Part shown: positions 1-64,000 of the stretch, in pieces
Layout: the number at the start of each line of letters is the position of its first letter
Position numbering within the stretch: position 1 is the stretch's first letter
Assembly (NCBI GenBank): GCA_965215405.1
Contig: OZ244060.1
Location: forward strand, 309,833 to 373,832
Direction: 5' to 3'
Origin: Nitrospirales bacterium
Lineage (GTDB): Bacteria > Nitrospirota > Nitrospiria > Nitrospirales > UBA8639
Length of the DNA stretch: 64,000 bases
Notes under the pieces: generated by a model
Databases searched by the model: none
What the model saw: the letters and a program-made list of their open reading frames with translations, nothing else
What the model was told of the DNA's origin: nothing
Program-made: the position numbers and the translations under genes

Positions 1-258
1 GCCATAAAACACGATCCTGGGATTGATCAAGACCGTCTCTTGAAAGGCATCCTCGCCTTCACATCGCATCACAACGAGTTGTTCCGACCGTGACACCTGG
101 GGAGCCGCCAACCCGATCCCATCGTTCTCGGACATCGTTTCAAACATATCGTCGATAAATCGTTGATAGGCGCGCGTGGGGATGATCGACGGATCAACCG
201 GCGAGGCGATTTTCCGCAAGACAGGATTCCCCATTTTTGCAATCGGCAAGGTTGCCAT
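1..258 (-). CDS. def: Peptide deformylase, N-terminal part (gene continues beyond the left window edge)
   Basis: Not in the ORF track because it is open at the edge. Reverse translation from ATG at 258-256 gives MATLPIAKMGNPVLRKIASPVD...MSENDGIGLAAPQVSRSEQLVV, which contains the GxGLAAxQ deformylase motif. GGGAGA Shine-Dalgarno just upstream. Confidence 0.85.
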   Translation of the reverse strand, partial: MATLPIAKMGNPVLRKIASPVDPSIIPTRAYQRFIDDMFETMSENDGIGLAAPQVSRSEQLVVMRCEGEDAFQETVLINPRIVFYG

Positions 259-323
259 CGTGGTCTCCCTTCAGGCCCACGCGTCAGGGCCTCGTTCTAT
301 CAGAGTCCTCAAAAACCGTATCA

Positions 324-1127
324 TCAGGAAACGGGTTCAGATTGTCGCGTGTTCGGCGGAGCCTGATGCTCCTTCAGGGTTTTATCCCACCATGCCCCCC
401 ATTCTTTGGCCCACGCGATTCGCTGCTCATGAGTCGAGCCTTGCCAATCACGTGGCGGTCCAACCCATCGAGTTAACCGCCAGAACGACTCAAGGGCCGT
501 GAGGGACACATATTTCTCCTGATCAGCCAGCAATTCAATGAGGAGCGACACCGCTTCCGGCCGTCTCACGTGCCGAGACCCAAAAGCCACGGCTCGCCGA
601 ATGGTATCCTGCTCATCCTTCACCAACTCCTGCAACGTTGACAGCGTCTCCATGGGTGCCAGCCGGATGGCCACGCGAAGGGCATGAGCCCGCACCCTCG
701 TGACTTCCCCGCTGTCCTTCGCCGTGTCGAGCAAAGCCGGCACGGCTTGTGGATCTTTAATAATCGACAGCGTTTCAATCGCATTATAGCGAAGTCGGCT
801 CCCAGGCAGTTTGAGGGCTTTCACCAGGACCGGCACGACCGGTTTTCCCAGGTGTACGAACTCAGCGATCACGTACAGTTCCTGCCGTCCTTCCAATAAA
901 GGCAACAAGGCTTCTGCCCGTTTCAGTTCCTTTTCAGAAAGGACTTCCGGAGCAGGGGTGGCTTGTTCGATTTCAGGAAATTCCGGCTGGGGTGGGGCAT
1001 CATAGGGGACTTGGACCGGAATAAGAGAAGCCGATCGAGAACCCGTTGCGCCAACGTCCGCCAGGGAGGACGACACACAAAGGAGGGTGCTGCACCCCAC
1101 CATGGCCCATACGATACCGACTCTCAT
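324..1127 (-). CDS. Exported HEAT/PBS-lyase-like repeat protein
   Basis: 267-aa ORF with a hydrophobic N-terminal signal (MRVGIVWAMVGCSTLLCVSSS). Repeated helical units with motifs such as PVLVKALK, RYNAIETL, AVPALLDTAKD and RVRAHALRVAI, typical of HEAT repeats. Confidence 0.6.
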   Translation of the reverse strand: MRVGIVWAMVGCSTLLCVSSSLADVGATGSRSASLIPVQVPYDAPPQPEFPEIEQATPAPEVLSEKELKRAEALLPLLEGRQELYVIAEFVHLGKPVVPVLVKALKLPGSRLRYNAIETLSIIKDPQAVPALLDTAKDSGEVTRVRAHALRVAIRLAPMETLSTLQELVKDEQDTIRRAVAFGSRHVRRPEAVSLLIELLADQEKYVSLTALESFWRLTRWVGPPRDWQGSTHEQRIAWAKEWGAWWDKTLKEHQAPPNTRQSEPVS

Positions 1128-1220
1128 ACGCCCTCTCCTTTTCCAGGAAATGATGAACGCTCCGTTCTTTCAGTCTAGTGTGTTCCCCTTGAGTGGGTCA
1201 AGGCAACGCGTCACCGGGTC

Positions 1221-1800
1221 GTGGCTCAGTTTGAAATGACGGCCTCGTCCTTGTTGAAACAAGGCCAAAAGAAACGGAGACCGGACAGGAAAAGAAATTC
1301 AAACGGAGCCACTCCCGAAAAAAGTCCGGAAGCCCTTGACTCCGGTAAGCGGTTGCCCCTCACCCGGCCTGACAACGGAAGGGGAACAGTTTCTGCCCGC
1401 CCAGGAAGCCCCGGTGGGCGCCGTTGAAGACTCTACCTCCCCTCACCCCTCCTTACAAAGGAGGGGGAAAGAAAGTCCGAACCTCCATCAGATGCCACTC
1501 GCCCCGATTGACAAGGCCGAGGAAAGGGAGAAAAAACCTCCCCTTTGTCAGGGGAGGAAAGGTGGGGGTGAGCCTCCCGCCTATGAAACCCCGGGGCACC
1601 GTTGAAGACTCTACCTCCCCTTACCCCTCCTTACAAAGGAGGGGAAAAGACTAAGCCTCCCCTTTGTAAGGGGAGGGAAGGAGGGGTAGAGCCTCCCGCC
1701 TATGAAACCCCGGAGCACCGTCGAAGACTCTACCTCCCCTGGCCCCTCCTTACAAAGGAGGGGAACAGTTTTTGTCCGCCCATGAAGCCCCGGGGGAGCG
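1221..1800. repeat. Interspersed repeat cluster, locus 1 (A-type element with extension 1221-~1385, then B-type nested palindromes incl. two tandem ~120-bp units 1535-1654 and 1655-1774)
   Basis: GTGGCTCAGTTTGAAAT...AAATTCAAACGGAGCCAC (1221-1312) recurs at 31318-31406 (inverted), 37442-37533 and 58671-58762. CCTCCCCTTTGTAAGGGGAGG / CCCCTCCTTACAAAGGAGGGG hairpin arms recur at all five loci. Confidence 0.9.
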
Positions 1801-2172
1801 CCGGGCGGCGGCGTTGGACGCACGTTCATGGATCGGGGACAGGAACGAGCAACGGGCCGGTCGCTCCACGCTGCTCATAACCGGATGGAGCATTGATCAC
1901 AACGTCACCATTCTTTAATCTTGGTCCTGTAAATGTTAGAATCAACGATTGAGTCATCATTGTAAACGTTCTGACGGAACGAGGGGCCGCGTGTCATCCT
2001 CGCGGGCTCCCTCCCGTCATCCTCGCAGGGTCCCCGATAACGCGCGTCGGGGACAGGGTCAGCGTGGCTCCGGGCCTTTCTCCTCTGCCTTTCATTGGGG
2101 CGGACCCGCCTGGAACAACGCCCTGGATTCCCGATTCACGCCGTCGGGAACGGCAGGGGGAGACAGCGGAAA

Positions 2173-2201
2173 TTGTCAACGAATGAGTGAACACGTACAA
2201 T
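2173..2201 (+). promoter_or_regulatory. Candidate sigma70-type promoter for the cupredoxin-like gene
   Basis: TTGTCA (2173-2178), 17-nt spacer, TACAAT (2196-2201). It lies ~40 nt upstream of ATG 2243, which has an AGGGGGAG Shine-Dalgarno. Confidence 0.4.
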
Positions 2202-2242
2202 CATGACGTTCATAACGATTTTATAGGGCAAAGGGGGAGCAT

Positions 2243-3154
2243 ATGAAATCCGTGATATTTCTCCTTGGCCTGGGATTGGCGATCGGACTGAGCACAAACC
2301 CAGGCTGGGGATACGAACAAAGCGCCGTATCCAACGGCGGAACCTTACAGGGAACAGTCAAGTTGCTCGGAGAAGTCCCCAAACCCAAGGGGTACAACCT
2401 CGTCACCTTGCCGGACGCAGTGTACTGCGGCCGCATCTCGACCGGAACGGGCTGGCGTCTGCTTCAACCCTTTGTCATCGGCCCTCAGGGCGGATTCAAA
2501 AACGTGGTCATTTACATTGGCAGTATCCACAAAGGGAAACCCTTCAGCTACGTCACGCCCAGGATTGAGGCGATCGACTGCAAATTCGAGCCGTATATCA
2601 CCATCGTTCGAGACAAACACGACGTCGAAGTGGTGAACATGGACCCGGTCTTTCATGATATTCAAGGATACGAAACCTCGAAGTTCGGAGCCCGAGTCCT
2701 CTTCAACGTTCCCTTGCCAATGAGCAAAAAACTGCAAAAAGAAGCCTTGCTTGCCGGCAAGACGGTCAAAGATCGAGCAGGCGAGGTCTTGACCCAACGC
2801 ATCAAAATGGGAAAACAGCGAAATCTGTTTGTAATGCAATGCGGATTTCACGCCTACATGGAAAGCTGGGGGTTTGCGGTCAAAAATCCCTACTACGCAC
2901 TCACGGCGAAAGACGGCTCGTATTCCATAACGGATATCCCGCCAGGAACCTATACGGTACAGGTCTGGCATCCGATGGTTCGCAAAGAATATACCGTGAC
3001 GATCAATCCCAACGACGTCACGGAACTGCAGATTGATATCGACGCGCCGAAGGGCCGACTCTACGCCAACGAAATCAGCGAAGGGACCCGCTTCGGAATG
3101 GAATTGCTTGGGGCCGCCACCATTAAACCCATTGTGGAACGCCAAACCTATTAA
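2243..3154 (+). CDS. Exported cupredoxin-like (putative type-1 copper) protein with C-terminal carboxypeptidase-regulatory-like beta-sandwich
   Basis: Signal peptide MKSVIFLLGLGLAIGLS. VEVVNMDPVFHDIQG supplies a His and QCGFHAYMESW gives a C-x2-H-x2-M ligand spacing as in amicyanin-type blue copper sites. The C-terminal DGSYSITDIPPGTYTVQVWHP is CarboxypepD_reg-like. Confidence 0.55.
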   Translation: MKSVIFLLGLGLAIGLSTNPGWGYEQSAVSNGGTLQGTVKLLGEVPKPKGYNLVTLPDAVYCGRISTGTGWRLLQPFVIGPQGGFKNVVIYIGSIHKGKPFSYVTPRIEAIDCKFEPYITIVRDKHDVEVVNMDPVFHDIQGYETSKFGARVLFNVPLPMSKKLQKEALLAGKTVKDRAGEVLTQRIKMGKQRNLFVMQCGFHAYMESWGFAVKNPYYALTAKDGSYSITDIPPGTYTVQVWHPMVRKEYTVTINPNDVTELQIDIDAPKGRLYANEISEGTRFGMELLGAATIKPIVERQTY

Positions 3155-3307
3155 GAGATCGTAACGGATTCCAGGTGCCGCGGTTCCGGAATCACCACGT
3201 CTTGACTGATAAGGAAGCCGCACAGGAGGTTCTTTTCGCCGGATTGCAGGCGAGGAGTCACCCTCTCCCGTCGTAAGGGGCAAGGGCACTGGGGAGGAGA
3301 TGGGAGC

Positions 3308-3715
3308 CTACGACAACCAGTTTTCCACGGAGAGGCCGGGGACCCCCTGGAAGTATTGGGGACGGGCGGAAACTATCGTGAGGTCCCGAACCAGCGCAAT
3401 GGCAGCAATACGCAGAGACGCCTCACTCACCGGTGTTCCCTGCCGCGCCGGTAACGCCCTTATTTCGCCGTAACGCCTCGCGGCCGAGGCATCGAAGGGC
3501 AGGATCTGCAGATTAGAGATGAGCCGTGTTTCGAGCTGACTCAGCAAGGCAGCCGAACGCTGACCCATACGGCACGCGCCGGCGCTCAACTCCCCAAGCG
3601 TGATGCTGGAGGTGAATTGATGCTCGGGAGGCACAGAGGCCAATTTTGCAATCAACGCGGTCGAGGGACAACGGCCCATCAGGTTGCTCAGAATATCCGT
3701 ATCCAGCAGGTACAT
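3308..3715 (-). CDS. vapC: PIN-domain protein, VapC-type toxin (possibly catalytically degenerate)
   Basis: MYLLDTDILSNLM N-terminus and the ...LRIAAIALVRDLTIVS... core are typical of VapC. Its start overlaps the stop of the upstream antitoxin gene (ATGA at 3715). Confidence 0.8.
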   Translation of the reverse strand: MYLLDTDILSNLMGRCPSTALIAKLASVPPEHQFTSSITLGELSAGACRMGQRSAALLSQLETRLISNLQILPFDASAARRYGEIRALPARQGTPVSEASLRIAAIALVRDLTIVSARPQYFQGVPGLSVENWLS

Positions 3716-4017
3716 CAGTCTTTCCTTTCAGCGTGACAGCCGGCGTCTCCGCCTCGCTCGGCATGGACGTCGGCAAGCAGAGAGTCCATATCCCGGTCTT
3801 CCACTTCATCCCAGGCACCGGCCAGACCCAAAGCTCCCAGGGAATCGGCAGAGGTCGTCTGCTTCTGCTCCATCAGCGCGAGAGCATCCACGCTGACCAA
3901 TGCCGCCAGGGGCTTGCCCCTTCTCTCAATGATAACGTGCTGGCCGCTATCCACCACATGGGACAGAAGAGCCGAAATTTCTTTTCTTAACTGTACAGTA
4001 CTGACTCTTTTGACCAT
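3715..4017 (-). CDS. Phd/YefM-family antitoxin
   Basis: MVKRVSTVQLRKEISALLSHVVDSGQHVIIERRGKPLAALVSVDALALMEQ matches the Phd/YefM N-terminal fold pattern. Acidic C-terminal tail. Translationally coupled to vapC. Confidence 0.8.
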   Translation of the reverse strand: MVKRVSTVQLRKEISALLSHVVDSGQHVIIERRGKPLAALVSVDALALMEQKQTTSADSLGALGLAGAWDEVEDRDMDSLLADVHAERGGDAGCHAERKD

Positions 4018-4038
4018 ATTTCACCCTTTTTAACAAAA

Positions 4039-4131
4039 TGTACATAATTGTTATTTATTTCAAATAATTTACATTTTTTCAATAATTATACATATTTATC
4101 ATAATTGTACAATATGTATTGTAATTGTACA
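4039..4131. promoter_or_regulatory. AT-rich array of ~19-20-bp degenerate repeats with TGTACA cores (candidate operator/promoter of the phd-vapC operon)
   Basis: AATT(G/A/T)TACA occurs at 4065-4073, 4084-4092, 4103-4111 and 4123-4131, with an inverted TGTACATAATT at 4039-4049. It lies immediately upstream of the minus-strand start at 4017. By eye this is the most AT-rich stretch of the window. Confidence 0.45.
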
Positions 4132-4209
4132 TTTTTATGGCCGCATGAGGCCTGCGTTGATATCTTCTCTGGCAATAGACACATTATCGACGGTTTTTTG
4201 CAGAAAAGC

Positions 4210-4347
4210 CTATGCATAGAAGATAACGACAGCATTGTTTCGATGCTTTGAGATGGCCTCTAAATGCTCTTTCAGTTTCTTATCAAGCCATCTGACAGGT
4301 TCGCGCTGAGATTGCAACAAGTGCAAAAGGTCGCTCCATGAAGCCAT
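4210..4347 (-). CDS. Hypothetical 45-aa ORF (below the ORF-track cutoff)
   Basis: ATG at 4347 is preceded by a GGAG Shine-Dalgarno and sits 11 nt after the stop of the 65-aa ORF. Translation: MASWSDLLHLLQSQREPVRWLDKKLKEHLEAISKHRNNAVVIFYA. No recognisable family. Confidence 0.3.
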   Translation of the reverse strand: MASWSDLLHLLQSQREPVRWLDKKLKEHLEAISKHRNNAVVIFYA

Positions 4348-4358
4348 GGTTACTCCAT

Positions 4359-4556
4359 TTACTCAATGTGAAAGGTATTTGTCGTCAGAGGACGTTCCGG
4401 GGTGGGAGGCTGATATTGTGTTTCTTCCTCAGCCTTCTGAATCGGCAACTTATACAGCTCGCTCACTTCCACGTATTGCTGGTACTGCTTTTTGACCTCT
4501 TCCAACGTCTTCAGGTAGTCATCCGAGACGTTTTCCATTTCGGTTCTTTCAGGCAT
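4359..4556 (-). CDS. Hypothetical 65-aa acidic protein
   Basis: ORF track; charged coiled-coil-like sequence (DDYLKTLEEVKKQYQQYVEVSELYK). Forms a compact pair with the 45-aa ORF. No family recognised. Confidence 0.4.
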   Translation of the reverse strand: MPERTEMENVSDDYLKTLEEVKKQYQQYVEVSELYKLPIQKAEEETQYQPPTPERPLTTNTFHIE

Positions 4557-4714
4557 GACTGTTCCCTCCTCATTGGCGAAAATCAGTCATAACGCATGGA
4601 AAATTTCAAGTTTCCCCGCCTCAGACGCGGGCGGTCTGAATTTTTCACTCGAAGTGCTAGGTCAACTCGAAGTTGGTCTCTACACGTCCAGAGGTTGTGT
4701 AGAGAAGTAGTGGG

Positions 4715-4870
4715 TTACGCTACGCCAACCCGACCGACGGCTTCGGCCTCTCCCCACACCCGTCGAATCGCCACCTGTATCTTCTTCTCGAAGTGCTCGA
4801 TTAGCTCGCGGTGGCAACAAAGGCTTGCTCGGCTTCGATCCCGGCAATGGTTTGAGGGATATCCGATAAT
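4715..4870 (-). pseudogene. hsdS: 3'-terminal remnant of a type I specificity (hsdS) gene, internally frameshifted
   Basis: Reverse translation gives DIPQTIAGIEAEQAFVATAS* and, in a second frame, RELIEHFEKKIQVAIRRVWGEAEAV...*. This parallels the C-terminus of the intact gene (IVAEIEAEQALVAANRELIERFEKKIRAAIERVWGE, 7313-7450). DNA similarity is visible (roughly three quarters identical by eye). Confidence 0.7.
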
Positions 4871-4919
4871 ATAATACTCACCCAAGGTTCGATACCACGA
4901 ATGAGGGCAGGGCAGTCAC

Positions 4920-4947
4920 TTGCATTTTTACTGAAATCTCCCATAAT
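4920..4947 (+). promoter_or_regulatory. Candidate promoter of the ATPase/Toprim-like operon
   Basis: TTGCAT (4920-4925), 16-nt spacer, CATAAT (4942-4947), ~80 nt upstream of ATG 5029, which has a GAAGGAAAG ribosome-binding region. Confidence 0.3.
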
Positions 4948-5028
4948 GAACGACGCCACTGGACTGGCGACTGAGTAAAAGATGGGGTAACGGGCACATC
5001 TGCGAAATGATCGAAGGAAAGACTGTTT

Positions 5029-6162
5029 ATGTACACAGAATCATCCGATACGGACCTCCATCTTCCTGAACTGTCGATCAAAGGATTTCGTGGAATCGCA
5101 GACCTTTCGATTCCACAGTTGGGCCGTGTGACGCTGATTGCAGGGAAAAATGGAGTCGGCAAGACCACTCTCCTTGATGCCGTCCGCATCTATGCAGCAC
5201 GCGGCAGCAATTTTGCTCTCACGGACGTATTACAGGACAGGGAAGAGCTTATTACTGCGGTTGCCGATGAGGACAGTGAAGAGTTATCAGCTCCTGATTT
5301 TGGGGCTCTCTTCCATGGCCGGAGCCTCTCGCCAGGGTCTCTCATATCAATAGGCCCTAATAGCGAAACAAAGCGACTCACCATCAGGGTTAGCCCGAAT
5401 TTGCACAAACCTGATATTTCCTCAACGAGTGATAAACCGTTACTTGAGATCGAATTTCAAGGTAAAAAAGAAGAGATTTTTATAGTCCCATGGCTTCCCT
5501 ACCGTGTACCACGTCGCATGCCGCAGGCTCACGAATCCAAGCTCCCACCTGCAATTCGATGTGAATCTTCAGGGCCGAGTTTAATGGACAACGAAAGCAT
5601 AGCGGGATTCTGGGACAGTGTAGCGCTTACGGATTATGAAACCCAAGCAGTACAGGCATTGCGATTGGTCTATGGCGACGAAGTAGACCGTGTTGCAATG
5701 GTTGGGGATGAAAAACGACCTCACCCGATCTATAATCGCCGCGCACTCTATGGCCCACTCTATGGTCGCCGGGCGGTCGTAAAGATAAAAAAGCAAGAGC
5801 GACCAGTTCCTTTGAAAAGCCTCGGTGACGGAGCCGTGCGCCTGTTCGGTGTCGCCTTGGCTCTTGCCAACAGCAAAGGCGGTTTCCTGGTTATCGACGA
5901 AGCTGAAAACGGTGTCCATCATTCGGTACAGCCCGACTTCTGGAAGATGATTATGCGAACGGCACACGATAACAACGTGCAGGTTCTCGCTACAACTCAT
6001 AGCTGGGACTGCGTGGCGGGTTTTGCACAAGCGGCAATAGATTCAGAGGAAGTAAACGGAGTTCTTATTCGCCTCGAGAAGGACATCGACGGAATTCGCG
6101 CCGTAGGATACTCTGAAGACAACCTCAAAGCCGCAGCCAAGCATGGTATCGAGGTCAGGTAA
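5029..6162 (+). CDS. ABC/SMC-like AAA ATPase (AAA_15/AAA_21-type; AriA / AbiLi / RloA / OLD-ATPase-like)
   Basis: Walker A GKNGVGKT; signature-like SLGDGAVRLFGVALAL; Walker B GFLVIDEAENGVH; H-loop ATTHS. The N-terminal ELSIKGFRGI is typical of RecF/SMC-like ATPases. Confidence 0.85.
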   Translation: MYTESSDTDLHLPELSIKGFRGIADLSIPQLGRVTLIAGKNGVGKTTLLDAVRIYAARGSNFALTDVLQDREELITAVADEDSEELSAPDFGALFHGRSLSPGSLISIGPNSETKRLTIRVSPNLHKPDISSTSDKPLLEIEFQGKKEEIFIVPWLPYRVPRRMPQAHESKLPPAIRCESSGPSLMDNESIAGFWDSVALTDYETQAVQALRLVYGDEVDRVAMVGDEKRPHPIYNRRALYGPLYGRRAVVKIKKQERPVPLKSLGDGAVRLFGVALALANSKGGFLVIDEAENGVHHSVQPDFWKMIMRTAHDNNVQVLATTHSWDCVAGFAQAAIDSEEVNGVLIRLEKDIDGIRAVGYSEDNLKAAAKHGIEVR

Positions 6163-6165
6163 TAT

Positions 6166-6795
6166 ATGGCTTTTCCCGGATCGGCTCCACCAGCCTCTCG
6201 CGTTCTTTTAGTCGAAGGACAAAACGACAAGCACGTTGTTCGGAATCTTCGCGACCGTCATCAACTCATGACAGATTTTGATATTCAGGATAGAGACGGC
6301 CTTGACCCACTGCTCGAAACCGTTGGTGCCGAGCTAAAGGTTCCAGGCCGTCAGGCCATCGGTATACTCGTGGATGCAAACGATGATTTGACTGCACGTT
6401 GGCAATCTGTCATTCATCGACTTTGGAAAGAGGATATCACAACGCCCCCGCAACCCGATCCCAAGGGAACGGTCATAGACACAATCGGAAAACCCCGCGT
6501 CGGCATCTGGATAATGCCCGATAATAAGTCAAGCGGAGAACTTGAAAAGTTTGTCGAGCAAATGATCCCTGACAGCGATCCGGTGTGGCCGTTGTCCCAG
6601 CACTACATCAACAAAATTCCTGTAGAAAACAGAAGGTTCACACAGACGAAGACACTACGAGCGAAGATCTATGCCTGGCTGGCGGCCAGAGAGGACCCGA
6701 GGCAAATGGGTTCCGCTATTGGCTCGCACGATTTGAACGTTGACGGCGTTCTCTGTCAGAACTTCCTTGGTTGGCTTAAGGCACTGTTCGCGTAG
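6166..6795 (+). CDS. Small Toprim-like protein (DUF4435 / DUF3226 / DUF4276 / RloB-type candidate), partner of the ATPase
   Basis: RVLLVEGQNDKHVV supplies a Toprim-style Glu and AIGILVDANDD a DxD-style acidic cluster. The start lies 3 nt after the ATPase stop. Confidence 0.65.
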   Translation: MAFPGSAPPASRVLLVEGQNDKHVVRNLRDRHQLMTDFDIQDRDGLDPLLETVGAELKVPGRQAIGILVDANDDLTARWQSVIHRLWKEDITTPPQPDPKGTVIDTIGKPRVGIWIMPDNKSSGELEKFVEQMIPDSDPVWPLSQHYINKIPVENRRFTQTKTLRAKIYAWLAAREDPRQMGSAIGSHDLNVDGVLCQNFLGWLKALFA

Positions 6796-6972
6796 GATCC
6801 GTCTCCGCTGGTGCACGTCTGTCATTTTCTTCCCGCACTCATGCCGATGGCCGCCTATATCCTGCCCCCATACACTACTCCATCAACTCCCGGTTAGCCG
6901 TGACAAGGGTTTACCTGGCGTCGGGCTCAAACGGGCATGGTCTGTTACGCGGCAAGAAAAATGAGGACAATC

Positions 6973-7131
6973 TCATTTTTCAGCAAATTTCCGTACGGCC
7001 TTCGGCACAAAAGCTGCCACCAGGAAATACAAGACGAGTTCAGTCTTGTTTCCGTTTGATCCCCACCCGAATACTTCCACAGTCGCCAAAAATCCAGCAA
7101 AAATCAATGACAACGGGGACATTAGTCGCAT
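6973..7131 (-). CDS. Possible 52-aa two-helix membrane peptide downstream of hsdM-S
   Basis: Internal ATG of the 88-aa ORF: MRLMSPLSLIFAGFLATVEVFGWGSNGNKTELVLYFLVAAFVPKAVRKFAEK. Two hydrophobic segments. Weak ribosome-binding context. Confidence 0.3.
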   Translation of the reverse strand: MRLMSPLSLIFAGFLATVEVFGWGSNGNKTELVLYFLVAAFVPKAVRKFAEK

Positions 7132-7258
7132 AGACGACGGATTCCCTTGATCATCCGATAGAAAGGTTTGCAATTGTTTGGGGCAGGGCCGCGTGTCTGA
7201 GATTCGCTCACAGCAAGTCCTCCATATTGACCACGTCAATAAGGCTCACAGCCTTACG

Positions 7259-7280
7259 TTGAGAAACTATTGTTTCTCAA
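7259..7280. other. Perfect 9-bp inverted repeat hairpin just downstream of the hsdM-S stop
   Basis: TTGAGAAAC-TATT-GTTTCTCAA. No U-tract follows, so its function (terminator or binding site) is open. Confidence 0.35.
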
Positions 7281-7312
7281 GCCGCACATCCAAGCCATAG
7301 AACACAAGCTAA

Positions 7313-9805
<2,493 letters not shown>

Positions 9806-9920
9806 GGGATTTCTTCAGCGCGAACCGCTGACCAAACGATCACGTCCATCCCGCCAGTGAGCGCCGATGCCGATCTCGTCGCGATTGTCGGTCAACGCGT
9901 TGATCATCTTGCAGACGAGG

Positions 9921-10379
9921 TCAACGTTTCGGTGCAGTCGTCGCCACCTCGATTTCGTCCGCAAAGCCGTCTTCTCCTAAATACAGGGCTTTGCAGCCCG
10001 GAACATTTAATATCCCGTCGGCAAACCTGCGATCCGCCGTGACCAATACGGATTCCGTCGTTTCGGCGCAGGCAAGATAGAGACAGTCGTAAATCGGGCG
10101 ATCAAGATCCTGCGCAATCCGCGCCGCACGCGCCACGAGGGTATGAGCTGGATACAGCCTGACGATCTCACTCAAATGTAAAAGTTCATCCACGTATGGC
10201 CTGGCATCTTGAAGCTCGTTCAGGCGGACTTTTTTCCAGATAGTGTTGGCGAACTCGGCCGGCAGGACATCGGGCGCGTGCAGTTCGAGATGGGGGACAA
10301 GCAATAGACGGGATTCTTCGGACAGCGACTCGGGTACAAACCATTTGACGACAACGCTGGCATCGACGGTCAGCTTCAC
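9921..10379 (-). CDS. vapC: PIN-domain toxin (VapC/FitB-like)
   Basis: MKLTVDASVVVKWF start, IYDCLYLA and LVTADRRF acidic positions. Overlaps the upstream antitoxin stop by 4 nt. Confidence 0.85.
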   Translation of the reverse strand: MKLTVDASVVVKWFVPESLSEESRLLLVPHLELHAPDVLPAEFANTIWKKVRLNELQDARPYVDELLHLSEIVRLYPAHTLVARAARIAQDLDRPIYDCLYLACAETTESVLVTADRRFADGILNVPGCKALYLGEDGFADEIEVATTAPKR

Positions 10380-10609
10380 CTGTCTCGATCTTCTCGCAAC
10401 AGCTCGACGCTGTCGGTTTGGGGCCCGTCAGCCATGCCGGCAATCCGGCGCGTTCTCTCTTGAAAGTCGGCGATGCTGACGCGGCGGCCAACCTGATGCG
10501 TCAGCACGTAACGAACCTCCGCTTCCAGCGAACGCTGGTTGGTCTTCGCCTGCGCCTTCAACGTTTCAATCACGTCGTCATCAAGGTTACGGATTGTTAT
10601 ATTTCCCAT
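10376..10609 (-). CDS. Ribbon-helix-helix antitoxin (FitA/VapB-like)
   Basis: MGNITIRNLDDDVIETLKAQAKTNQRSLEAEVRYVL is the canonical FitA/Arc-type RHH N-terminus. Coupled to the PIN gene. Confidence 0.8.
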   Translation of the reverse strand: MGNITIRNLDDDVIETLKAQAKTNQRSLEAEVRYVLTHQVGRRVSIADFQERTRRIAGMADGPQTDSVELLREDRDR

Positions 10610-10695
10610 AGTCCGTTCTCCTGCCTGGGGGACTTCAATATGACAGCATATTGCCAGCGAAAAATCAACAAAAATGCAGATGACCTGTAACTATG

Positions 10696-10812
10696 GGGCT
10701 TCGGGCGTCGCGTGTCCGAGATGACATTGGTGTCAAGAAGATACATCCGTTCACTCGAAACTCATCACTGCGCGATAGTGGTGCCTGGTGCGTGTGGCAC
10801 ACAGACGAATCA
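10696..10812 (-). pseudogene. Scar of an older vapBC pair (antitoxin tail plus first 17 codons of a PIN toxin)
   Basis: Reverse strand: ...AVMSFE* then, 5 nt later, ATG (10746) MYLLDTNVISDTRRPKP. Similarity is lost after that point. It lies directly after the hsdR stop. Confidence 0.5.
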
Positions 10813-13335
10813 TTATGCTGCAAACTGATTCAGTGAGACGTAATCTTTGACGTACTCGGGAATAAGCGCACGGTATTCCTTCGGTACTGCCCGGTAGTCC
10901 TGAGTGGAAAAGACCGGAGAAGTGGCCAGGCTGGCGAACTGCCGCTCGTCGATGATCTCGCGGGTGTAGCGGTCGGTGGTGTATGCCTTGAAGTAGGTCT
11001 TGATGGCCGGGATGGAGTCTGCCCGTGCCGGCACGTGGTCGACGACAAATTTGGCAAATTCCTCTTCCAGCAGTTCGTCCCTGGATTTGAAGCGTGGGAT
11101 GACGTCAAAAATCTTTTCCAGAATCTCACGCAGGTTCAGCCGGCGGTCCGCGGCGGTGGCACGGCGCAGCTTGTCGAGGGTGTAATATTCCTCGGGCTTG
11201 TCGAAGACCTCTCGATTGACGTAGTCGATGACGTGGTCCCATTGCCCGGCTTCGACGGCCTTTGCAATGGTTTCGTTGTCTCGCACCGTGGACGCAAACC
11301 TGTCGAAGAACATCCGGTCGATTTTCATCCCCTCCGGACCGATGGGCTGTTCGACGATTCCTTCGAGGCTGTCACGACCCAGATGTTCGTAGTTCCAGGA
11401 GGATGGGGGCAGGTCCGGGCCGGCGGTGCCTTGCCTGGCCCGAGGCCGTGGCAGATCCAGAACTTCGTCGTAGTTGAACCCTGTCTCGAAATACTCGCAG
11501 TTGGCGAAGAAATCGAAGAGCTTGTATGCGGTCTTTTCCGACGAACCGACGTCCTTTTTCAAGGCATCATCCCGCAGCAATTCCAGGAAATCGTGCCTGC
11601 GCGTGCCGCGACCCTTGATCTGAATGAAGTCGGTGGGTGAGAAAACAGGCCGGAACATGCCGAGATTCAGGATATCGGTACAATCATAACCGGTCGTCAT
11701 CATGCCGACCGTCACACAGACACGGGCCTTGCTCGTCTTGTAGTCGGACCGGAAGTTGCCCGAGCCGAGCAGGTTGTTATTGGCAAAGTTAATGGTGAAC
11801 TGCTGAGCGTGGGGTACGTGCGAGGTGACCTGCACGGCAAAATCCGACTGGTACTTCCCAGGGAACAGGCGGTCAGCCATCTGATTGAGGATTTGGGTCA
11901 GCCTGGCCGCGTGGTCCTGACTGACGGCAAAAACGATGGATTTGCCGACCTCTCCGCTGATCGGGTCGCGCAGGGCATTCTCAAGAAAGGTCTGACAAAA
12001 CAGTTGGTTGGTGTCTTCGGCAAAGAAGCCTCTCTCGAAATCGCGCTGCTTGTAGGTTTTCCGTTCCTCCTCGCCGCTGTCATTGGTGAACGATACCACA
12101 AAACCCGCTTCTGACAGGAGTTGGGTGGTAACTTCCGTACGCGCGTCCACCACTGTGGGGTTAATCAGAAAGCCGTCCTTTACACCGTCGAGCAGTGAGT
12201 AGCGAAAGGTTGGCTCTCTGTTTTCGCAGCCAAAGGTGCGATAGGTGTCCAGCAGCAGCCGACGCTCGGTCTCGCGCGGGTCGGCGGCACTGGCATGATC
12301 TCTGCCTTTGAGATAGTCGCGGGGCGTGGCGGTCAGGCCCAGCTTGTAGCCGACGAAATAGTCGAACACGGCCCGGGCATTGCCGCCGATTGAACGGTGC
12401 GCCTCGTCGGAAATCACCAGGTCAAAGTCCGTGGGGGAGAAAAGCCGTTGGTATTTATTATTGAACAGCAGAGCCTGGACCGTGCTGACCACGATTTCGG
12501 CCCGCCGCCATTCGTCTCGCTTCTCTTTGTACACGACCGTCTGAAAGTCCTGGGACAGCAGGGCCGAAAAAACCTTTTTTGCCTGTTCTTCCAGTTCAAG
12601 GCGGTCCACCAGGAACAGCACACGGCGGGCATTGCCGGAACGCAGAAACAGCTTGACGACCGCTGCGGCGGTGAGCGTCTTGCCCGTTCCGGTCGCCATC
12701 TCGAACAGAAAGCGGTCTTTACCGTCCCGTACCGCCCGTTGCAGGGCATGGACGGCTCTAAGTTGATAGGAACGCAGAAAGCGTAACCCGTTGGCCTGGA
12801 TGAAGCCGGGGCGCTCGTCTTCGTTCTTCCAGGCTGCCTCGGATGCGTAGCCGGGCCGCTGGGTGAGCACGATGTAGTCGTCTCCGACCCGCTCATCAAT
12901 CAGGCGCTGGGGCTCGGGCGTAAACGTCTGGTAGCCGGCCATCGAGTCTGGCGTCGGGAACGCGGGGATGGGGCACGGGTTGCCGCGCTCCAGGTCCCAG
13001 AAATAGTGCAGATTTCCGTTCGAGAGTATAACGAAGCGGCAGTGCTGCGAGCGGGCGTACTTACGGGCCTGCTCTTTGCCAACCAGCGGATTCTTGTCCT
13101 CGGCTTTGGCCTCCAGCACGATGAACGGGAAGCCCTTGGCGTCGAGCAGGAGGAAGTCGATAAAGCCCCTGGTGGCGTTCTCGAAGTTCTCACCCAGGGC
13201 GTCCAGGTCGGACTCCTTGATCGTGACGTTTGGTTCGAGACAGACGTTGGGGGGGTTGTCTCCCTCTGCGAAGAAACGCCATCCGGCTGCTTCAAGCCGC
13301 TTGTTGATCTTTATGCGGGCCGTTGCTTCGTTCAC
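10813..13335 (-). CDS. hsdR: Type I restriction enzyme R subunit (nuclease + SF2 helicase/translocase)
   Basis: N-terminal PD-(D/E)xK-like IDFLLLD...IVLEAKA; helicase motifs MATGTGKT and LVISDEAHRS; 840 aa. Confidence 0.92.
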   Translation of the reverse strand: MNEATARIKINKRLEAAGWRFFAEGDNPPNVCLEPNVTIKESDLDALGENFENATRGFIDFLLLDAKGFPFIVLEAKAEDKNPLVGKEQARKYARSQHCRFVILSNGNLHYFWDLERGNPCPIPAFPTPDSMAGYQTFTPEPQRLIDERVGDDYIVLTQRPGYASEAAWKNEDERPGFIQANGLRFLRSYQLRAVHALQRAVRDGKDRFLFEMATGTGKTLTAAAVVKLFLRSGNARRVLFLVDRLELEEQAKKVFSALLSQDFQTVVYKEKRDEWRRAEIVVSTVQALLFNNKYQRLFSPTDFDLVISDEAHRSIGGNARAVFDYFVGYKLGLTATPRDYLKGRDHASAADPRETERRLLLDTYRTFGCENREPTFRYSLLDGVKDGFLINPTVVDARTEVTTQLLSEAGFVVSFTNDSGEEERKTYKQRDFERGFFAEDTNQLFCQTFLENALRDPISGEVGKSIVFAVSQDHAARLTQILNQMADRLFPGKYQSDFAVQVTSHVPHAQQFTINFANNNLLGSGNFRSDYKTSKARVCVTVGMMTTGYDCTDILNLGMFRPVFSPTDFIQIKGRGTRRHDFLELLRDDALKKDVGSSEKTAYKLFDFFANCEYFETGFNYDEVLDLPRPRARQGTAGPDLPPSSWNYEHLGRDSLEGIVEQPIGPEGMKIDRMFFDRFASTVRDNETIAKAVEAGQWDHVIDYVNREVFDKPEEYYTLDKLRRATAADRRLNLREILEKIFDVIPRFKSRDELLEEEFAKFVVDHVPARADSIPAIKTYFKAYTTDRYTREIIDERQFASLATSPVFSTQDYRAVPKEYRALIPEYVKDYVSLNQFAA

Positions 13336-13534
13336 GTGCTTCCCTGTCGATTATCGTTCTGGCCCTGACTGATTGAAACAGCCCTCTTCCCGAACGCATG
13401 AGGCCCGTTCAGGGCCTTGAGCCGTGACGCGCCACGACAAAGACACCATGGCATCTTATGGAAAGTGACGATCTGCTCCTTCTCCGCTGGCTCACCACCG
13501 GAGCCTGCCGCGGGGTTGCCCGTTGAAAGTCCGT

Positions 13535-15010
13535 TCAGGGCAGCGAGGCGGAAGCCGTCAATGAGACGAGTGGCCACGGATACAGCCCGAATATCACGAC
13601 CCCAGCGACGGCAACGGCCAACGCCACGGTCGCGGTCGGGGACAAAGCCAGGCGCGTTTCGCGCTCTGGGTCGGACGTCGGTTCTCGCATGTACATGACC
13701 ATCACGACGCGCAAATAGTAGAACGCAGAGACTGCCGCAAAGATCAACCCGACCACGGCCAGCCAGGTCAGGCCGGCATTCACCGCGGCCATAAACAGAT
13801 AAAATTTTCCTATGAATCCGGCAGTCGGCGGAATGCCCGCGAGCGAGACCATAAAGAGCAGCATCAGAAACGCCGCGCCCTTGTGGCGTTTGGCTAAACC
13901 GGCGAAGTCGTCCAAGTCTTCTCCTTCACAATCCCCTCGTCGAAGAATCGCAACAAGGGTGAACGCCCCAAAGGTCATGAAGGCATAGACGGCCAGATAC
14001 AGCATCATGCCGGACACGCCTTTTGCCGACGCCCCGGCTTCGGTTCCGACCCATCCCGCCACGACCAACCCGATCAACGCGTAGCCGGCGTGAGCAATGC
14101 TGGAGTACGCCAGCATACGCTTCACGTTCGTTTGCACGATCGCCACGAGGTTCCCCAGGATCAAGGTCAGGACACACACGCCCAAAATCAGTCCGCTCCA
14201 ATTCGGTTTCATGCCTCCAAAGCCTTCAAGCATCACCCGAAGGAACGCCCCGAAGCTCGCGGCTTTTGACGCCACGGCCATAAACGCGGTCACCGACGTT
14301 GGCGCGCCTTGATACACGTCCGGTGTCCACATATGAAACGGCACGGCCGACACTTTGAATCCGAACCCCACAATTACCAGCGTCAGGGCAATGAGTATCA
14401 TCGAATCGTCAAGGCCCCGCGCGCCGATCACCGCGGCAATTTCTACCAGACGCGTGCTGCCGGCGGCTCCAAAGATGAGTGAAATGCCGTAGAGCAAAAG
14501 GCCCGACGAAAACGCTCCTAAAATAAAGTACTTGGCCGATGATTCGACGGACCGGGCTTCAAATCGCTTGAAGCCCGCCATCACGTAGAGCGGGATGGAC
14601 ATCAACTCGATGCCCAGATAGATGACCAACAGGTCGGCACCGGAGACCATGATCAGCATTCCGGTCAGGGAAAGCAGCACGAACCCGTAGAATTCGGCCA
14701 GATCCATCCGCTCTTCCTTGAGATACCCGATGGAGAGCAGGATCGTCATGCCACTCACGACGTAGAGCAACAGTTTCCAAAACGAGGCATACCTATCCAC
14801 CACCACGAGATCGCTGAACGCATAGACCCGGTCACCCAGGCTGCTCGCCGTGACGATGAAACACACCGCGAGCGTTGCGAGACTCATCCATGCCAGCAGA
14901 TCTTTCCTGGTCGATGGAGTGACGGGCTCCAGTACCAATAAGAGGCAGGCGACGAACGCGACGATCAACTCCGGGGCAATCGTTACCAGATCCGCGAGAG
15001 GAATCGTCAT
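13535..15010 (-). CDS. nuoN: NADH-quinone oxidoreductase subunit N
   Basis: 491-aa polytopic antiporter-like protein, last gene of the nuo operon, overlapping nuoM by 4 nt. Confidence 0.9.
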   Translation of the reverse strand: MTIPLADLVTIAPELIVAFVACLLLVLEPVTPSTRKDLLAWMSLATLAVCFIVTASSLGDRVYAFSDLVVVDRYASFWKLLLYVVSGMTILLSIGYLKEERMDLAEFYGFVLLSLTGMLIMVSGADLLVIYLGIELMSIPLYVMAGFKRFEARSVESSAKYFILGAFSSGLLLYGISLIFGAAGSTRLVEIAAVIGARGLDDSMILIALTLVIVGFGFKVSAVPFHMWTPDVYQGAPTSVTAFMAVASKAASFGAFLRVMLEGFGGMKPNWSGLILGVCVLTLILGNLVAIVQTNVKRMLAYSSIAHAGYALIGLVVAGWVGTEAGASAKGVSGMMLYLAVYAFMTFGAFTLVAILRRGDCEGEDLDDFAGLAKRHKGAAFLMLLFMVSLAGIPPTAGFIGKFYLFMAAVNAGLTWLAVVGLIFAAVSAFYYLRVVMVMYMREPTSDPERETRLALSPTATVALAVAVAGVVIFGLYPWPLVSLTASASLP

Positions 15011-16584
15011 CGCGTCTCAGCCTTTGTCACGTCGGCTCCCGGGGCAGACCGAACGGCGTCGAGGGTCGGCGACGAGGGAGGCGCAGCGTCCGCCACCGTG
15101 ACTTTCGCCTGCCGTTGAATCAGATGATCGACGCTGGCATGCATCACGTCCAGCAGCGGCCTGGGATACAACCCAATCCAAAACACGAAGAACGCCAGGG
15201 GCGCCAACAGGCCGATTTCACGCCAGTTCACGTCATAGAGCCCGGACGCCACGCGTTGCGCCGGGGTCCCGTACACCACGCGCTGCAACATCCATAATAT
15301 ATACACTGCCGCGAGAATGACCCCCAGGGCCGCCGCCGTTGCGACGGCCTTACTCCACATAAACGTCCCCACCAGCACGAAAAATTCGCCCACAAAGCTG
15401 TTCATGCCCGGCAACCCCACGGAGGACAACGCGAAGATCACGAGAAACGAGGCAAAAATCGGCATGGACGCGGCCAATCCCGAATTGTCGACGATCGCGC
15501 GGCTGTGCGTCCGTTCATAAAGAATGCCCACGCACAGAAAGAGCGCGCCGGTGGTGACGCCGTGATTGACCATTTGCAGGATGGCGCCTTCGATCCCCTG
15601 GGCGTTGAACACAAAAATGCCCAGCGTGACAAATCCCATGTGGCTCACGCTGGAATAGGCGATCAGTTTTTTGAGATCGGCCTGGGCAAAGGCCATGTAG
15701 GCGCCGTAGATGATCGCCACCACCGACAGGAAGAGCACCACCGAGGTAAACTGCCGCGTGGCGTCCGGCAGCATGGGCAACGAGAAACGCAGAAATCCAT
15801 AGGCACCCAATTTGAGCAAGACACTTGCCAGCATCACGCTGCCCGCGGTGGGAGCCTCCACGTGGGCGTCCGGCAACCACGTATGAAACGGAAACATCGG
15901 CACTTTCACGGCAAACGCGGCGAAGAAGGCCCAAAACAACCAGGCCTGCAACGAGGGCGGATACGCGGCGTTGCTCAGCGTCAGGATATCGAAAGACCGT
16001 TCTCCGGCGTAAAAGTAGAGCACGATGATCGCCACGAGCAGCAGGACGCTCCCGGCCAGGGTATACAGAAAAAACTTTATGGCCGCGTACACGCGATTGG
16101 GTCCGCCCCAGATCCCGATCAGGAGATACATGGGGATCAGCATGGTTTCCCAGAAAACGTAGAACAACACAAAATCCAGCGCGACGAACACGCCAAGCGT
16201 GGCGGTTTCCATCACGAGCAGGCTGATCATGAATTCTTTGACCCGCGTCTCGATCGACGTCCAGGAAACCAGGACGCAGAGTGGAGTCAGCAGAGTGGTC
16301 AGCAGCACCAAAGGCAGGCTGATCCCATCCACGCCCACCGCGTAGTTGATGGAGGGCGACGCAATCCATTGACGCGTTTCGACAAACTGCATGGCGGGCG
16401 TGGATTCATCAAACAGCACCCACAGTGGGAGAGACACCAGGAACGCCAGCGATGAAATCCCCAGGGCCATCCATCTGGCCATGGCTTCTCTGGCCAGGAG
16501 AATCGCTGCCACGCCCAACAACGGCAGGAAGACGACCAGGGTCAGCCAAGGGAATCCGCCGGAAGCCACTGTCACGTCGATCAC
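15007..16584 (-). CDS. nuoM: NADH-quinone oxidoreductase subunit M
   Basis: 525-aa antiporter-like subunit (…FFLYTLAGS…WLPDAHVEAPTAGSV…) between nuoL and nuoN. Confidence 0.9.
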   Translation of the reverse strand: MIDVTVASGGFPWLTLVVFLPLLGVAAILLAREAMARWMALGISSLAFLVSLPLWVLFDESTPAMQFVETRQWIASPSINYAVGVDGISLPLVLLTTLLTPLCVLVSWTSIETRVKEFMISLLVMETATLGVFVALDFVLFYVFWETMLIPMYLLIGIWGGPNRVYAAIKFFLYTLAGSVLLLVAIIVLYFYAGERSFDILTLSNAAYPPSLQAWLFWAFFAAFAVKVPMFPFHTWLPDAHVEAPTAGSVMLASVLLKLGAYGFLRFSLPMLPDATRQFTSVVLFLSVVAIIYGAYMAFAQADLKKLIAYSSVSHMGFVTLGIFVFNAQGIEGAILQMVNHGVTTGALFLCVGILYERTHSRAIVDNSGLAASMPIFASFLVIFALSSVGLPGMNSFVGEFFVLVGTFMWSKAVATAAALGVILAAVYILWMLQRVVYGTPAQRVASGLYDVNWREIGLLAPLAFFVFWIGLYPRPLLDVMHASVDHLIQRQAKVTVADAAPPSSPTLDAVRSAPGADVTKAETR

Positions 16585-16591
16585 AATCCTC

Positions 16592-18490
16592 TCATGAAAA
16601 AAGCAGGTACGCGGTTAAGATAATGACCGCTCCCATGGTCATGCCGAGCGCGTAATTCTGCGTTTCACCGGTTTGAATCAAACGGGCCATCCAGCCCCAC
16701 CAGGCAAACCCACGAGCCACGCCATTGACCGCGTTGTCGATGACGGCGACGTCCACTTTTTTCCACATCCGGTCCGCGAGCACGAACGTGGGATTCACAA
16801 ACGCCTTCTCATAGGCTTCATCCACGTACCACTTGTTGAGCGAGCCGCGATATAACCCGCGCCATCGATTCATCAGACGATCGGGACAGTCGGGTGACGT
16901 CACGTAGACGACGTAGGCCGCGGCAATGCCGATCAGGCCGGCCAACGTCGTCACCAGCATGATGCCCGTGGCGGCCGCGCCGTGGTGCCCTCCGTCTTCA
17001 CCGCCGGGGAAGGCCCGTTGCAGAAAATCCGGAATGCCCAGATACCCCGTCGCAATACTGAGGACGGCCAACACCAGCAAAGGAGCGGTCACGACGAAGG
17101 GTTGTTCCCGCACGTGGTCGGCGTGACGCGGATCGACTCGGGACTCTCCCCAAAAGGTGACAAACACCAGACGAAAACTATAGAAAGCCGTCAGTCCCGC
17201 CGTGAGGATTCCCGCTCCCGTGAGGATTTGACCCAATGCTCCCGCGTTCCAGGCGGCCAGCAACAATTCGTCTTTACTGAAAAATCCAGCGGTGAAGGGG
17301 AATCCGGCCAGTGCCAACGAGCCAATGATAAACGTCCAATAGGTGATGGGCATTTTATCTTTCAGCCCGCCCATTCGTCGCACGTCCTGCTCATGATGGA
17401 CGGCCAGAATGACGGACCCGCATCCCAGGAAGAGGAGTGCCTTGAAGGCGCCGTGCGTCAGCAGGTGATAGACGCCGGCAACGTATCCGCCCAACCCGCA
17501 CGCCATCATCATGTACCCGAGTTGACTCAGGGTCGAATAGGCCACCACGCGCTTCATGTCGTTTTGTGTCAGAGCAATCGTGGCGCCGATCAACATGGTC
17601 ACCCCTCCCACGACCGCCACGACGTCCATGGCCACGGGAGACACGTTATACAGGGAGGCAAACCGCGCCACCATGAACACGCCGGCGGTTACCATGGTGG
17701 CGGCGTGAATCAGGGCGGAAATGGGAGTGGGACCTTCCATGGCGTCCGGCAGCCACACGTGCAGCGGGACTTGAGCGGACTTTCCGGCGGCACCCACGAA
17801 CAGCAGCAGGCAGATCAGGGTCATCGCGGACACGGCCCACCCACCGCCGAATGCTCCCAGCAGATCGATTGTGACTTCGGCTTTGGCCGCGGCCCCGGTG
17901 AACACCGGCTGGTACTGCACGGTTCCAAACACCGCAAACACCAACAGGACGCCGAGCAGAAATCCGAAGTCACCGACTCGATTGACGATAAAGGCCTTGG
18001 TCGCCGCGGCTCTTGCCGTGGGCCGTTCATACCAATGACCAATCAGCAAATAGGAGCACAGTCCGACCGCTTCCCAAAACACAAACAGTTGGAGGAAGTT
18101 GTCAGACATGACCAGCATCAGCATGGAGAACGTAAACAACGCAATGTTGGCAAAGAACCTCGCGTAGCCGGGTTCGCCGTGCATGTACCCGATGGTATAG
18201 ACGTGCACCAGCCCACTGACGATGGTCACCAACAACAACATGGCCGCCGTCAACTGATCGACGTAGAACCCAAGACGAATGGTGAGATCACCGGAAGCCC
18301 CCCACGTATACAAAGGGACTTCCAGCACCCGTCCGTCGGCGACTTCCGAAAAGGCGAGAACCGACAACAGGAAGGACGCCCACACGGCAGGCACGGCGAT
18401 CAGATGTGCGCGCTCCTTCAAGACGTGCCCGGCCAGGCTGATCACGATAAAAGCCAGAAGGGGCAAGAGGGGGATCAAGACGTACGGCAT
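16592..18490 (-). CDS. nuoL: NADH-quinone oxidoreductase subunit L
   Basis: 632-aa antiporter-like subunit (…WLPDAMEGPTPISALIHAATMV…) with a long C-terminal extension. Confidence 0.9.
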   Translation of the reverse strand: MPYVLIPLLPLLAFIVISLAGHVLKERAHLIAVPAVWASFLLSVLAFSEVADGRVLEVPLYTWGASGDLTIRLGFYVDQLTAAMLLLVTIVSGLVHVYTIGYMHGEPGYARFFANIALFTFSMLMLVMSDNFLQLFVFWEAVGLCSYLLIGHWYERPTARAAATKAFIVNRVGDFGFLLGVLLVFAVFGTVQYQPVFTGAAAKAEVTIDLLGAFGGGWAVSAMTLICLLLFVGAAGKSAQVPLHVWLPDAMEGPTPISALIHAATMVTAGVFMVARFASLYNVSPVAMDVVAVVGGVTMLIGATIALTQNDMKRVVAYSTLSQLGYMMMACGLGGYVAGVYHLLTHGAFKALLFLGCGSVILAVHHEQDVRRMGGLKDKMPITYWTFIIGSLALAGFPFTAGFFSKDELLLAAWNAGALGQILTGAGILTAGLTAFYSFRLVFVTFWGESRVDPRHADHVREQPFVVTAPLLVLAVLSIATGYLGIPDFLQRAFPGGEDGGHHGAAATGIMLVTTLAGLIGIAAAYVVYVTSPDCPDRLMNRWRGLYRGSLNKWYVDEAYEKAFVNPTFVLADRMWKKVDVAVIDNAVNGVARGFAWWGWMARLIQTGETQNYALGMTMGAVIILTAYLLFS

Positions 18491-18494
18491 GGCA

Positions 18495-18800
18495 CTACCA
18501 CTTCAACAAGCGGAAATCATCGACGTTGACGCCGGCGTGATGGCGGTAAAGAGCAATAATAATGGCAAGACCCACGGCCACTTCGGCGGCAGCCACGGTC
18601 AGGGCGAAGAAGACAAAGACCTGCCCGGCCAGGTTGCCGAAATGGGAGGAAAAGGCTACAAAATTGATATTCGTGGCATTGAGCATCAATTCAATAGACA
18701 ACAAGATGACAATCAGGTTCTTTCGGACCAGGACGCCGACGAGACCGATGATGAACACCAGCCCGCTCAACGCCACGTAGAATTCCACGGGCACGCTCAT
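18495..18800 (-). CDS. nuoK: NADH-quinone oxidoreductase subunit K
   Basis: 101 aa; LSIELMLNATNINFVAF and AAAEVAVGLAIIIALYR are typical NuoK segments. Confidence 0.9.
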   Translation of the reverse strand: MSVPVEFYVALSGLVFIIGLVGVLVRKNLIVILLSIELMLNATNINFVAFSSHFGNLAGQVFVFFALTVAAAEVAVGLAIIIALYRHHAGVNVDDFRLLKW

Positions 18801-18886
18801 GAGGCTGCCTCATCTCGTCTTGTCATGGCCTTCATTCTCATCACGCACGCACTCGGCGGGGCGAAGACGTCCATTGAGGTGACGCG

Positions 18887-19204
18887 TCAGATCCGAATAT
18901 CCTCTCGCGATTCCCACCAGGCTTTCACGTTATCAAATCGTCCCATTCGATCTTTGATTTTCAAAATTTCTTTGGGGTAGAAATCAAGCATTCTCTCGCA
19001 AAGCTGAAGCATCCGTTTCTTGCGCGAATATCCATCAATCAATTTGATATGGTTTGAATTGGCTGTTTGAATCCGGCCCCACCCCAACGCACCCGAAGTC
19101 AAACGTTCCCCGTCCAGGTATTCGACAGGAGAAAAAATGACGTCGTCCCTGATTTTTCTTGCGGCTTCCAAATAGTGACCATCATAGTAAAAAGAAGACT
19201 TCAT
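18887..19204 (-). CDS. Hypothetical 105-aa protein, translationally coupled to the upstream DNA methyltransferase (candidate small nuclease or other partner; function unknown)
   Basis: ATGA start/stop overlap with the methyltransferase at 19201-19204. Visibly more AT-rich than the flanking nuo genes. No motif recognised. Confidence 0.55.
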   Translation of the reverse strand: MKSSFYYDGHYLEAARKIRDDVIFSPVEYLDGERLTSGALGWGRIQTANSNHIKLIDGYSRKKRMLQLCERMLDFYPKEILKIKDRMGRFDNVKAWWESREDIRI

Positions 19205-20193
19205 AACGCGAGACGTTCTTGTTTGAAGGATTGTGATTTGCTTCCAGGCCGATTATTGAGGGAATTGCGTTCCCAGAAAACACCGTCCGTATATCCCTGA
19301 ATCGTTGAATCGGAAGCGACCATCTCCAAGCGCTTAAGTGCCCAGCAGCAATATTCCTTATTAAGCTCTATACCACAAAAATTCCTGCCCAACTTTGCCG
19401 CGGCAACAACCGTGGTGCCACTGCCCAGGAAAGGATCAAACACAAACCCGCCTTTCTTCGAACTCGCCAGAATAAGTTTGGCTATCAGTTTTTCAGGTTT
19501 CTGTGTCGGGTGGTGAGTATTTTCCGGCATAGACCAAAATGGGATCGTTATATCTGTCCAGACGTTAGAGGGGCACGTGCGGCGATAGTTTCCGCTCTCT
19601 GCTTCATCCCAATCCTTTGGTTTCCCGTTTACCCTGTAAGGCGCGATGACCTTTCGTTTTAATTTCACGGAGTCCACGTCAAAGTAGTAGTCATCCGAAG
19701 CCGTACAAAACCAAACGTCCTCAGTGTTATTCTTCCAGTTTAATTTCGCGCCGCGTCCTTTTTCTCTTTCCCATGTAATCCGATTTCGAATATGGAAATG
19801 CTTTTCGAGAATCGGAGCAATAAGAACGGACGTTTTCCAGTCGGAACACACGTAAACCGTTGCCGTTGATTTGAGAGTCGGCATTAAGGCTTTAACGGCA
19901 CGCTGAAACCACTGCTGATAATCCGCCTTCTCTTTTTCTTTGAAGAGGTGCCCGTTATAGTCTTTGGCGAGATTATAGGGTGGGTCTAAAATAAGGAGGT
20001 CGACAAAACGCTGAGGTAACTTTTCTGCCACGTTGAACGTGTCACCGCAAATGATTTTTTCACCAATGTCCCTAACGCCAACCAGGTTATCGACGTAACT
20101 GATCTGACCTGACAGTCGGTCAATTTCTTCTTTGTGACTGATCAGCGTTCGGTTTCTTCGAGATTTCCGTTTCATCGTCAGATCGGCCTTCAA
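19201..20193 (-). CDS. Beta-class N6-adenine/N4-cytosine DNA methyltransferase (N6_N4_Mtase family)
   Basis: Motif IV LILDPPYN lies N-terminal to motif I FVFDPFLGSGTT, the beta-class order. HPTQKPEKL motif present. 330 aa. Confidence 0.88.
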   Translation of the reverse strand: MKADLTMKRKSRRNRTLISHKEEIDRLSGQISYVDNLVGVRDIGEKIICGDTFNVAEKLPQRFVDLLILDPPYNLAKDYNGHLFKEKEKADYQQWFQRAVKALMPTLKSTATVYVCSDWKTSVLIAPILEKHFHIRNRITWEREKGRGAKLNWKNNTEDVWFCTASDDYYFDVDSVKLKRKVIAPYRVNGKPKDWDEAESGNYRRTCPSNVWTDITIPFWSMPENTHHPTQKPEKLIAKLILASSKKGGFVFDPFLGSGTTVVAAAKLGRNFCGIELNKEYCCWALKRLEMVASDSTIQGYTDGVFWERNSLNNRPGSKSQSFKQERLAL

Positions 20194-20246
20194 CGTTTCA
20201 GCTTGCAGGATGAAACACTTGCCGCCTGGTCGCGTTCCCGACTTCC

Positions 20247-20768
20247 TCAGGCAGAGGACTTCGACTTCATGATTCCCTTTTTGGATAAGATGACCGCGCC
20301 GATCATGGCCACCAGCAAGATGAGCGAGGCAATTTCAAACGGGAATAAATAGGTGGAATACAAGACCGCCCCGATCGATTCCGTGTTCCCCGCGACCCCG
20401 GTCGCCCCTTCCGGTCCGGGGCCGGGCGACGCCACGGTGACTCCACGACTGACCGCAAGCAAAACGGCTTCGGTCAACAACGCCGCGCCGAGAAACAAAG
20501 CCACCGGCCCCTGTTGGTTGTAGCGCTCTTCACGTTTCACGTTCAGTAACATCACGACGAACAGATAGAGCACCAGGATCGCCCCGGCATACACGATGAT
20601 TTGAACGGCGGCTAAAAACTCGGCGTGCAGCGTGACGTATAAGCCGGCCACGTGAAAAAACATGACCAATAAGGACAGGGCACTGTAGATGGGGTTGCGA
20701 AGCAGGACGACGAGCGAAGCGGTCACCAGAATGACTGCGGCAAAATACACAAAGACGAACGTGGCCAC
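20247..20768 (-). CDS. nuoJ: NADH-quinone oxidoreductase subunit J
   Basis: 173 aa; LLRNPIYSALSLLVMFF...AAVQIIVYAGAILVLYLFVVML is typical NuoJ. Confidence 0.9.
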   Translation of the reverse strand: MATFVFVYFAAVILVTASLVVLLRNPIYSALSLLVMFFHVAGLYVTLHAEFLAAVQIIVYAGAILVLYLFVVMLLNVKREERYNQQGPVALFLGAALLTEAVLLAVSRGVTVASPGPGPEGATGVAGNTESIGAVLYSTYLFPFEIASLILLVAMIGAVILSKKGIMKSKSSA

Positions 20769-20851
20769 CGTTATACGTTGCTCCCGTTAACGATACATGC
20801 GCATTGACTCAACAAGGGAAGAGGCGTCGGGAAAGACAAATCGAGCGAAAA

Positions 20852-21436
20852 TTAAAATTCCTTTTCCGGAATATCTTTGAAGGAAACGTTAAAATAGGCC
20901 ACGTTGGGATGCTGAAATTCCAATCGTTTTTCCCGTTCCGGAAACGCTCGATCTCCGATTGCCAACAGTTGTTCTTTGTTCAGATGCAAATTGCGTTTAT
21001 CGTACACGGCCCACTCAAATTCCTGCGACATGCCTAAGGCGTCCACCGGACAGGCCTCGACGCACATCCCACAGAACAGACAACGAGTCATGTCCATGTA
21101 ATATTCTTTGGCGTACCGTTTGGTGGGCTCCCCGGGCACCTCGGCACTCACCACGCGAATCACGCGGGAGGGACAGGCCGCCTCACACAGATCACACCCC
21201 ACGCACTTTTCCGTCTCGTCGTCGTATCGCAGCAACCCCAACATTCCTCGATAATTGTCAGGCAACGGTTTCTTGACGTGAGGATACTCCAGGGTGACGG
21301 GGCGATAACGCAGCAAATGCCTGATCGTCTCTTTCATTCCCAGGATGATTTCAAAAAAGACGAGAGACTGAACCCACTTTTTGAGTTTCATCGACGTCTC
21401 GACCTCGGCGTTACGAATTAGGGAAGACGTAGGCAA
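20852..21436 (-). CDS. nuoI: NADH-quinone oxidoreductase subunit I (2x[4Fe-4S])
   Basis: [12 protein letters not shown] and [12 protein letters not shown] ferredoxin motifs. The track start is a TTG overlapping nuoH. ATG at 21391 ([12 protein letters not shown] ~11 nt upstream) is the more likely start. Confidence 0.9.
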
Positions 21437-22475
21437 AAATCGACGTCAGCACCACGTTTCCCAACGCAATGGGCAACAGCACCTTCCATCCAAACCGCAT
21501 CAACTGGTCATACCGTAATCGCGGCAGCGTGGCACGTATCCAGAAAAATAAAAATAAGAAAAAGTAGACTTTCGCCGTAAACCAGAAAATCCCCGTGATC
21601 CAGGCAAAGTTTCCAGGTGCCTGCAAAAACGGAAAGGGGGCGTGCCATCCGCCGAAGAACAAGACTGTGGCCATGCACGAAACCAAAATCATGTTCGCGT
21701 ATTCCGCCAAAAAGAAAAACGCGAACCGCATGCCGCTGTATTCCGTAAAGAAACCCGCCACCAGTTCGCTTTCCGCTTCGGGCAGGTCGAAGGGAAGCCG
21801 ATTGGTTTCGGCCACGGAGGCAATCAAAAAGACGACAAAGGCGATGAATTGCGGGAAGGGTAAGGGATCGAAGGCAAACCAGTTCCAGAAACCGCTGGCT
21901 TGCGATTCAGTGATTTCGACCAGACTCAAGCTCCCCGACAACAATAAAACCCCGACAATCGCCAGGCCCACGTTGAGTTCATAGCTGATCAACTGGGCAG
22001 CCGACCGCAGTCCGCCCAACAACGAATATTTACTGTTGGAGGCCCATCCACCGAGGATGACCCCGTACGCGCCGATCGACGCAAACGCCAGAACGTACAG
22101 CACGCCGACGTTGATGTCACTGATCACAAAGGGCTTGAATGCAACTCCCAGGAATTCCACCGTCCAGTTCGGACCGAACGGAACGACGGCAAACCCGATC
22201 AAGGCCGGCACCAACACGATAATAGGGGCCAGACCGAACATGATCTTGTTCGCGCCGGCAGGGATGATGTCTTCCTTGAAAAACAATTTCAGCCCGTCGG
22301 CCACCGGCTGCAAAATTCCATACGGTCCCACTTCCATCGGCCCCATACGGTCCTGCATCCAACTGAGCACTTTGCGTTCCAACAGGGTCAGTAATGCCAC
22401 GGTCAGCAGGACCACGCCCATCACGGCCCCGATTTGCGATAAGGTCAGGGCCAATTTAATGCCGGTATCGAACAC
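21411..22475 (-). CDS. nuoH: NADH-quinone oxidoreductase subunit H
   Basis: …[32 protein letters not shown]… is the NuoH signature. I prefer the GTG at 22475 (GAGGAG 7 nt upstream) over the track start at 22523. Confidence 0.88.
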
Positions 22476-22546
22476 GGAAAAGCTCCTCGCGTTGATTTGT
22501 GACAAACAAGGACATGAACACAATCATCCGGTTTCCGAACACGTCG

Positions 22547-25216
22547 CTAATGCACGTTGACGATGGTGACTGACGTCGTCTTCCACTCGGGCACGTGGTT
22601 ACGCGGATCAACCTTCAACGAGAACAACGCCCGCACGGATTCATCGAAGTGTTCGGGAAACCACGCGACCGCGTTGGGCACGCGATCATTCAGTTTCACG
22701 GAAACGGTGGCTTGTCCGCAATCATTCAAGAGCCGAACGGAACGGCCTTCTTCAATCCCTAATCGTCGGGCCTCATCGGAATTGATTTGCAGAAGCCCTT
22801 CTCCTTGAATCTCCATCAATCCCTTCGCGCGCGTGCTGTATTTTCCGGAATGATACAGAGACTGGACCAACCGCAACGTCATCGACCCTTGTGGCGCGGG
22901 GGCGGGCGGATCGAGCGCGTACCGACGATCGACGTCCTCCTTGAACCCCCTTCGCACGTATTGAGCCACCACGTCCGCGTTGACTTTTGGCGGCGTGGCA
23001 GCCGGGCCCAGAAGCCCATATCCTGGAATCACTCCACGTATTTCCTTGAAGATTTCCTTGACGTCACCGTACTCGATGGGATGCCCCATCAACACCGACA
23101 GGGCCGAAAACATTTCCCAATCGGGCCGACTCTCCCCTAACGGCTCAATCGACTGGCGAACGGGCTGGACGTGGCCTTCCGTATTGGTAAACGTGCCGTT
23201 CTTTTCCATGGCCGAACACGCCGGAAACACGACGTGAGCCCGCTTCGCGGTTTCCGTCAGAAACAGTTCCTGACAGACCAGCAACTCCAGCGCGTCAAGC
23301 GCCTCGGTCACGTTGGCATCGGCCGGCAACGATTCAAGCGGATTTTCTCCGACGATGAACAACGATTTGATACGACCGGTCCTGGCGCGGTCCAACAGAT
23401 CCGGCAAGGTGGCCCCGGCTCCACGTGGAACCGCCTGCCCCCAGACCTGCGCCAGGACCGCCTGCCGTTCTTCATCATGAAGATCGGCCGGGCCTGGAAA
23501 ATATTCGGCAACGGCTCCCATTTCCACGGCACCCTGCTCATTATTCGCTTCCGCCAGACAGCCAAGCCCTGAGCCTTGACTCCGGAGATGTCCCGTGAGG
23601 ATCTGAAGATCGAGAAGGTTGGTCACCATCCCTTCTCCGCCAGGTGAACGGAGAACGTCCCGGCCAACCAGAATCACGGCTCGTTGAGCCTGCGTATACG
23701 TCAGAGCCGCCGCTTCAAAATCCGTTTGCGGGAGACCGGACCGTTCCCGGATCGTATGCCAGGAAACCCTGGCCACGTTGGTCCGTATCGTCTGCACGAA
23801 CTCCGGCGCTTGGCTGGCAATCTCCTCATGAACCAGGCGTCGCTCAACAACGGCCTTCAAAATCCCCAGGATGGCCGCGGCAAACTCTCCGCTTTTCACC
23901 GTCAGGTGATGCCGGGACAGCGTCGCAACGTTACTCACCGTCGAGCGGACCGGAAGCAGGGATTCAAGCGTGATCAGTTGCGCCGCGCCGCGTTTCACGG
24001 CTTGCTTCACCTGCAGGGCCGTAATGGGATTGGACTCATTGATCGCGGTGCCGACCAGCATGACGCCGTCGGCTCGGACAACGTCCTCATATCGAATCGT
24101 CCATCGATGGGTGCCCTGCACCCGTCGGAGAGCCCGTATGCCATTGATGTACCCGGACCGCGGGCTGCTGTCGATCTGATTCGTCCCGACCACGAGACGC
24201 ATGAATTTCTGAAACAGATACAGATCTTCATTCGTACATCGAGCCGTCATGAGCCCACCGATCGCATCGGCTCCATGCGTCGCTTGAATAGCCGTGAACC
24301 GCCGGGCGACGCGTTCCAGCGCTTCTTCCCACGTGACTTCGGCAAAGGAGCCGTCGGCCTGACGCATGAGCGGGCGTTGCAGGCGATCGGGATGGGCACT
24401 GGCGTGATAGCCGAAATATCCACGAACGCAGAGGTCCCCGTCGTTTCGGCCGGCCCCCAAAGCCGAATTCACTTCGATCAATCGATTATCTTTTCGCTGA
24501 ACCGTGATCTGACACCCATCCCCGCAATAGGAACAAATGGTTTCCGTTCGTTTTAACATCCACGGACGAAAGTCATACATCGACAATCGACTGGTAATGG
24601 CCCCGACCGGACAAATCTGAATGCATCCGCCACACGCATCGCACTCGAGCTCATTGCCGGCCCAATGCGTAATCCGCGTGAGCGTGCCGCGCCCTTCAGC
24701 CGCCAACGCCCGTGCGTCCATCACTTCGTCGCAATACCGCACGCAGCGCATGCACGACACACAACGATTCATCTGTGTTTCAATGACCGGGCTGAGGTAT
24801 TGTTTCGGAAACACCCGCTTCAACTCATTGAACCGACTGAGAGTTGGCGTGTACTCATGCGAAAAATCCTGCAGGTCACAGCGACCGCCCTGATCGCACA
24901 CCGGGCAATCGAGGGGATGGTTGCCTAACAACAACTCCAAGACTGATTTTCGCGCCGCCTCGACGTGTGGCACCGACGACCGCACGACCATGCCTTCAGC
25001 CACCCGCGTGCTGCACGAGGTCTGGAGTTTGGGAATTTTTTCGATTTCCACCAGACACATCCGACAATTTGCGTCAGGCTTCAGCTTCGGATGGTAACAA
25101 AAATGAGGCACCATCACGCCCACCTGTCGCGCCGCCTCGATCACAAGCGTGCCTTCCGGCACTTGCGTGTCGATTCCGTCGATCGTGACTTTCAGCATTT
25201 TGTTCGTCCGTGGCAT
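22547..25216 (-). CDS. nuoG: NADH-quinone oxidoreductase subunit G (75-kDa type)
   Basis: N-terminal 2Fe-2S and 4Fe-4S cysteine clusters (CYHPKL…CRMCLVE; HPLDCPVCDQGGRCDLQ; CVSCMRCVRYC) followed by a molybdopterin-oxidoreductase-like domain. Confidence 0.9.
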   Translation of the reverse strand: MPRTNKMLKVTIDGIDTQVPEGTLVIEAARQVGVMVPHFCYHPKLKPDANCRMCLVEIEKIPKLQTSCSTRVAEGMVVRSSVPHVEAARKSVLELLLGNHPLDCPVCDQGGRCDLQDFSHEYTPTLSRFNELKRVFPKQYLSPVIETQMNRCVSCMRCVRYCDEVMDARALAAEGRGTLTRITHWAGNELECDACGGCIQICPVGAITSRLSMYDFRPWMLKRTETICSYCGDGCQITVQRKDNRLIEVNSALGAGRNDGDLCVRGYFGYHASAHPDRLQRPLMRQADGSFAEVTWEEALERVARRFTAIQATHGADAIGGLMTARCTNEDLYLFQKFMRLVVGTNQIDSSPRSGYINGIRALRRVQGTHRWTIRYEDVVRADGVMLVGTAINESNPITALQVKQAVKRGAAQLITLESLLPVRSTVSNVATLSRHHLTVKSGEFAAAILGILKAVVERRLVHEEIASQAPEFVQTIRTNVARVSWHTIRERSGLPQTDFEAAALTYTQAQRAVILVGRDVLRSPGGEGMVTNLLDLQILTGHLRSQGSGLGCLAEANNEQGAVEMGAVAEYFPGPADLHDEERQAVLAQVWGQAVPRGAGATLPDLLDRARTGRIKSLFIVGENPLESLPADANVTEALDALELLVCQELFLTETAKRAHVVFPACSAMEKNGTFTNTEGHVQPVRQSIEPLGESRPDWEMFSALSVLMGHPIEYGDVKEIFKEIRGVIPGYGLLGPAATPPKVNADVVAQYVRRGFKEDVDRRYALDPPAPAPQGSMTLRLVQSLYHSGKYSTRAKGLMEIQGEGLLQINSDEARRLGIEEGRSVRLLNDCGQATVSVKLNDRVPNAVAWFPEHFDESVRALFSLKVDPRNHVPEWKTTSVTIVNVH

Positions 25217-25231
25217 CGACGCGATCCGGTC

Positions 25232-26542
25232 TTACGAAACACCAAGCACAGGGATTTCTTTTCTGCTCGCCCTGCGTGACTCGGCCTCTTCAATCAAGGC
25301 CTCATACTCATGCCGCCAATATTTCAACGTACTCTGCACCGGGGAAATTTCCGCGTCTCCAAACGCACACACCGTTCGACCACCGATGTTTTCGCAAATT
25401 TCCGTGAGCGTCCGTAAGTCTTCCGGCCGTCCCTGCCCGTTCAACACCCGTTGTAAAATCTGGACGATCCAGGCGCTGCCTTCCCGACAAGGCGTACACT
25501 TCCCACACGATTCATGATAGAAAAATTCCATCAATCGAAGGGCCGCCCACACCATGCTCGTGCCTTCTTCCATCACGGTTATTCCACCAGACCCTGACAT
25601 CGAGCCCGCCATGGCGACCGACTCAAAATCCAATTGAACGTCGACGTGTTCCGGGGTCAAAAAAGGCGCCGAGGCGCCGCCTGGAATAAACGCCTTGAGT
25701 GGTTTTTCCGACCGCATGCCTCCGCCAAGCTCATAAATCAAATCCCGGAACGTCGCGTTTACGGGCAATTCATAATTCCCCGGACGTTTCACGTGGCCAC
25801 TCAAACAGAAGATTCGCGTTCCGGTGCTCTTGGGCGGCGCGCCAATTGAGGCATACCACGCTTCCCCGCGATTCACTATGTGGGGGACGTTGGCCAGCGT
25901 CTCGACGTTATTGACGACCGTGGGTTTCTGATAGAGGCCGTGCGTGGCCGGAAACGGCGGCTTCGTCCGAGGTTTCCCCCGTTTTCCTTCCAACGATTCG
26001 AGCAGCGCGGTTTCCTCACCACAAATATAGGCTCCGGCCCCCGCGTGCACGTAGACGTGAACGGTGATCCCGCTGCCGTAGATATCGGAACCCAGGTGCC
26101 CGGCCTGATTTGCTTCGGCAACCGCACGCTCCAGGATTGTCGCGGCAAGCCGAAATTCACCCCTTATGTAGACGTAGGCCGTTTGTGCGCCAATGGCATA
26201 ACAGGAGATGGCAATGCCTTCAAGAATCTGGTGGGGGTCCCGCTCCATCAATTGACGGTCTTTAAACGTACCCGGTTCACTTTCATCGGCGTTACAGCAC
26301 AGGTATTTGGGACCGGGATGGTCCTTGGGAATAAAGCCCCATTTCACCCCGGTAGGAAACCCGGCGCCACCACGACCTCGCAGGCCGGATTTTTTCACCA
26401 TCTCGATCACGTCATCGGGAGGCACGTTCCCCAAGACGGTTTTCAAGGCCTGATACCCACCGGTCCCTTCATAATCAGAAAGGGACCCGGTGTAGCCGGG
26501 TCGTTCCATATTGGCCAAGAGAATTTTTTCAAAGGTCTTCAC
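25232..26542 (-). CDS. nuoF: NADH-quinone oxidoreductase subunit F (FMN/NADH binding)
   Basis: GLRGRGGAGFPTGVKW FMN site and ESCGKCTPCREG 4Fe-4S motif. Confidence 0.92.
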   Translation of the reverse strand: MKTFEKILLANMERPGYTGSLSDYEGTGGYQALKTVLGNVPPDDVIEMVKKSGLRGRGGAGFPTGVKWGFIPKDHPGPKYLCCNADESEPGTFKDRQLMERDPHQILEGIAISCYAIGAQTAYVYIRGEFRLAATILERAVAEANQAGHLGSDIYGSGITVHVYVHAGAGAYICGEETALLESLEGKRGKPRTKPPFPATHGLYQKPTVVNNVETLANVPHIVNRGEAWYASIGAPPKSTGTRIFCLSGHVKRPGNYELPVNATFRDLIYELGGGMRSEKPLKAFIPGGASAPFLTPEHVDVQLDFESVAMAGSMSGSGGITVMEEGTSMVWAALRLMEFFYHESCGKCTPCREGSAWIVQILQRVLNGQGRPEDLRTLTEICENIGGRTVCAFGDAEISPVQSTLKYWRHEYEALIEEAESRRASRKEIPVLGVS

Positions 26543-27075
26543 GGCGGCACGACGCCCTCGCCCCGTTCAGGAACCATAAAGGGGCCGCTTTTCATTGAAC
26601 AATCGCCGGATTCCCGTAACGCCTGGATAATCCGTCCGGCTTTTTCTTCCGTGAGCCACTCATAATAGTCGTCGTTAATCTGCATCATCGGCCCGGTGCC
26701 ACACGACCCTAAACATTCCACCACACTCAGGGTGAACAGCTTGTCCCTGGTGGTCTGGCCGACGGCAACGTCCAAATGTTTGTGCAACCATTCAATCAGG
26801 GAGTCGGCCCCAACCAGCGCGCACATTAACGACCGGCACACCTGGACGTGGAATTTCCCAATCGGTTTGAGATTGAGCATGGTATAAAACGTCGCCGTCT
26901 CAAACACCTGGGGAGGGGTGACGTCTAAAATACCGGCAATCTCTCGCATGGCGGCCTGGCTCACGTACCCTTCTTCCTTTTGTGCCAGATTCAACAACGG
27001 AAGAATGGCCGAGCGCTTCACCGGATATCGGCTCAGAATTTCGTCAATGGCGTCTTTATGTTTCTCGAAGACCAT
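26539..27075 (-). CDS. nuoE: NADH-quinone oxidoreductase subunit E
   Basis: 178 aa with the 2Fe-2S cysteines (VCRSLMCAL…ECLGSCGTGPMMQIND). 4-nt overlap with nuoF. Confidence 0.9.
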   Translation of the reverse strand: MVFEKHKDAIDEILSRYPVKRSAILPLLNLAQKEEGYVSQAAMREIAGILDVTPPQVFETATFYTMLNLKPIGKFHVQVCRSLMCALVGADSLIEWLHKHLDVAVGQTTRDKLFTLSVVECLGSCGTGPMMQINDDYYEWLTEEKAGRIIQALRESGDCSMKSGPFMVPERGEGVVPP

Positions 27076-27093
27076 GCTGCCTTATCGGACGGC

Positions 27094-28866
27094 TCACCGA
27101 TCACACTCACCCATGACGATGTCATAGGTGCCGAAGATGGTAATAATATCAGAAATCAGATAGCCGCGGGACATAAAATCAAACGCTCCCATATGGACGA
27201 ACGAGGGTGAGCGGATTTTCATGCGATAGGGCCGTGGGCTGCCGTCGCTGATCAGGAAAAATCCCAACTCCCCCTTGGGCACCTCGGTCCCGCAATAGGT
27301 TTCCCCCTTCGGTGGCTTAAACCCCTGGGTAAAGATGATGAAATGATGGATCAAGCTTTCCATGTCCCGCATCACGGCGGGTTTGGGCGGGGGAATCACC
27401 TGGGGCATATCCGCCATAATGGGGCCCTCCGGCAACTGATCCAGGCATTGCGCAATGATTCGAGCACTTTGCTTCATTTCTTCAACGCGAATCCAATACC
27501 GATCATACGTGTCTCCGTCTTTGCCGACGGGGACGTCCCAGTCCACGCGATCATAGACGCCGTACGGCTCGAGTTTGCGCACGTCATAGGCCACGCCCGA
27601 CCCCCGAAGCGTCGGCCCCGTGAGCCCGAAATTAATGGCGTCTTCCCCGGACACGACCGCCACGCCTTTGGTTCTGGCCACCCAGATCCGATTATTTTTC
27701 AACAAGACGTCGTATTCCTGCACGTGCTGAGAAAACGTTTTCAAAAAACTTCGAAGGCGTTCGATCAGTTCCGGGGTGAGATCGCCGTCCACCCCCCCAA
27801 TGCGATAATAATTCAGCGTTAATCGCGCGCCACATAACTGTTCAAAGAAGTCGAGCAATACTTCCCGCTCACGAAACGTCCAGAAGAAGACCGTCATGGC
27901 CCCGATATCCAGCGCCTGCGTGCCTAACCAGAAGAGGTGGCCAACGATTCGCTGAACTTCGGCCACGATCGTCCGGACATACTCGGCCCGCTCCGGCAGC
28001 GTCACGCCGACCAATTTTTCAACGGCGCGAACGTAGGCATAGTTGTTCGTCATGGCGCACACGTAATCCAGGCGATCCGTATGCGGGATGACCTGCATAT
28101 AATGGAGACCTTCGGCAAGTTTTTCGACGCCGCGGTGCAGATACCCCACGTCGGGAACGGCTTTGGTAACTCGTTCGCCGTCCAGTTCCAGCACCACCCG
28201 CAAGACCCCATGGGTGCTGGGGTGCTGTGGGCCCATATTGAGCAACAATTCCGTCGTGCGCCTGCCCGTCTGCTCGCCGGGCAGGGAGGAGTCAGAATCA
28301 TCCCCGGCCAGAAAGACGTGCCGTTGATCTTGCGGAACGTCGCGTTCCGTCCATTCACTCTCCGGTTCATCCAGGCGGGGAAGAAAATCAAAGGTGCTTC
28401 TCCATCCCCTGCCTTCGGTTGGAAAGTCCTTTCGAAGGGGATAGCCTTCCGCGTAATCTTCCGGCAACAGAATCCGTCGCGGGTCCGGATGCCCCTCGAA
28501 CGTGATCCCCATCAGATCGAATACTTCGCGTTCGAGAAAATTCGCGCCTTTCCAGATGGGCGTAATGGATCCGATGGTGGGGCAGTCTTCGGTCACGCGG
28601 GCTTTCACGCGAATCCGGGTTTTATGCGGGAGGGAGAGAAAGTGATAGATGACTTCAAACCGTTCGAGATCATCGGGATAGTCTGCCGAGCAAACGTCGG
28701 TAAGATGATCGAAGGCCATGCCGGGATCATCATGAAGGAAGCGCGTCACTTCGACGAGATCCCGTGCCCGCACCTGGGCCGAAAGATCGCCCCTCACGGG
28801 ATCCTCGCGCACGGACAGCACGGCCTCGGGAAAACGCTCGCGTAAGGTTTCAAGCACTCGATGCAT
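27094..28866 (-). CDS. nuoC: Fused NADH-quinone oxidoreductase subunits C and D
   Basis: NuoC part (MHRVLETLRERFPEAV…FDHLTDVCSADYP…), an acidic linker, then NuoD (LLLNMGPQHPSTHGVLR…YLHRGVEKL…GECDR). The start is placed at ATG 28866, because the longer track ORF would overlap nuoB. Confidence 0.88.
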   Translation of the reverse strand: MHRVLETLRERFPEAVLSVREDPVRGDLSAQVRARDLVEVTRFLHDDPGMAFDHLTDVCSADYPDDLERFEVIYHFLSLPHKTRIRVKARVTEDCPTIGSITPIWKGANFLEREVFDLMGITFEGHPDPRRILLPEDYAEGYPLRKDFPTEGRGWRSTFDFLPRLDEPESEWTERDVPQDQRHVFLAGDDSDSSLPGEQTGRRTTELLLNMGPQHPSTHGVLRVVLELDGERVTKAVPDVGYLHRGVEKLAEGLHYMQVIPHTDRLDYVCAMTNNYAYVRAVEKLVGVTLPERAEYVRTIVAEVQRIVGHLFWLGTQALDIGAMTVFFWTFREREVLLDFFEQLCGARLTLNYYRIGGVDGDLTPELIERLRSFLKTFSQHVQEYDVLLKNNRIWVARTKGVAVVSGEDAINFGLTGPTLRGSGVAYDVRKLEPYGVYDRVDWDVPVGKDGDTYDRYWIRVEEMKQSARIIAQCLDQLPEGPIMADMPQVIPPPKPAVMRDMESLIHHFIIFTQGFKPPKGETYCGTEVPKGELGFFLISDGSPRPYRMKIRSPSFVHMGAFDFMSRGYLISDIITIFGTYDIVMGECDR

Positions 28867-28901
28867 GGAACGGCAAAGTCCGGTTGGAATGAATGGGGAC
28901 C

Positions 28902-29381
28902 TTACTTCACGAACACTTTTTCCTTTTGAATTTTTTCTTGCAATTTCATCAAGGCATCCAAGAGGGCTTCCGGGCGTGGAGGACACCCCGCCACGTAGAC
29001 GTCGACCGGCACGATTTGATCCACTCCCTGCACCACGCTGTAACTGTTGTAATGATTGCCCGACGTCGCACATGAGCCCATGGAGACGACGTATCGTGGT
29101 TCGGCCATCTGATCATAGATACGCCGAATCACCGGCGCCATTTTGCGACACACGGTTCCGGCCACGATCATGACGTCCGATTGTCTGGGAGACGCGCGAA
29201 AGACGCCTGCTCCGAATCGGTCGATGTCATAGCGCGAGGACACCGACGCAATCATTTCAATCGCGCAACAGGCCAGCCCGAAGGTCATCGGCCACAAGGC
29301 CGACTTCCGGCACCAACTCACCAGATAATCGAGATTGGTGGTAAGAATATTCGGTTCAAACCGTCGTTCCAGCATACTCAT
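28902..29381 (-). CDS. nuoB: NADH-quinone oxidoreductase subunit B
   Basis: [17 protein letters not shown] and GCPPRPEAL cluster-N2 cysteine motifs. Confidence 0.92.
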
Positions 29382-29586
29382 CGTTTCTTATCCTTTGTCG
29401 TGCAAACAACCCGTGGAGGACGGATTCCCACGTTCAAAGAGCCACCCGACCCGATGCCCTGCGCCGCGGGAACGACGGAAACGGGCAACCACCAACGCCC
29501 GAACTGCCCGCCCCGTCACGGCAGCACCGAACGGCGCCGCTCGTTCTCGGGGCAGAATTCCACTGCGCTCCGGAACGCAGTATGAC

Positions 29587-29958
29587 TCACTCCCATTCCA
29601 ACGCCCCCTTTTTCCAGACGTACCAAAACCCAACGACCAGGACGGCAATAAAGACACCCATTTCAATGAGTCCCAAAAGTCCCAGCGCGTGAAACGCCAC
29701 GGCCCACGGAAACATAAAAACGATTTCAATATCAAAAACAACAAACAACATCGCGATAACGTAATACCGCATCGGAAATTGAACGCGGGCGTCCATAAAG
29801 AGTGGACTCCCGCTTTCATACGGAAGAAGTTTCGCGCGATAGGGGCGATTGGGACGCGCGACCCATCCCGCCACCAGCGACACCGCGCCAAATCCCAGCG
29901 CAATGACGGCAAAGAGGGCTATGGGGATATAATTGAGAGGAACCGACTCGCCGCCCAT
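29587..29958 (-). CDS. nuoA: NADH-quinone oxidoreductase subunit A
   Basis: 123 aa; YESGSPLF…RYYVIAMLFVVFDIEIVFMFPWA is typical NuoA. Confidence 0.9.
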   Translation of the reverse strand: MGGESVPLNYIPIALFAVIALGFGAVSLVAGWVARPNRPYRAKLLPYESGSPLFMDARVQFPMRYYVIAMLFVVFDIEIVFMFPWAVAFHALGLLGLIEMGVFIAVLVVGFWYVWKKGALEWE

Positions 29959-30014
29959 CTCAGAGTACCCTGCAACCGACGTTGATCATCACGCTCGTCT
30001 CCCGTCACTCGACG

Positions 30015-31265
30015 TTAATGGACCGTCGCGAACACCGAATCAAAAAACGGACGACATCGTAAACCGCGAAGCGTTGAGATATCCAGTCCTTTGTGCTGCA
30101 TCAACACTTTAAAGGTGGTGCCCATGCCGTGAGGTCGCAACAACAGGGCTGCCGCCCGGACTTCTGCAGATTCCTGGTCGTACCCGTTGATCAATTCCTC
30201 AATCCCCAGGCTCATCAGAAAATGCATCAGATTGGTAAAGCCGGTGGTGGTTAATCCTGCCCGTTCGCCGGCGTGAGCAAGACTCGAAAAATTCACGTGC
30301 GCCGTCAAGTCCTGCTCTCCGACGCGCGCGTAGGGATTCGTCGAAACCGCGTGTCGGTGGTATCCCATCAGGGTTCCGTGCTTTCGTTCAGGCGCAAAAT
30401 AATCCCGGGCCGTATGCCCATAATCAATCGTGATCACCACTCCACGATCAAGCACCCGGGCGACCTGGTTGACCCACTTCACGGCTTCTCTGCTGATTTC
30501 CGTGGTAAACCCAACGGACAATTCCACGCCCAGGTCGGATAAGAACGACGACAATTCAGGCGTAGACGGCTCTCCCCATCGTTCCTGCAATTCATGGTTC
30601 GAAATGGTCACGTACAATTCCTGCAGACCTTCCTGCCCCATGCGAACTCTGTGGACTGGAAACGCGTCCACTAATTCATTCGAGAGCAACGTGCCCGTCA
30701 GGCTTCCGTCCGAAACCGTCCGAAGCTCGTCAACCCATCGAATCAGCCCCTCTTGCGTATTCCAGGCAGCCAGCGTGTGCCGCTGCAATCGCCGAAGGGC
30801 GGGACTGCGTTCGACCAGCACACAGGACAACCGGCGCATCAGAGAGGCATGCCGCGCCTCACATTCCTGCAACATATCCCGGATCAGCACCCCTTCTCCC
30901 GGACCGATTTCAACAAGGTGGAACACGGGGGGACGGCGAAGCCGGTCGTCAATTTCAACGAGTTGGCTCACAAGACACCTGGCCAGCAGTGGCGAGAGCG
31001 ACGGAGACGTAAAGAAATCCCCACCTTCCATGCCAAACGGAGAAGACGCGGAGCGAGACAGTCCTCCTCCTGTCATGTAATATCCGTCCTGCTCGTCATA
31101 GAGGGCGAGTTCCATGAAACGCGCAAAGGTTATGGGACCGGACTCTCGTATAAGCGTGGCAATCTTTTTCATTAAAGAGGCAGTTGACGTTTCCATTCCA
31201 CACACAACGCAGCAGGTTGACCCGTATGGCCCAAGGACATGAGATTCGTAGGCCAAAAGAACCAT
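30015..31265 (-). CDS. MidA/NDUFAF7-like class I SAM-dependent methyltransferase (DUF185)
   Basis: GPITFARFMELALYDEQDGYY…GGDFFTSPSLSPLLARCL…LVEIGPGEGVLIRDML matches the MidA family pattern. The start codon is ambiguous (ATGs at 31265, 31196, 31172). Confidence 0.8.
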   Translation of the reverse strand: MVLLAYESHVLGPYGSTCCVVCGMETSTASLMKKIATLIRESGPITFARFMELALYDEQDGYYMTGGGLSRSASSPFGMEGGDFFTSPSLSPLLARCLVSQLVEIDDRLRRPPVFHLVEIGPGEGVLIRDMLQECEARHASLMRRLSCVLVERSPALRRLQRHTLAAWNTQEGLIRWVDELRTVSDGSLTGTLLSNELVDAFPVHRVRMGQEGLQELYVTISNHELQERWGEPSTPELSSFLSDLGVELSVGFTTEISREAVKWVNQVARVLDRGVVITIDYGHTARDYFAPERKHGTLMGYHRHAVSTNPYARVGEQDLTAHVNFSSLAHAGERAGLTTTGFTNLMHFLMSLGIEELINGYDQESAEVRAAALLLRPHGMGTTFKVLMQHKGLDISTLRGLRCRPFFDSVFATVH

Positions 31266-31317
31266 ACACTAGCGTTCAGTCCAGGGATTAGTCAAGGTAA
31301 GTCAGGGATTGATCGTG

Positions 31318-31560
31318 TCTCCGTTTGAATTTCTTTGCTTGTCCGGTCCCCGTTTCTTTGGGGCTTGGTTCAACAAGGACGAGGCCGTGATGTCAACCTG
31401 AGCCACGACCCTCTTTTTCCCCTCCGTTGTCAGGCGGGGCGAGAGGAGATGGTGTGACGTTGACAAGATCAACCTTATCTGATTCCCCTCCTTTGTCAGG
31501 AGGGGGCAGGGGAGGTAGAGTCTTCAACGGTGCCCACCGGTGCACCATGGGCGGGTGGGC
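31318..31560. repeat. Interspersed repeat cluster, locus 2 (inverted A-type 31318-31406 plus inverted B-type arm)
   Basis: Reverse complement of the 1221-1312 element, followed by CCCCTCCTTTGTCAGGAGGGGGCAGGGGAGGTAGAGTCTTC. Confidence 0.85.
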
Positions 31561-31701
31561 TCTCGGTCTCGGCGCGGGGGTGGTGCTGCGGGCTGCGTCG
31601 GGCGGTGCCACGTTGAACGGTTTTTCGGTGAGACGAATCCGGCGGTGCGCCCCGCCCCCCGACAGGCAGTGCTCGTTCGATGGATTGTCGGTCCGAGGGC
31701 G

Positions 31702-33099
31702 TCACTCTCTGTTCGGGAAATTCGGGTGGAACGGAAACGTTCGGCTCCAGATCTTTCCCTTTCCTGGCACGTACTGGCCGGTTCGGATACGGTCGACGTC
31801 GTAATCCGGGAGCGGGATGGCCCTCATGCAAAAGAGGAACTCTCTAAAGGGCCAACGAAAGCTGAAGTCCAGATTATCGAAACCATGCGGTTTGCGGTCG
31901 TCGGGAAGATCGTTGGCGTCAGCGGGGATGACGTGTACAAAGAACGGGGGCTTGATATCCGCCGGCGTGCACGGCTCCTTGAAGTAGATTAACCTGTCTC
32001 TGAGGAGGTAGACGTCGAAGTCGGAGCGGACGACCGGGGCGCCGACCGTCCCGGACACGATTGACGAGTAAAGTGCCCGATACTCAGAGCCGAAATACTC
32101 GAAGAACACCAACCCGATACTGCCGGCCATGACCAGGGAGCACATTGTCAGCAAGAAGGGAGTCCGTATGGCCGGCCGGTTCAGGCCGGCAAAGGATACC
32201 CGAAAGCTCGCCGGCCCCCGTCCCCGAACGCCCCGGGCCAGCCAGAGTTCCCCCGAATAGAACAGGCAGAGAAGTCCGAACAGATACTCCTTCACCTCCA
32301 TCAAATCGTGCGAGTCATGGGACACGTTGATATACGAAGAAGCCAGCACGAGCGTCACGGTTGCCCCAGCGACCATGAACAACCTGGGTTGTCTGGAAAG
32401 CAAGGAATAGATGACAAAGAGAAAAAGCAGGATTTTGGCTCTGCCGGAAACGAAACTTGGGTCGAAGAACATCTCCCACCCAACCGGGCCACGATAGGCT
32501 ATCCAGTAACTATCCATCACCAGGAAGCCGAACATCAGCGGTAGTGACGGTACTGGAATCCCGAGGACCGTGCGTTGCCGGCAGAAGAAAGCGGCGCTGG
32601 TGACGAGGCACAACAGGACTGGTCCGAAATCGACGACCTTGAGAACTAACTTTACTAACGTTAGGTTAATATTGTGAACATTGAATTCGTCCTGTGTATT
32701 CACCGTCTTGAGGAATTCCGGGGTGGTAAACCCGAAGAGACGCTGCCCCCAACTGATTTCTTCGCCTGCGCCGAAGAGCAGGGCCAGACCACCGAGAAGA
32801 TAGAGACCGCGCCGAATCCCCTTGTCTGCCGAAGCCGTAACGAATAGCAAGAGGCCCGCCACGAGGAGAAACCCCGCCGTGAGATTCTCTACCCAGTAAT
32901 CTTCTCGAGTCAGCAAAAGGATGCGTGACGGGTCGGCCACGTTGAGATAGGCGAAGAATAAGACGTTGAGGCACAGGCAGAGGAACCCGAAGACAGCCAG
33001 GCGGCTGTCGAGGCCGGGGTCACGCGCGGGCGTGGAGGGGGGGGGGGGGGGGGATGTATATCGGAACCCATGATTCTTCCTCTGTTCAGCCTTTGGCAA
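31702..33099 (-). CDS. Polytopic membrane protein of unknown function with a C-terminal soluble domain; 5' end contains a 17-nt homopolymer
   Basis: 465-aa ORF with many hydrophobic segments. The track start is a TTG without a good Shine-Dalgarno. A well-placed ATG (33071) with a GAGG Shine-Dalgarno is out of frame at the present tract length. Confidence 0.6.
   Translation of the reverse strand: MPKAEQRKNHGFRYTSPPPPPSTPARDPGLDSRLAVFGFLCLCLNVLFFAYLNVADPSRILLLTREDYWVENLTAGFLLVAGLLLFVTASADKGIRRGLYLLGGLALLFGAGEEISWGQRLFGFTTPEFLKTVNTQDEFNVHNINLTLVKLVLKVVDFGPVLLCLVTSAAFFCRQRTVLGIPVPSLPLMFGFLVMDSYWIAYRGPVGWEMFFDPSFVSGRAKILLFLFVIYSLLSRQPRLFMVAGATVTLVLASSYINVSHDSHDLMEVKEYLFGLLCLFYSGELWLARGVRGRGPASFRVSFAGLNRPAIRTPFLLTMCSLVMAGSIGLVFFEYFGSEYRALYSSIVSGTVGAPVVRSDFDVYLLRDRLIYFKEPCTPADIKPPFFVHVIPADANDLPDDRKPHGFDNLDFSFRWPFREFLFCMRAIPLPDYDVDRIRTGQYVPGKGKIWSRTFPFHPNFPNRE
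33037..33053. repeat. 17-nt homopolymer (G on plus strand, C on the coding strand) in the first ~20 codons of the membrane-protein gene
   Basis: Counted directly: G run 33037-33053. It encodes S-PPPPP-S in the track frame. Confidence 0.95.
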
Positions 33100-33259
33100 A
33101 AGAGACCTACGCGGGCAAAATGGGCCGTGGTTGCGGGACCGCGCTCAATGTGATGGCGGATCGTGGGGGTGCGGGCCAAGGCCGGAGTGCAAGGGGACGT
33201 CGGCGAATCGCGAGCCCTCTGATCTCCCTTGGTTAACCCCGAACATCGAGAAGCAAAGC

Positions 33260-34058
33260 CTATGCCGCTTTTGCCGGGGCTGTCAATAGAAATGACATTT
33301 GGGTCCCTGCCATGGAGTGTCCGCCCGTCGCCTGCCAGGGGGTAGCCTTAACGCTCCGCTCTTGGGGTTGGGTTGGGTCCCTGGAGGTCTTTTCCGTCAA
33401 CAGGGAATGGCCCTGGCCACCCGCTCTTTCCCCGTCCCGCTTTCCCCGGTACGGAACAGATTCGTTGGGGCGTCCGCGACCCGGCGCATGCACTCAAACA
33501 CCGCCCGCATGGCTTCGCTGTTCCCAAGCACGTGGGCAAAGGCGTCCTCACGCCGGCCCTGCTTCCGCCGCTCCGCCACCTCTTGGCGAAGCCGCGCCTC
33601 CCGGAAGGCTTTCTCGATGGGGACCAATAATTCCTCCGTGTTGATGGGTTTCGTCAGAGAATCGAACGCCCCCCCTGGTTTCTCGCCTCTACCGCGGACT
33701 CGACCGTGCCGGATGCCGTCAGCATGAGGACGTTACAGGCGGGATGACGTTGGATGATTTCGTACAGGATCTCGAAACCATCCAGGCCCTTCATCCGAAG
33801 ATCCGTGAGCACCGCGAGCGCGTCGCACCTCCCCGGATGATCCGGAGCGGCTCGCCCCTCCGGAGCCACGGTGACCCGGTAGTCATGCTCCTCCAATAGA
33901 TCTTCAAGAAGATGGCGCATCTCCCGGTCATCATCGACAATCAAAATGGAATTGGTGGGGACAAGGGGAGGCTTTTTCTTTTTCCCCTCCTTTGTCAGGA
34001 GGGGCCAGGGGAGGTAGAGTCTTCGATGGCGCCCCCGGGGCTTCATGGGCGGGGTCAT
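33260..34058 (-). pseudogene. Decayed NtrC-family (sigma54-dependent) response regulator: receiver domain, frameshift, then an AAA+ domain truncated after Walker A
   Basis: Receiver domain: ILIVDDDREMRHLLEDLL…VLTDLRMKGLDGF…LTASGTVESAVEA. A frameshift in the C7 run at 33669-33675 separates it from AFDSLTKPINTEELLVPIEKAF…LGNSEAMRAVFE…TGESGTGKERVARAI. Homology then stops. A B-type repeat occupies the 5' end. Confidence 0.7.
33964..34055. repeat. Interspersed repeat, locus 3 (single inverted B-type unit)
   Basis: AGGGGAGGCTTTTTC…CCCCTCCTTTGTCAGGAGGGGCCAGGGGAGGTAGAGTCTTCGATGGCGCCCCCGGGGCTTCATGGGCGG. Confidence 0.85.
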
Positions 34059-34205
34059 CAGGTGGGATCCTCCGTTGACATAGAGGATCCCGGCGCAGAG
34101 AGGTCATCGGACGTGGGCTGTTCCGTCGGTTCTTCAGGAAATCGTGCGACCCATATGCTCATTCTCCCCTCTAACGGGGCCCAAGAGGGGCTGACGGGTC
34201 GTCAT

Positions 34206-36986
34206 TCACGCCCCATGACATTTTTTATATTTTTTGCCACTGCCACACGGACAAGGCTCGTTTCGGCCAACTTTTGCTTGAGCCCGTTGGACCGGCCGTG
34301 ACGCCGATTCACCATCTCCACGGTTGAAGGTCATTCGGGGCGACACAGTCGCTTCCTCTTCAATGGGAGGTCGTTCCCCTTTGACCACCTGCACTTTAAA
34401 CAATCGCTCAAGCGCATCGGACTTGATGCGGTCCATCATGGCGGCAAACATGTCGAACCCTTCCCGTTTATACTCCGCCAGCGGATCTTTCTGCCCATAG
34501 CCTCTGAGCCCGATGCCGTCCCGGAGCTGATCCATTCCGAGGAGATGTTCCTTCCAATGATGATCAATGACCTGTAACACCAGGCTCCGTTCAAGCTGAG
34601 AGCGGATCTCGGAGCCGATTTCTTCTTCCCGTTCCCGTTGTCGTTGCGTAAAGAGCTTCAGTACGCGTTCACGCAATTCATCTCGCAGCCCGTCCCGTCC
34701 CATTTCCGACATGTCCTCGACCGTCATGACTTCCACGCCAAATTGCGCAAGGACGGCTTCCCGCAACCCTTCCAGGTCCCAGGCTTCGGCATAGGCTTCT
34801 TCGGGACAGCAGGTCGTGATTAAGGAATCCACGACGTCGACGAGCCAATCCTTCGCGTCGTCTTCAAGGGAGTCACCCGCAAGGACGCCGGCTCGATGGG
34901 TATAGATAATTTCCCGCTGTTTATTCATGACGTCGTCATATTCGAGAATGTGTTTGCGGATCTCGAAGTTATGCGCCTCGACTTTCTTCTGGGCGTTCTC
35001 AATAGACTTGGTGACCATCCGATGTTCGATCGGCACCCCCTCTTCCATGCCAAGTTTCAACATCAGATTGGAGACCCGTTCGGAAGCGAAAATACGCATC
35101 AAATCGTCTTCCAGGGACAGGAAGAAGCGAGACGAGCCGGGGTCGCCCTGACGACCGGACCGGCCTCGAAGCTGATTGTCAATCCGACGACTTTCATGCC
35201 GCTCAGTGCCGACGATATGCAACCCGCCCGACTTCAGCACTTCCTCTTTTTCCACTGCGCATTGCCGTGTAATTGTTTCAAGCGCCGTTTGCTTTTGTTC
35301 TTCAGTCAGATCTTCGTTTCGATAGACCACCTGCTGTTTGTATAACGCGTCCGGGTTGCCACCCAGAATAATATCCGTTCCTCGACCGGCCATGTTGGTG
35401 GCCAACGTCACCGCGCCCTTTCTCCCTGCCTGTGAAATAATTTCCGCCTCTTTTTCATGAAACTTGGCATTCAGGACGTGGTGTTTCACTCCTTTGTGTT
35501 TGAGAATTTTCGAAAGCCGTTCCGACTTTTCAATTGAAATCGTGCCTACCAGCACGGGCTGTTCCCGTTCATGGTATTCCATGACTTCCTGGGCAATGGC
35601 CTCGAATTTTTCTTTTTCCGTCCGATACACCACGTCCGAATGATCTTGTCGAATCATCGTACGGTTGGTCGGCACGACGTTGACGTCCAGATTGTAGATT
35701 TTGGCAAACTCCGCTGCTTCCGTGTCCGCCGTTCCGGTCATCCCTGCCAACTTGTCATACATCCGAAAATAGTTTTGAAACGTGATGGACGCCAGGGTTT
35801 GATTTTCATTGGCGATTTTCACGCCTTCCTTCGCTTCCACCGCCTGGTGCAGGCCGTCACTCCAGCGCCGGCCCGGCATCAGTCGTCCCGTAAACTCGTC
35901 GACGATCTGGACTTCTCCGTCTTTGATGACGTAATCGACGTCGCGTTTATAGATGGCATGAGCCTGTAAGCCTTTGATAACGTGGTGAACCACGTCAAGG
36001 TTTTTGGGGTCATACAGATTGTCACCTGCCAGCAGGCCATCCGACGCCAGCAATTTTTCCACACGGGTGTTCCCTTCTTCCGTCAGCGCAACCGTCCTCG
36101 ATTTTTCTTCAATGGTATAGTCCCGTTCGGCACTGAGTCTGGGAATGAGGTGAGTGATCCGATTGTATAATTCCGTGCTTTGTTCAGCCGGCCCAGAGAT
36201 GATGAGCGGGGTTCGCGCTTCATCAATCAGGATACTGTCTACTTCATCCACAATCGCGTAAGACAAATCCCGCTGGACTCGTTGGCGAAGATCATTGATG
36301 ACTAAATTATCCCGAAGGTAATCAAACCCGAATTCATTATTGGTGCCATAGGTGACGTCGGCCCGATACGCTTCCGACCTCGTACAGGGACGAAGATAAT
36401 TCAAGCGTTTATCCGCCGCCTCATACTCAGGATCAAACAGAAACGAGGACTCGTGCTGAATCACGCCAATCGTGCATCCCAACGCATGATACACGGGGCC
36501 CATCCACTGCGTGTCACGTTTCGCCAGGTAATCATTGACCGTCACCAGATGCACGCCTTTACCCGTCAACGCGTTTAAGTACGTGGGAAGGGTGGCGACC
36601 AGCGTTTTCCCTTCACCCGTCTTCATTTCCGAAATTTTCCCCGCGTGCAGCACCATGCCCCCCACAAGCTGGACGTCAAAGTGGCGCATGCCTGTTTTTC
36701 GCCGGGAGGCCTCACGGCACGCGGCAAAGGCCTCGGGGAGCAGTGCATCCAACGTCTCTCCCGCGTCAAGACGCTTTTTGAAAAGCTGGGTTTTATCCGT
36801 CAGTGCCTCGTCGGAAAGGGCCTGCAAGGCAGGTTCCATTTCGTTGATCCGGGACACGATCGGGTGGAGAGCCTTCAGCTCACGATCGTTCTTACTTCCG
36901 AAAAGAAGAGTTAACAGTCTGGCGAACACGATCCGATGAACACTCCTCACGACGCACCCCCGACGCGGTAAGGAATCCACGTTCAC
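34206..36986 (-). CDS. secA: Preprotein translocase ATPase SecA
   Basis: [16 protein letters not shown]-terminus, MKTGEGKT Walker A, C-terminal zinc motif [14 protein letters not shown]. The likely true start is GTG at 36929 (AGGAG upstream). Confidence 0.95.
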
Positions 36987-37127
36987 CTTGTCGGAGGAAA
37001 GGGTCAGGGCACCGCCAATCCATGGAAACTCCCTCAGGGAATCCAGGGAGTCCCGATGGATGGCCGTGAACTCTCCGATTAGTATACCTGAATGGTGTCA
37101 TGAATCAACCAATCGGCAGAAGGGCTC

Positions 37128-37533
37128 GTGGCTCAGTTTGACATAGAGCCTCCTGCCCAGCGAGCACCGGGGGGCACCGTCGAAAACTCTACCTCCCCTG
37201 ACCCCTCCTTACAAAGGAGGGGAAACTGCCGGCGTCAACGTCGGACCTTATAACCTCCCCTTTGTAAGGGGAGGGAAGGAGGGGTAGAGCCTCCCGCCCA
37301 GCGAGCACCGGGGCACCGTCGAAGACTCTACCTCCCCCGGCCCCTCCTTACAAAGGAGGGGAAAAGAGTTTCCGCATCCCCCCCTGCGGATGCCGTCAGA
37401 TGGACCTCGCCTCGCCTGACAAAGGAGGGGGAAAAGAGGGACGTGGCTCAGTTTGAAATGACGGCCTCGTACTTGTTGAAACAAGCCTCAAAGAAACGGG
37501 GACCGGACAAGCAAAGAAATTCAAACGGAGCCA
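37128..37533. repeat. Interspersed repeat cluster, locus 4 (orphan A-type left end, B-type units, then a full A-type 37442-37533)
   Basis: GTGGCTCAGTTTGACAT at 37128 runs straight into B-type sequence. B arms at ~37180-37225, 37253-37290 and 37320-37365. Full A copy at the right end. Confidence 0.85.
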
Positions 37534-37750
37534 CGACCGCAGAAGGAATATCGCTTCCGGAAGACCGGTCTCCGACCTCGACGCCACTTGAAATGTTCTC
37601 ATTAATTATGTATATTTTTACGGGTTTTTTCTAACGGTCTTTTATTGATACAGGGATTCAGACTCTACAATATTCTTCCGGCAAAGGTCCTTTTCTTCTC
37701 GATCTTCAAGATACACACAAATTAAAATTACGGACCAAATCACGATTTCG

Positions 37751-38338
37751 ATGGTTTCCGTATCTCTTAGAGGCGTGCTTGTCGGGTGTGTGCTGGGATG
37801 GGTCTGTGTGGTCTCCTCAACCGCAGCCCAAAACTCGTTCGACGAACCAATTGAAACACTGACGACCATTGAAGTTCCCGCCACGACCATCGTCCGGGAG
37901 GAACGGCAAATCAGCATACCCAAACCGGACGCCTCAACGTTATTGCCGTTACCGTTGGATGACCTCATCGCAGCCGCTGCCTTCAAAACCCACCCCGGCT
38001 CTCAAGACCCTCACAAAATCGTGCGAGATTCCATTGCGGACCGCAAAGGATTTCGGAAATCCGTCAGACCGATCAAAGCCGAACGTCCCCCGTATCCGCA
38101 AGTCGCCCGCAGGCAGGGCTGGGAAGGGACGGTCCTGTTACGGCTCACCGTCAACAGGGAAGGAATAGTGGAAAGGGTAACGACTCAAAAAAGCTCGGGG
38201 TTTCCGGAACTTGACAAAAGTGCCGTGCGGTCGGTCAAAACGTGGCGATTTGCCCCGGCGAAGGACGGAGAATTTCCGATTCCCGTCACGGTTGACCTGC
38301 CCATCAGATTCGACCTTGACCAGCCGGATCAACGGTGA
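37751..38338 (+). CDS. TonB C-terminal-domain protein (short TonB paralogue)
   Basis: PPYPQVARRQGWEGTVLLRLTVNREGIVERVTTQKSSGFPELDKSAVRSVKTWRFAPA is a canonical TonB_C domain. N-terminal membrane anchor. Confidence 0.75.
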   Translation: MVSVSLRGVLVGCVLGWVCVVSSTAAQNSFDEPIETLTTIEVPATTIVREERQISIPKPDASTLLPLPLDDLIAAAAFKTHPGSQDPHKIVRDSIADRKGFRKSVRPIKAERPPYPQVARRQGWEGTVLLRLTVNREGIVERVTTQKSSGFPELDKSAVRSVKTWRFAPAKDGEFPIPVTVDLPIRFDLDQPDQR

Positions 38339-38477
38339 TTAAGAACCACTTTACGATCGACGCGACCCGTCGCAGTGCCCTGCCTGTCGGCAGACGGGTA
38401 TCGTATGGCGCGTCGGGCCACGCGGGACGCGAGGCCGTAGCTTAACCGGATTAAAAGTAAGGCAAGGAGACACCGTC

Positions 38478-41075
38478 ATGAACAGTTCTCGATTATTGAA
38501 GTACGTCCTGCCTTGCGGCCTGCTGATCCTGCTGGTTTCACCGGCCGCGGCACAGGAAGCCTCGGATCAGGACAAGGACGTCACGGAACTCAAAGAAGTG
38601 GTGGTAGTCGGATCACGGCTCCCGGGTCGCTCGGTCCAGGATTCGCCTGTGCCGGTTGACGTGCTCACGGGTGACAATTTCAGGACGTACGGCGCCAGAG
38701 ACATGGACTCCCTCCTGTCCGCCACCGTGCCCTCCTACAACGTCAACCAGCAACCCATCAGTGACGCCGCAACGCTGGTACGCCCGGCGAACCTGCGCGG
38801 CCTGCCGCCCGACAACCTCCTGATTCTGATCAACGGCAAACGACGGCATCGTGCGTCCGTCATCACCTTCCTGGGCACCGGTGTTTCGGACGGGGCACAC
38901 GCACCTGATCTGGCCGTGATCCCGGCCATTGCGCTCGACCGCGTGGAAGTGCTGCGCGACGGCGCGTCCGCGCAGTACGGGTCCGACGCCATCGCCGGCG
39001 TGATGAATTTCGTCTTGAAAGACGCTCCCGACAGCGGCAGGGTGGAAACCCGCTGGGGCCAGTTCTACGAGGGAGACGGTGACACGTTCAATATTGCGGG
39101 CAACCTGGGCGTGCCTCTTCCGCTCCCGCTGATCGAGTCGGGGTTTGCCAATTTCAGCTTCGAGTACAAAAATGCCGACCCGACCGACCGCAGCGTTCAG
39201 TACGGCGACGCGCAGGAATTGATTGACGCGGGCAATACCGACGTCCGGCAACCCCACGCCCAGGTCTGGGGCGCGCCGGAGTTTCACTATGACTATAAAC
39301 TCTTCGGTAACCTCGGTCTGCAACTGAGCAAAAGCGTCGAAGTCTATGCCTTCGGCAATTATGCCCAACGCAAAGTGGAAGGAGGGTTTTTTTACCGCAA
39401 CCCCAATGAACGGGGTGGGGTCTTCACGAATCCCAATGATGAGAACAGCCTCCTGGTCGCCGACCTGTCGGAGAATGGCCAGGGCGGCTGCCCTGGCGTG
39501 CCGACGAACGCCGGAGCCGACTACAGCGACGTGGCTCTTCCCGACCACTGCTTCATCTTCAACGAGAAATTCCCGGGCGGATTCACGCCGACGTTCGGGG
39601 GCACGGTGCGCGACTGGAGCGCAGCCGTCGGCATCCGCGGGGACGTCTCTCACGACAACGTCTGGCTCGACAACTGGCACTATGACCTCAGTGCCGTGTT
39701 CGGTCAACACAGTACGGACTTCTTCATGACGAACACCGTCAATCCGCAACTCGCCCGACTGAGAACGGACGTTCCGACGAACTACGACGTCGGTGCCGAC
39801 ACGGAGAGGGACCGCGTGTTCAACCTCGATCTCTCCAGGCGATTGGACACCGACGTATTCCACTCTCCGCTGAACCTTGCCCTTGGCCTGGAATATCGAG
39901 AGGAAGAATTCGAGAGAGAAGCAGGGGAAGAGAATTCCTGGTTTATTGACAAAAGCAAGGAGGGGCTTTTAAAACAGGGCTTCTTAACCGGCTCCAGAGG
40001 ATTTCCCGGCTACCCGCCTAATGTCGTCGCGGATAAGACCGACAGGGGCAGCTACGCCGCCTACTTCGACGTGGAAGCCGACGTGGTCAAAGATCTGCTG
40101 GTCGGCGTGGCGGGCCGGTATGAGGAGTATGAAACCTTCGGAGACACCCTGAACGGCAAGGTGACCACCCGCTGGCAAGCGACGTCCGGCATGGCGCTTC
40201 GCGGCTCGCTCAGCACGGGCTTCCGGGCACCGACCGTGGGACAGGAGAACGTTCGCAACACATCCACCAACATCGAAGACAAACAGCTGGTGGACGAAAT
40301 CACTGTGCCGGCGACCCTTCTAGGCGGCCCACCGCTGAAACCGGAAAAGTCCTTCAACGTCAGCGCGGGCACGGTAGTCAACGTCGGCGCCTTTTCCGTG
40401 ACTATCGACTATTACCGCGTCAAGGTTCAGGACCGTCTCGGGACAACGACACAGAGAACTCTCTCTAAGATAGCGTCAACCTTTGGGGTTGACGAGGAGG
40501 TTCTGAATAAGCGTCTGGAAAATGAAGGCTTCCTAGACGACAATAAGAAGGTGAAATACTTCACCAACCTTTCCGATGCGACCACACAAGGGGTCGACAT
40601 CGTGGCAACGTACCCCATGGAAATGTTCGGAGGGGACACCATCTTTACGTTCGCGGGCAACTGGAATCAAACCCGGTTGACCGAGGTCGATTTGGACATC
40701 ATTCACTCCGAAAAAGTGCGCCAGATCCAAGAGGGTCTGCCGAAGATCCGGTTCTCGCTGACGGCCGACCACGTGCAGGGTCCTTACCGGTTGCTGTCCA
40801 GGCTTTACTACTACGGCGAGTTCGTTGATTATTTCAATGCCGGCGATGGAAGCCCCATCGACGCCGAATCCCGATGGCTCGTGGACCTGGAAGCCTCCTA
40901 CACCTTCAAGTCAGGATTGACCATCGCGTCGGGGGCGCAAAACCTGTTCGACACGTATCCAACCGAAGCTCAGAATGCCGGACTTTGGAGGCAATTCGGC
41001 CGGAAGTACCCCTCGTCTTCTCCCTATGGATTCAACGGGGGATTCTATTACCTGAGAGCCGCATATGCTTTCTAG
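38478..41075 (+). CDS. TonB-dependent outer-membrane receptor
   Basis: Signal peptide, plug domain (VVVVGSRLPGRSVQDSPVPVDVL; RGLPPDNLLILINGKR), long beta-barrel, terminal aromatic residue (…LRAAYAF). Confidence 0.9.
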   Translation: MNSSRLLKYVLPCGLLILLVSPAAAQEASDQDKDVTELKEVVVVGSRLPGRSVQDSPVPVDVLTGDNFRTYGARDMDSLLSATVPSYNVNQQPISDAATLVRPANLRGLPPDNLLILINGKRRHRASVITFLGTGVSDGAHAPDLAVIPAIALDRVEVLRDGASAQYGSDAIAGVMNFVLKDAPDSGRVETRWGQFYEGDGDTFNIAGNLGVPLPLPLIESGFANFSFEYKNADPTDRSVQYGDAQELIDAGNTDVRQPHAQVWGAPEFHYDYKLFGNLGLQLSKSVEVYAFGNYAQRKVEGGFFYRNPNERGGVFTNPNDENSLLVADLSENGQGGCPGVPTNAGADYSDVALPDHCFIFNEKFPGGFTPTFGGTVRDWSAAVGIRGDVSHDNVWLDNWHYDLSAVFGQHSTDFFMTNTVNPQLARLRTDVPTNYDVGADTERDRVFNLDLSRRLDTDVFHSPLNLALGLEYREEEFEREAGEENSWFIDKSKEGLLKQGFLTGSRGFPGYPPNVVADKTDRGSYAAYFDVEADVVKDLLVGVAGRYEEYETFGDTLNGKVTTRWQATSGMALRGSLSTGFRAPTVGQENVRNTSTNIEDKQLVDEITVPATLLGGPPLKPEKSFNVSAGTVVNVGAFSVTIDYYRVKVQDRLGTTTQRTLSKIASTFGVDEEVLNKRLENEGFLDDNKKVKYFTNLSDATTQGVDIVATYPMEMFGGDTIFTFAGNWNQTRLTEVDLDIIHSEKVRQIQEGLPKIRFSLTADHVQGPYRLLSRLYYYGEFVDYFNAGDGSPIDAESRWLVDLEASYTFKSGLTIASGAQNLFDTYPTEAQNAGLWRQFGRKYPSSSPYGFNGGFYYLRAAYAF

Positions 41076-41115
41076 CCCGCGGGCGGTGACGCTCCTGCAA
41101 AGGAAGACCGCTTTC

Positions 41116-42198
41116 ATGACGAACCCCTTAACAAGCAGAGGCGTTATGGTCATACGACTTGCGCAAACCCTGATCATCAGTGTCATGATCCTCATGCTGG
41201 GCCTCGGCCTTCCCCTTACAAGCCGGGCCGACGAAGCCCACGCCTTGTATAACCAGGGCCTGAACCACTTGCATCAGCAAGAGTTCCGGCAAGCGGCCCG
41301 AGCACTGCAAGAAGCCCTGAAGGCGTTTCCCCGTTTTGCGGCCGCCCACCATCTGCTGGGCGTCGTCCTGTTCAACGGGTTACAGCAACCCCAACAGGCC
41401 GTCACTCACCTGAAAAAGGCGGTGGCCCTGCACCCCAATTTCGCTCGGGCGTATCTGGATCTGGGGTTGGTGTATCAACGTCAGAACAAGCTGGAGCCAG
41501 CCAAGGAGGCGACCCGAAAGGCCCTGGAGGTCTATCCGCGCTTCGGCGAGGCGCAACTGAATCTGGCGTTTGTCTACGACCAACTGGGAGAGCAGGAGGA
41601 GGCGGTCAGCGCTTATCTCGCCGCACTCGAACTGAATCCCGGACAAACGACCGCCATGTATAATCTGGCGAACCTCTATGATCTCGCCGGGGACACGACC
41701 AGAGCGAGAGAGCAATTGCAGGCATTGACGAATCTGAAGCCCCGGGACGCCGACGCCTGGCTGCTGCTGGCCCAGTTGGCCGAAAAAGACAATCGCCGGA
41801 CGGAGGCGATTCAGGCGTACCAAACGGCCTTACAAGCAAAACCCGACTTGATCGAAGCGCATTATGCTTTGGGGTTTCTCCTGCAAGATCAGGAACAGGC
41901 CCAACAAGCGATGAACCATTTCCAGGAGGTGATTCGCCTCAACCCGAAGCACGCCGAAGCCCACCTCAACCTGGGCGTGCTGTTTGCGAACGTCGACAAA
42001 CTCGACCAGGCAGAGCAAGCCTATCAGGCAGCCTTGTCCTTGAACCCGAACCTGATCGAAGGGCATTACAATCTGGGAGTCTTTTATGAGTTTCATCGCA
42101 AAGATACGAAGCGCGCTCTCGCCCAATACCGTAAATACGTCGAGCTTGGCGGGAAAGACGAACGGATTCGAAACCTGCTCAAGAAAACCGGCTCATGA
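41116..42198 (+). CDS. Tetratricopeptide-repeat protein with N-terminal membrane anchor/signal
   Basis: Successive 34-aa units (AHHLLGVVLF, ARAYLDLGLVY, GEAQLNLAFVY, TTAMYNLANLY, IEAHYALGFLL, AEAHLNLGVLF, IEGHYNLGVFY). The ATG at 41116 avoids overlap with the receptor gene. Confidence 0.8.
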   Translation: MTNPLTSRGVMVIRLAQTLIISVMILMLGLGLPLTSRADEAHALYNQGLNHLHQQEFRQAARALQEALKAFPRFAAAHHLLGVVLFNGLQQPQQAVTHLKKAVALHPNFARAYLDLGLVYQRQNKLEPAKEATRKALEVYPRFGEAQLNLAFVYDQLGEQEEAVSAYLAALELNPGQTTAMYNLANLYDLAGDTTRAREQLQALTNLKPRDADAWLLLAQLAEKDNRRTEAIQAYQTALQAKPDLIEAHYALGFLLQDQEQAQQAMNHFQEVIRLNPKHAEAHLNLGVLFANVDKLDQAEQAYQAALSLNPNLIEGHYNLGVFYEFHRKDTKRALAQYRKYVELGGKDERIRNLLKKTGS

Positions 42199-43097
42199 CG
42201 AACAGCGACTCCTTGAGCGTGCCTTACCCCGAACCGTCTTTTCTGCTGTTCGGGACGTGGTCCATCCTGTTCCACGTGGGTGCCGTCGCGCTCTTGAGTT
42301 TCCTGCACTTCTCTCACAGCGTTGAAAAACCCAAGCCTCTGGTCAGGGTCACCCTCGTTGAACCCCAGGCGCCAACGCCGCCGAGGGAAGCGGAACCTCA
42401 AGCCGTGCCTCCCATGCACCAAACCCAACGACGGCCGCAGCCCGTCCAACCGCAACAGATCATGCCGCCGCCGCGGCTTCGCGTTCCTGCAGAACCGACC
42501 CTGCCAGCCAAGGTCATGCCCCAACGGCCGCAACGCCAAGCCCCGCAACCGTTAAAGCGACGCGTCCTTCAAGATGAACGCGCCGGCGACGTCTTAAGAT
42601 TGAAAAATTTCACGAAAGTGGCCCGCGGCAACCGCCCCCCGACGCGAGCCAGAACCGGCGTTCACAATCCATCGATGACCATCCCTGCCCTTTCTACTCT
42701 CGCTGCCCTGGAGGGAGTCTCGACCAAAGTCCAGCCGCCGGCTTCCCCGTCACGCGTCGCTTCAGCCTCCACGACAAAAACGTTGCGTTCCGTCCCGACG
42801 TCCAAAGGGCCTTCGAAGACGGGCGTTGGTCTAAAACGACAAATTCCTCCCGTCTATCCAAGAATCGCCAAGGAAGAAAGCTGGGAGGGGACGGTCGTCC
42901 TTCGCGTGGCCGTTCAGCCGAACGGCAGGCCGGAGGTGCCGATCACCGTGCAACGGAGCAGCGGGCATCAGGTTTTAGATGACGCCGCAATCGCCGCGGT
43001 CACACGATGGACCTTTCACCCTGAAAAAGACGGCAATATCCCGATTCGCAGCATCGTGGAAATCCCGATCAAGTTTGCGTTAACCAAACAAGGATAA
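42195..43097 (+). CDS. tonB: Energy transducer TonB
   Basis: N-terminal anchor, Pro-rich spacer (EPQAPTPPREAEPQAVPP…), C-terminal TonB_C (PPVYPRIAKEESWEGTVVLRVAVQPNG…). Confidence 0.85.
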   Translation: MTNSDSLSVPYPEPSFLLFGTWSILFHVGAVALLSFLHFSHSVEKPKPLVRVTLVEPQAPTPPREAEPQAVPPMHQTQRRPQPVQPQQIMPPPRLRVPAEPTLPAKVMPQRPQRQAPQPLKRRVLQDERAGDVLRLKNFTKVARGNRPPTRARTGVHNPSMTIPALSTLAALEGVSTKVQPPASPSRVASASTTKTLRSVPTSKGPSKTGVGLKRQIPPVYPRIAKEESWEGTVVLRVAVQPNGRPEVPITVQRSSGHQVLDDAAIAAVTRWTFHPEKDGNIPIRSIVEIPIKFALTKQG

Positions 43098-43124
43098 TCC
43101 TTCTCCAACCAAGGACACGTTCTC

Positions 43125-43751
43125 ATGATTGACACGTCACTGGCTTTTGTCGAAATCCTCATCGCCGGAGGATGGCTGATCATTCCCATTCTCGTCTGTT
43201 CCGTCGTGGCTCTTGCCGTCACTCTGGAACGGGGATGGTATTTTTATCGCCTGCCCGCTCTCGAGCAGGCCGATCAGATGATCACGCTCACCACGCAGGG
43301 GAAATTCCCCGACGCCTTGTCGCTGACCGAAGGCAATCCTCATCCGGTCCTTCGAGTCCTGGGGGCTGGCATCCTTGCCCGCGCCTCCATGCCGGAGAAA
43401 GCCATGGAATCCGCCGGCATCGTCGAAGTCCGTCATATGAAACGGGGTCTGCCCGCTTTGGATACCATCATCACACTGGCCCCTTTATTGGGCCTGTTAG
43501 GCACGATCGTCGGCATGATCGATTCCTTCGGCATCATGGCCATTCAGGGGATCGGTCAACCTCACGCCGTCACGGGTGGCGTCGCCGAGGCGTTAATATG
43601 CACGGCCGCCGGCATTTTCGTTGCCGTGATGACCCTTCTCCCCTACAACTATTTCCTGAGTCGCACGGAACGCCTGACCGAACACATTGAACACTATGCC
43701 ACGCTCAACGAACGCGCCTTACAGGAAGCAGCCGCACGGGTGTCCTCATGA
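43125..43751 (+). CDS. exbB: MotA/TolQ/ExbB proton-channel protein
   Basis: 208 aa; …LDTIITLAPLLGLLGTIVGMIDSF… is the family signature. Confidence 0.9.
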   Translation: MIDTSLAFVEILIAGGWLIIPILVCSVVALAVTLERGWYFYRLPALEQADQMITLTTQGKFPDALSLTEGNPHPVLRVLGAGILARASMPEKAMESAGIVEVRHMKRGLPALDTIITLAPLLGLLGTIVGMIDSFGIMAIQGIGQPHAVTGGVAEALICTAAGIFVAVMTLLPYNYFLSRTERLTEHIEHYATLNERALQEAAARVSS

Positions 43752-44161
43752 AACTTTCTTCCGAGGTCAAGAAAAAAGCCCGCATTGAAATTATTCCCAT
43801 GATCGACACCATGTTTTTTCTGCTGGTGTTTTTCATGATCGCCACGCTTTCCATGACGTTGCAAAAAGGCATGCCCGTCAACCTGCCGGAAGCGGGTTCC
43901 TCGACGGATGACCTTCCCGAACAAGTCACCCTCACGATCTCCCATACAGGCGACTTGTTTTTTAATAAAGACGCCATAACGATCCCGGAGCTTGAGCCGC
44001 GGCTGCAGGATCTCCTGTACTACGGGGAAGAACCCGCGGTGGTCATCAACGCCGATGAAGCCGTCTCGCATGGTCGCGTGATCGAAGTCATGGATTCCGT
44101 GAGAAAATCCGGCATTTTCAACATGGCCATTGCAACCAAGCCGGACAAGTCCACGTCGTAG
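43748..44161 (+). CDS. exbD: ExbD/TolR biopolymer transport protein
   Basis: 137 aa; IEIIPMIDTMFFLLVFFMI anchor plus periplasmic domain. 4-nt overlap with exbB. Confidence 0.9.
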   Translation: MKLSSEVKKKARIEIIPMIDTMFFLLVFFMIATLSMTLQKGMPVNLPEAGSSTDDLPEQVTLTISHTGDLFFNKDAITIPELEPRLQDLLYYGEEPAVVINADEAVSHGRVIEVMDSVRKSGIFNMAIATKPDKSTS

Positions 44162-44253
44162 GAATCGACTCGGCGGCTGAACGCAACGACCTGCCACCCT
44201 GCCTCTCCTCCGAGCATCACGACCGGACGTCTCCCCTCGACGGCCGCCTTCTC

Positions 44254-44294
44254 AATAAAAAGCCCTGCCTTTCCTTCCGACGGAAAGGCAGGGC
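44254..44294 (-). terminator. Rho-independent terminator (minus-strand sense) after the receptor fragment
   Basis: Perfect 13-bp stem GCCCTGCCTTTCC / GGAAAGGCAGGGC with a 7-nt loop, followed on the minus strand by TTTTTATT. Confidence 0.6.
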
Positions 44295-44350
44295 GACTCA
44301 AGAGAGGCACTTCGAGCAGACTGACAGATGGAGACCCTGGTCTTCCCCTC

Positions 44351-44554
44351 CTAAAATTTCATCGTGTACCCGAGCGACAATCTGCGGCCCGGCCCCTGCA
44401 CGTTGGAGTTATGCACGAACCCAAGACCAAAGGGCAGCATCTCCAGGTTCTTGGAATACGGCAACGCCGTCTGGTTTTCGGTGAATATTATAATTTCAAC
44501 CAGGATGGAGAGTTTGTTCAGACCGTCGGCATGACCGACGGGAAGATCGGCCAA
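44351..44554 (-). pseudogene. C-terminal fragment of a TonB-dependent receptor
   Basis: Ends …FVHNSNVQGPGRRLSLGYTMKF*, a typical last beta-strand with terminal Phe. No plug or barrel lies upstream. Confidence 0.6.
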
Positions 44555-45064
44555 CAGATCGTTGCTTCAGTTTATCCCGTCCATTTCGGATCATTCGGCG
44601 GTCTTCCGGTAAAAGCCGCTTATGCGCTTTTCGGCGTGGTCCTCGGTTACGTTATTTCCTCGGGATTCAATATCTACCTTCTCAAACAGCGTGGAAAGGG
44701 GAACCGTGCGCCGCGCCTCGAAGCGGCCTGGTCAGGCGTGACGCGGGGGACACCGTTCGCGCTTTCTCTCGCCCTGCTCGTCAGCGTGACGGGCACCATA
44801 TCCGCCTCCGCACTGCCCACGGTCTTCTGGCTCAGCCTCGGTCTCGCACTGTTTATTGCCGTCACGGCTCCGACATGGAAATTGCCGGGGCAATGGTTAC
44901 GCGGGGGGACGGGTGTCGTCCTGCTCATTACCACGTTTGCCCACTTACATGCTTACAAGGACAACTTTACGTCGCCGGCGGCAACGGGTACGACGATCGT
45001 TTGTATCGTTATCGCGTTGGCGTTTCTGATTCCATTGATCAAAGTACCTTTGACGTCAAGATAG
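44411..45064 (+). pseudogene. C-terminal part of a PepSY-associated TM-helix (PiuB-like) membrane protein; N-terminal half missing
   Basis: …VYPVHFGSFGGLPVKAAYALFGVVLGYVISSGFNIYLLKQR… plus further TM helices. Similarity starts only near ~44480 and overlaps the receptor fragment head-to-head. Confidence 0.5.
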
Positions 45065-45288
45065 ACAACGTCTGCTGAGCGAACACGTCGACAACAGACG
45101 CAAAGGCCCTTCGGGAAACCGGATCTTACCACGGGGTCACGTCCGGCTTTTGTTTTTTCCCGTTGCGTTGAAGATCGTTGTGGCCGTCAACGAGACACGA
45201 TCTTCGTTCTTTCAGGGCTTGAGAAAAGACAGCGGGGGGAGTAGGCTTACTTATGTGGATCAGGGACTCTGTTCGGGAGCACGTTCCC

Positions 45289-45873
45289 ATGAAGAGCAAA
45301 TCATCCATGTCCCGTTTCGGATTGTTCCCTGTCGCGTTCTTATTACTGCCGGCCTGTGCGGGACAGTCGACGTTTCCGTCGGATCTCGAAAAGCAGATTG
45401 ACCCAGCGCTTTCTTTTGCCCAGGTCAAAGAAGCGCCGACGACTCATTTGGGAAAGGTCCTTGTCCTGAGTGGTGAAGTCCTGGACGCCACGCGTCTCAA
45501 AGAGCACACCCGCCTGACCGTCCTGCAGCTTCCGACTTCACGAAATCATGAACCGGCCATGGACCGCACGCAATCCCAGGGACGCTTTCTGGCGTTTCAA
45601 ACCGAGTTTCTGGATCCGGCCACGGTGCCGAGTGGCACCCGAATCACGATCGTCGGGAAAGTTTCGGGAGCCGTCACCGAGTTGATTGACGAAATGGAAT
45701 ATACGTATCCGACGGTCACCATCCAATTCCTGAAGGTTTGGCCTGAAGGCATGCCACTGCCTCCCAGGTTTGGGCGCTACGGCTTCCCTCCCTATTCTTA
45801 TGGGTGGTACGCCGGTTCTTATTGGGGGCCATACTGGTGGGCACACCGGCCGTTCCGATTTGCCTATTGGTAA
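45289..45873 (+). CDS. Slp-family outer-membrane lipoprotein
   Basis: Lipobox FLLLPAC at ATG 45289. Core …GKVLVLSGEVLDATRLKEHTRLTVLQLP…GRFLAFQTEFLDPA…ITIVGKV… resembles Slp. Confidence 0.6.
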   Translation: MKSKSSMSRFGLFPVAFLLLPACAGQSTFPSDLEKQIDPALSFAQVKEAPTTHLGKVLVLSGEVLDATRLKEHTRLTVLQLPTSRNHEPAMDRTQSQGRFLAFQTEFLDPATVPSGTRITIVGKVSGAVTELIDEMEYTYPTVTIQFLKVWPEGMPLPPRFGRYGFPPYSYGWYAGSYWGPYWWAHRPFRFAYW

Positions 45874-46015
45874 AAAAGTTCTCGCTGTCCGGGCACCGAA
45901 TGTTCCGGCATTCGCTATATTATTCGCCAGACTGATTGTTGCCAGTTCGTCCACCCACCGGTGGACGAAGAACGTCGTGACCATTCAATTCAAACTTCAA
46001 CGGCGAGGTTTCATC

Positions 46016-46408
46016 ATGAACCTTTTCTTGAGATTGATTCTTTGTACTTCTTTCATCTCGTTTTTAACCGTGATGGGGTTCGGCATTGGGACGGCCGTTG
46101 CCGGCGGCCCGGCGGCGCTCATGACCGCCGCTGACTCCAAAGCCCACGCCGCGAACAATGAAGGCATCGAACATTACAACCAGGAACATTGGGACGTGGC
46201 TCTCGGTCACTTTATGAAAGCGGTCGAGGCCGATCCGGCGTCGGCGGAAGCGCACTACAACCTTGCGCTCGCGTTGGACAAGACGGACAAGCACAAGGAG
46301 GCAGCCATGGAGTTCAAAAAGGCTCAAGACCTCGGCAAAGACAATCCCGAGATTCAGAATTCAAAGATCCTGTTGGGCCACGTCAAAATGCTCAATGGAG
46401 GCACGTGA
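46016..46408 (+). CDS. Small exported TPR-like protein
   Basis: ATG 46016: MNLFLRLILCTSFISFLTVMGFG signal, then WDVALGHFMKAVEADPASAEAHYNLALALDKTDKHKEAAMEFKKAQDL. Confidence 0.6.
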   Translation: MNLFLRLILCTSFISFLTVMGFGIGTAVAGGPAALMTAADSKAHAANNEGIEHYNQEHWDVALGHFMKAVEADPASAEAHYNLALALDKTDKHKEAAMEFKKAQDLGKDNPEIQNSKILLGHVKMLNGGT

Positions 46409-46544
46409 CGTCCGGCTTTTTTGTCGCCGGCAAACGGATCATGACAAGCGGCAGGCTCTCCTGCCCGCTTGCCGAAGCCTCACTCCGCTACCCGGCAACA
46501 AGAGACTCGACTTCGAGTTCCTTCCTGCGCTTCTCGGCGCGCCA

Positions 46545-46785
46545 TCAGTTATAACCGGATTGCATCTTCATCCACAGATCTGCACTGGTCCCGAACCCAA
46601 TGGAAAGCCTCACTGCCGTCTCCGGCCACCCCGGTGTGCTCGTGAACAGGCTCGGACAGCGCCTTGCGAGAAACACCGAGATTTTTGGCCGTCCGGGTAG
46701 AGTAAACGTCCAAAACAACAAAGGCACGGCGAAAGTCTATCAAGTGCGGCAAATTCTCAAAGCGATTGAGAAACCGGAGGCTCAA
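46545..46785 (-). pseudogene. higA: HigA-like HTH (XRE) antitoxin gene split by a frameshift
   Basis: Frame 1: …TAKNLGVSRKALSEPVHEHTGV. Frame 2 continues: PETAVRLSIGFGTSADLWMKMQSGYN*. Together these form a typical HigA helix-turn-helix. The junction is near 46630. No toxin partner. Confidence 0.55.
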
Positions 46786-47115
46786 CGTGAACGTGACTGA
46801 TCAATACACCTATCGGATTACCTGGTCACCGGACGACGGCGAGCACCTAGGGCTCTGTGTAGAGTTTCCCTCGCCGAGCCGGTTGGCCCCGATTCCCGCT
46901 AAGGCCTTGTCGGGGATTCAACGACTCGTGCGCAGCGTCCTTGCGGACGTGCAGGCCAACGGCGAAACTCCGCCGGAGCCACTTGCGACCGTGGGTACAG
47001 CGGCAAGTTCGTGGTGCGGGTGCCACCCGAAACGCACCGTGGGCTTGCGATACAGGCCGCAGAAGCCGGCGTCAGCCTGAATCGGCTGGTGAGCGCGAGA
47101 CTGGAAAAATCCTGA
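46766..47115 (+). pseudogene. hicB: HicB-family antitoxin gene split by a frameshift
   Basis: YTYRITWSPDDGEHLGLCVEFPS…ANGETPPEPLA, then after a 1-nt shift near 46988, (D)RGYSGKFVVRVPPETHRGLAIQAAEAGVSLNRLVSARLEKS* (RHH tail). No hicA seen. Confidence 0.65.
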
Positions 47116-47569
47116 TTCGTGCTGGAACCCGTGGGCATGGCAGGTAAAGTGAGAAGCTGTTGATCCTCCCCAGGTTTGACCACGGGCAAGACGCCGGAGG
47201 GAGGACCCCCCCCATTGAAATCTATAAGTTTACCGCACGTTTTCCGATGTATCTTCCGTGAGATCCTCACGCTATCGCACGGCCCCAACGTCCAACTGCC
47301 GAACGATCAAGAGCAACCGTTGACAGTTCATCGCTTGTTCTTTGTCGGGATCCTCCTTGAAGAAATTAAAAATCCCGAGTTGCAGGGTGGTGTCTTTCAA
47401 CGTGCACCTGAACCCTGACCAGAACCATTCCGGGCCGGATCACCTCCGTCCACGTCGCGTAATCATTGGCCCTTCTTTGCCTGGCACGGCAGAGAATAGT
47501 GGCCACCTTCGGGTCCACCCTTTTTTCACGTCAATTTTCAGATAATTTATAACGTAAATAAATAAAAAT

Positions 47570-47645
47570 TGGTGGGTCGTACAGGGATCGAACCTGTGGC
47601 CCGCTGATTAAGAGTCAGCTGCTCTACCAGCTGAGCTAACGACCC
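47570..47645 (-). tRNA. tRNA-Lys (anticodon CUU), CCA encoded
   Basis: GGGTCGTTAGCTCAGCTGGTAGAGCAGCTGACTCTTAATCAGCGGGCCACAGGTTCGATCCCTGTACGACCCACCA folds as a cloverleaf with anticodon loop CTCTTAA. Confidence 0.95.
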
Positions 47646-47670
47646 ACTCAAGAGGCGGAGAGGTCTGTTA

Positions 47671-47746
47671 TGGCGCGCCTGGCAGGATTTGAACCTGCGG
47701 CACCTGGCTCCGGAGGCCAGTGCTCTATCCACTGAGCTACAGGCGC
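47671..47746 (-). tRNA. tRNA-Arg (anticodon CCG), CCA encoded
   Basis: GCGCCTGTAGCTCAGTGGATAGAGCACTGGCCTCCGGAGCCAGGTGCCGCAGGTTCAAATCCTGCCAGGCGCGCCA; anticodon loop CTCCGGA. Confidence 0.95.
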
Positions 47747-47835
47747 TTCCCGATTTCGCTCCAATACAACGCTGCAACGCGTGACGCTAGCATCTTTGAA
47801 CGGTGCGTGTCCAGAGCGTCAGAGGGCTGACGCGT

Positions 47836-48735
47836 TCACTCATCGCACGAAAGGGGTTCCGACGTCGTGTCCCGGGTGGCCTCGATGACAAACCCTCCTT
47901 TTTGAACGACGGCGTCGGGTTCTTCCAACACGACTGCCAGCAGCAGTTTGACGCCTTCCGAGGTCAACCCATTGGACGGCGCAATAAACCGTTTTCGCGC
48001 CACCCGTCGTTCCTCCGGATCGTCCGGCTCGTAATATCCGAGTAACGCTCCGCTCGTATTGGCCTTTGACAGTAAGCCCGCCCAATCCTCAATGAGGGAA
48101 TCATTCCACGGACCAATCCCTCTGACCGCGCGATGCTGTTCCAACTTTGTCCAAATCTGCCATCCGATAAACACCGCCCAGGTCTCGTTCAACACTTCCC
48201 ATGCATCTTCTTCGGAAAGAAAGCGGAGCTCCGTCGCGTCCCGACGTTGACGAATCGGGTTAATACGCACAAAACGATAATGACAGCGCATTTGCTCATG
48301 GGCAAAAGCCAAGACTCGATGAACCTGGGAACTCAACGTTTCCGAATCCGGACCATTGAAAATGTAATCCAGATAAGAATGGAGCAGTTCGTGATACAGG
48401 AGACTGACGTCATGGTGGGTCATACGCTCCAAATCCATCAACGCCCCGCCGGCTTTATTGAACGACAACCGCAGGTTCAAAATCATACGATGATCTTCCG
48501 GATGATATTCCGCGGCATAGGTCCGAAGGTCTTCGAACGTCACCGTGACAAAATCGGGATCGATTTCCTTGAGAAACCCCGTCGGCAGTTCCAATGATTC
48601 GGCTTGTTCAATGAGATTGACCCAGGTCTCGATGGTCCTGTTTGGACCCTGAGCACCGTGGACGAACTGGTTCAGGCTCAGCACGAGCCCCAATAAGAGA
48701 ACGGCCAAAATCCATTTTATCGTTCCCCGTGTCAC
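47836..48735 (-). CDS. Secreted protein with HExxH motif (putative zinc metallopeptidase-like)
   Basis: Signal peptide MTRGTIKWILAVLLLGLVLSLNQFVHG; LLYHELLHSYLDY contains HELLH. No family assigned. Confidence 0.5.
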   Translation of the reverse strand: MTRGTIKWILAVLLLGLVLSLNQFVHGAQGPNRTIETWVNLIEQAESLELPTGFLKEIDPDFVTVTFEDLRTYAAEYHPEDHRMILNLRLSFNKAGGALMDLERMTHHDVSLLYHELLHSYLDYIFNGPDSETLSSQVHRVLAFAHEQMRCHYRFVRINPIRQRRDATELRFLSEEDAWEVLNETWAVFIGWQIWTKLEQHRAVRGIGPWNDSLIEDWAGLLSKANTSGALLGYYEPDDPEERRVARKRFIAPSNGLTSEGVKLLLAVVLEEPDAVVQKGGFVIEATRDTTSEPLSCDE

Positions 48736-48741
48736 GGCGGC

Positions 48742-50778
48742 TTACCTCCAGGATTCACCATCTTCAACCACGCTCCAGGTTTCGACCAGGGAAGCGGGCA
48801 CGTCATCGAGAAATCGAGACGGCTTCAAGAGCATCGATCCCGTGACTTTATCATACACCTGAATGGGAAACGTAAGGTAGAGGAGTTGCTTGGCCCGGGT
48901 CACCGAAACGTACAGTAACCGCCGTTCCTCTTCGAGTTCTTCTTCGGTCAGAAACGAATAGGAGGAGGGGAATCGTCCATCGACCAGCCAAATCACAAAC
49001 ACACACCGCCATTCAAGCCCTTTAGCGGAATGGATGGTTGACAACGCGAGCCGTTTATCATCACGGTCCCGGGCTTCGATCTCCGTCATGCTCCCATCGG
49101 GCGGTTCAAGCGTCAGATCGGCAAGAAACTCTTCCAGGTTCGCATAGCGCTCCGCTATGACCATGAGATGCTCCAAATCCCGAATGCGTTTGGGATAATC
49201 ATCGTACTGCTCTTTGAGGATCGGATAATAATACTCCAGAAGACGATTGACTTGATCGGCAGGAGATTCGTCTTCCACGTTGCCGCTGGATTCCAGTGCC
49301 GAGGCGAGGTTGCGCAATCCCAGGGCCGACCGCCCACCCCCCTGCCGCAACGCCTCATACGGAGCCTCGCTGATCACGAGTTGGGCAATCAGGTCGCTCG
49401 CCCGCTTTTGCCCCACGCCGTCAACCAACTGCAACAAACGGTTCCAACTGATCGTATCCAGGGGGTTATGCACGACGCGCAAATGTGCCAGTACATCCTT
49501 GACGTGCGCAGTGTCAATAAATTTGAACCCACCTCGTTTGACAAACGGGACGTCCCGTTTGGACAACTCGATTTCCAAGTCAAAGGCGTGAAAGCTGGAG
49601 CGAAACAAGACCGCGATTTCATCTAACTGCACGCCTTCTTCCCGCAGTTCCAGGACTTTCTGCGCGATGAATCGAGACTGGGCGTTTTCACCGACCGTTT
49701 GGACCAGGGCCGGTCGCTCACCCTGCCCTTTTTGGGTAAACAACGTTTTACTGTATTTTTCCGTTGCGCCTTTAATGACGTCGTTGGCTAACTCCAAGAT
49801 GGATTGCGTACTTCGGTAATTTTCTTCCAGCGTGAAAATTCTGGTTTCCGGGAACAAGACAGGAAATTCCATGATGTTCCGAAACGTGGCTCCACGAAAC
49901 GCGTAGATCGATTGCGAATCATCCCCGACGACCATCACGTTCTCATGCGTGGCGGCAAGTTTCCGCACCACCTCGGCCTGGAGCCGGTTGGTGTCCTGAT
50001 ATTCATCGACCAGAACGTAGCGATAGACCTCCGAGATCATCTTCCTCGCCGGCTCATCGACCGTTAACAGCTCCAGAAGGCGGGTCAGCAGATCATCATA
50101 GTCGACTAACTGCCGTTGGTGCTTGGTTGATTCATACGCTTTTTGCAATTCGGTCAACTCGCCCAGATAGTCGCCGAAATGGTCGTACTCCTTCAGGAGC
50201 ACGTCTTCGAGCGATTGCAGGGTATTGGCGCATTTGCTGAACATGTCGGCAATCGTCCTTTTGCGAGGAAAGCGCTTGCCGGTTTCGGTGAGACCGATTT
50301 GAGCGCGAACGAGGTTGACCAGGTCTTCGGAATCGCCACGATCCAGAATCGTAAAGCCCGGCTCCAGGCCAATGGCTCGGCCATGGCGGCGGAGCAAGAC
50401 GTTGGCCACGGAATGAAACGTCCCTCCCGTCACTCGATCGCTTTGTGGACCAATCAGCAGGCCCACTCGCCCCAACATTTCTTGAGCCGCTTTTCGAGTA
50501 AAGGTCAACAGAAGAATCGAGCCCGGATCGATACCCGTATCGATCAGCCTGGCCACGCGATAGACAAGGACCCGGGTTTTGCCGCTTCCGGCCCCGGCAA
50601 TGACTAAGGCCGGACCATTGACGACTTCGACGGCGGCGAGTTGTTGAGGATTTAATTCCTGCGCGTAATCTCGAGAAAGGGGCTTGACCGCCGCGTCGGC
50701 ACTCGGTCGCTTCAGCACGTAGACTTTGGAATCGGATTTGACGGAGTCCATCAAGGGCACGAGAGAAAAAGGGTTCAC
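48742..50778 (-). CDS. UvrD/PcrA/Rep-family ATP-dependent DNA helicase
   Basis: LVIAGAGSGKTRVLVYR (motif I), VLVDEYQDTN (motif II), LYVSVTRAKQLLYL (motif VI); 678 aa. Confidence 0.9.
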   Translation of the reverse strand: MNPFSLVPLMDSVKSDSKVYVLKRPSADAAVKPLSRDYAQELNPQQLAAVEVVNGPALVIAGAGSGKTRVLVYRVARLIDTGIDPGSILLLTFTRKAAQEMLGRVGLLIGPQSDRVTGGTFHSVANVLLRRHGRAIGLEPGFTILDRGDSEDLVNLVRAQIGLTETGKRFPRKRTIADMFSKCANTLQSLEDVLLKEYDHFGDYLGELTELQKAYESTKHQRQLVDYDDLLTRLLELLTVDEPARKMISEVYRYVLVDEYQDTNRLQAEVVRKLAATHENVMVVGDDSQSIYAFRGATFRNIMEFPVLFPETRIFTLEENYRSTQSILELANDVIKGATEKYSKTLFTQKGQGERPALVQTVGENAQSRFIAQKVLELREEGVQLDEIAVLFRSSFHAFDLEIELSKRDVPFVKRGGFKFIDTAHVKDVLAHLRVVHNPLDTISWNRLLQLVDGVGQKRASDLIAQLVISEAPYEALRQGGGRSALGLRNLASALESSGNVEDESPADQVNRLLEYYYPILKEQYDDYPKRIRDLEHLMVIAERYANLEEFLADLTLEPPDGSMTEIEARDRDDKRLALSTIHSAKGLEWRCVFVIWLVDGRFPSSYSFLTEEELEEERRLLYVSVTRAKQLLYLTFPIQVYDKVTGSMLLKPSRFLDDVPASLVETWSVVEDGESWR

Positions 50779-50920
50779 GGAAATGGACCCTTACACCGGA
50801 CCCACTCCATCCGTCGTGTATAACACAGGGCCTGGCCCCATGCAATGACGGGCCCGGACCGGAACCGTGAACCATCTCCACCTTCCTGGGAACACTTGCA
50901 AAGCCTTCCCTTTCTTTGCT

Positions 50921-51000
50921 TAGATAGGCATCAGGCTTTTCAGACAGGCATCAGGCTTTTCAGACAGGCATCAGGCTTTTCAGACAGGCATCAGGCTTTT
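50921..51000. repeat. Four tandem 20-bp direct repeats
   Basis: TAGATAGGCATCAGGCTTTT followed by 3x CAGACAGGCATCAGGCTTTT (perfect). The array ends 6 nt before ATG 51007. Confidence 0.95.
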
Positions 51001-51006
51001 CAATTC

Positions 51007-51858
51007 ATGAAGCGTCCCGTTCAAGAGTACGAATCCATTCTCAAAGACTTGTCGAACACCATACTGGACGTATGCCGGGAATCCGTTACGCTGATTAAGC
51101 GCAGCGATCAATCCACCTCCATCAAACTCAATCAACAACAGGAATGGGACGTTTATCTGGAATTCCTGAAGGTCCTGTTTAATCTGGCGGATCGCGTTTC
51201 CGCGTTTTACGTTCCCATCCAACGGCAACCCGAATTCATGAATAGTCTTGAAGATCACGTGAGTGATCGACTCAAATCCCTGTTAGCTCCCTCTCTGAGC
51301 TCCTCTCAAATCGATGATCAGGAAATTGTCGTCTCCGTCGGCCAGGCCGTAGCCGAAAGCCGCCAGACCTATGAACCCTACAAATTTGTGTTTTCGGAAG
51401 ACAGTAAAGCGCGAAATGCTTTTCTTCAGCACGCCGGTGAACGCGTGGCCGGCAGGACGGGGGACGCCAACAACCAAGCCGTCACGACGACAACCGCCGT
51501 CTGTATCAACGCCGTGATTCCAGCGTTGACGGCTCTCTTTGAAGGAAAACCCTCGGAATCCGAAGCAGAGACGTTTCCTGCGACTCAACCTCAAGCGGAA
51601 GGTCCGTCCTCTGCCCGTTCCAAGAACCCTCACGGCGCGAAATTGATCAAGCTGATCAGCGTTGTCGCTTCCATTTCAGGCGAGGAATTTGAAACCCGGT
51701 GGGGTCTGCTTCCACAATTTCGCCGGGACCTGAAGCCTGACCAGGTCACGGCCCTCACCGAGTACATGAACCGCGTGGCCCGGATCGTGGGGGACCGTTT
51801 TGCCATCGAATCCTCCAAGGCCTTAGGCAAGGCTGATTCTCCAGGCGGAAACGCCTGA
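51007..51858 (+). CDS. Hypothetical protein (283 aa from ATG 51007; ORF is open back to 50845 through the tandem repeats)
   Basis: Long ORF with normal composition. No recognisable motif. Neither candidate start has a Shine-Dalgarno. Confidence 0.5.
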   Translation: MKRPVQEYESILKDLSNTILDVCRESVTLIKRSDQSTSIKLNQQQEWDVYLEFLKVLFNLADRVSAFYVPIQRQPEFMNSLEDHVSDRLKSLLAPSLSSSQIDDQEIVVSVGQAVAESRQTYEPYKFVFSEDSKARNAFLQHAGERVAGRTGDANNQAVTTTTAVCINAVIPALTALFEGKPSESEAETFPATQPQAEGPSSARSKNPHGAKLIKLISVVASISGEEFETRWGLLPQFRRDLKPDQVTALTEYMNRVARIVGDRFAIESSKALGKADSPGGNA

Positions 51859-52111
51859 TCTCTCGCACGTTCAGTTCCACGGGCAATTCTTGACGCGGTC
51901 AGGATGGGGTATGGTCGTGCGCGGCTTCTCAGAATTTTTGAGAGAGGAGGTGCATGATCGCAGGGCACACGCGAAGTGCCAAATAAATTCCCAGGCACTC
52001 ACTGAAGCGAGGTTTTGGTTCGCACGAGACTCAAAGGATGCTCACGGACTTTGCCGGTCAACCGATCAGCAACTTCTCCGTCACCATGCTTACAGATCGC
52101 TGGCGGGGGCC

Positions 52112-52921
52112 TCATTGCTTCACTCCAACCAGCGTTATCGCTCCCAAATTGCTCATATGTTCTCGAAAAACCCTTCGCATCCGGAAAATTCTCCGCCGAG
52201 CCGAAGGAGTCATTGCGACCTTCAAAACGAAACGCATCGTACGCGCCCACCCCTCATCCTGAATAAATCGCCTGGGTTCCAATAAATGCATGGGCGTGGT
52301 GATCTGTGTTTCGACCGTCAACCCATGGTCCTCCAGCAGACGTCTCCACTCCCCGGGAGTCAAAGGCCTCGCACCCACTCGAATGGCTTCAGACAAGATC
52401 CCTGTAATCTCCGCCTTTTTGGTATCCTCCAGACCATCAGGCTGTAAACACAGCTCGTGGATTCCGTATCTTCCTCCAGGCCTGAGCAGCCGCGTGGCTT
52501 CCTCGACGATCGACGACTTCAGGACCGGCGTCTGCATGCTCAGCATGGCTTCGCCAAAAACCACCGTTGCCGAAGCGTCGGGCAGGCCCGTGTTTTCCGC
52601 CCTGCCCACCAGGCATTGTCGGCCCTGGCCTTTCAGGTACTTCCCAACTTGTCTGGCTGCGGTATCGTCCCGTTCAATACCCGTATAAGAGGTTGGATTG
52701 CGCTTCAGGGCCGCCCGAGCCGTCACTCCAAGGCCAGGAGCGAATTCCACGACCTCGTCACCGGAGCGAATATCCAGGGACTCCAGCATGCGACAGGTCA
52801 ACTCCACCCCTCCGGGCCGCAACACCCTCTTGCCCATCTGCGCCAGCAGCCAGTGGCCCGGCATTTTGCCGTAGTCCAGTCCATGACCGGGTGCATCCTG
52901 ATCCGTACTTTTCTGTGTCAT
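52112..52921 (-). CDS. Class I SAM-dependent methyltransferase
   Basis: GDEVVEFAPGLGVTA motif I and VVFGEAML post-I/II pattern; 269 aa. Confidence 0.8.
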   Translation of the reverse strand: MTQKSTDQDAPGHGLDYGKMPGHWLLAQMGKRVLRPGGVELTCRMLESLDIRSGDEVVEFAPGLGVTARAALKRNPTSYTGIERDDTAARQVGKYLKGQGRQCLVGRAENTGLPDASATVVFGEAMLSMQTPVLKSSIVEEATRLLRPGGRYGIHELCLQPDGLEDTKKAEITGILSEAIRVGARPLTPGEWRRLLEDHGLTVETQITTPMHLLEPRRFIQDEGWARTMRFVLKVAMTPSARRRIFRMRRVFREHMSNLGAITLVGVKQ

Positions 52922-52942
52922 TGGTCGCGGTCTCCTGCCTTG

Positions 52943-55164
52943 TCAAAATTTCACCTTCACGCCGGCGTAAAAGGCCCGCCCGTCACCGGGCAGAAACGCC
53001 GCCTGATCGGGTCTGGCCTGATCGACGATAAGGGTCGATGAGGCATACGTCTTATCGAAGACGTTGCGTGCCTCTCCGAATAGACTGAAGTGGTCATTGA
53101 AATCATAGTTTGCGCGGAGGTCGACAACCACGAACGAATCGTTGTACAGCGTGTTGAGGTTGTCGACCGCCGTCCGGGCGCGCCAGTTGATTTCCGTCTG
53201 GACAACCAGGTCCGGCAGAAGGTCATACTGCACCATCCAGTTGACGAAGTGCGGCGGTGCCCCCGCCAGGCGGTTGTTCCCTCGCACCGGATCGCCATCA
53301 AAGCGAAAATCCTGATACGTATAGGCCAGCCGGCTGCTGAGTTCATCGGTTAATTGGGCGCTGAGGCCCAGCTCGATTCCAAAATGGGTGGTCTTGTCGG
53401 CATTCACGGCACCCAGCGCAACACCGGACATGTCACGCAGACTCAGCAACTCGTTCTTCACCCACGCGTAATAGGTCACGGCGTCCCAGGCGACTATTCC
53501 GGACCTGCCGCGCCATCCGACTTCGATGGTCGTCGCCGTTTGCGCTTTGAGATCCGGTGTGCGAAAAGCGGGTGCGGGAAAGGCCGGATTGGGAGGCATC
53601 GGCCGACCTGGGCTGCTGAACGGCGTGCCGCTCAGGGTGACAATCAGGTCGTCGTGGACCGGGGGTTCGAAACTGCGGCTGACCGCCGCGAACAACGTAT
53701 GGTTTTCCATGGGCTGAAGGCCAAAGCGAGGCTTGGGCTCCAGCCATCATAAGATCGCGAGTAACTGGTGTTGCCCGCCGGCACCTGACCGCCCGGCAAC
53801 GGCATAGTCTGATTCATGGGATTAAAGGCGATGGTAGGCCGCGTCATCGCCTCAAACACGTCCGCGTTTTCCCGTTCCGCCTGGGTGTAGGCCACGGTCG
53901 GCGAGAGCGTAAAGACGTCGCCGATGGGAATATTCAGCCCGGCATAGAGCGAAAGCGTGCTGGCGTCGAGTTCACTTTGGCCGAACAGTGGTCCCTTGGC
54001 TCCCGCTCTGTTGATGAAATTGTACCGGTCGGCCGACCCCACGACGTATTTGGCGGTGGCTTCGAACAGAGGAAGCGTCCGGGTCGCGTCAGGCCGATAG
54101 GCATAGCGCAAGACGGAGGTAAAATCTCCGCCTTCCGTCTCGCGAATCGAGCTGGGGATGGGAAAACGGAATGCATCATCGGTATACGTGTACCCCAGGA
54201 CCAGGTCGGCAAGTTGCGCGCCGGACGTTGCGGTTGTCCTGCTGACGATCCGAAACTGGTTCGCCTCGCGTTGCGGTTGGTCACGAACGACGTTCGGTCC
54301 GCGATTGGATACCAGCAGCCCGGGCGGCGGCATCGGGTTGGGGCGGACCGTGGGACCCGCGTGGATCCGCGTGGGATCCTGGTTCAGTTGCTGCTTGGTC
54401 AACGGACCGGCAACGTCGAAACTCATATCGGTATACCCGACGAAGAGGCGGCTGGAGACGTTATCGGTCAGTTTGAGACCGACGTTGGCGTCGAGGTTCA
54501 ATCTTTCCGATTTATTGTAAACGCGAAATCCATCCCGCTGACTGAAATGCACCTGCGCGAGTCCATCGAAATTTCCCTGTTTCCCGCCCGCTTGGGCGGA
54601 GGCGGACACCTGACCGAAACTGCCGCCTTCCACTCCTGCGGTCACCCCAGGAGCCGACGAACCCGTCGGCGAGACGAAATTGAGCGCGCCCCCGAGCACG
54701 GTGGCTCCGAGCCGGTTGGCCGTGTACCCGCGATACACCTCGGTAAACTGCACCTGCCTGGCATTGGCGAGGCCCACGGCATATGAACCGTCGGCCCGAT
54801 TGATCGGCAGCCCGTTTTGGAGAATCAGGACCCCGCGCTCAACGGGATTTTGCTGCAAGCCGGACCCGCGAATCTGAATGCGTGGTTGATCATTGCTGCC
54901 AAAAAAGTTCTGCACGACTACCCCTGGCGTCGAGACGAGCGCGTCAGAGATATTCACGTTTGTTTTGCCCGTAAGGGCACTCTCGAGGATCAACCCCGTA
55001 CCGCCTGGAATGGCCTCCATCTTCTCTCTGGCCAGTTCCGCCTCTCTCGTTCGACGACCTTCAACGACAATTTCTTCAAGGACGACGATCGAACGCGACA
55101 GTACAGAACGGTCGTCTGTGACCTTTTTCATTTCATTGTTCTCCATCTTCATCGGATGCGGCAT
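52943..55164 (-). pseudogene. TonB-dependent receptor interrupted by a single frameshift near 53710
   Basis: The 506-aa ORF carries the plug and N-terminal barrel (EEIVVEGRR…; RIQIRGSGLQQNP). The 255-aa ORF carries the C-terminal barrel ending AGVKVKF*. Adding one C to the CCC at ~53712 restores …LALAFSPMENHTLFAAVSRSFEPP…. Confidence 0.8.
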
Positions 55165-55194
55165 ACGTCATATCTCACGGACAATTAAAGTATC

Positions 55195-55213
55195 GATTAT
55201 AATTATCAATTTC
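55195..55213. promoter_or_regulatory. Candidate Fur box upstream of the split TonB-dependent receptor
   Basis: GATTATAATTATCAATTTC matches 14 of 19 positions of the classical GATAATGATAATCATTATC consensus. It lies 31-49 nt upstream of ATG 55164. Confidence 0.45.
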
Positions 55214-55453
55214 AATATATTACAACCATGAGGTCCGTGACAACAGAAAGTTTCCTTTGGAAATTCGCAACGCGTGCCTTTCCGTTCACTTCCCGATTGC
55301 ACCAACAAACTCCTCCTGGCCGACGCGTCTTAACCGTTCCAACCCATGGGCAGTCCCTTGATTCTTCTTGCCTCTTTCTTTTTACTCCCTCGAAGTCCAT
55401 AATGTGTCCTCATCTGAAACCAACAACACGAACCCACGGACAGGAATCAAACG

Positions 55454-55888
55454 ATGATGAAATTCTTGAGAATCGTCTTGATCTTGGGTGCCTTTTTGGC
55501 AGGACTTTACGTAGGGCGACAACCACCCGAGGAGATCAAAAATCAGATCCGGGAGTTATCGCAAGGAGTCGTGGAGCAGACCGTCGGCCTCGTTGAGGAA
55601 GATTTGCTCGTTCAAAAGAAAGTCGTACAGGCCACGTCCGGCTTTTTGAACGGCAGGGCCAAAATGCTGGCCGGCAAACAGGAGGAAGCCATAGCCGACC
55701 TGGAGAAAACGCTTGAGCACCTGGAACAAGCCGTCAGGATGAAGGGATCAGAAACCTCGGACGCACTTCGTGAAGCCATGGCGAAGGTCGCGGATCTTCA
55801 ACGAGCCATGGCTGACGGCCAAGCCGTCTCTCAAGAAAAACTGGAAGCCGCTCAAGAACAATTGAACTCACTCCTGTGGCAGACGTGA
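55454..55888 (+). CDS. Hypothetical membrane-anchored coiled-coil protein
   Basis: MMKFLRIVLILGAFLAGLYVG anchor, then a helical charged sequence. Confidence 0.55.
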   Translation: MMKFLRIVLILGAFLAGLYVGRQPPEEIKNQIRELSQGVVEQTVGLVEEDLLVQKKVVQATSGFLNGRAKMLAGKQEEAIADLEKTLEHLEQAVRMKGSETSDALREAMAKVADLQRAMADGQAVSQEKLEAAQEQLNSLLWQT

Positions 55889-56015
55889 ACGGACGACAAG
55901 ACGGGTTCTCAGAGGGAATCACTGCAGACCTGCAGTGAGCGCCGCGGGTTCCGACCGCAGGCGCGTACGTGCTGACGGGTTTTAAGCGTTGACCGCGCTC
56001 CGGCGGTTTTGTCTG

Positions 56016-56891
56016 CTAGGCGTTGGCCGGCTGTTTTTTCCACGCCGCAAGAATACGTTCTATCCGCATCCGAACGACGATGTCTGGATCTTTCATCAAG
56101 GGCTTAATCGCGTCCCGTCCTCGCGGGTCTCCCACTTTTTCCAACGCAGCCGCTGCGGTAAGACGCGTAAACCAATCCCGGTCCTGGAGCATGGCAATTA
56201 AGGGATCAACGGCTTCCGAATCCCTGATCTCACCGAGAGCCGAAATAGCCTGCTTGCGTACGAACTCTTCTCTATCGCTCAAGGCCTCAATCAATTTGGG
56301 CACGGCGGGTTTCCCCAACGAAACAAGGGCCCTCGTCGCGTCGTCCTTGAACTCGTCATTGTGCAACATCGACAGCAGGGGCTCCAACACCCGTTCATCA
56401 TTGATCTTTCCCAATGCCTGAATCACGTATTTTCTGGACTCCCAATCGCGCATGTACCTGAGCAACAACTCGACCGCGGGAGACCCCACTTCAGCAATAG
56501 CTTCAACCGCCGCTTCCCGGACCTGCCAGTCCCCGTCACGGAGCGCTTTGACTATTGGCTCCACGCAGCGCTCGTCCCCCATTTCCCCCAGGGTCACGAC
56601 CGCTTCCCGTCGGACGACCCAATCCGGGTCACGAAGAAGGTCGATCTGGATATCGATCTCGTCTTTGACCTTCTCTTCTTCGAATTCAGGCTCTTCTTCC
56701 TCTGCCTGTGCGTCGCCCTGCTCCTCGCCTTGTTCGGCTTCCGCGGTCGTTACGTCGTCGCCGTCCAGCAGGGCTTCCGATACTTCATCCACAAATTCAT
56801 CCGTCACTTCATCTTGAGAGACGGCAGAGGCGTCGGTTTCCTCATCCTGCGCGTGATGATCTTCGGCAGAAGATTTCATATCGTCCTTCAT
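56016..56891 (-). CDS. HEAT-repeat protein with acidic N-terminal region
   Basis: Repeats such as DWVVRREAVVTLGEMGD, DWQVREAAVEAIAEVG, EFVRKQAISALGEIRD and DWFTRLTAAAALEKVGD. Confidence 0.7.
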   Translation of the reverse strand: MKDDMKSSAEDHHAQDEETDASAVSQDEVTDEFVDEVSEALLDGDDVTTAEAEQGEEQGDAQAEEEEPEFEEEKVKDEIDIQIDLLRDPDWVVRREAVVTLGEMGDERCVEPIVKALRDGDWQVREAAVEAIAEVGSPAVELLLRYMRDWESRKYVIQALGKINDERVLEPLLSMLHNDEFKDDATRALVSLGKPAVPKLIEALSDREEFVRKQAISALGEIRDSEAVDPLIAMLQDRDWFTRLTAAAALEKVGDPRGRDAIKPLMKDPDIVVRMRIERILAAWKKQPANA

Positions 56892-56949
56892 GAACTTTCC
56901 CCTTTCACTGAATTCAGCAGACGCATCGTCACTCTCCGGGATTCCGACG

Positions 56950-57150
56950 TTATGCCGCCCTGGCTTTCTTCCCGGCAGCCCTGGCTATACGCGCCGCTTT
57001 GCCACGAATTTTTCGCTGTACCCGTTTGAGGCGTTTTCGCAGCCGTCGCACGTCCTTTTCCCCTTCGGGGGTTTCACCGCTGGCTCGTCTTTCCCTGACT
57101 TTTTGTTCAAGGGCCGCCTTATCCTCATCTCGTGTTCGCCTGTTTGCCAT
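56950..57150 (-). CDS. Small highly basic protein (66 aa), hypothetical
   Basis: ATG preceded by a GAGGAA Shine-Dalgarno. Lys/Arg-rich helical sequence. Confidence 0.4.
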   Translation of the reverse strand: MANRRTRDEDKAALEQKVRERRASGETPEGEKDVRRLRKRLKRVQRKIRGKAARIARAAGKKARAA

Positions 57151-57402
57151 TTCATTCCTCTAATGTATGAAGACTGTTCCAGACAACTCCGGGTCATCGA
57201 ATGGCCGAGTCTAGTCAACGGTTCTTCCAGGTGTCAACCAGACAACGCATTCGAACGCACCGTGAACGGTTCAAGCGTCGGCATGAGAACGTTCCTCCGG
57301 TGACTCACGTGAAGGGCTTTTCCACGCCCACGCGACGGAGAGAAGACGTAGACGAAAACGGTCAATGGGACCACGCAGTGCTTCCGGAAACGGGAAGGAA
57401 CT

Positions 57403-57909
57403 TTACCGATGCCAGTCTTCGCAGAAGCTTCGTTCATAGGCCAATATTTTCCAAGCTTCTTCTTCGGTAATCGTCACGGGAATCATCGGCACCATGCCGG
57501 TTCCCGGGCTGCCGTTCTTAATGATCCAGAACAATTCGCCGTCGCGTCTTCTCTTCTGAAACCTGCAATTGGTGAAATTGCGAGGCCCGGGATTCAAGCG
57601 CCTGCCGATTGGCCCATCTCCCAAGCCGGTTTCTCCATGGCACGAGACACAGATCCCTTTCCCTTCATACAGTGCTTTTCCCTCGTCAATGATCTCGGAC
57701 GAAGCCGTTTTCGTCGAACCAAAGGGTGGGATCAATTTTCGGGCCCGCGTTCTTTCACTCACGGGAACCCGGGGGCGCAACGGCTGCGCTTCTTCGGCCA
57801 GGCTCAGGTCAGGACAGGCGCCCCAACCAATGGACCACAGGCCCACGAGCGTCAGGAGCACGTATTTGCTCAGGAATCCGAATGAGAGCGCGCGTGATAT
57901 ACGTTGCAC
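57403..57909 (-). CDS. Class I c-type cytochrome (mono-haem)
   Basis: Signal peptide, CVSCH haem-binding motif and a downstream Met region (GSPGTGMVPM). Confidence 0.85.
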   Translation of the reverse strand: MQRISRALSFGFLSKYVLLTLVGLWSIGWGACPDLSLAEEAQPLRPRVPVSERTRARKLIPPFGSTKTASSEIIDEGKALYEGKGICVSCHGETGLGDGPIGRRLNPGPRNFTNCRFQKRRRDGELFWIIKNGSPGTGMVPMIPVTITEEEAWKILAYERSFCEDWHR

Positions 57910-57920
57910 TTTTGATTAAG

Positions 57921-57957
57921 AGAAAAAGCCCCGTTCAGGATTGAACCTGAACAGGGC
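57921..57957 (-). terminator. Rho-independent terminator after the upstream cytochrome c gene
   Basis: 12-bp stem (one mismatch) GCCCTGTTCAGG / CCTGAACGGGGC in minus-strand sense, followed by TTTTTCT. Confidence 0.55.
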
Positions 57958-58004
57958 TTTAGGTACTTATTCAAGTGACGAAACTATTCTTATGACTTCT
58001 ACTT

Positions 58005-58481
58005 CTACTTGCGCCATTTCTTACAGAAGCTTCGCTCGTAGGCCAAGACCTTCCACGCCTCTTCTTCGGTGATAGTCGCAGGCACCATGGACACCATGCC
58101 GGTCCCCGGGCTGCCGTTCTTAATAATCCAGAACAATTCACCATCTTTCCGTTTCTTGTGGAATTTGCAGTTCGTGAAGTTCCGCGGTCCAGGGGTCAAC
58201 ACTTTTCCGGCTGGACCGGCACCGTCGCCTTTTTTCCCATGACAATTGACGCAGGTGCCTTTACCTTCAAAGATTTTCTTGCCTTCGGCTACGATAGCGT
58301 CCGAGGCTTTTTTCGATTTCTTGTACAACTCGGCTGGCGGTTTTGTCTTCTTGGCCTTCCCGCGTTCAGCCCTGGGAACCCGTGGTTTCAAGGGGTCTTT
58401 TTCGGCTCCGGCAAAGGCCAGGTCACCACCGAGAAAGGCAAACGCCGTCAACAAACTGCACATTGCTATAAACTTCTTCAT
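58005..58481 (-). CDS. Class I c-type cytochrome (mono-haem), paralogue of 57403-57909
   Basis: ATG 58481 with AAGGAGGG Shine-Dalgarno; MKKFIAMCSLLTAFAFLGG signal; CVNCH motif. The C-terminal two thirds align almost residue for residue with the neighbour. Confidence 0.85.
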   Translation of the reverse strand: MKKFIAMCSLLTAFAFLGGDLAFAGAEKDPLKPRVPRAERGKAKKTKPPAELYKKSKKASDAIVAEGKKIFEGKGTCVNCHGKKGDGAGPAGKVLTPGPRNFTNCKFHKKRKDGELFWIIKNGSPGTGMVSMVPATITEEEAWKVLAYERSFCKKWRK

Positions 58482-58670
58482 GAATCCCTCCTTTGATAAA
58501 TAATGCGTCCCCGTTGCATCCGTTGTCCGGAAGGCCATTGATTGAGGGTAAAGGCCTTCAGGCATCCGACGTTTTTATATTACCCCTCATCAAAACCAGT
58601 TTCAAACACTCAAAACCCGCCGAAGATATCAATGTGATTTTTCTCTGTCAAGAAATCGGGCTGAACGGCA

Positions 58671-59035
58671 GTGGCTCGGTTTGAAATGACGACCTCATGC
58701 TTTTTGAAACAGGCCCCAAAGAAACGGGGACCATACAAGAAAAGAAATTCAAACCGAGCCACGACCGAAAAGAGTCCGGAAGCACTTGACTCCGGTAAGC
58801 GGTTGCCCCTCACTCTGCCTGACGACGGAAGGGAACGGGAGAAGGTCCAAGCCTCCCCTTTGTCAGGGGAGGGAAGGTAGGGGAGAGCCTCCCGCCCATG
58901 AAGCCCCTGTGGGCGTCGAAGACTCTACCTCCCCTGACCCCTCCTTACAAAGGAGGGGAAAAGTTTCCGCGTCCCCCCTGCGGATGCCATCAGATGGACC
59001 TCGCCCCGCCTGACAAAGGAGGGGGAAAAGAGGGT
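58671..59035. repeat. Interspersed repeat cluster, locus 5 (A-type with extension, then B-type palindrome)
   Basis: GTGGCTCGGTTTGAAATGAC…AAATTCAAACCGAGCCAC (58671-58762), a shared extension to ~58835, B arms at 58851-58960 and a shared tail to ~59035. Confidence 0.9.
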
Positions 59036-59193
59036 CGCCCCTTGTTCCGTCAGCACGTTCGTGAACGGTGACCCAGGTTCCGGCCCGTCAACCAAGATCC
59101 TGCAAGTCGAACGCGCTCCTCGGCCGTCTGATCGCACGCCTTGTCAGGACGGATGACTGCGGCCTCAGGGAAACCGGAGGCGGACAATCCCGG

Positions 59194-60087
59194 TCAAGGC
59201 CTTAATTCCAAATCCCGAGCCACGTCGCCGGATTCGCCAAAAGGACCGCGCAACCGGCCATTGAGTCTGACCTCAACCCCGCCAGCGTTACCAAGCGTCA
59301 ACAGAAACCGCTCGCGGGCTTGCCATTGCACAATTTCACCCGGCTGTAATAAGGCTTCCTGAGGTTCGTTTTCATCGGAACGAACCACGACCCAGGTGAT
59401 TTCCAAAGTCCGTAGTTCAAGAACGACCGGGCCTTCTTTCGAACCCACGAAAGGGGGCGTGAGTGCCCTGTCGGCTGATGGGGATTCCGCGGAACTCTCG
59501 GCAACGTCCGTCTTGTGGACTGTCTCCGTCTGTGCAGCCGTTGAGGCCTCAGTCGGCCGTTCGATCGAAGAGGGAGGGCGGCTGTCGCCAGGGCCATTCG
59601 CGTTGCCAATGTTTCCTGATTCCAATAAAGCCTCGTCACGAGGTTGGGGGTTAACGACCCGTTGGTCCGTGGTCCGTTGTGAAGAACGGGAAGGCGTGGA
59701 AGGTGAAGGGGGTTGTTGTTGGAGCAGCACCAGCAAACCCAGCAAGAACGCGCCCATGAGAATGAGTACCAGGTTTCGCTTGGTCTTGCCTGTATGATCG
59801 TCTCGCGTCCGTATGAAAGCCGGCTGCCGGTCCCCGCCCGTTGTTTTGTAGAACGACGCAGAACGTTCTGAAAACAACCGTAGACATTCTTCTTCATCGA
59901 GATGAAGCGAACGGGCGTAGGATCGTACAAAACCTCTGGCGAAGACCTTTGGGGGCAATCGGTCAAAACCATCCTCTTCCAGGGCCTTCAAGTACCCTTC
60001 CTGGATTCGGGTCCTTGAAACCATCTGCCCAAGGGTCAACCCTTGAGACGTACGAGCCGTTCTGAACCTGTTGCCTAACGAATCCAT
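59194..60087 (-). CDS. rodZ: RodZ-like cytoskeleton protein (HTH + TM + DUF4115)
   Basis: MDSLGNRFRTARTSQGLTLGQMVSRTRIQEGYLKALEEDGFDRLPPKVFARGFVRSYA is the RodZ HTH. Single TM helix. C-terminal …ITWVVVRSDE…LTLGNAGGVEVRLNG. Confidence 0.8.
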   Translation of the reverse strand: MDSLGNRFRTARTSQGLTLGQMVSRTRIQEGYLKALEEDGFDRLPPKVFARGFVRSYARSLHLDEEECLRLFSERSASFYKTTGGDRQPAFIRTRDDHTGKTKRNLVLILMGAFLLGLLVLLQQQPPSPSTPSRSSQRTTDQRVVNPQPRDEALLESGNIGNANGPGDSRPPSSIERPTEASTAAQTETVHKTDVAESSAESPSADRALTPPFVGSKEGPVVLELRTLEITWVVVRSDENEPQEALLQPGEIVQWQARERFLLTLGNAGGVEVRLNGRLRGPFGESGDVARDLELRP

Positions 60088-60226
60088 GTGCTCCGACGTT
60101 GAACCTGAAGGGCAACTTTCAGAGAAAGTCCTCACGTGGGAGGGGAATCATTCCTTTCCTCTTCCCTTCTCCCTTTTCCGAAAAGGAGAACGAGACAACC
60201 GGCAAAACACGCGGAATATTGAGTGA

Positions 60227-61150
60227 TCACGAAAGGTCGTCAAAATGAGTGAGACGTTTGAAGTCTCGGAAACGAGATTCAATTTCTTGACGTTCCAGTC
60301 GTCGCAAGCGGTCGAGACTAAAGCCTTCCACGGTAAATGAAGCCATGACGCTTCCGAAGATAATCGCTCGCCTTAAGCCGATATCGGAAAAATCTTCCGT
60401 GGACGAGAGATAGCCCATAAACCCACCGGCGAACGTATCTCCGGCACCGGTTGGATCCTGCACCATTTCCAACGGAAACGCCGGTGCGCCAAAGACTTGT
60501 TTTTCATTAAACATCAGGACGCCATACTCCCCGCGTTTAATAATAAGACACTTTGGCCCGCGTCCCAGAACGTCTTTTGCGACTTTGACCAAACTGAAGT
60601 CCTGGCCGAGCTCGCGAGCCTCCCCGTCATTGATGATGAGCACGTCAATCTTTTCCAACACGTCCCATAAGGCTTCTTGTTTTCCACTAATCCAAAAATT
60701 CATGGTGTCACAGGCTACGATTGGCGGCCGTTCGACTTGATTCAGCACGTCCATTTGAAGTTCAGGGTCGATATTCCCCAAAAACAACGTGCCGGGGGAT
60801 CGATAGTGGTCCGGGATTTTAGGGCGGAAGGACTCCAGAACGTTGAGTTGGGTATCAAGCGTATGGGCCTCATTGAGCTGATAGGTATATTCCCCTTGCC
60901 ATCGAAAGGTTTTTCCACTGCGGCGTTCAAGCCCGGACACGTCGATCCCGCGACTTTTCAAAAACGTGACGTGCTCTTCCGGGAAATCCTCTCCAACCAC
61001 CGCAATCAAATCAACGTCGGTAAAAAAACTGGCGGCCGTTGCAAAATACGTGGCCGACCCTCCCAATACTTCCGTCGCTGTCCCAAAAGGAGTGCGAACC
61101 GTATCGAACGCCACGGAACCCACCACTAACAATTTTCCCATGTCACCCAC
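60227..61150 (-). CDS. PfkB-family carbohydrate/nucleoside kinase
   Basis: GGSATYFA N-terminal motif and DPTGAGDTFAGGF C-terminal PfkB signature. Confidence 0.85.
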   Translation of the reverse strand: MGDMGKLLVVGSVAFDTVRTPFGTATEVLGGSATYFATAASFFTDVDLIAVVGEDFPEEHVTFLKSRGIDVSGLERRSGKTFRWQGEYTYQLNEAHTLDTQLNVLESFRPKIPDHYRSPGTLFLGNIDPELQMDVLNQVERPPIVACDTMNFWISGKQEALWDVLEKIDVLIINDGEARELGQDFSLVKVAKDVLGRGPKCLIIKRGEYGVLMFNEKQVFGAPAFPLEMVQDPTGAGDTFAGGFMGYLSSTEDFSDIGLRRAIIFGSVMASFTVEGFSLDRLRRLERQEIESRFRDFKRLTHFDDLS

Positions 61151-62036
61151 TCCCGTTCGATTTTTTCACGGCCGATTGTTTCAAAAAGACGTCATAGCGT
61201 TGCTTCACGGAGGCCGTTATGGCCTTCGGTGCGGTCAGGATGGTTTGTCGAAGCGCCGTCGCGCATGCACAGGTTCTCGGTCCCCCCGCCCGGTGAACGG
61301 CGCGACGGAGTAGATTTTTGGCCTGAGCCACGTTCGCGTGCATCACGCTCAACACCGCTTCGACGGAGACGGGCTCTTTACTCTCGTTCCAACAATCATA
61401 ATCCGTCACTAAGGCCACAGTCGCATAACACATTTCCGCCTCCCTGGCGAGTTTGGCTTCCGTTGCATTGGTCATCCCTATGACATCCACGCCCCATTGT
61501 CGATACAGCAATGATTCCGCTTTGGTTGAAAACTGCGGCCCTTCGATACAGAGGTACGTTCCACCCACGTGGAACGTGGCACCCACTGACCGGGCCGCCT
61601 CACCCAGATGCTCGACCAGGACGTGACAAACGGGATCGGCAAACGCCACGTGCGCCACAAGCCCTTGATCAAAGAACGTACTCATTCGCCTGGTTGTCCG
61701 ATCAATAAATTGGTCGGGAAGGACCATATGACCGGGGTGGATGCGTTCTTTCATGCTTCCCACCGCACTGACGGAAAAAATCCTCGTCACGCCGAGTGAT
61801 TTGAGCGCGTAGACGTTTGCCCGATAATTGATCATGGAGGGATTGATCCGATGACCTCGCCCATGACGCGAAAGAAACGCGATGGGCTTTCCGGACACGG
61901 TTCCAAGCATCACGGCATCCGAAGGTCGTCCGAACGGGGTGGACACGCGTATCTTTCGAACGCGTTCCAATCCTTCCATTTCATACAACCCGCTGCCTCC
62001 GATGACGGCAAGATCAGCACGTGGTTTCGCTGGCAC
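61143..62036 (-). CDS. mtnP: S-methyl-5'-thioadenosine phosphorylase
   Basis: LAVIGGSGLY…FLSRHGRGHRINPSMINYRANVYALK…GMTNATEAKLAREAE is the MTAP/PNP family pattern. Confidence 0.88.
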   Translation of the reverse strand: MPAKPRADLAVIGGSGLYEMEGLERVRKIRVSTPFGRPSDAVMLGTVSGKPIAFLSRHGRGHRINPSMINYRANVYALKSLGVTRIFSVSAVGSMKERIHPGHMVLPDQFIDRTTRRMSTFFDQGLVAHVAFADPVCHVLVEHLGEAARSVGATFHVGGTYLCIEGPQFSTKAESLLYRQWGVDVIGMTNATEAKLAREAEMCYATVALVTDYDCWNESKEPVSVEAVLSVMHANVAQAKNLLRRAVHRAGGPRTCACATALRQTILTAPKAITASVKQRYDVFLKQSAVKKSNGSG

Positions 62037-62054
62037 GGAGTTTTTCTTTCTCGG

Positions 62055-63077
62055 TTATTCCTGAAGGTTTTTCACAAAGCGTTCGATGACGGGCATGACG
62101 CGTCGAGAAACCGATTGAACGGACTCGTCAGGGTCCACTTCTACCCACGTCAGGCCGGGTTCCTTTCTAAACCACGTCATTTGCCGCTTCGCAAAACGGC
62201 GCGTGTCTCGCTTTAATCGTCTCACCGCTTCGTCAAACGCACACTCTCCTTCCAGATACCCTGCCATCTGACGATAGCCCAAACTTTTCATCGAGACAAG
62301 ATTTCTGGAGTACCCCTTCGCCAACAGAGTCCGGGTTTCATCAACCAATCCCTTTGCCAACTCAACGTCGACCCGATGATCAATGCGTTGATAGAGCAGG
62401 ACCCTGTCCATGGTCAACCCCAACACCAGGGCGCGAAAGGGTTTCGCCCGTTTGCGATGCTCTTCGTGAGCCATGGAAAGACGAACGCCGGTTTGCCGAT
62501 ACACTTCCAGGGCCCGCAGCACTTTTACGGTGTCGCGAAGATGCAGGCGACGCGCGGTGGCAGGGTCGACGCGGCTTAATTCCTGATACATCGACTCCCC
62601 TCCCCGGACGCGCGCTTCTTCTTCGAGCTTCCGGCGAAGGGCGCGGTCTCCAGGAGGACCGGCCCATAACCCGTTCAGCAAGGCTCGAACGTAGAGACCC
62701 GTCCCACCAGCGACCAAAGGAAGACGGCCCTTTTCGTACAGACGAGAGATTTCTTGAAGGGCCCGCCGCCGAAACTCACCGGCATTAAACGGCTCGTCAG
62801 GCTCTACCAGATCAATCAACCGATGCGTGACGCGTTGTCGGTCCTCTTCCGAGGGGGTATCCGTCCCGATATTCATCCCCCGATAGACCTGTGTCGAATC
62901 CGCAGTCAATATCTCCGTTCCCAGAGATTGAGCCACTTCAACGGCAATACGACTCTTGCCGATTGCCGTAGGTCCCACCAGGACGACGAGGGGCTTCAAC
63001 GCGGTGGAAGACTCCGGCAAGGTCCGGATCCCTGTTCCATTTTTCACGGAAAGGTGATGATCGAGGAGCGGATTCAT
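62055..63077 (-). CDS. miaA: tRNA dimethylallyltransferase
   Basis: LVVLVGPTAIGKSRIAVEVA P-loop and ILTADSTQVYRGMNIGTDTPS. ATG 63077 overlaps the mutL stop (ATGA). Confidence 0.9.
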   Translation of the reverse strand: MNPLLDHHLSVKNGTGIRTLPESSTALKPLVVLVGPTAIGKSRIAVEVAQSLGTEILTADSTQVYRGMNIGTDTPSEEDRQRVTHRLIDLVEPDEPFNAGEFRRRALQEISRLYEKGRLPLVAGGTGLYVRALLNGLWAGPPGDRALRRKLEEEARVRGGESMYQELSRVDPATARRLHLRDTVKVLRALEVYRQTGVRLSMAHEEHRKRAKPFRALVLGLTMDRVLLYQRIDHRVDVELAKGLVDETRTLLAKGYSRNLVSMKSLGYRQMAGYLEGECAFDEAVRRLKRDTRRFAKRQMTWFRKEPGLTWVEVDPDESVQSVSRRVMPVIERFVKNLQE

Positions 63078-64000
63078 AGACGCCGAAAAATTCGATGCAG
63101 TTCTTCGGTGCCAAAACGCAAAGAGATTCTTCGGCCATGCGGGCAGGTCATGGGAACCCCTTCCCGAAGCCAATCCTGCACCACGCGTTTCATTTCCGGC
63201 TCTTCCATCCGGCGACCAGCCTGGACCGCTCCCTTGCAGGCGACTGACGCCAGAACGGACCGGACACGTTTGTCGAGAGAATCAACGGATTTCCACTCCG
63301 ACAGATCCTCCAGGATATCTTCGAGTAAGGCGCCATAGTCCATCTGTCCGACAAGCGCCGGCACGGCCCGAATGACAAAAGAAGACGGGCCGAAGCACTC
63401 AAGTTCGAGCCCCACGTTCGCCAAATCCGGCAGGATTTCCGCTACCTGCGTCGCCGCCGCGACAGAGAGATCCACTGGTTCGGGAATCAGGAGCGGCTGA
63501 GTCTGGACGTGGCGGCCCTTCCAATCTCTCCACAAGCGTTCAAAAAGCACGCGTTCATGAATCGTGTGCTGGTCCAGCACGTGCAATTCATCTCCGATTT
63601 GAGCGACGATATAGGTGGTATGAATTTGTCCGAGAACGTGAACCACCGACTCAAGCGGGTAGAGCAACGACGATTCTTTGGTCTGGTCTGCTCCACTTCT
63701 TTGTCTTCTCCCGAAACCCGTTGAGTCTTCGTACTCACCGGAAGGGGCAAGCCCTCCCGACCGATCGAGAAACGACTCGTCCATCCCCACCCGTCCGGGT
63801 TTCTCCTTCTCGACGGTATCCGACGCCTTTTCTTCGAGTCCGTTCAGACCCGGAACAAGAGCCGACGACGGTGAACCCGTAACTTTTTTCTGCAGTGGAC
63901 CACGAACCGCCTCTTTGATCACTCGATGGATCAGGTCAGGGCTGCGAAACTTTACTTCCCGTTTTGAGGGATGCACGTTGACGTCCACTTCATGAGGTTC
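63074..64000 (-). CDS. mutL: DNA mismatch repair protein MutL, C-terminal part (gene continues beyond the right edge)
   Basis: …VNVHPSKREVKFRSPDLIHRVI… (end of the ATPase/transducer region) and the C-terminal dimerisation domain …HVLDQHTIHERVLFE…CPHGRRISLRF…. Confidence 0.9.
   Translation of the reverse strand, partial: EPHEVDVNVHPSKREVKFRSPDLIHRVIKEAVRGPLQKKVTGSPSSALVPGLNGLEEKASDTVEKEKPGRVGMDESFLDRSGGLAPSGEYEDSTGFGRRQRSGADQTKESSLLYPLESVVHVLGQIHTTYIVAQIGDELHVLDQHTIHERVLFERLWRDWKGRHVQTQPLLIPEPVDLSVAAATQVAEILPDLANVGLELECFGPSSFVIRAVPALVGQMDYGALLEDILEDLSEWKSVDSLDKRVRSVLASVACKGAVQAGRRMEEPEMKRVVQDWLREGVPMTCPHGRRISLRFGTEELHRIFRRL

Follow-up and report, generated by a model that had tools for sequence, protein, structure and literature searches.

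Several described antiphage systems belong to a class in which an ABC ATPase is combined with a nuclease effector; OLD, Gabija, PARIS, AbiL and HEC-01/Mad3-4 are members, and PARIS and HEC-01 serve here as precedents (PMC11464382, PMC12881386). In PARIS, a Toprim tRNA nuclease is released under the control of the ATPase (PMC11464382). HEC-01, which consists of an ABC ATPase and a DUF4276 protein, protects E. coli against phage (PMC12881386). Candidate systems designated PDC have been identified by "guilt-by-embedding" in R-M, BREX and DISARM loci (Payne et al. 2024 preprint, doi 10.1101/2024.01.29.577857). One of these, PDC-M38, is listed only in Table S8 of that preprint. A search for DUF3226, PF11536 and PDC-M38 in the searchable literature yielded no main-text mention and no assay of any member.

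The gene pair described here was found in a stretch of 64,000 nt from a Nitrospirales bacterium, referred to below as the window. The two genes and the junction between them are as follows:

5029..6162, plus strand: ABC-type ATPase gene, PDC-M38A family, 377 aa (ORF with Pfam and PADLOC matches)
6166..6795, plus strand: DUF3226 gene, PDC-M38B family, 209 aa (ORF with Pfam and PADLOC matches)
6151..6168, plus strand: gene junction, with purine-rich GAGGTCAGG, the ATPase stop codon TAA, a 3-nt spacer and the ATG of the DUF3226 gene

The purine-rich GAGGTCAGG occupies positions 6151-6159, ahead of the ATPase stop codon; TAA (6160-6162) is followed by TAT and then by the ATG at 6166, so that the intergenic gap is 3 nt. 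This layout implies that the ATPase and DUF3226 genes form a translationally coupled two-gene operon. By their family matches, both ORFs are genuine genes rather than chance ORFs. The motifs reported for them in an earlier note were all located in the translations (GKNGVGKT, FLVIDEAENGVH and ATTHS in the 377-aa protein, LLVEGQNDKHVV and ILVDANDD in the 209-aa protein), and the ORF list confirmed both the 3-nt spacing and the convergent orientation of the pair with hsdM-S. The lower G+C content that had been noticed by eye was borne out, with values of 0.48-0.53 for the region of the pair and 0.56-0.61 for the nuo genes. A sigma-70 promoter scan, using a model that may not suit this phylum, did not reveal a convincing site just ahead of the ATPase gene, and no Rfam families were found in positions 1-14000 of the window.

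The surroundings of the pair in the window contain the following features:

3838..4912, no strand assigned: window-specific segment, partly AT-rich, absent from the syntenic loci L009 and L011
4749..4845, minus strand: remnant ("scar") of an hsdS 3' end, about 80% identical to the hsdM-S 3' end at 7341-7441
7313..9805, minus strand: HsdM-HsdS fusion gene, 830 aa (N6_Mtase, 2.9e-48; Methylase_S, 1.2e-48, in two stretches)
9921..10609, minus strand: toxin-antitoxin pair, comprising a PIN toxin (9921-10379) and a FitA-like RHH antitoxin (10376-10609)
10813..13335, minus strand: HsdR, with HSDR_N and a ResIII helicase

The window-specific segment separates the ATPase gene from an upstream Phd/PIN toxin-antitoxin pair. 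It contains three direct repeats of approximately 20 nt (4073-4131), small unannotated ORFs and the hsdS remnant, which on the minus strand reads ...IEAEQAFVA...ELIEHFEKKIQVAIRRVWGE; the G+C content at 4001-4500 is 0.386. The earlier note had placed the pair within the type I R-M locus, bracketed by the scar and the intact hsdS end. The scar is real. The bracketing is not, as L009 and L011 have the pair and lack the scar-bearing segment of approximately 0.9-1.07 kb; insertion of the pair into hsdS, creating the scar, was rejected for the same reason. Nor is the pair embedded in the R-M locus: it adjoins hsdM-S, downstream of that gene, and does not lie between R-M genes. It is the PIN/RHH toxin-antitoxin pair at 9921-10609 that is truly embedded, with hsdM-S on one side and hsdR on the other. 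With two PIN toxin-antitoxin pairs flanking it, the ATPase-DUF3226 pair marks a variable island of defence and toxin-antitoxin genes between a housekeeping gene and the nuo operon.

The 377-aa protein matched both of the ATPase families suggested for searching, AAA_15 (8.4e-21) and AAA_21 (1.2e-17), and these Pfam matches, together with the intact motifs, support its description as an ABC-type AAA_15/21 ATPase. Walker A (G39-x-N-G-x-G-K45-T46), the signature LGDG (G266/G268), Walker B (D290-E291) and the H-loop (T322-T323-H324) show conservation of 97% or more among 57 aligned homologues, and the C-terminal tail IEVR is invariant. Residues from approximately 60 to 250 constitute a hypervariable insert. 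The ATPase also matched the mad3, HEC-01A and GajA models in PADLOC, as well as the TsOLD structure 6p74 (2e-06). In PHROGs, it matched only families of unknown function, and the DUF3226 partner had no match.

The 209-aa partner matched DUF3226 (PF11536) over nearly its entire length, with an E value of 6.7e-52 and a score of 176.7 bits (cut-off 27; residues 12-208, profile positions 2-207 of 208). As for the other Pfam families on the list proposed for this protein, DUF4435, DUF4276 and RloB were not matched, and members of the Toprim clan appeared only below threshold; models of DUF4435, RloB and AriB gave no match in Pfam or, at E<=1, in PADLOC. Searches of all PDB chains with the partner sequence and profile produced no Toprim or other meaningful match. 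A word-indexed search identified 908 homologues of the partner, and an exhaustive profile search identified 3,860 clusters (at 50% identity) with E<=1e-3; the best 150 representatives are all stand-alone proteins of 145-274 aa.

The partner is made up of an N-terminal alpha/beta core (residues ~8-136) and a helical C-terminal part (~140-209). Its conserved motifs are E17-G18-x-x-D21 after strand 1, D70-A71-[N/D]72 after strand 3 and M-P-D119-N120...G-E125-L-E127 after strand 4. Conserved acidic residues, the absence of which the earlier note named as refuting its reading, are present: E17, within LLVEGxxD, and D70, at the end of strand 3, occur in 57 of 57 aligned sequences. E127 is likewise 100% conserved, followed by N120 (98%), E125 (95%) and D21 (93%, 53/57). 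Position 72 is Asn in 39 of the 57 (68%) and Asp in 16, so the motif reads D-A-[N/D]. Pairwise identities of the ATPase and partner are weakly correlated (r = 0.21), and divergence is star-like.

By its profile matches, the pair is assigned to the PADLOC candidate system PDC-M38. In the PADLOC run that the earlier note had recommended, the ATPase matched the PDC-M38A model PDLC04611 with an E value of 1.4e-78 (residues 13-377 of 377, profile positions 3-383 of 383), and the partner matched the PDC-M38B model PDLC04624 with an E value of 2.8e-45 over residues 12-208. The lead was sound, and it was already catalogued. The proposal of a compact subtype distinct from textbook AriA/AriB agrees with proteins of 377 and 209 aa that form a candidate family of their own. 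The designation split-OLD/PARIS/AbiL-like is adequate for the broad class, but the pair belongs to none of those characterized systems.

The ATPase gene is immediately upstream of the DUF3226 gene, on the same strand, in all 80 genome loci, which derive from many phyla, as well as in all five viral contigs and on plasmids, down to a partner identity of about 25%. Co-occurrence, which the earlier note had wished to see checked, is thus strict across more than 90 loci. The distribution is patchy over multiple phyla at about 50% identity, with variable neighbourhoods. The nearest neighbours are mostly housekeeping genes, and many loci are "solo" insertions among them. Some R-M or Hma neighbour was found at no fewer than 23 of the 80 loci; the pair lies within DUF1156/HEPN-DUF499 (Hma-like) operons at about nine of the 80, and other neighbours include Eco57I-type enzymes (four loci) and Dcm (four loci). 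In viral contig L097, it is located between a type IIG R-M enzyme and tail/baseplate genes, and in Plesiomonas it follows the gpD end of a P2-like prophage. No homologue of the DUF3226 partner was found in the GenBank phage collection.

Taken together, these observations lead us to favour, with reasonable confidence, the view that the two genes constitute a module for defence or abortive infection, self-contained and horizontally mobile, which falls in the "ABC ATPase + nuclease effector" class and corresponds to the candidate PDC-M38. The computed basis for this view is the operon, the conserved ATPase motifs, the invariant acidic residues at positions expected of a Toprim site, the strict pairing, the patchy spread over phyla, small plasmids and prophages, and the recurrent but facultative adjacency to R-M and Hma systems. 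Most likely, the pair functions as an OLD/PARIS-like sensor ATPase that controls a nuclease effector. We infer complex formation, nuclease activity, substrate, trigger and phage protection, according to the following scheme. The ATPase would dimerize or oligomerize via its ABC head, its hypervariable insert would sense an infection cue, and it would hold or activate the DUF3226 protein. The latter would be a metal-dependent Toprim-like nuclease which, once triggered, would cut nucleic acid (tRNA or DNA), halting phage replication or host growth.

Plasmids provide grounds for another interpretation, in which the pair would act mainly as a selfish module for addiction or exclusion. Like a toxin-antitoxin system, it would comprise a toxic nuclease restrained by the ATPase, and it would stabilize plasmids and genomic islands instead of protecting against phage. 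The pair is the main cargo of plasmids of 4-6 kb that carry no R-M genes. It is essentially the sole cargo of a mobilizable 6.4-kb ColE10 plasmid and of ColRNAI plasmids of approximately 4.17 kb, which account for most of 133 matching Klebsiella records. On an Acinetobacter plasmid it adjoins BrnTA and, as noted, it lies between two PIN toxin-antitoxin pairs in the window; Pfam describes AAA_21 as a putative AbiEii toxin, and the many "solo" loci among housekeeping genes fit as well. On the other hand, adjacency to R-M and Hma systems and location in prophage accessory hotspots point to defence, and the closest named relatives are all antiphage systems. Moreover, addiction and abortive infection can coexist and are not mutually exclusive. 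We consider addiction as the explanation of the pair to be rather unlikely.

The N-terminal core of the partner is probably a Toprim-like domain, and DUF3226 a putative nuclease, on the combined indications of profile comparisons and structural models. In HH comparisons, the Toprim Glu of P2 Old, TsOLD and GajA pairs with E17, the conserved Glu at the end of strand 1. The comparator was a small OLD-Toprim alignment, composed of P2 Old relatives plus TsOLD and GajA fragments taken from PDB alignments; a search for homologues of the P2 Old Toprim fragment had returned five proteins only, and a scan of viral contigs only close Old relatives. Against this alignment, DUF3226 gave a probability of 81.5%, a P value of 1.1e-5 and a score of 40.7, compared with 12.0 +/- 1.9 (maximum 16.6) for 100 column shuffles. 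The confident core of the match comprises only about 29 columns, and D70-A-[N/D] aligns with ADCD of P2 Old only in a low-confidence extension. DUF4276 also fails against the OLD alignment (0.4%), which indicates that the set-up is insensitive to distant Toprims. Pfam matches of the DUF3226 family to the Toprim clan are all below threshold (E 0.006-0.13); OLD-like_TOPRIM is the sole recurrent sub-threshold family among 30 close homologues (20/30), and in two of three divergent plasmid members the secondary matches are to the Toprim clan only (PF01751, PF20469, PF24395).

The AF2 models of the partner have a pLDDT of 78 for the full-length protein and 85.6 for the core, with secondary structure in the order b-a-b-a-b-a-b-b. 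With the full-length model, Foldseek gave weak and mixed matches only. When the core domain was modelled again by itself, the ranking improved and the significance did not. In the PDB, the RNase M5 Toprim domain was then joint top (probability 0.84, TM 0.54, E 0.079), tied with generic flavodoxin-like folds; in BFVD, ranks 1-3 were Toprim primases (E 0.026-0.065), none of them significant. The best E values overall were 0.026-0.08, so no structural match is statistically significant. The structural comparison called for in the earlier note thus placed Toprim top or joint top in two libraries and fell short of significance; the conserved E/D motifs uphold the description "Toprim-style", and the fold itself, with all Foldseek E values at or above 0.026, is only probable.

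These uncertainties leave some room for a non-nuclease role, in which DUF3226 would serve as an adaptor or a regulatory subunit of flavodoxin-like fold, with the effector activity supplied by the ATPase or some host factor. Toprim could not be told apart by Foldseek from lumazine-synthase, CheY and other flavodoxin-like folds, the DxD motif has degenerated, 68% of members having Asn at position 72, and the family matched no curated Toprim model above threshold. We nevertheless regard an adaptor role as doubtful: six acidic or amide positions (E17, D21, D70, N120, E125 and E127) are at least 93% conserved and are placed at the ends of strands, like those of metal-dependent Toprim sites, OLD motif I is matched in HH with a score well clear of the controls, and Toprim was top or joint top in both structure libraries.

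In the earlier note, the pair was cast as an abortive-infection or anti-anti-restriction backup of the flanking HsdR/HsdM-S. In such a role it would be a guard that senses phage anti-restriction proteins (of the Ocr, Stp or ArdA type) which disable HsdR/HsdM-S, and that then triggers abortive infection. PARIS and PrrC offer precedents, and PDC-M38 was first recognized through its embedding in R-M, BREX or DISARM loci. The pair adjoins, and is convergent with, a complete type I R-M system in the window, and the same HsdM-S-fusion arrangement recurs in Nitrospirales, Binatia and Chloroflexota MAGs (L009, L025, L051 and L043; in L043, the 3' ends of the two convergent genes overlap). Nevertheless, any type I R-M system within 10 kb was found at only five of the 80 loci, four having the same type as the window and the fifth (L062) a distantly related one. 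The syntenic Nitrospirales relative L011 retains the pair beside a different R-M system, an Eco57I-type enzyme in place of the type I genes. The 4-6 kb plasmids carry the pair by itself, and the partner is not DUF4435/AriB. The window locus is 74-76% identical to L009 at the DNA level. HsdR proteins are 74-80% identical and the ATPases 54-69%, an incongruent divergence which indicates that the R-M genes and the pair do not simply travel as one unit. In that form, the proposal of a dedicated backup is not supported: the link of the pair to type I R-M is facultative, and a guard function toward the flanking system is improbable.

A broader conjecture, to which we likewise attach little probability, is that DUF3226 represents an unrecognized branch of Toprim nucleases and forms, with the compact ABC ATPase, a further split OLD-like class whose insert senses phage anti-restriction or anti-defence proteins, making it a portable "guard". 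If true, that class would occur widely among uncultured bacteria, for the most part from sponges and sediments, as well as on ColE1-type plasmids of enterobacteria, and the guard would serve whichever R-M or Hma system it lands beside.

That the two genes are a housekeeping DNA-repair pair like RecF (ABC ATPase) and RecR (small Toprim) is very hard to maintain, because, although the ATPase N-terminus weakly matches RecF and SMC models (TIGR00611, 6.3e-08) and the partner is about the size of RecR, the TIGR00611 match scores 32 bits against a cut-off of 172, the G+C content is below that of the flanking core genes, and the spread over multiple phyla is patchy, with variable neighbourhoods and with occurrence on small plasmids and in prophages.

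If the preferred reading, a mobile defence module, is validated, PDC-M38 will add a large and strictly paired family (3,860 clusters) to the ABC-ATPase/Toprim immune systems, and DUF3226 will gain a function. Beyond the catalogue entry, the present analysis offers a controlled, reasoned link between DUF3226 and OLD-type Toprim motif I, candidate catalytic residues in the partner (E17, D21, D70, N72, D119/N120, E125 and E127) and in the ATPase (K45, D290/E291 and H324), and the existence of enterobacterial plasmid versions, such as Citrobacter pRHBSTW-00398_4 and the Klebsiella 4.17-kb plasmids, that lend themselves to direct assay in E. coli.

In comparison with the named systems, PARIS consists of an AAA_15/21 ATPase and a separate small effector of Toprim type, a fold that is probable in DUF3226, encoded by two genes, often near or replacing R-M. 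Hallmarks of PARIS are activation by Ocr-type anti-restriction proteins and cleavage of tRNA-Lys. The window ATPase matches AriA models (2.2e-22, partial). The effector of PARIS is, however, DUF4435/AriB, whereas the partner here is DUF3226 and has no AriB match, and the PARIS proteins are larger (55-kDa AriA and 35-kDa AriB, PMC11464382, versus 377 and 209 aa). Identity with PARIS was rejected because there was no DUF4435 match in Pfam and no AriB match in PADLOC at E<=1. AbiL of lactococci is a two-gene operon as well, and AbiLi is the best named-system match of the ATPase (4.7e-45), a partial match in two stretches of which the better covers the C-terminal residues 248-377. Identity with AbiL was rejected since the partner has no AbiLii or DUF4435 match.

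The OLD family (P2 Old, TsOLD, GajA) combines an ABC ATPase with a Toprim domain, as is probable for the window pair, and its motif I, LLVEGxx[D/E], is nearly identical to that of the partner. In OLD and GajA a single fused polypeptide of 530-600 aa contains both domains, whereas the window pair is split into two ORFs, and no counterpart to the helical C-terminal domain of DUF3226 or to the MPDN...GELE motif was detected in the OLD family. A classical OLD nuclease (class 1 or 2) was rejected on the basis of the separate ORFs and PF20469 matches that are sub-threshold only.

HEC-01 and Mad3-Mad4 of MADS share this architecture, with an ABC ATPase and a DUF4276 protein of comparable length (395 and 192 aa). 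HEC-01 resides within Hma (DUF1156/DUF499) systems, as do the relatives of the window pair in about 9/80 loci. The partner motifs are collinear (LLEE, DQD and RELEAF in HEC-01/Mad; LLVEG, DAND and GELEKF in DUF3226), but their ATPases resemble the window ATPase in the P-loop and the signature/Walker B regions only. Identity with HEC-01 or Mad3-Mad4 was rejected because the partner has no Pfam DUF4276 match, and a close kinship of DUF3226 with DUF4276, suggested by the ELExF motif seen by eye, was rejected on HH probabilities of 0.7-1.3% with shallow and deep profiles. PDC-M38 itself is the entry that the window pair resembles in full: both the A and B models match over the full length, the genes occur in the same A-then-B order on the same strand, and a defence-locus context is common to both. 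PDC-M38 was defined on RefSeq genomes and the window pair derives from an uncultured Nitrospirales-like genome, with no structural difference between them.

The earlier note had described an ATPase gene and a small downstream gene beside a type I R-M locus. Both ORFs were recovered, and all of the motifs quoted for them were found in their translations. The locus is laid out as follows.

3308-4017, - strand: PIN + Phd/YefM toxin-antitoxin pair, upstream of the ATPase/DUF3226 pair
5029-6162, + strand: ATPase ORF, 377 aa
6166-6795, + strand: DUF3226 ORF, 209 aa
7313-9805, - strand: HsdM-HsdS fusion gene, 830 aa, convergent with the pair, as had been noted
9921-10609, - strand: PIN + FitA-like RHH toxin-antitoxin pair, between hsdM-S and hsdR
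10813-13335, - strand: HsdR gene

Since the ATPase and DUF3226 genes are 3 nt apart and the purine-rich GAGGTCAGG directly precedes the second start codon, they look translationally coupled. The pair is less G+C-rich than the nuo genes (0.48-0.53 versus 0.56-0.61), as had been judged by eye. The two PIN toxin-antitoxin pairs, the R-M genes and the pair form a defence and toxin-antitoxin island of ~10 kb between nuoN and a carboxypeptidase-regulatory-like gene.

The hsdS scar that had been thought to bracket the pair is genuine (4749-4845, ~80 % identity to the hsdS 3′ end at 7341-7441), but the AT-rich segment bearing it (3838-4912; G+C 0.386 at 4001-4500) is missing from L009 and L011, two pair-carrying Nitrospirales MAGs syntenic with the window (orf2243, Phd/PIN pair, ATPase and DUF3226; 73-76 % DNA identity). 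The segment, which also contains three direct repeats of ~20 nt (4073-4131) and small ORFs without a Pfam match, e.g. 4359-4556 (-), therefore seems to have been inserted separately or to be left over from recombination. The stretch 1022-2208 has no counterpart in L009 and may be a repeat or MITE-like element; a tandem repeat lies at 1537-1765 (119-nt unit x 1.9, 91 % match, internal palindromic CCTCCCCTTTGTAAGGGGAGG motifs). Exactly at the HsdM/HsdS junction is a 29-nt homopolymer (8464-8492, G on the coding strand), translated as a poly-Gly linker and missing from four related R-M loci (L009, L025, L043, L051). Such a run may act as a phase-variation switch by strand slippage, uncoupling S from M, or mark a site where the assembly is fragile. 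The window has another long homopolymer, G17, at 33037-33053.

The Pfam and PADLOC searches that had been recommended identified the 377-aa protein as an ABC-type ATPase (AAA_15, 8.4e-21; AAA_21, 1.2e-17) and the 209-aa protein as a full-length DUF3226 (6.7e-52), with end-to-end PADLOC-DB matches to PDC-M38A (1.4e-78) and PDC-M38B (2.8e-45), respectively. By these profile matches the pair is clearly assigned to the catalogued candidate PDC-M38 and to Pfam DUF3226, and any PADLOC run would pick it up. Weaker, partial PADLOC-DB matches linked the ATPase to AbiLi, AriA, mad3, HEC-01A and GajA; the small protein had no PADLOC-DB match other than PDC-M38B, and NCBIfam lacks a model specific to either protein. 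PDC systems are 145 candidates, based on genes found inside BREX, DISARM and type I R-M loci; PDC-M38 is listed only in Table S8, as two-gene cassettes (Payne et al., doi 10.1101/2024.01.29.577857). No mention of DUF3226, PF11536 or PDC-M38 was found in the main text of any searchable paper, and DUF3226 is not among the partner domains that the PARIS paper lists for AAA_15/21 ATPases (PMC11464382).

The DUF3226/PDC-M38 family is large and readily testable by experiment: a word-indexed search returned 908 DUF3226 homologues, and an exhaustive profile search 3,860 clusters at 50 % identity (E<=1e-3). The 150 top-ranking representatives all stand alone, with lengths of 145-274 aa. A one-genome-per-species scan confirmed 589 relatives, and the best 80 loci were examined. 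Their sources are Chloroflexota/Dehalococcoidia, Latescibacterota, Nitrospirales, Binatia, Acidobacteriota, Alpha- and Gammaproteobacteria, Spirochaetia and Entotheonella, with numerous sponge-associated MAGs among them. Co-occurrence of the two genes, a check proposed earlier, was found in 80/80 of these best loci, with the ATPase (42-69 % identity) immediately upstream on the same strand; pairing is kept even at 21-33 % identity, in the far-removed members on plasmids, in a prophage and on viral contigs that are described next.

The pair is essentially the sole cargo of a 6.4-kb mobilizable ColE10 plasmid of Citrobacter, and ColRNAI plasmids of ~4.17 kb make up most of 133 matching Klebsiella records; a cryptic ColRNAI plasmid that is very common in K. 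pneumoniae has it as main cargo. In one record of this plasmid, the 4,166-bp L099 (NZ_CP138687.1), the annotation splits the DUF3226 gene into two ORFs (693-896 and 265-708), perhaps because of a frameshift. The pair adjoins BrnTA on an Acinetobacter plasmid, lies in a P2-like Plesiomonas prophage, at its gpD end, and is carried by five IMG/VR contigs. On the viral contig L097 it is flanked by a type IIG R-M enzyme and the baseplate/tail-fibre genes, a typical prophage accessory hotspot. Such cargo might also be read as a plasmid or island addiction module, a reading compatible with defence; beside the defence neighbours described below, it is considered unlikely.

Among 57 ATPase homologues, Walker A (G39...G44-K45-T46), the signature LGDG, Walker B (D290-E291), the following ENGxH, Q318, the H-loop ATTH324 and the C-terminal IEVR tail are >=97 % conserved, and residues ~60-250 are hypervariable. 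In this the ATPase resembles the sensor ABC ATPases of defence systems, which join a conserved engine to a variable insert (PMC11464382 among other sources).

In 57 aligned DUF3226 homologues, E17, D70 and E127 are invariant (57/57 each), and N120 (56/57), Asn or Asp at position 72 (55/57), E125 (54/57) and D21 (53/57) are nearly so. AF2 models (pLDDT 78 full length, 85.6 core) place E17 after strand 1 and D70 at the end of strand 3, which is where Toprim proteins carry their Glu and DxD motif (defined in PMC12065111). LLVEGxx[D/E] is almost identical in the DUF3226 protein, P2 Old, TsOLD and GajA. OLD-like_TOPRIM was the sole recurrent secondary Pfam family in close homologues (20/30; best E 0.006, sub-threshold), and in 2/3 divergent plasmid members all secondary matches, likewise sub-threshold, were Toprim-clan (PF01751, PF20469, PF24395). 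A deep DUF3226 profile (Neff 4.9) matched a small OLD-Toprim alignment (probability 81.5 %, P 1.1e-5, score 40.7, versus 12.0 +/- 1.9, maximum 16.6, for 100 column-shuffled templates and 16.1 for the reversed template), with a confident core of only ~29 columns, strand 1 plus helix 1. The Toprim-like partner proposed earlier is favoured by E17/D70 and the profile match. Foldseek gave no statistically significant match, but Toprim domains came first in the ranking: RNase M5 (6z2b) shared the top rank in the PDB (probability 0.84, TM 0.54, E 0.079) with flavodoxin-like folds, and Toprim primases were the non-significant top three in BFVD. The protein had no sequence match in the PDB. No relationship to DUF4276 was detected, by an insensitive test in which DUF4276 itself fails against the same OLD alignment. 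Taken together, a Toprim-type fold and active site are quite probable for DUF3226, a connection not described in the searchable literature; a non-nuclease adaptor, with which the structure searches would be consistent, is unlikely, slightly more so than the addiction module; the invariant E17 and D70 speak against it.

Neighbours were identified by clustering all flanking ORFs of the 80 loci, followed by Pfam annotation. At least 23/80 loci have a neighbour within 10 kb that is recognisably a defence gene, a lower bound because recurrent clusters alone were counted; the single nearest neighbours on both sides are mostly housekeeping genes. In ~9/80 loci the pair is inside DUF1156-methylase/HEPN-DUF499 (Hma/MADS-like) operons. 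In L065 (5526-14040), for example, it has a DUF1156 methyltransferase on one side and a HEPN_Swt1-DUF499 ATPase on the other, an arrangement also seen in L021, L022, L024, L036, L064, L072 and L077. HEC-01/Mad3-Mad4 (ABC ATPase + DUF4276) fills this same slot in Hma/MADS systems, which suggests that the two partner types are interchangeable. Eco57I-type enzymes, Dcm, Schlafen/AlbA_2 and HEPN proteins each occur near the pair in 4/80 loci.

The earlier note had taken the pair as a backup for the flanking HsdR/HsdM-S, and a dedicated anti-anti-restriction guard would be such a backup. The window's kind of HsdM-S-fusion type I R-M system, in the same convergent orientation, is present in 4/80 loci (L009, L025, L043, L051), and a distantly related one in L062. 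In L043, a Chloroflexota MAG, the pair is packed unusually tightly against it, the 3′ ends of the DUF3226 and hsdM-S genes overlapping by a few bases (10629-10633). A dedicated backup is not supported, however: these are 5/80 loci, and of the two syntenic MAGs L009 has type I R-M 3 kb downstream but L011 an Eco57I-type enzyme in its place. The R-M genes have diverged less between phyla than the pair (HsdR 74-80 %, ATPase 54-69 % identity), and not in step with it. The conclusion drawn is that the two genes make up a mobile cassette in its own right, which often lands or is kept in defence hotspots and is not obligatorily tied to the window's type I R-M; a dedicated guard is unlikely, slightly more so than an adaptor.

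The best-supported model, rated somewhat more probable than not, is an OLD/PARIS-like system. With its variable insert the ATPase would detect a cue of infection; it would control the metal-dependent, Toprim-like DUF3226 nuclease, which would then cut nucleic acid. Precedents are PARIS (PMC11464382) and the validated HEC-01 (PMC12881386). Complex formation, nuclease activity, a substrate, a trigger and phage protection are what this model would predict for a pair whose architecture, conservation, pairing, mobility and context were established computationally. A RecF/RecR-like repair pair, which would likewise join an ATPase to a Toprim-like protein, is very improbable.

Among known systems, the OLD/PARIS/AbiL likeness proposed earlier holds for the ABC ATPase, with its partial AbiLi, AriA and GajA matches, but the partner domain sets the pair apart from these systems. 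PARIS and AbiL were rejected on the partner domain (DUF4435), as were HEC-01/Mad3-4 (DUF4276); a fused OLD/Gabija nuclease was likewise rejected on this test. The pair would nevertheless work like the ABC-ATPase + Toprim class, and its membership of PDC-M38 and Pfam DUF3226 places it in a known, though uncharacterised, kind.

Follow-up and report, generated by a model that had tools for sequence, protein, structure and literature searches.

The closest described relatives of the locus reported here are Type IIP restriction-modification (RM) systems that combine a beta-class amino-methyltransferase with an endonuclease of the EcoRV/HincII/SwaI fold; SwaI, HincII and EcoRV are all blunt-cutting enzymes. 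Such units can also be found within gene clusters: the SsuDAT1I RM genes of Streptococcus suis reportedly lie between purH and purD, an account said to be that of Sekizaki and colleagues (J Bacteriol 183:500). Furuta et al. 2010 (PMC2853133), who present a Type II insertion of their own in an operon-like structure, cite Sekizaki et al. 2001 (pmid 11133943) as a previous example (ref 76). Solitary methylases are a third point of reference, and a large survey concluded that the decay of complete systems in place is a rare source of them (Oliveira et al. 2014, PMC4176335). Here we describe a locus in a 64-kb stretch of Nitrospirales DNA (the window) that touches on all three. It is very probably the product of an old RM pair inserted once between nuoJ and nuoK, in which the endonuclease gene has decayed while the methylase has stayed intact and most likely active as a solitary enzyme, with read-through into the downstream nuo genes likely.

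An insert between nuoJ and nuoK

The first-pass annotation, made from the letters alone, placed about 1.45 kb of AT-richer sequence between nuoJ and nuoK, carrying a beta-class DNA methyltransferase gene and a 105-aa open reading frame (ORF). All that was read from the sequence holds, and the parts are as follows:

13535-18490: nuoL, nuoM and nuoN, following nuoK (from the ORF list)
18495-18800, minus strand: nuoK (NADH dehydrogenase chain 4L), first gene downstream of the insert; PF00420, E 1.6e-30
18801-18886, minus strand: right non-coding spacer of the cassette, read from the sequence and conserved in relatives
18801-20253, minus strand: segment of 1,453 bp inserted relative to empty-site relatives, recognized by blastn, junctions, low GC and low GC3
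18887-19204, minus strand: 105-aa ORF, the endonuclease gene remnant judged from DNA and protein alignments to L006/P0008 and from a tblastn search of the window with P0008
19201-20175 (alternative start TTG at 20193), minus strand: beta-class methylase, 324 aa; PF01555, E 4.5e-42
20176-20246, minus strand: left non-coding spacer between nuoJ stop and methylase ATG, with homologous sequence in every nuo-located copy
20247-20768, minus strand: nuoJ (NADH dehydrogenase chain 6); PF00499, E 1.4e-42

The methylase ORF is intact, and its motif IV (DPPY) stands upstream of motif I (FxGxG, here FLGSGTT), in keeping with the class first assigned to it; the PADLOC model for Type II methyltransferases (MTase_II) matches with E 3.3e-62. 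The ATG at 20175 is a likelier start than the TTG at 20193, the methylases of relatives being 324 aa long. The start codon of the 105-aa ORF overlaps the methylase TGA as ATGA (TTATGAAG), and both genes lie on the nuo strand, as had been read. The AT-richness is equally real: GC is 0.43-0.49 in the insert against flanking values of 0.55-0.62, and GC3 is a non-native 0.41-0.51 in cassette genes (0.51 in the two insert genes of the window) against 0.62-0.75 in nuoH-L.

The comparison of related operons that had been proposed finds the site empty in about 73 of 80 representative species of Nitrospirales: nuoJ and nuoK overlap (TCCTCATGA, within ...TCCTCATGAGC...), and nuoJ ends ...KSS*, overlapping the nuoK ATG. 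The cassette occupies the nuo site, with homologous junctions, in two subclades. Compared with the empty arrangement, the window contains exactly 1,453 extra bp, 18801-20253, with CCTC at each end (18801-18804 and 20254-20257), and in a blastn comparison with L009 (OZ252040.1), an empty-site genome, this segment alone is unmatched, with a 4-bp overlap. Judged from the junctions of empty sites L009-L042, the repeated CCTC would be either a 4-bp target duplication or microhomology; apart from it, convincing terminal inverted repeats and long direct repeats are absent from the window.

The last codon of nuoJ (Ala) and its stop codon (20247-20249) come from inserted DNA, and the ribosome-binding site of nuoK, GAGG at 18808-18811, spaced 7 nt from the ATG at 18800, comes from the right spacer. 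That spacer is kept in every deletion variant and is conserved in L005, L006, L008, L021, L026 and L033. The left spacer is 59-83% identical among copies from both subclades, a score reached by 0 of 500 shuffles. Folding of either spacer is no better than that of shuffles, and an Rfam search of the window found two tRNAs only, both outside the spacers. There is no terminator-like or promoter-like site on the minus strand within 18801-20246, in agreement with the first reading, which had seen no terminator near the cassette and proposed read-through from the nuo operon. Because no such signal is visible and nuoK takes its ribosome-binding site from the insert, the cassette is most likely part of the nuo transcript, with read-through probably accounting for the expression of nuoK-N, still the simplest expectation. 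The persistence of the cassette may itself stem from the insert having replaced the two signals displaced by its insertion, a stop codon and a ribosome-binding site.

The 105-aa ORF and the endonuclease family behind it

Direct searches of Pfam, NCBIfam, PADLOC and PHROGs with the 105-aa ORF find no domain, an HTH included, and a homology search with it alone returns only four proteins. The HMM search suggested for this protein thus came up empty; the family to which it belongs surfaced only after a full-length gene was rebuilt from the frameshifted L001 copy. A full-length relative is P0008, a 222-aa protein of L006, a near-identical genome whose entire nuo region matches that of the window at about 99% identity. 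The ORF corresponds to P0008 minus residues 21-137 (94% identity, one 117-codon gap), with codons 1-20 (about 19145-19204) joined in frame to codons 138-222 (18890-19144). The 351-bp in-frame deletion removed D74, D88, V89 and K90, which are invariant in the 222-aa family. Going by these alignments, the ORF is an in-frame internal-deletion remnant of a predicted 222-aa PD-(D/E)XK endonuclease, bereft of its catalytic residues, and presumably an inactive, pseudogene-like relic. Relative to L006, it has accumulated no synonymous and five non-synonymous changes, including W149G, C151R and Q161R at family-invariant sites.

Could the shortened protein nevertheless be a functional small partner of the methylase, such as a mini-nuclease, a controller, an antitoxin-like modulator, or a dominant-negative subunit consisting of an N-terminal helix and a C-terminal domain? 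The deletion is in frame and preserves the ATGA coupling, and P0004, in another genome, is a second, independent in-frame derivative that lacks residues 78-154. However, the exact 105-aa form is found in one genome only, belongs to no family in the four collections searched, has lost every invariant catalytic residue, and has since changed only by amino acid replacement, while other lineages lost the gene in quite different ways; we regard a functional partner as very unlikely. A controller (C) protein in particular is rejected, there being no HTH and the sequence being fully explained by endonuclease fragments. The first-pass annotation had offered a very small nuclease, a controller or something new, and these proposals give way to the remnant of a widespread 222-aa endonuclease. 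A false lead is removed with them: an unrecognizable 105-aa protein proves to be what is left of a gene, and no new type of small nuclease or controller need be invoked.

The full-length family comprises 3,752 clusters, nearly all of 222 aa. An AlphaFold model of the full-length protein (pLDDT 84, pTM 0.80) places D74 and D88-V-K90 on predicted strands 75-79 and 84-93, and in Foldseek it matches SwaI (5tgq/5tgx, TM 0.69-0.71, E 1.7e-8), HincII (E about 1e-8) and EcoRV (E about 1e-4), so that the full-length relatives are predicted to belong to the EcoRV/HincII/SwaI structural group of PD-(D/E)XK enzymes. The tie to HincII is a fold-level resemblance only: PF09226 (Endonuc-HincII) scores 12.8-13.0 bits (E about 0.07) against a gathering threshold of 23.7, and a profile search against HincII in the PDB gives E 0.058. 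The weak sequence matches set ADLAF...VVDVKT over ADILL...LLDVKT of HincII, which we take to be the HincII catalytic D/D-x-K motif. No Pfam or NCBIfam model reaches threshold for the family, the databases searched contain no characterized member, and one member alone is named 'Restriction endonuclease' at source (UniRef).

In eight of the eight other contexts read (L005, L006, L007, L088, L089, L090 with a shorter gene call, L093 and L095), a methylase gene of about 324 codons immediately precedes the 222-aa gene. L092 appeared to be an intact endonuclease gene without a methylase and was rejected as such, a scaffold gap of Ns lying inside its methylase gene. The same gene pair is found across phyla in unrelated genomes and neighborhoods, and the L007 copy has a 577-bp repeat of 96.5% identity. 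The family has no match in 72,556 plasmids and 50,697 phage records, and 2.9 million viral contigs yielded one distant relative with 55% identity. The catalytic core of the endonuclease is intact in L005, L006 and L093. These proteins, in more than 3,700 clusters for which neither Pfam nor NCBIfam has a model, merit definition as a family.

Decay of the cassette and maintenance of the methylase

Three lineages retain an intact nuclease gene; elsewhere it has been inactivated, at the nuo site in at least four separate ways. The lesion in the window is the in-frame deletion; in L001 and L008 it is a +1 frameshift in a T run, which in L001 (OY729426.1) is seven Ts long, so that a sequencing error may be to blame. 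The last 20 or so codons are all that L026 and its sister genome L021 retain, and their lesions may be one event. About 15 codons from the start of the gene remain in L033, and L003, where the pair is in a non-nuo context, has a separate in-frame deletion. In L021 the methylase gene is truncated as well, with residues 7-75 remaining. Finally, the filled site of L005 and the empty site of L029 have flanks that are 99-100% identical and an exact junction, the cassette being the sole difference. The first-pass annotation had supposed that the location would make the cassette hard to lose, an argument weakened by this presence/absence pair and by partial deletions of several sizes. One orthologous site displays most stages of decay: an intact pair, a frameshift, an in-frame deletion, an endonuclease of a few codons, a methylase fragment and an empty site.

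The best solved relative of the methylase is M.BceJIV (8urk; E 5e-37, residues 46-288), and it also matches CcrM, M.MboIIA and M.RsrI; the position methylated is probably adenine N6. The residues with which M.BceJIV contacts bases, R180, L182, F183, W188, R203, H205 and Q207 (PMC11380664), align in the window methylase to K, W, D, G, T, F and S, and a GTWWAC specificity carried over from M.BceJIV is rejected on that ground. Palindrome avoidance, for which 64 kb is too short a stretch, offers little guidance as to another motif: no 6-mer stands out (worst z -2.5 in the window, -2.9 in the pooled loci), and the sole depleted 4-mers are AGCT (z -5) and CTAG.

Is the methylase still a working enzyme? 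It is 98% identical to that of L006, with conserved positions unchanged and the differences confined to variable positions or the ancestral state. Between lineages its dN/dS is 0.10-0.22, and the ratio for L026 and L033, both without the endonuclease, is 0.217, compared with 0.10-0.20 for other pairs. These ratios show purifying selection on the methylase sequence across lineages, the endonuclease-less ones included. The 324-aa ORF is intact in the window, L026 and L033, and since it is intact and under purifying selection even without the endonuclease, the window methylase most likely still methylates its target, now as a solitary enzyme; a tblastn search with P0008 found no second intact endonuclease copy in the 64-kb window. 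It is improbable, though worth weighing, that the whole cassette is inert cargo, with a methylase that is dead or unexpressed and has merely escaped deletion so far. The truncated methylase of L021 fits such a state, as does a dN/dS of 0.42 between the window and L006, although this ratio comes from only 10 differences (4 synonymous, 6 non-synonymous), and counts so small, for methylase and remnant alike, prove neither relaxed nor maintained selection in this genome. Inert cargo would not be expected to keep an open frame with motifs I and IV, to change only where the family varies, or to hold low dN/dS over long distances.

Origin and age of the insertion

Empty sites, non-native GC3 and the same pair in unrelated genomes bear out the horizontally acquired RM-like cassette first proposed, and they support the view that the insert is foreign DNA derived from an RM system. 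The dS of methylase and endonuclease is close to that of nuoH-L in every pair compared; between the window and L005 it is 0.67-0.85 for nuo genes, 0.87 for the endonuclease and 1.14 for the methylase. That cassette dS tracks nuo dS, and that junctions and spacers are homologous, point to one old insertion. The nuoJ/nuoK junction might instead be a recurrent hot spot, with the cassettes of the two subclades independent or recently exchanged. The patchy distribution on the nuo tree, the near-identical flanks of L005 and L029, and the evident mobility of the pair across phyla are compatible with this, but the junctions are identical, with CCTC on both sides, both spacers are homologous in the two subclades, and recent transfer predicts a much smaller dS; we consider a hot spot rather improbable. 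A single old insertion has its own cost, as L009, L029, L032, L020 and a large empty subclade must then have lost the cassette later, exactly and several times over, or had the allele replaced through homologous recombination.

Hardly credible is the notion that both genes belong natively to the complex I operon as lineage-specific accessory members. An ancient operon member had been the reading set against acquisition, and its age and co-divergence with the operon stand, as do the shared orientation and the lack of transcription signals of its own. The rest does not: the cassette is patchy, with sister taxa among the empty-site species, foreign in composition and decaying, its products are a DNA methyltransferase and a protein of restriction-endonuclease fold, and the same pair resides in unrelated neighborhoods elsewhere.

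The single old insertion can be pictured as follows. A compact Type II unit, methylase then endonuclease with overlapping stop and start, would have inserted once, long ago, at the overlapping nuoJ stop and nuoK start in the ancestor of this Nitrospirales clade, and would have been inherited with the operon ever since. An active endonuclease would have stabilized the insert through post-segregational killing; after its loss the cassette would have been free to erode or be removed, which would account for the intact, partly deleted and empty states among relatives. In the window the endonuclease gene has lost the 351 bp and has since gained substitutions at family-invariant positions. A selfish gene pair can apparently persist for a long time at a point where two genes of an essential respiratory operon had overlapped.

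More speculatively, and in our estimate doubtful, the methylase may have been domesticated, co-transcribed with complex I and kept through speciation and repeated endonuclease loss, so that in this clade of small-genome Nitrospirales its epigenetic dose would be tied to expression of the respiratory chain. If true, the locus would record, stage by stage and in a way rarely met in nature, how a selfish RM unit becomes a host orphan methylase in place.

Comparison with known systems

With Type IIP RM systems the locus shares two adjacent co-oriented genes and DPPY before FxGxG (PF01555), and its full-length relatives share the D...(D)VK motif and a predicted fold like those of SwaI (TM about 0.7), HincII and EcoRV. 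Unlike them, the window has a gutted 105-aa remnant for an endonuclease; of a complete Type II system it possesses the methyltransferase motifs and lacks the intact endonuclease core. The SsuDAT1I case is alike in being a Type II RM unit inserted in an operon-like cluster. It differs in that the target in the window is the overlapping stop and start of two complex I membrane-subunit genes, that the insert gives nuoJ a new stop codon and nuoK a new ribosome-binding site, and that the cassette has outlasted speciation, with graded states of decay. The long-target-duplication units of Furuta et al. 2010 (PMC2853133) have direct repeats of hundreds of bp, whereas the window has only CCTC; the L007 pair, with its 577-bp repeat, is closer to them.

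Like the orphan m6A methyltransferases M.BceJIV (GTWWAC, Burkholderia cenocepacia) and CcrM, the window methylase is left without a working adjacent partner, although it differs from M.BceJIV in its base-contact residues. Maintenance after endonuclease loss, expected of an orphan under selection, is indicated by intact ORFs and dN/dS in L026 and L033, the loss in the window being too recent for a direct test. A further difference is that its solitary status appears to have arisen in place by endonuclease decay, a route reported to be uncommon (PMC4176335). A Type II system decaying to a solitary methylase is of a kind already known, yet this one forms a tidy natural decay series, a clear case in which the in-place route can be traced with the methylase still under purifying selection.

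A foreign cassette in the complex I operon

The complex I genes occupy the minus strand in the order nuoCD (fused), nuoF, nuoG, nuoH, nuoI, nuoJ, nuoK, nuoL, nuoM, nuoN, and a gap between nuoJ and nuoK carries two further ORFs.

Operon and gap features in the window
27094-29073, minus strand: nuoCD fusion
20247-20768, minus strand: nuoJ
19201-20193, minus strand: methyltransferase ORF (PF01555) from TTG, with an ATG alternative at 20175
18887-19204, minus strand: 105-aa ORF, its ATG overlapping the methylase TGA
18495-18800, minus strand: nuoK
downstream of nuoK, down to 13535, minus strand: nuoL, nuoM, nuoN

The gap has a GC content of 0.43-0.49 versus 0.55-0.62 outside; its two genes have a GC3 of 0.51, the nuo genes 0.62-0.75. 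A scan of the coding strand within the gap gave neither terminator-like nor promoter-like sites, and the two cassette spacers are unstructured in RNA structure analysis. The ORFs, methylase motifs, composition, coding-strand scan and spacers together confirm what the first-pass annotation had seen here, an AT-richer, co-oriented methylase and 105-aa ORF with no terminator.

Scanning NuoJ in one genome per species gave 80 Nitrospirales loci, in about 73 of which nuoJ and nuoK abut or overlap with no cassette between them (for example L009, ...AAGTCCTCATGAGCGTG). The window junction reads ...AAGTCCTC (1,453 bp ending ...GGCAGCCTC) ATGAGCGTG, so that CCTC stands on both sides of the insert, which gives nuoJ one extra codon and a stop, and nuoK a ribosome-binding site (GAGG, 7 nt upstream of its ATG). 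Horizontal acquisition, as first proposed, is supported by these empty sites, the foreign composition and the occurrence of the same gene pair in unrelated neighbourhoods.

The 105-aa ORF is a predicted endonuclease remnant

What is the 105-aa ORF? Searches of Pfam, NCBIfam, PADLOC and PHROGs with it alone gave no hit, but a homology search found four homologues, whose genomic contexts revealed its origin. The nuoJ-nuoK gap of L001 (OY729426.1), a Nitrospirales relative with a 2.5-Mb genome, contains the methylase and overlapping 129- and 105-aa ORFs, an additional T in a T run breaking an otherwise single 222-aa gene. This frameshift sits in a seven-T run (L001:10003-10009) and recurs in the Logan assembly of run ERR11641160, which is perhaps non-independent; it may be a sequencing error. 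The repaired 222-aa query returned 3,752 clusters, almost all exactly 222 aa, at 65-86% identity. The word-indexed search had found four proteins with the remnant versus 3,752 with the 222-aa query, despite long identical stretches that the remnant has in common with the family; a query that is short or fragmentary can make a family look far too small with that search tool.

Locus L006, with nuo genes about 99% and a methylase 98% identical to those of the window, has an intact 222-aa gene at the same position. Aligned to its product, the window ORF consists of residues 1-20 fused in frame to 138-222, a 351-bp deletion that removes D74, D88, V89 and K90, each invariant in a 64-sequence alignment. 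The 85 remaining aligned codons have acquired five non-synonymous changes and no synonymous one since the split from L006, and W149G, C151R and Q161R affect invariant positions. By alignment, then, the ORF is a deletion remnant of the 222-aa gene that has lost the predicted catalytic residues, and the suggestion of a possibly new small partner falls away. A different in-frame internal deletion, of residues 78-154, occurs in P0004 (L003:277-714, ERZ23495630 scaffold_29400), with a methylase 3' fragment upstream and an HPPK/pterin-binding gene, not nuoK, after it; this family has therefore lost its catalytic core in frame on at least two occasions.

Sequence searches with the 222-aa protein gave sub-threshold yet consistent matches, all to HincII or a Type II endonuclease model over the same segment, with ADLAF...VVDVKT aligned on ADILL...LLDVKT of HincII, which we take to be the catalytic D/D-x-K motif. 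An AlphaFold model from the family alignment has high confidence (pLDDT 84, pTM 0.80), and in Foldseek searches of the PDB it matched R.SwaI (TM 0.69-0.71, E 1.7e-8), many HincII chains (E ~1e-8 to 1e-6) and EcoRV (E ~1e-4). The modelled fold places the protein in the PD-(D/E)XK structural group of SwaI, HincII and EcoRV, all of which cut blunt. Despite its size, the family lacks a Pfam or NCBIfam model, which is modestly unusual. Its gene lies directly 3' of a same-family methylase in L005, L006, L007, L088, L089, L090, L093 and L095, and pairs read in other contexts have unrelated neighbourhoods. The predicted fold and constant position identify the two genes as a probable compact Type II restriction-modification pair.

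In L007 (ERZ25073814 ctg9781, an unrelated 3.5-Mb genome), the pair lies between 577-bp direct repeats (3845-4412 and 6763-7339, 96.5% identical) that duplicate a 138-aa glyoxalase-family gene, a classic case of 'insertion with long target duplication'. Upstream of its methylase are about 750 bp of AT-rich DNA with an apparent tyrosine-recombinase C-terminal fragment (...HELLGHKDIETTMIYIHV).

The methylase is retained

The window methylase ORF is intact, and from the ATG at 20175 it encodes 324 aa, the length in all relatives. DPPY (motif IV) precedes FLGSGTT (motif I), which places it in the beta class. Among solved structures it is closest to M.BceJIV, an orphan m6A enzyme (GTWWAC; E 5e-37), whose DNA-contact residues (PMC11380664) are not conserved in the window methylase, so the GTWWAC specificity cannot be carried over. 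Palindrome-avoidance statistics for the target site were uninformative on the sequence at hand. Across window 1-64000, AGCT is strongly depleted (81 observed versus 141 expected under a maximal-order Markov model, z about -5), as is CTAG (13 versus 34), and neither 4-mer could be linked to the cassette.

Methylase dN/dS is 0.10-0.22 between lineages and 0.217 between the two endonuclease-less lineages, where GC3 (0.61-0.62) has shifted towards the host value. Where the window methylase differs from that of L006, the position is variable or the window has the ancestral residue.

A probable single insertion, several decays

Filled sites fall in two subclades of the NuoHIJKL tree and present a series of states.

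Cassette states at the nuo site
L005, L006, L092/L093: intact methylase-endonuclease pair
L001/L008: frameshifted endonuclease
Window: in-frame endonuclease deletion
L026: methylase and last ~20 endonuclease codons
L033: methylase and first ~15 endonuclease codons
L021: methylase residues 7-75 and endonuclease C-terminal end

L026 and L021 are sister lineages, each keeping only the endonuclease C-terminal end, and may share one deletion; counting them once, the alignments indicate at least four distinct endonuclease lesions at the nuo site. In L021 (3590-3840), three tandem copies of a ~75-bp unit replace the methylase body directly 3' of the DPPYNLD codons.

All filled sites have the same junctions and homologous non-coding spacers (59-83% identity; 0/500 shuffles reach the score). 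In every pair compared, cassette-gene dS is the same as in the flanking nuo genes or a little higher: between subclades ~0.7-0.9 (nuo), 0.8-0.9 (endonuclease) and 1.1 (methylase), and within subclades ~0.35 for nuo and cassette alike. The simplest reading of these three features is that the cassette entered once, ahead of the split between the subclades, and then diverged along with the operon; empty sites within the clade would in that case call for precise loss of the cassette or its displacement by an empty allele. Filled L005 and empty L029 have flanks 99-100% identical up to the junction, so cassette presence still varies between very close strains. Together with partial deletions in several lineages, this weakens the expectation that the cassette would be hard to lose.

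In one subclade the operon has also taken in a DUF4268 gene, a second insertion, at the nuoI-nuoJ junction (L005:3342-4271; also L021, L029, L032, L033), where the gap is ~1.15-1.24 kb versus 265 bp in L026; the L005 and L029 copies are 73-92% identical amid flanks of 99-100%, which points to a hypervariable allele. In L064, nuoK and nuoL are ~1 kb apart. Intergenic nuo-operon junctions in Nitrospirales seem to take up foreign genes repeatedly. A defence-type cluster (5029-13335) lies directly downstream of nuoN in the window, and its HsdR-like gene also adjoins nuoN in L001 and L006.

Defence-type genes downstream of nuoN
10813-13335, minus strand: HsdR-like Type I restriction subunit
7313-9805, minus strand: fused N6_Mtase and Methylase_S protein
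5029-6795, plus strand: AAA_15/AAA_21 ATPase and DUF3226 protein

Proposed present-day working

The methylase would be translated from the nuo transcript and would modify its target; adenine N6 is the probable position in view of its DPPY motif and m6A relatives. Expression of nuoK-N would depend on transcription through the insert, an earlier proposal made plausible by a coding strand free of terminator- or promoter-like sites, and nuoK translation would start from the insert-borne ribosome-binding site. The right-hand 86-nt spacer is kept in all deletion variants, which fits selection against deletions that harm nuoK translation initiation. Post-segregational killing stabilises Type II systems and would have protected this pair against loss for as long as its endonuclease stayed active; endonuclease inactivation would have removed that constraint.

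Comparison with known systems

That restriction-modification systems can decay in place into solitary methylases is a long-standing proposal. Such decay is rare in pan-genomes (Oliveira et al. 2014, PMC4176335). Insertions of Type II systems into operon-like clusters are known (Furuta et al. 2010, PMC2853133, which cites an earlier case from Sekizaki et al. 2001). The nuoJ-nuoK cassette belongs to these described kinds and is not a new one. It is modestly unusual in its target, the overlapping stop and start of two complex I genes, in its long co-divergence with the nuo operon, and in the full range of decay states at a single orthologous site.

Follow-up and report, generated by a model that had tools for sequence, protein, structure and literature searches.

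Homopolymer contingency loci are textbook knowledge for a few host-adapted pathogens (Neisseria, Haemophilus, Campylobacter and Helicobacter). Helicobacter pylori fucosyltransferase genes carry poly-C tracts near their 5' ends, the Neisseria opa family carries CTCTT repeats in its leader-peptide coding region, the tetranucleotide switch of Haemophilus influenzae lic1 has several start codons in different frames and gives graded expression, and phasevarions involve phase-variable Type I and Type III restriction-modification (R-M) methyltransferases. Poly-G/C contingency genes have been described in Campylobacter jejuni, for example surface-glycan and flagellar-modification genes (PMC8355987), and the repeat biology of Neisseria has been treated more generally (PMC5320596, PMC5084427). 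For Listeria monocytogenes, inactivation of inlA through a 5' homopolymer has been reported, together with a general 5' bias of homopolymeric tracts (PMC2831843).

In the 64,000-nucleotide stretch of Nitrospirales DNA analysed here (the window), a run of 17 cytosines lies at the 5' end of a membrane-protein gene, the coding strand reading AGAGGAAGAATC-ATG-GGT-TCC-GAT-ATA-CAT-(C)17-TCC-ACG. We put the probability at roughly three in four that this is a genuine hypermutable homopolymer acting as a translational phase-variation (contingency) switch. The run is uninterrupted, exceeds the slippage-prone length of about 8 nt or more, and sits between a start codon and the body of the open reading frame (ORF); apart from C17 and a C29 run elsewhere (Table 1), no homopolymer in the window is longer than 8 nt, and base composition predicts about 7e-5 runs of at least 17 G or C in a window of this size. 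The tract, its context and the spacing of the GAGG motif to the ATG are as the original prediction had them, and we likewise found the long ORF open only from a TTG without a convincing ribosome-binding site, where AGG alone, 6 nt upstream, matches.

Table 1. Positions of the tracts, start signals and surrounding features in the window
Feature	Position	Strand	Remarks
C17 homopolymer, candidate hypermutable tract	33037..33053	coding strand (-); G17 on + strand	direct sequence reading
ATG start codon	33069..33071	(-)	18 nt upstream of C17; out of frame at n=17
Shine-Dalgarno-like GAGG	33079..33082	(-)	7-nt spacer to ATG 33071
Alternative TTG start	33097..33099	(-)	joined in frame to the body at n mod 3 = 2 (assembled state)
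465-aa ORF	31702..33099	(-)	open only from TTG 33099
Short product read from ATG 33071 at n=17, out of frame	32910..33071	(-)	53 codons, then TGA (stop 32912..32910); lies in ORF 32910..33179
2.7-kb paralogous unit	31313..34027	(-)	two further copies in a related strain share 93-94% identity with it
NtrC-type gene remnant	33397..34058	(-)	receiver domain and first ~40 aa of a sigma-54 AAA+ domain
C29 tract, G29 on its coding strand	8464..8492		in the coding sequence of a Type I R-M fusion gene

To follow the frame logic, we simulated tract lengths of 9-24 nt. Lengths with n mod 3 = 0 (15, 18, 21) put the ATG in frame, confirming the claim that a tract of 15 or 18 nt would join it to the long ORF; n mod 3 = 2 (14, 17, 20) leaves the TTG alone in frame, and n mod 3 = 1 leaves zero starts upstream of the tract. 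C17 encodes proline in all frames, and the two starts give different N-termini, MGSDIHPPP... from the ATG and MPKAEQRKNHGFRYTSPPP..., that is MPKAEQRK..., from the TTG. The ATG is homologous to the start used across the family (M-G/V-S-D...), and its GAGG is common to copies L030, L031 and L118 and also precedes the equivalent ATG in L001. Predicted folding of the leader was no better than that of shuffled sequences (z = +1.4), an Rfam scan returned nothing for it (its sole matches were two tRNAs elsewhere), and a promoter consensus scan yielded no more than uninformative matches at 9/12 positions that overlap the start codons.

The best reading of these frames is a switch with three states, a strong ATG, a weak TTG and none, assembled here in the TTG frame. 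Replication slippage would add or remove C's in the tract at high frequency. A length divisible by 3 would allow strong translation from the ATG, giving the N-terminus MGSDIH-Pn-STPARD; at the assembled length only the weak TTG would serve, and expression would be low or absent because ribosomes initiating at the ATG would stop after 53 codons; and n mod 3 = 1 would be a null state. The original description of the assembled gene as OFF has to be softened because the weak TTG is in frame, so that expression is possibly low rather than null. If each of the three or more copies in a genome switched on its own, a clonal population would become a mosaic of cells displaying different membrane-protein variants.

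The gene belongs to a repeated 2.7-kb unit, which spans the gene with its tract and leader and, upstream of it, a truncated response-regulator/sigma-54 fragment; this NtrC-type remnant is present in every copy, and REP/MITE-like repeats flank the unit. Three closely related copies have flanks identical to those of the window gene and tracts of C14, C20 and C5TC6 (12 nt with one T), so that tract lengths differ between copies by 3, 5 and 6 nt. The paralogue P0002 from a related strain, with an interrupted 12-nt tract, is in the ATG frame with the N-terminus MGSDIHPPPPSTPARD; MGSDIHPPPP... therefore does occur elsewhere, as the original prediction had asked of orthologues. The genome of the window itself has three copies: the window gene (P0121, TTG frame), P0003, whose N-terminus MGSDIPPPH... 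is in the ATG frame, and P0004, which is 96% identical and called from an internal start only, suggesting three different switch states in one genome. Differences between copies are concentrated in predicted loops, with dN/dS of 0.53-0.91, a range that would fit diversifying selection and equally relaxed constraint. The exact flank pattern of the tract was absent from JGI metagenomes, and short-read contigs of the same organism, found through its NuoA and NuoB neighbours, end at the edge of the repeated gene. Among other genes of the window, NuoCD is fused and closest to the C/D chain of 7q5y, and SecA is closest to E. coli-type entries; a placement in Leptospirillum or Nitrospira found no support.

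To place the tract in its family, we compiled 41 copies of the gene family; the roughly 20 genomes they come from carry the labels of many phyla, including Gammaproteobacteria, Dehalococcoidia, Binatia, Acidobacteriota, Chloroflexota and Spirochaetia. In 20/41 copies, a G/C run of at least 9 nt (at least 12 nt in 14) occupies a fixed site 240-284 nt ahead of the GEEISWG motif, with lengths from 9 to 26 nt and tract-bearing copies in 12/20 genomes. As a control, 208 kb around 80 distant relatives held 0 G/C runs of at least 9 nt, compared with 20 in 207 kb around the subfamily. In one Dehalococcoidia and one Caldilineaceae metagenome-assembled genome (MAG), poly-G stands in place of poly-C, so that conservation concerns the DNA homopolymer and not poly-proline. 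Among the 20 tract-bearing copies, the ATG is in frame in 9, a GTG or TTG only in 4 and no start in 7; for tracts of at least 12 nt the corresponding split is 6/3/5, roughly random thirds. Upstream start pairs in different frames also occur in L007, L016, L001 and L003 (paired ATGs). At the protein level, P4-P9 or G5-G7 stands at the tract site in 35/106 complete N-termini, near-identical leaders vary by run length alone (MNANPPPP / PPPPP / PPPPPP), and nine proteins in the database are N-truncated calls.

The errors that remain in long reads are mainly homopolymer indels, and the consensus of such reads is weakest at long G/C homopolymers. A one-base consensus error, with a true tract of C18 (or C15), the ATG in frame and the gene simply on, is an unlikely explanation that still deserves weight. 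All three uninterrupted tracts of the species cluster (14, 17 and 20 nt) have n mod 3 = 2, a coincidence of about 1 in 9; one further base would bring each exactly into the ATG frame, and the shared remainder could reflect either TTG-frame selection or a systematic one-base undercall. Contig names such as ctg150080l also resemble those of long-read metagenome assemblies. The differences of 3, 5 and 6 nt between copies, however, exceed one base, and frame states over the 20 tracts fall at about one third each. Equal or longer tracts are assembled in frame elsewhere (G29 in the window, C18 in L014, G16/G15 in L016 and G15 in L013), so a systematic undercall is not evident; the notion that long tracts are never in frame was rejected, the ATG being in frame in 6/14 tracts of at least 12 nt. 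Testing one-base indels at every run of at least 6 nt gave no clear broken-gene pattern, a result confounded by the merging of adjacent genes. Even if a base were missing from the window copy, the tract would remain a slippery switch. Of the two possibilities originally offered, a switch or a miscall, the comparative data (length differences, fixed position and mixed frames) thus favour the switch, while the exact length, 17 or 18, rests on the assembly.

At 17-29 nt, the runs here are far longer than those on which transcriptional slippage already occurs, and RNA polymerase slippage on the 17-nt run could blur the state encoded in the DNA. Published cases document such slippage on long homopolymers and show that it can rescue genes with a frameshift (PMC5009743, PMC4256274). 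The tract might then act mainly on RNA, as a constitutive attenuator or rescuer instead of a heritable switch, with mixed-length mRNAs giving some in-frame product at every DNA length. The intact bodies kept in out-of-frame copies speak for this reading, which we nevertheless consider improbable: it leaves the DNA length differences between copies and strains unexplained and does not account for shortened or interrupted in-frame copies (C5TC6 in L030, and P0003), known slippage cases are mostly A/T runs, and action on RNA is compatible with switching at the DNA level rather than exclusive of it.

We think it very improbable that there is no switch at all and that the TTG is the real start, with the tract a polyproline linker, placed in the cytoplasmic N-terminal tail, that varies by whole codons. 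Gene callers did choose this TTG in three proteins (P0001, P0121 and P0122), and the lengths of the three uninterrupted tracts are whole multiples of 3 apart, all in the TTG frame. By contrast, the consensus N-terminus of the family lies some 10-17 codons ahead of GLDS and matches the ATG start, not the TTG form, which is 10 residues longer. The ATG is preceded by GAGG at ideal spacing, compared with a weak 3-nt AGG for the TTG, and P0002 and P0003 are in the ATG frame. Nor would a linker account for CCC as the sole codon used, for the poly-G of other lineages or for the 7/20 tract-bearing copies without any in-frame start. That the gene is a pseudogene, a decaying copy of a repeated element with the frameshift as damage, is scarcely credible: the dN/dS values, the truncated NtrC-type fragment and the flanking repeats would suit decay, but the body is intact, with about 445 codons open downstream of the tract in 4/4 copies, every invariant family residue is kept, the sole frame problem falls exactly in the homopolymer, and copy differences cluster in loops instead of being evenly spread.

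The 465-aa product is a predicted polytopic membrane protein with about 9 helices and a C-terminal beta-sandwich (aa 355-465; structure model pLDDT 82.5). It retains all invariant family residues, including D67 and E71 (REDxWxEN) between helices 1 and 2, E113, E114, H142 and N143, and the motif GEEISWGQR after helix 3; membrane orientation was assigned from charge distribution only, and the extracytoplasmic placing of the acidic motif depends on it. No Pfam or NCBIfam model, those for PMT, PMT_2 and Wzy_C included, matched the window protein or any of 82 aligned members, PADLOC had no match for the family, and a PDB profile search was empty. Foldseek against the PDB returned nothing at E <=0.001, with a best TM of about 0.18 and no likeness to GT-C or WaaL folds. 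Homology searches were also negative for longer family members and for distant relatives of ~220-300 aa. A phage origin of the family was considered and rejected, with zero relatives in IMG/VR. The C-terminal module of about 115 aa, however, recurs 3-10 times, in tandem, in proteins with Wzy_C (P0123) or PMT/PMT_2 (P0128, P0129, P0163) N-terminal domains. Downstream of the family gene in one genome come a GT2 gene, which carries a C17 of its own, and an EamA-like gene, a neighbourhood that is not recurrent. From the C-terminal module shared with Wzy_C and PMT proteins, the protein is probably a periplasm-facing cell-envelope enzyme, possibly glycan-related. The case for an envelope function is weaker than that for the switch.

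The C29 run is the second very long G/C homopolymer in coding sequence that had been pointed out for the window. It reads as G29 where the methyltransferase domain of a fused HsdM-HsdS meets the specificity domain, and it encodes an in-frame Gly9 linker there. The junction of these domains is a classic site of phase-variable repeats, so that a shared mechanism of the two tracts is the better reading and a shared artefact, also proposed at the outset, is less favoured; from its position, G29 in the Type I R-M fusion is a probable second switch in the window.

We see an even balance for and against a wider reading, in which the gene belongs to a community-wide, horizontally shared contingency-gene family across at least 8 labelled phyla in one long-read MAG set, likely serving envelope-glycan or receptor variation in uncultured symbionts. 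From one lineage to the next, the family retains a long G or C homopolymer at an unchanged codon position, often together with two start codons in different frames. The mix of taxa looks like a host-associated, possibly sponge, consortium. In the literature, we found no paper that ties the family, its accessions or sponge or MAG symbionts to homopolymer phase variation; the mechanism is of a known kind, and the protein family and its cross-phylum spread appear undescribed. Contingency logic is met here in an unannotated, multi-copy membrane-protein family in which about half of the sampled copies carry a 9-26-nt G/C run. If the contingency-family reading is true, such switches would extend beyond the pathogens in which they are known. 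If the switching is true, uncultured consortium members would be seen to use stochastic surface variation as a general strategy, calls in this family that look frameshifted, N-truncated or TTG-started would be switch states and not errors or pseudogenes, and a family of unknown function with thousands of members would gain a concrete handle.

Set against the described systems, the locus is closest in layout to the Campylobacter and H. pylori genes, with a G/C homopolymer in the 5' part of the coding sequence, slippage that would shift the frame, tract-bearing multigene families and several loci of this type in a genome, R-M methyltransferases and envelope-related genes among them. The tracts here, however, reach 26-29 nt compared with typically 8-14 nt there, the hosts are uncultured and carry many phylum labels instead of being Campylobacterota pathogens, and the protein family, a putatively switching one, is unrelated and uncharacterised. 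With inlA it shares a homopolymer at the 5' end of a surface-related gene, a placement that would give efficient, reversible truncation, although the Listeria case concerns short poly-A/T runs in single genes and ours long G/C runs across a multigene, multi-phylum family. G29 resembles the phasevarions in being a simple repeat in an hsdM/hsdS-type gene, where a change in length would abolish or alter methylation specificity, but it is a putative switch and sits in a fused HsdM-HsdS with an in-frame Gly9 linker. Like opa, the family has several paralogues per genome, each with its own 5' leader repeat and independently in or out of frame, and paralogues that look mosaic, with differences concentrated in exposed variable segments; the opa repeat is a pentamer instead of a homopolymer, and Opa is an outer-membrane beta-barrel where the window protein is predicted to be alpha-helical and polytopic, so that the likeness is one of logic only. 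The repeat of lic1 is likewise of another kind, a tetranucleotide, its gene differs in function, and graded expression is something we infer for our locus; as in lic1, start codons in two frames lie upstream of the repeat, and two of the three frames would give full-length protein at different strengths.

On the minus strand, the start of the membrane-protein gene reads CAGAGGAAGAATC ATG GGT TCC GAT ATA CAT (C)17 TCC ACG CCC. At this tract length the frame of the ATG runs for 53 codons to a TGA, and the 465-aa ORF stays open from a TTG whose sole upstream purine motif is an AGG 6 nt off; re-reading the sequence thus reproduced the tract, ATG, GAGG and TTG-only ORF of the original prediction. 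We rebuilt the gene in silico with tract lengths (n) of 9–24 and scored the starts in frame with the body. The ATG is in frame when n mod 3 = 0, in agreement with the predicted joining at 15 or 18 nt, only the TTG when n mod 3 = 2 (the assembled state), and no start upstream of the tract when n mod 3 = 1. The assembled gene, for which an OFF state had been suggested, is indeed outside the ATG frame, but its TTG frame makes it low or off, not necessarily null. Chance does not account for the C17 tract: base composition predicts about 7e-5 runs of G or C of at least 17 nt in the window, and, leaving aside this tract and the C29, the longest homopolymer in the 64 kb is 8 nt.

Coordinates of features (window positions unless a locus is named)
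Feature	Position	Strand	Remark
Homopolymer tract	33037-33053	G17 on +, C17 on -	direct reading
GAGG	33082-33079	-	spacer of 7 nt to ATG 33071
TGA ending ATG 33071 frame at n=17	32912-32910	-	
465-aa ORF	31702-33099	-	TTG 33099 as start; ORF search
2.7-kb duplicated unit	31313-34027	-	
Truncated response-regulator/sigma-54-activator fragment	33397-34058		
Run in response-regulator fragment	33669-33675	C7 on +, G7 on coding strand	
REP/MITE-like repeat	~1396-1796, 31412-31525, 33961-34070, 37170-37437, 58891-59031		
Second long tract	8464-8492	C29 on +, G29 on coding strand (-)	inside ORF 7313-9805
Fused NuoC and NuoD	27094-29073	-	
L002 GT2 glycosyltransferase gene	4740-4756 and 4758-6292		own 5' C17
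L003 (Binatia MAG) 5' cassette	933-945, 4886-4895		

A protein search returned 575 homologues, several per genome. The window ORF has an exact match in P0121, from a 2,462,645-bp contig that also encodes P0003, beginning MGSDIPPPHSTPARD, and P0004, 96% identical to the window protein and called from an internal start only. The window gene lies within a duplicated unit that shares 93-94% identity with two copies in a related strain (L030 and L118), and every copy carries along the truncated response-regulator/sigma-54-activator fragment. Reading the DNA of three copies in this strain (contig ctg150080l, 359 kb), we found tracts of C14 in L031, the syntenic orthologue (SecA, sigma-54 fragment, gene, Methyltransf_28, nuo), C20 in L118 and C5TC6 in L030. 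In a four-way alignment with the window, ~75 nt 5' and 18 nt 3' of the tract are identical and the differences fall in the tract only, a length polymorphism within conserved flanks that exceeds any one-base error. The L030 product, P0002, begins MGSDIHPPPPSTPARD, answering the question of whether the ATG-initiated N-terminus occurs elsewhere, and the interrupting T of this in-frame copy is as expected of a stabilised "on" allele. A one-base miscall could still account for the length in the window copy, leaving the phenomenon as a whole unexplained. Every uninterrupted tract of the species cluster (C17, C14, C20) has n mod 3 = 2, one base below the ATG frame, which could reflect chance (~1 in 9), selection for the low state/TTG frame, or a consistent one-base undercall. 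Among the close copies dN/dS is 0.53-0.91, differences are concentrated in predicted loops, and the window copy resembles its syntenic orthologue no more closely than it does the paralogues; the pattern fits recombining, diversifying surface-exposed segments, but also relaxed constraint.

A short interspersed REP/MITE-like repeat (core GAAGACTCTACCTCCCCTGGCCCCTCCTGACAAAGGAGGGGAA, hairpin CCCCTCCT...AGGAGGGG) is present in at least eight copies in the window, including on both sides of the duplicated unit, and the response-regulator fragment holds another length-variable run (G5 in the related strain), in which a +1 change would give an open frame of 235 codons instead of 149. Four short-read SPAdes-type contigs of the same organism (L113, L114, L116, L117), with identical NuoA and NuoB, stop at the border of the repeated family gene, 220-500 nt 5' of the Methyltransf_28 gene; the locus is lost from short-read assemblies. 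The best solved-structure match of the fused NuoCD is the 7q5y "subunit C/D 2" chain, not E. coli-type NuoCD chains.

A scan of one genome per species yielded 29 loci in complete MAGs, with record titles naming Gammaproteobacteria, Dehalococcoidia, Binatia, Bryobacterales, Latescibacteria, Spirochaetia, Gemmatimonadota, Caldilineaceae, Vicinamibacterales and Pseudomonadales. With the invariant GEEISWG motif as anchor, the 5' end could be seen in 41 copies of the gene, of which 20, from 12 of 20 genomes, carry a G/C run of at least 9 nt (at least 12 nt in 14; longest 26). The position is fixed: every one of these runs (n=20) lies 240-284 nt 5' of GEEISWG, 2-8 codons ahead of a conserved GLDS and the first helix. 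Around distant relatives (80 control loci from JGI metagenomes, 208 kb, mostly short-read assemblies) there were zero G/C runs of at least 9 nt, versus 20 in 207 kb around the subfamily. One Dehalococcoidia MAG (G12, G15, G19) and one Caldilineaceae MAG (G15, G16) have coding-strand poly-G, not poly-C, encoding Gly rather than Pro; therefore the DNA homopolymer is conserved, not the peptide. At the protein level, P4-P9 or G5-G7 occupies the tract site in 35 of 106 complete N-termini, run length is the sole difference among near-identical leaders, and nine family proteins are N-truncated calls.

Frame states are mixed. An ATG is in frame upstream of the tract in 9 of the 20 tract-bearing copies, only GTG/TTG in 4 and no start in 7 (6, 3 and 5 for tracts of at least 12 nt), a near-even split that is the prediction of stochastic switching and argues against systematic undercall of long tracts as well as an always-in-frame linker. 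Long tracts found in frame include C18 (L014), G16 and G15 (L016), G15 (L013) and the window G29. Immediately 5' of the tract, several loci carry a pair of ATGs that differ in frame (in L007 at -16 and -12, with one AGGAG for both), paralleling the ATG/TTG pair of the window gene.

In the switch we propose, slipped-strand mispairing would alter tract length at high frequency, with strong expression from the ATG and its GAGG, weak expression from the TTG and none in the third frame; three or more paralogues switching independently would diversify the population. Transcriptional slippage on the tract (PMC5009743, PMC4256274) may make "off" states leaky and would be complementary to DNA switching. 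Initiation at the TTG without a switch, the tract serving as an in-frame polyproline linker, is contradicted by the family N-termini, the copies with zero starts in frame and the poly-G lineages, and a pseudogene by the intact gene bodies.

Family genes are also arranged in tandem: one Dehalococcoidia MAG (L011/L013, OZ243978.1, 586-601 kb) has an array of six or more, whose tracts are G12, G15, G19 or interrupted. Elsewhere (L016, L001) they form divergent pairs, as in Caldilineaceae (G15/G16), or tandem pairs with C10/C26. In L003, the same ATGAATTCTA-Cn-GAGAAAC 5' cassette lies ahead of the two family genes (C10 in one, interrupted in the other) as well as of a lipoprotein gene for an unrelated arylsulfotransferase (ASST; C13), and tract-bearing leaders therefore seem to be common to different surface genes. 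The second very long coding G/C homopolymer of the original prediction proved to be a G29, in frame at 29, in the gene of an 830-aa HsdM-HsdS fusion; it encodes a Gly9 linker placed exactly where the N6_Mtase domain (aa 134-402) gives way to two Type I specificity (Methylase_S) domains. A one-base change leaves an open frame of 525 or 453 codons in place of 833, and the gene looks like a phase-variable, phasevarion-like Type I methyltransferase.

The family protein has no match in Pfam, NCBIfam, PADLOC or PDB sequences. A confident AlphaFold model of the window protein (pLDDT 82.5, pTM 0.79) has roughly nine helices in the membrane and, at its C-terminus, a beta-sandwich (residues 355-465), and Foldseek against the PDB returned nothing at E of 0.001 or better. 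Invariant residues (D67, E71, G112-E113-E114, W117, Q119, R120, H142, N143) hint at an active site close to one face of the membrane, and a Cys pair in the C-terminal domain (C377 invariant, C424 nearly so) together with an Arg-rich loop (residues 291-313) suggests that this domain is extracytoplasmic. Searching 1.84 billion cluster representatives with a profile gave 8,561 relatives, 896 at E of 1e-30 or better. The C-terminal ~115-aa module, unannotated and without a Pfam model, recurs as 3-10 tandem copies in 900-1850-aa proteins (P0123, P0126-P0132, P0163 and others), some with N-terminal Wzy_C (O-antigen ligase/polymerase type) or PMT/PMT_2 (GT-C glycosyltransferase) domains. At the Dehalococcoidia locus L002, a GT2 glycosyltransferase gene and an EamA-like small membrane protein gene come directly after a family gene (C18), a trio reminiscent of Gtr/Arn-type lipid-linked sugar systems that did not recur. 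With low to moderate confidence, these module associations and the trio point to a role connected with envelope glycans. GT-C or Wzy membership of the window protein itself failed both a sequence and a fold test.

For the multi-copy, 5'-leader logic of the family, the nearest known system is Neisseria opa, and for its two-start design H. influenzae lic1. The mechanism proposed for the window gene is of the classic homopolymer contingency locus type (PMC8355987, PMC2831843, PMC5084427). In the literature we found no paper describing the family, its tract lengths or its cross-phylum spread; these are what is new here, and the mechanism itself is known.
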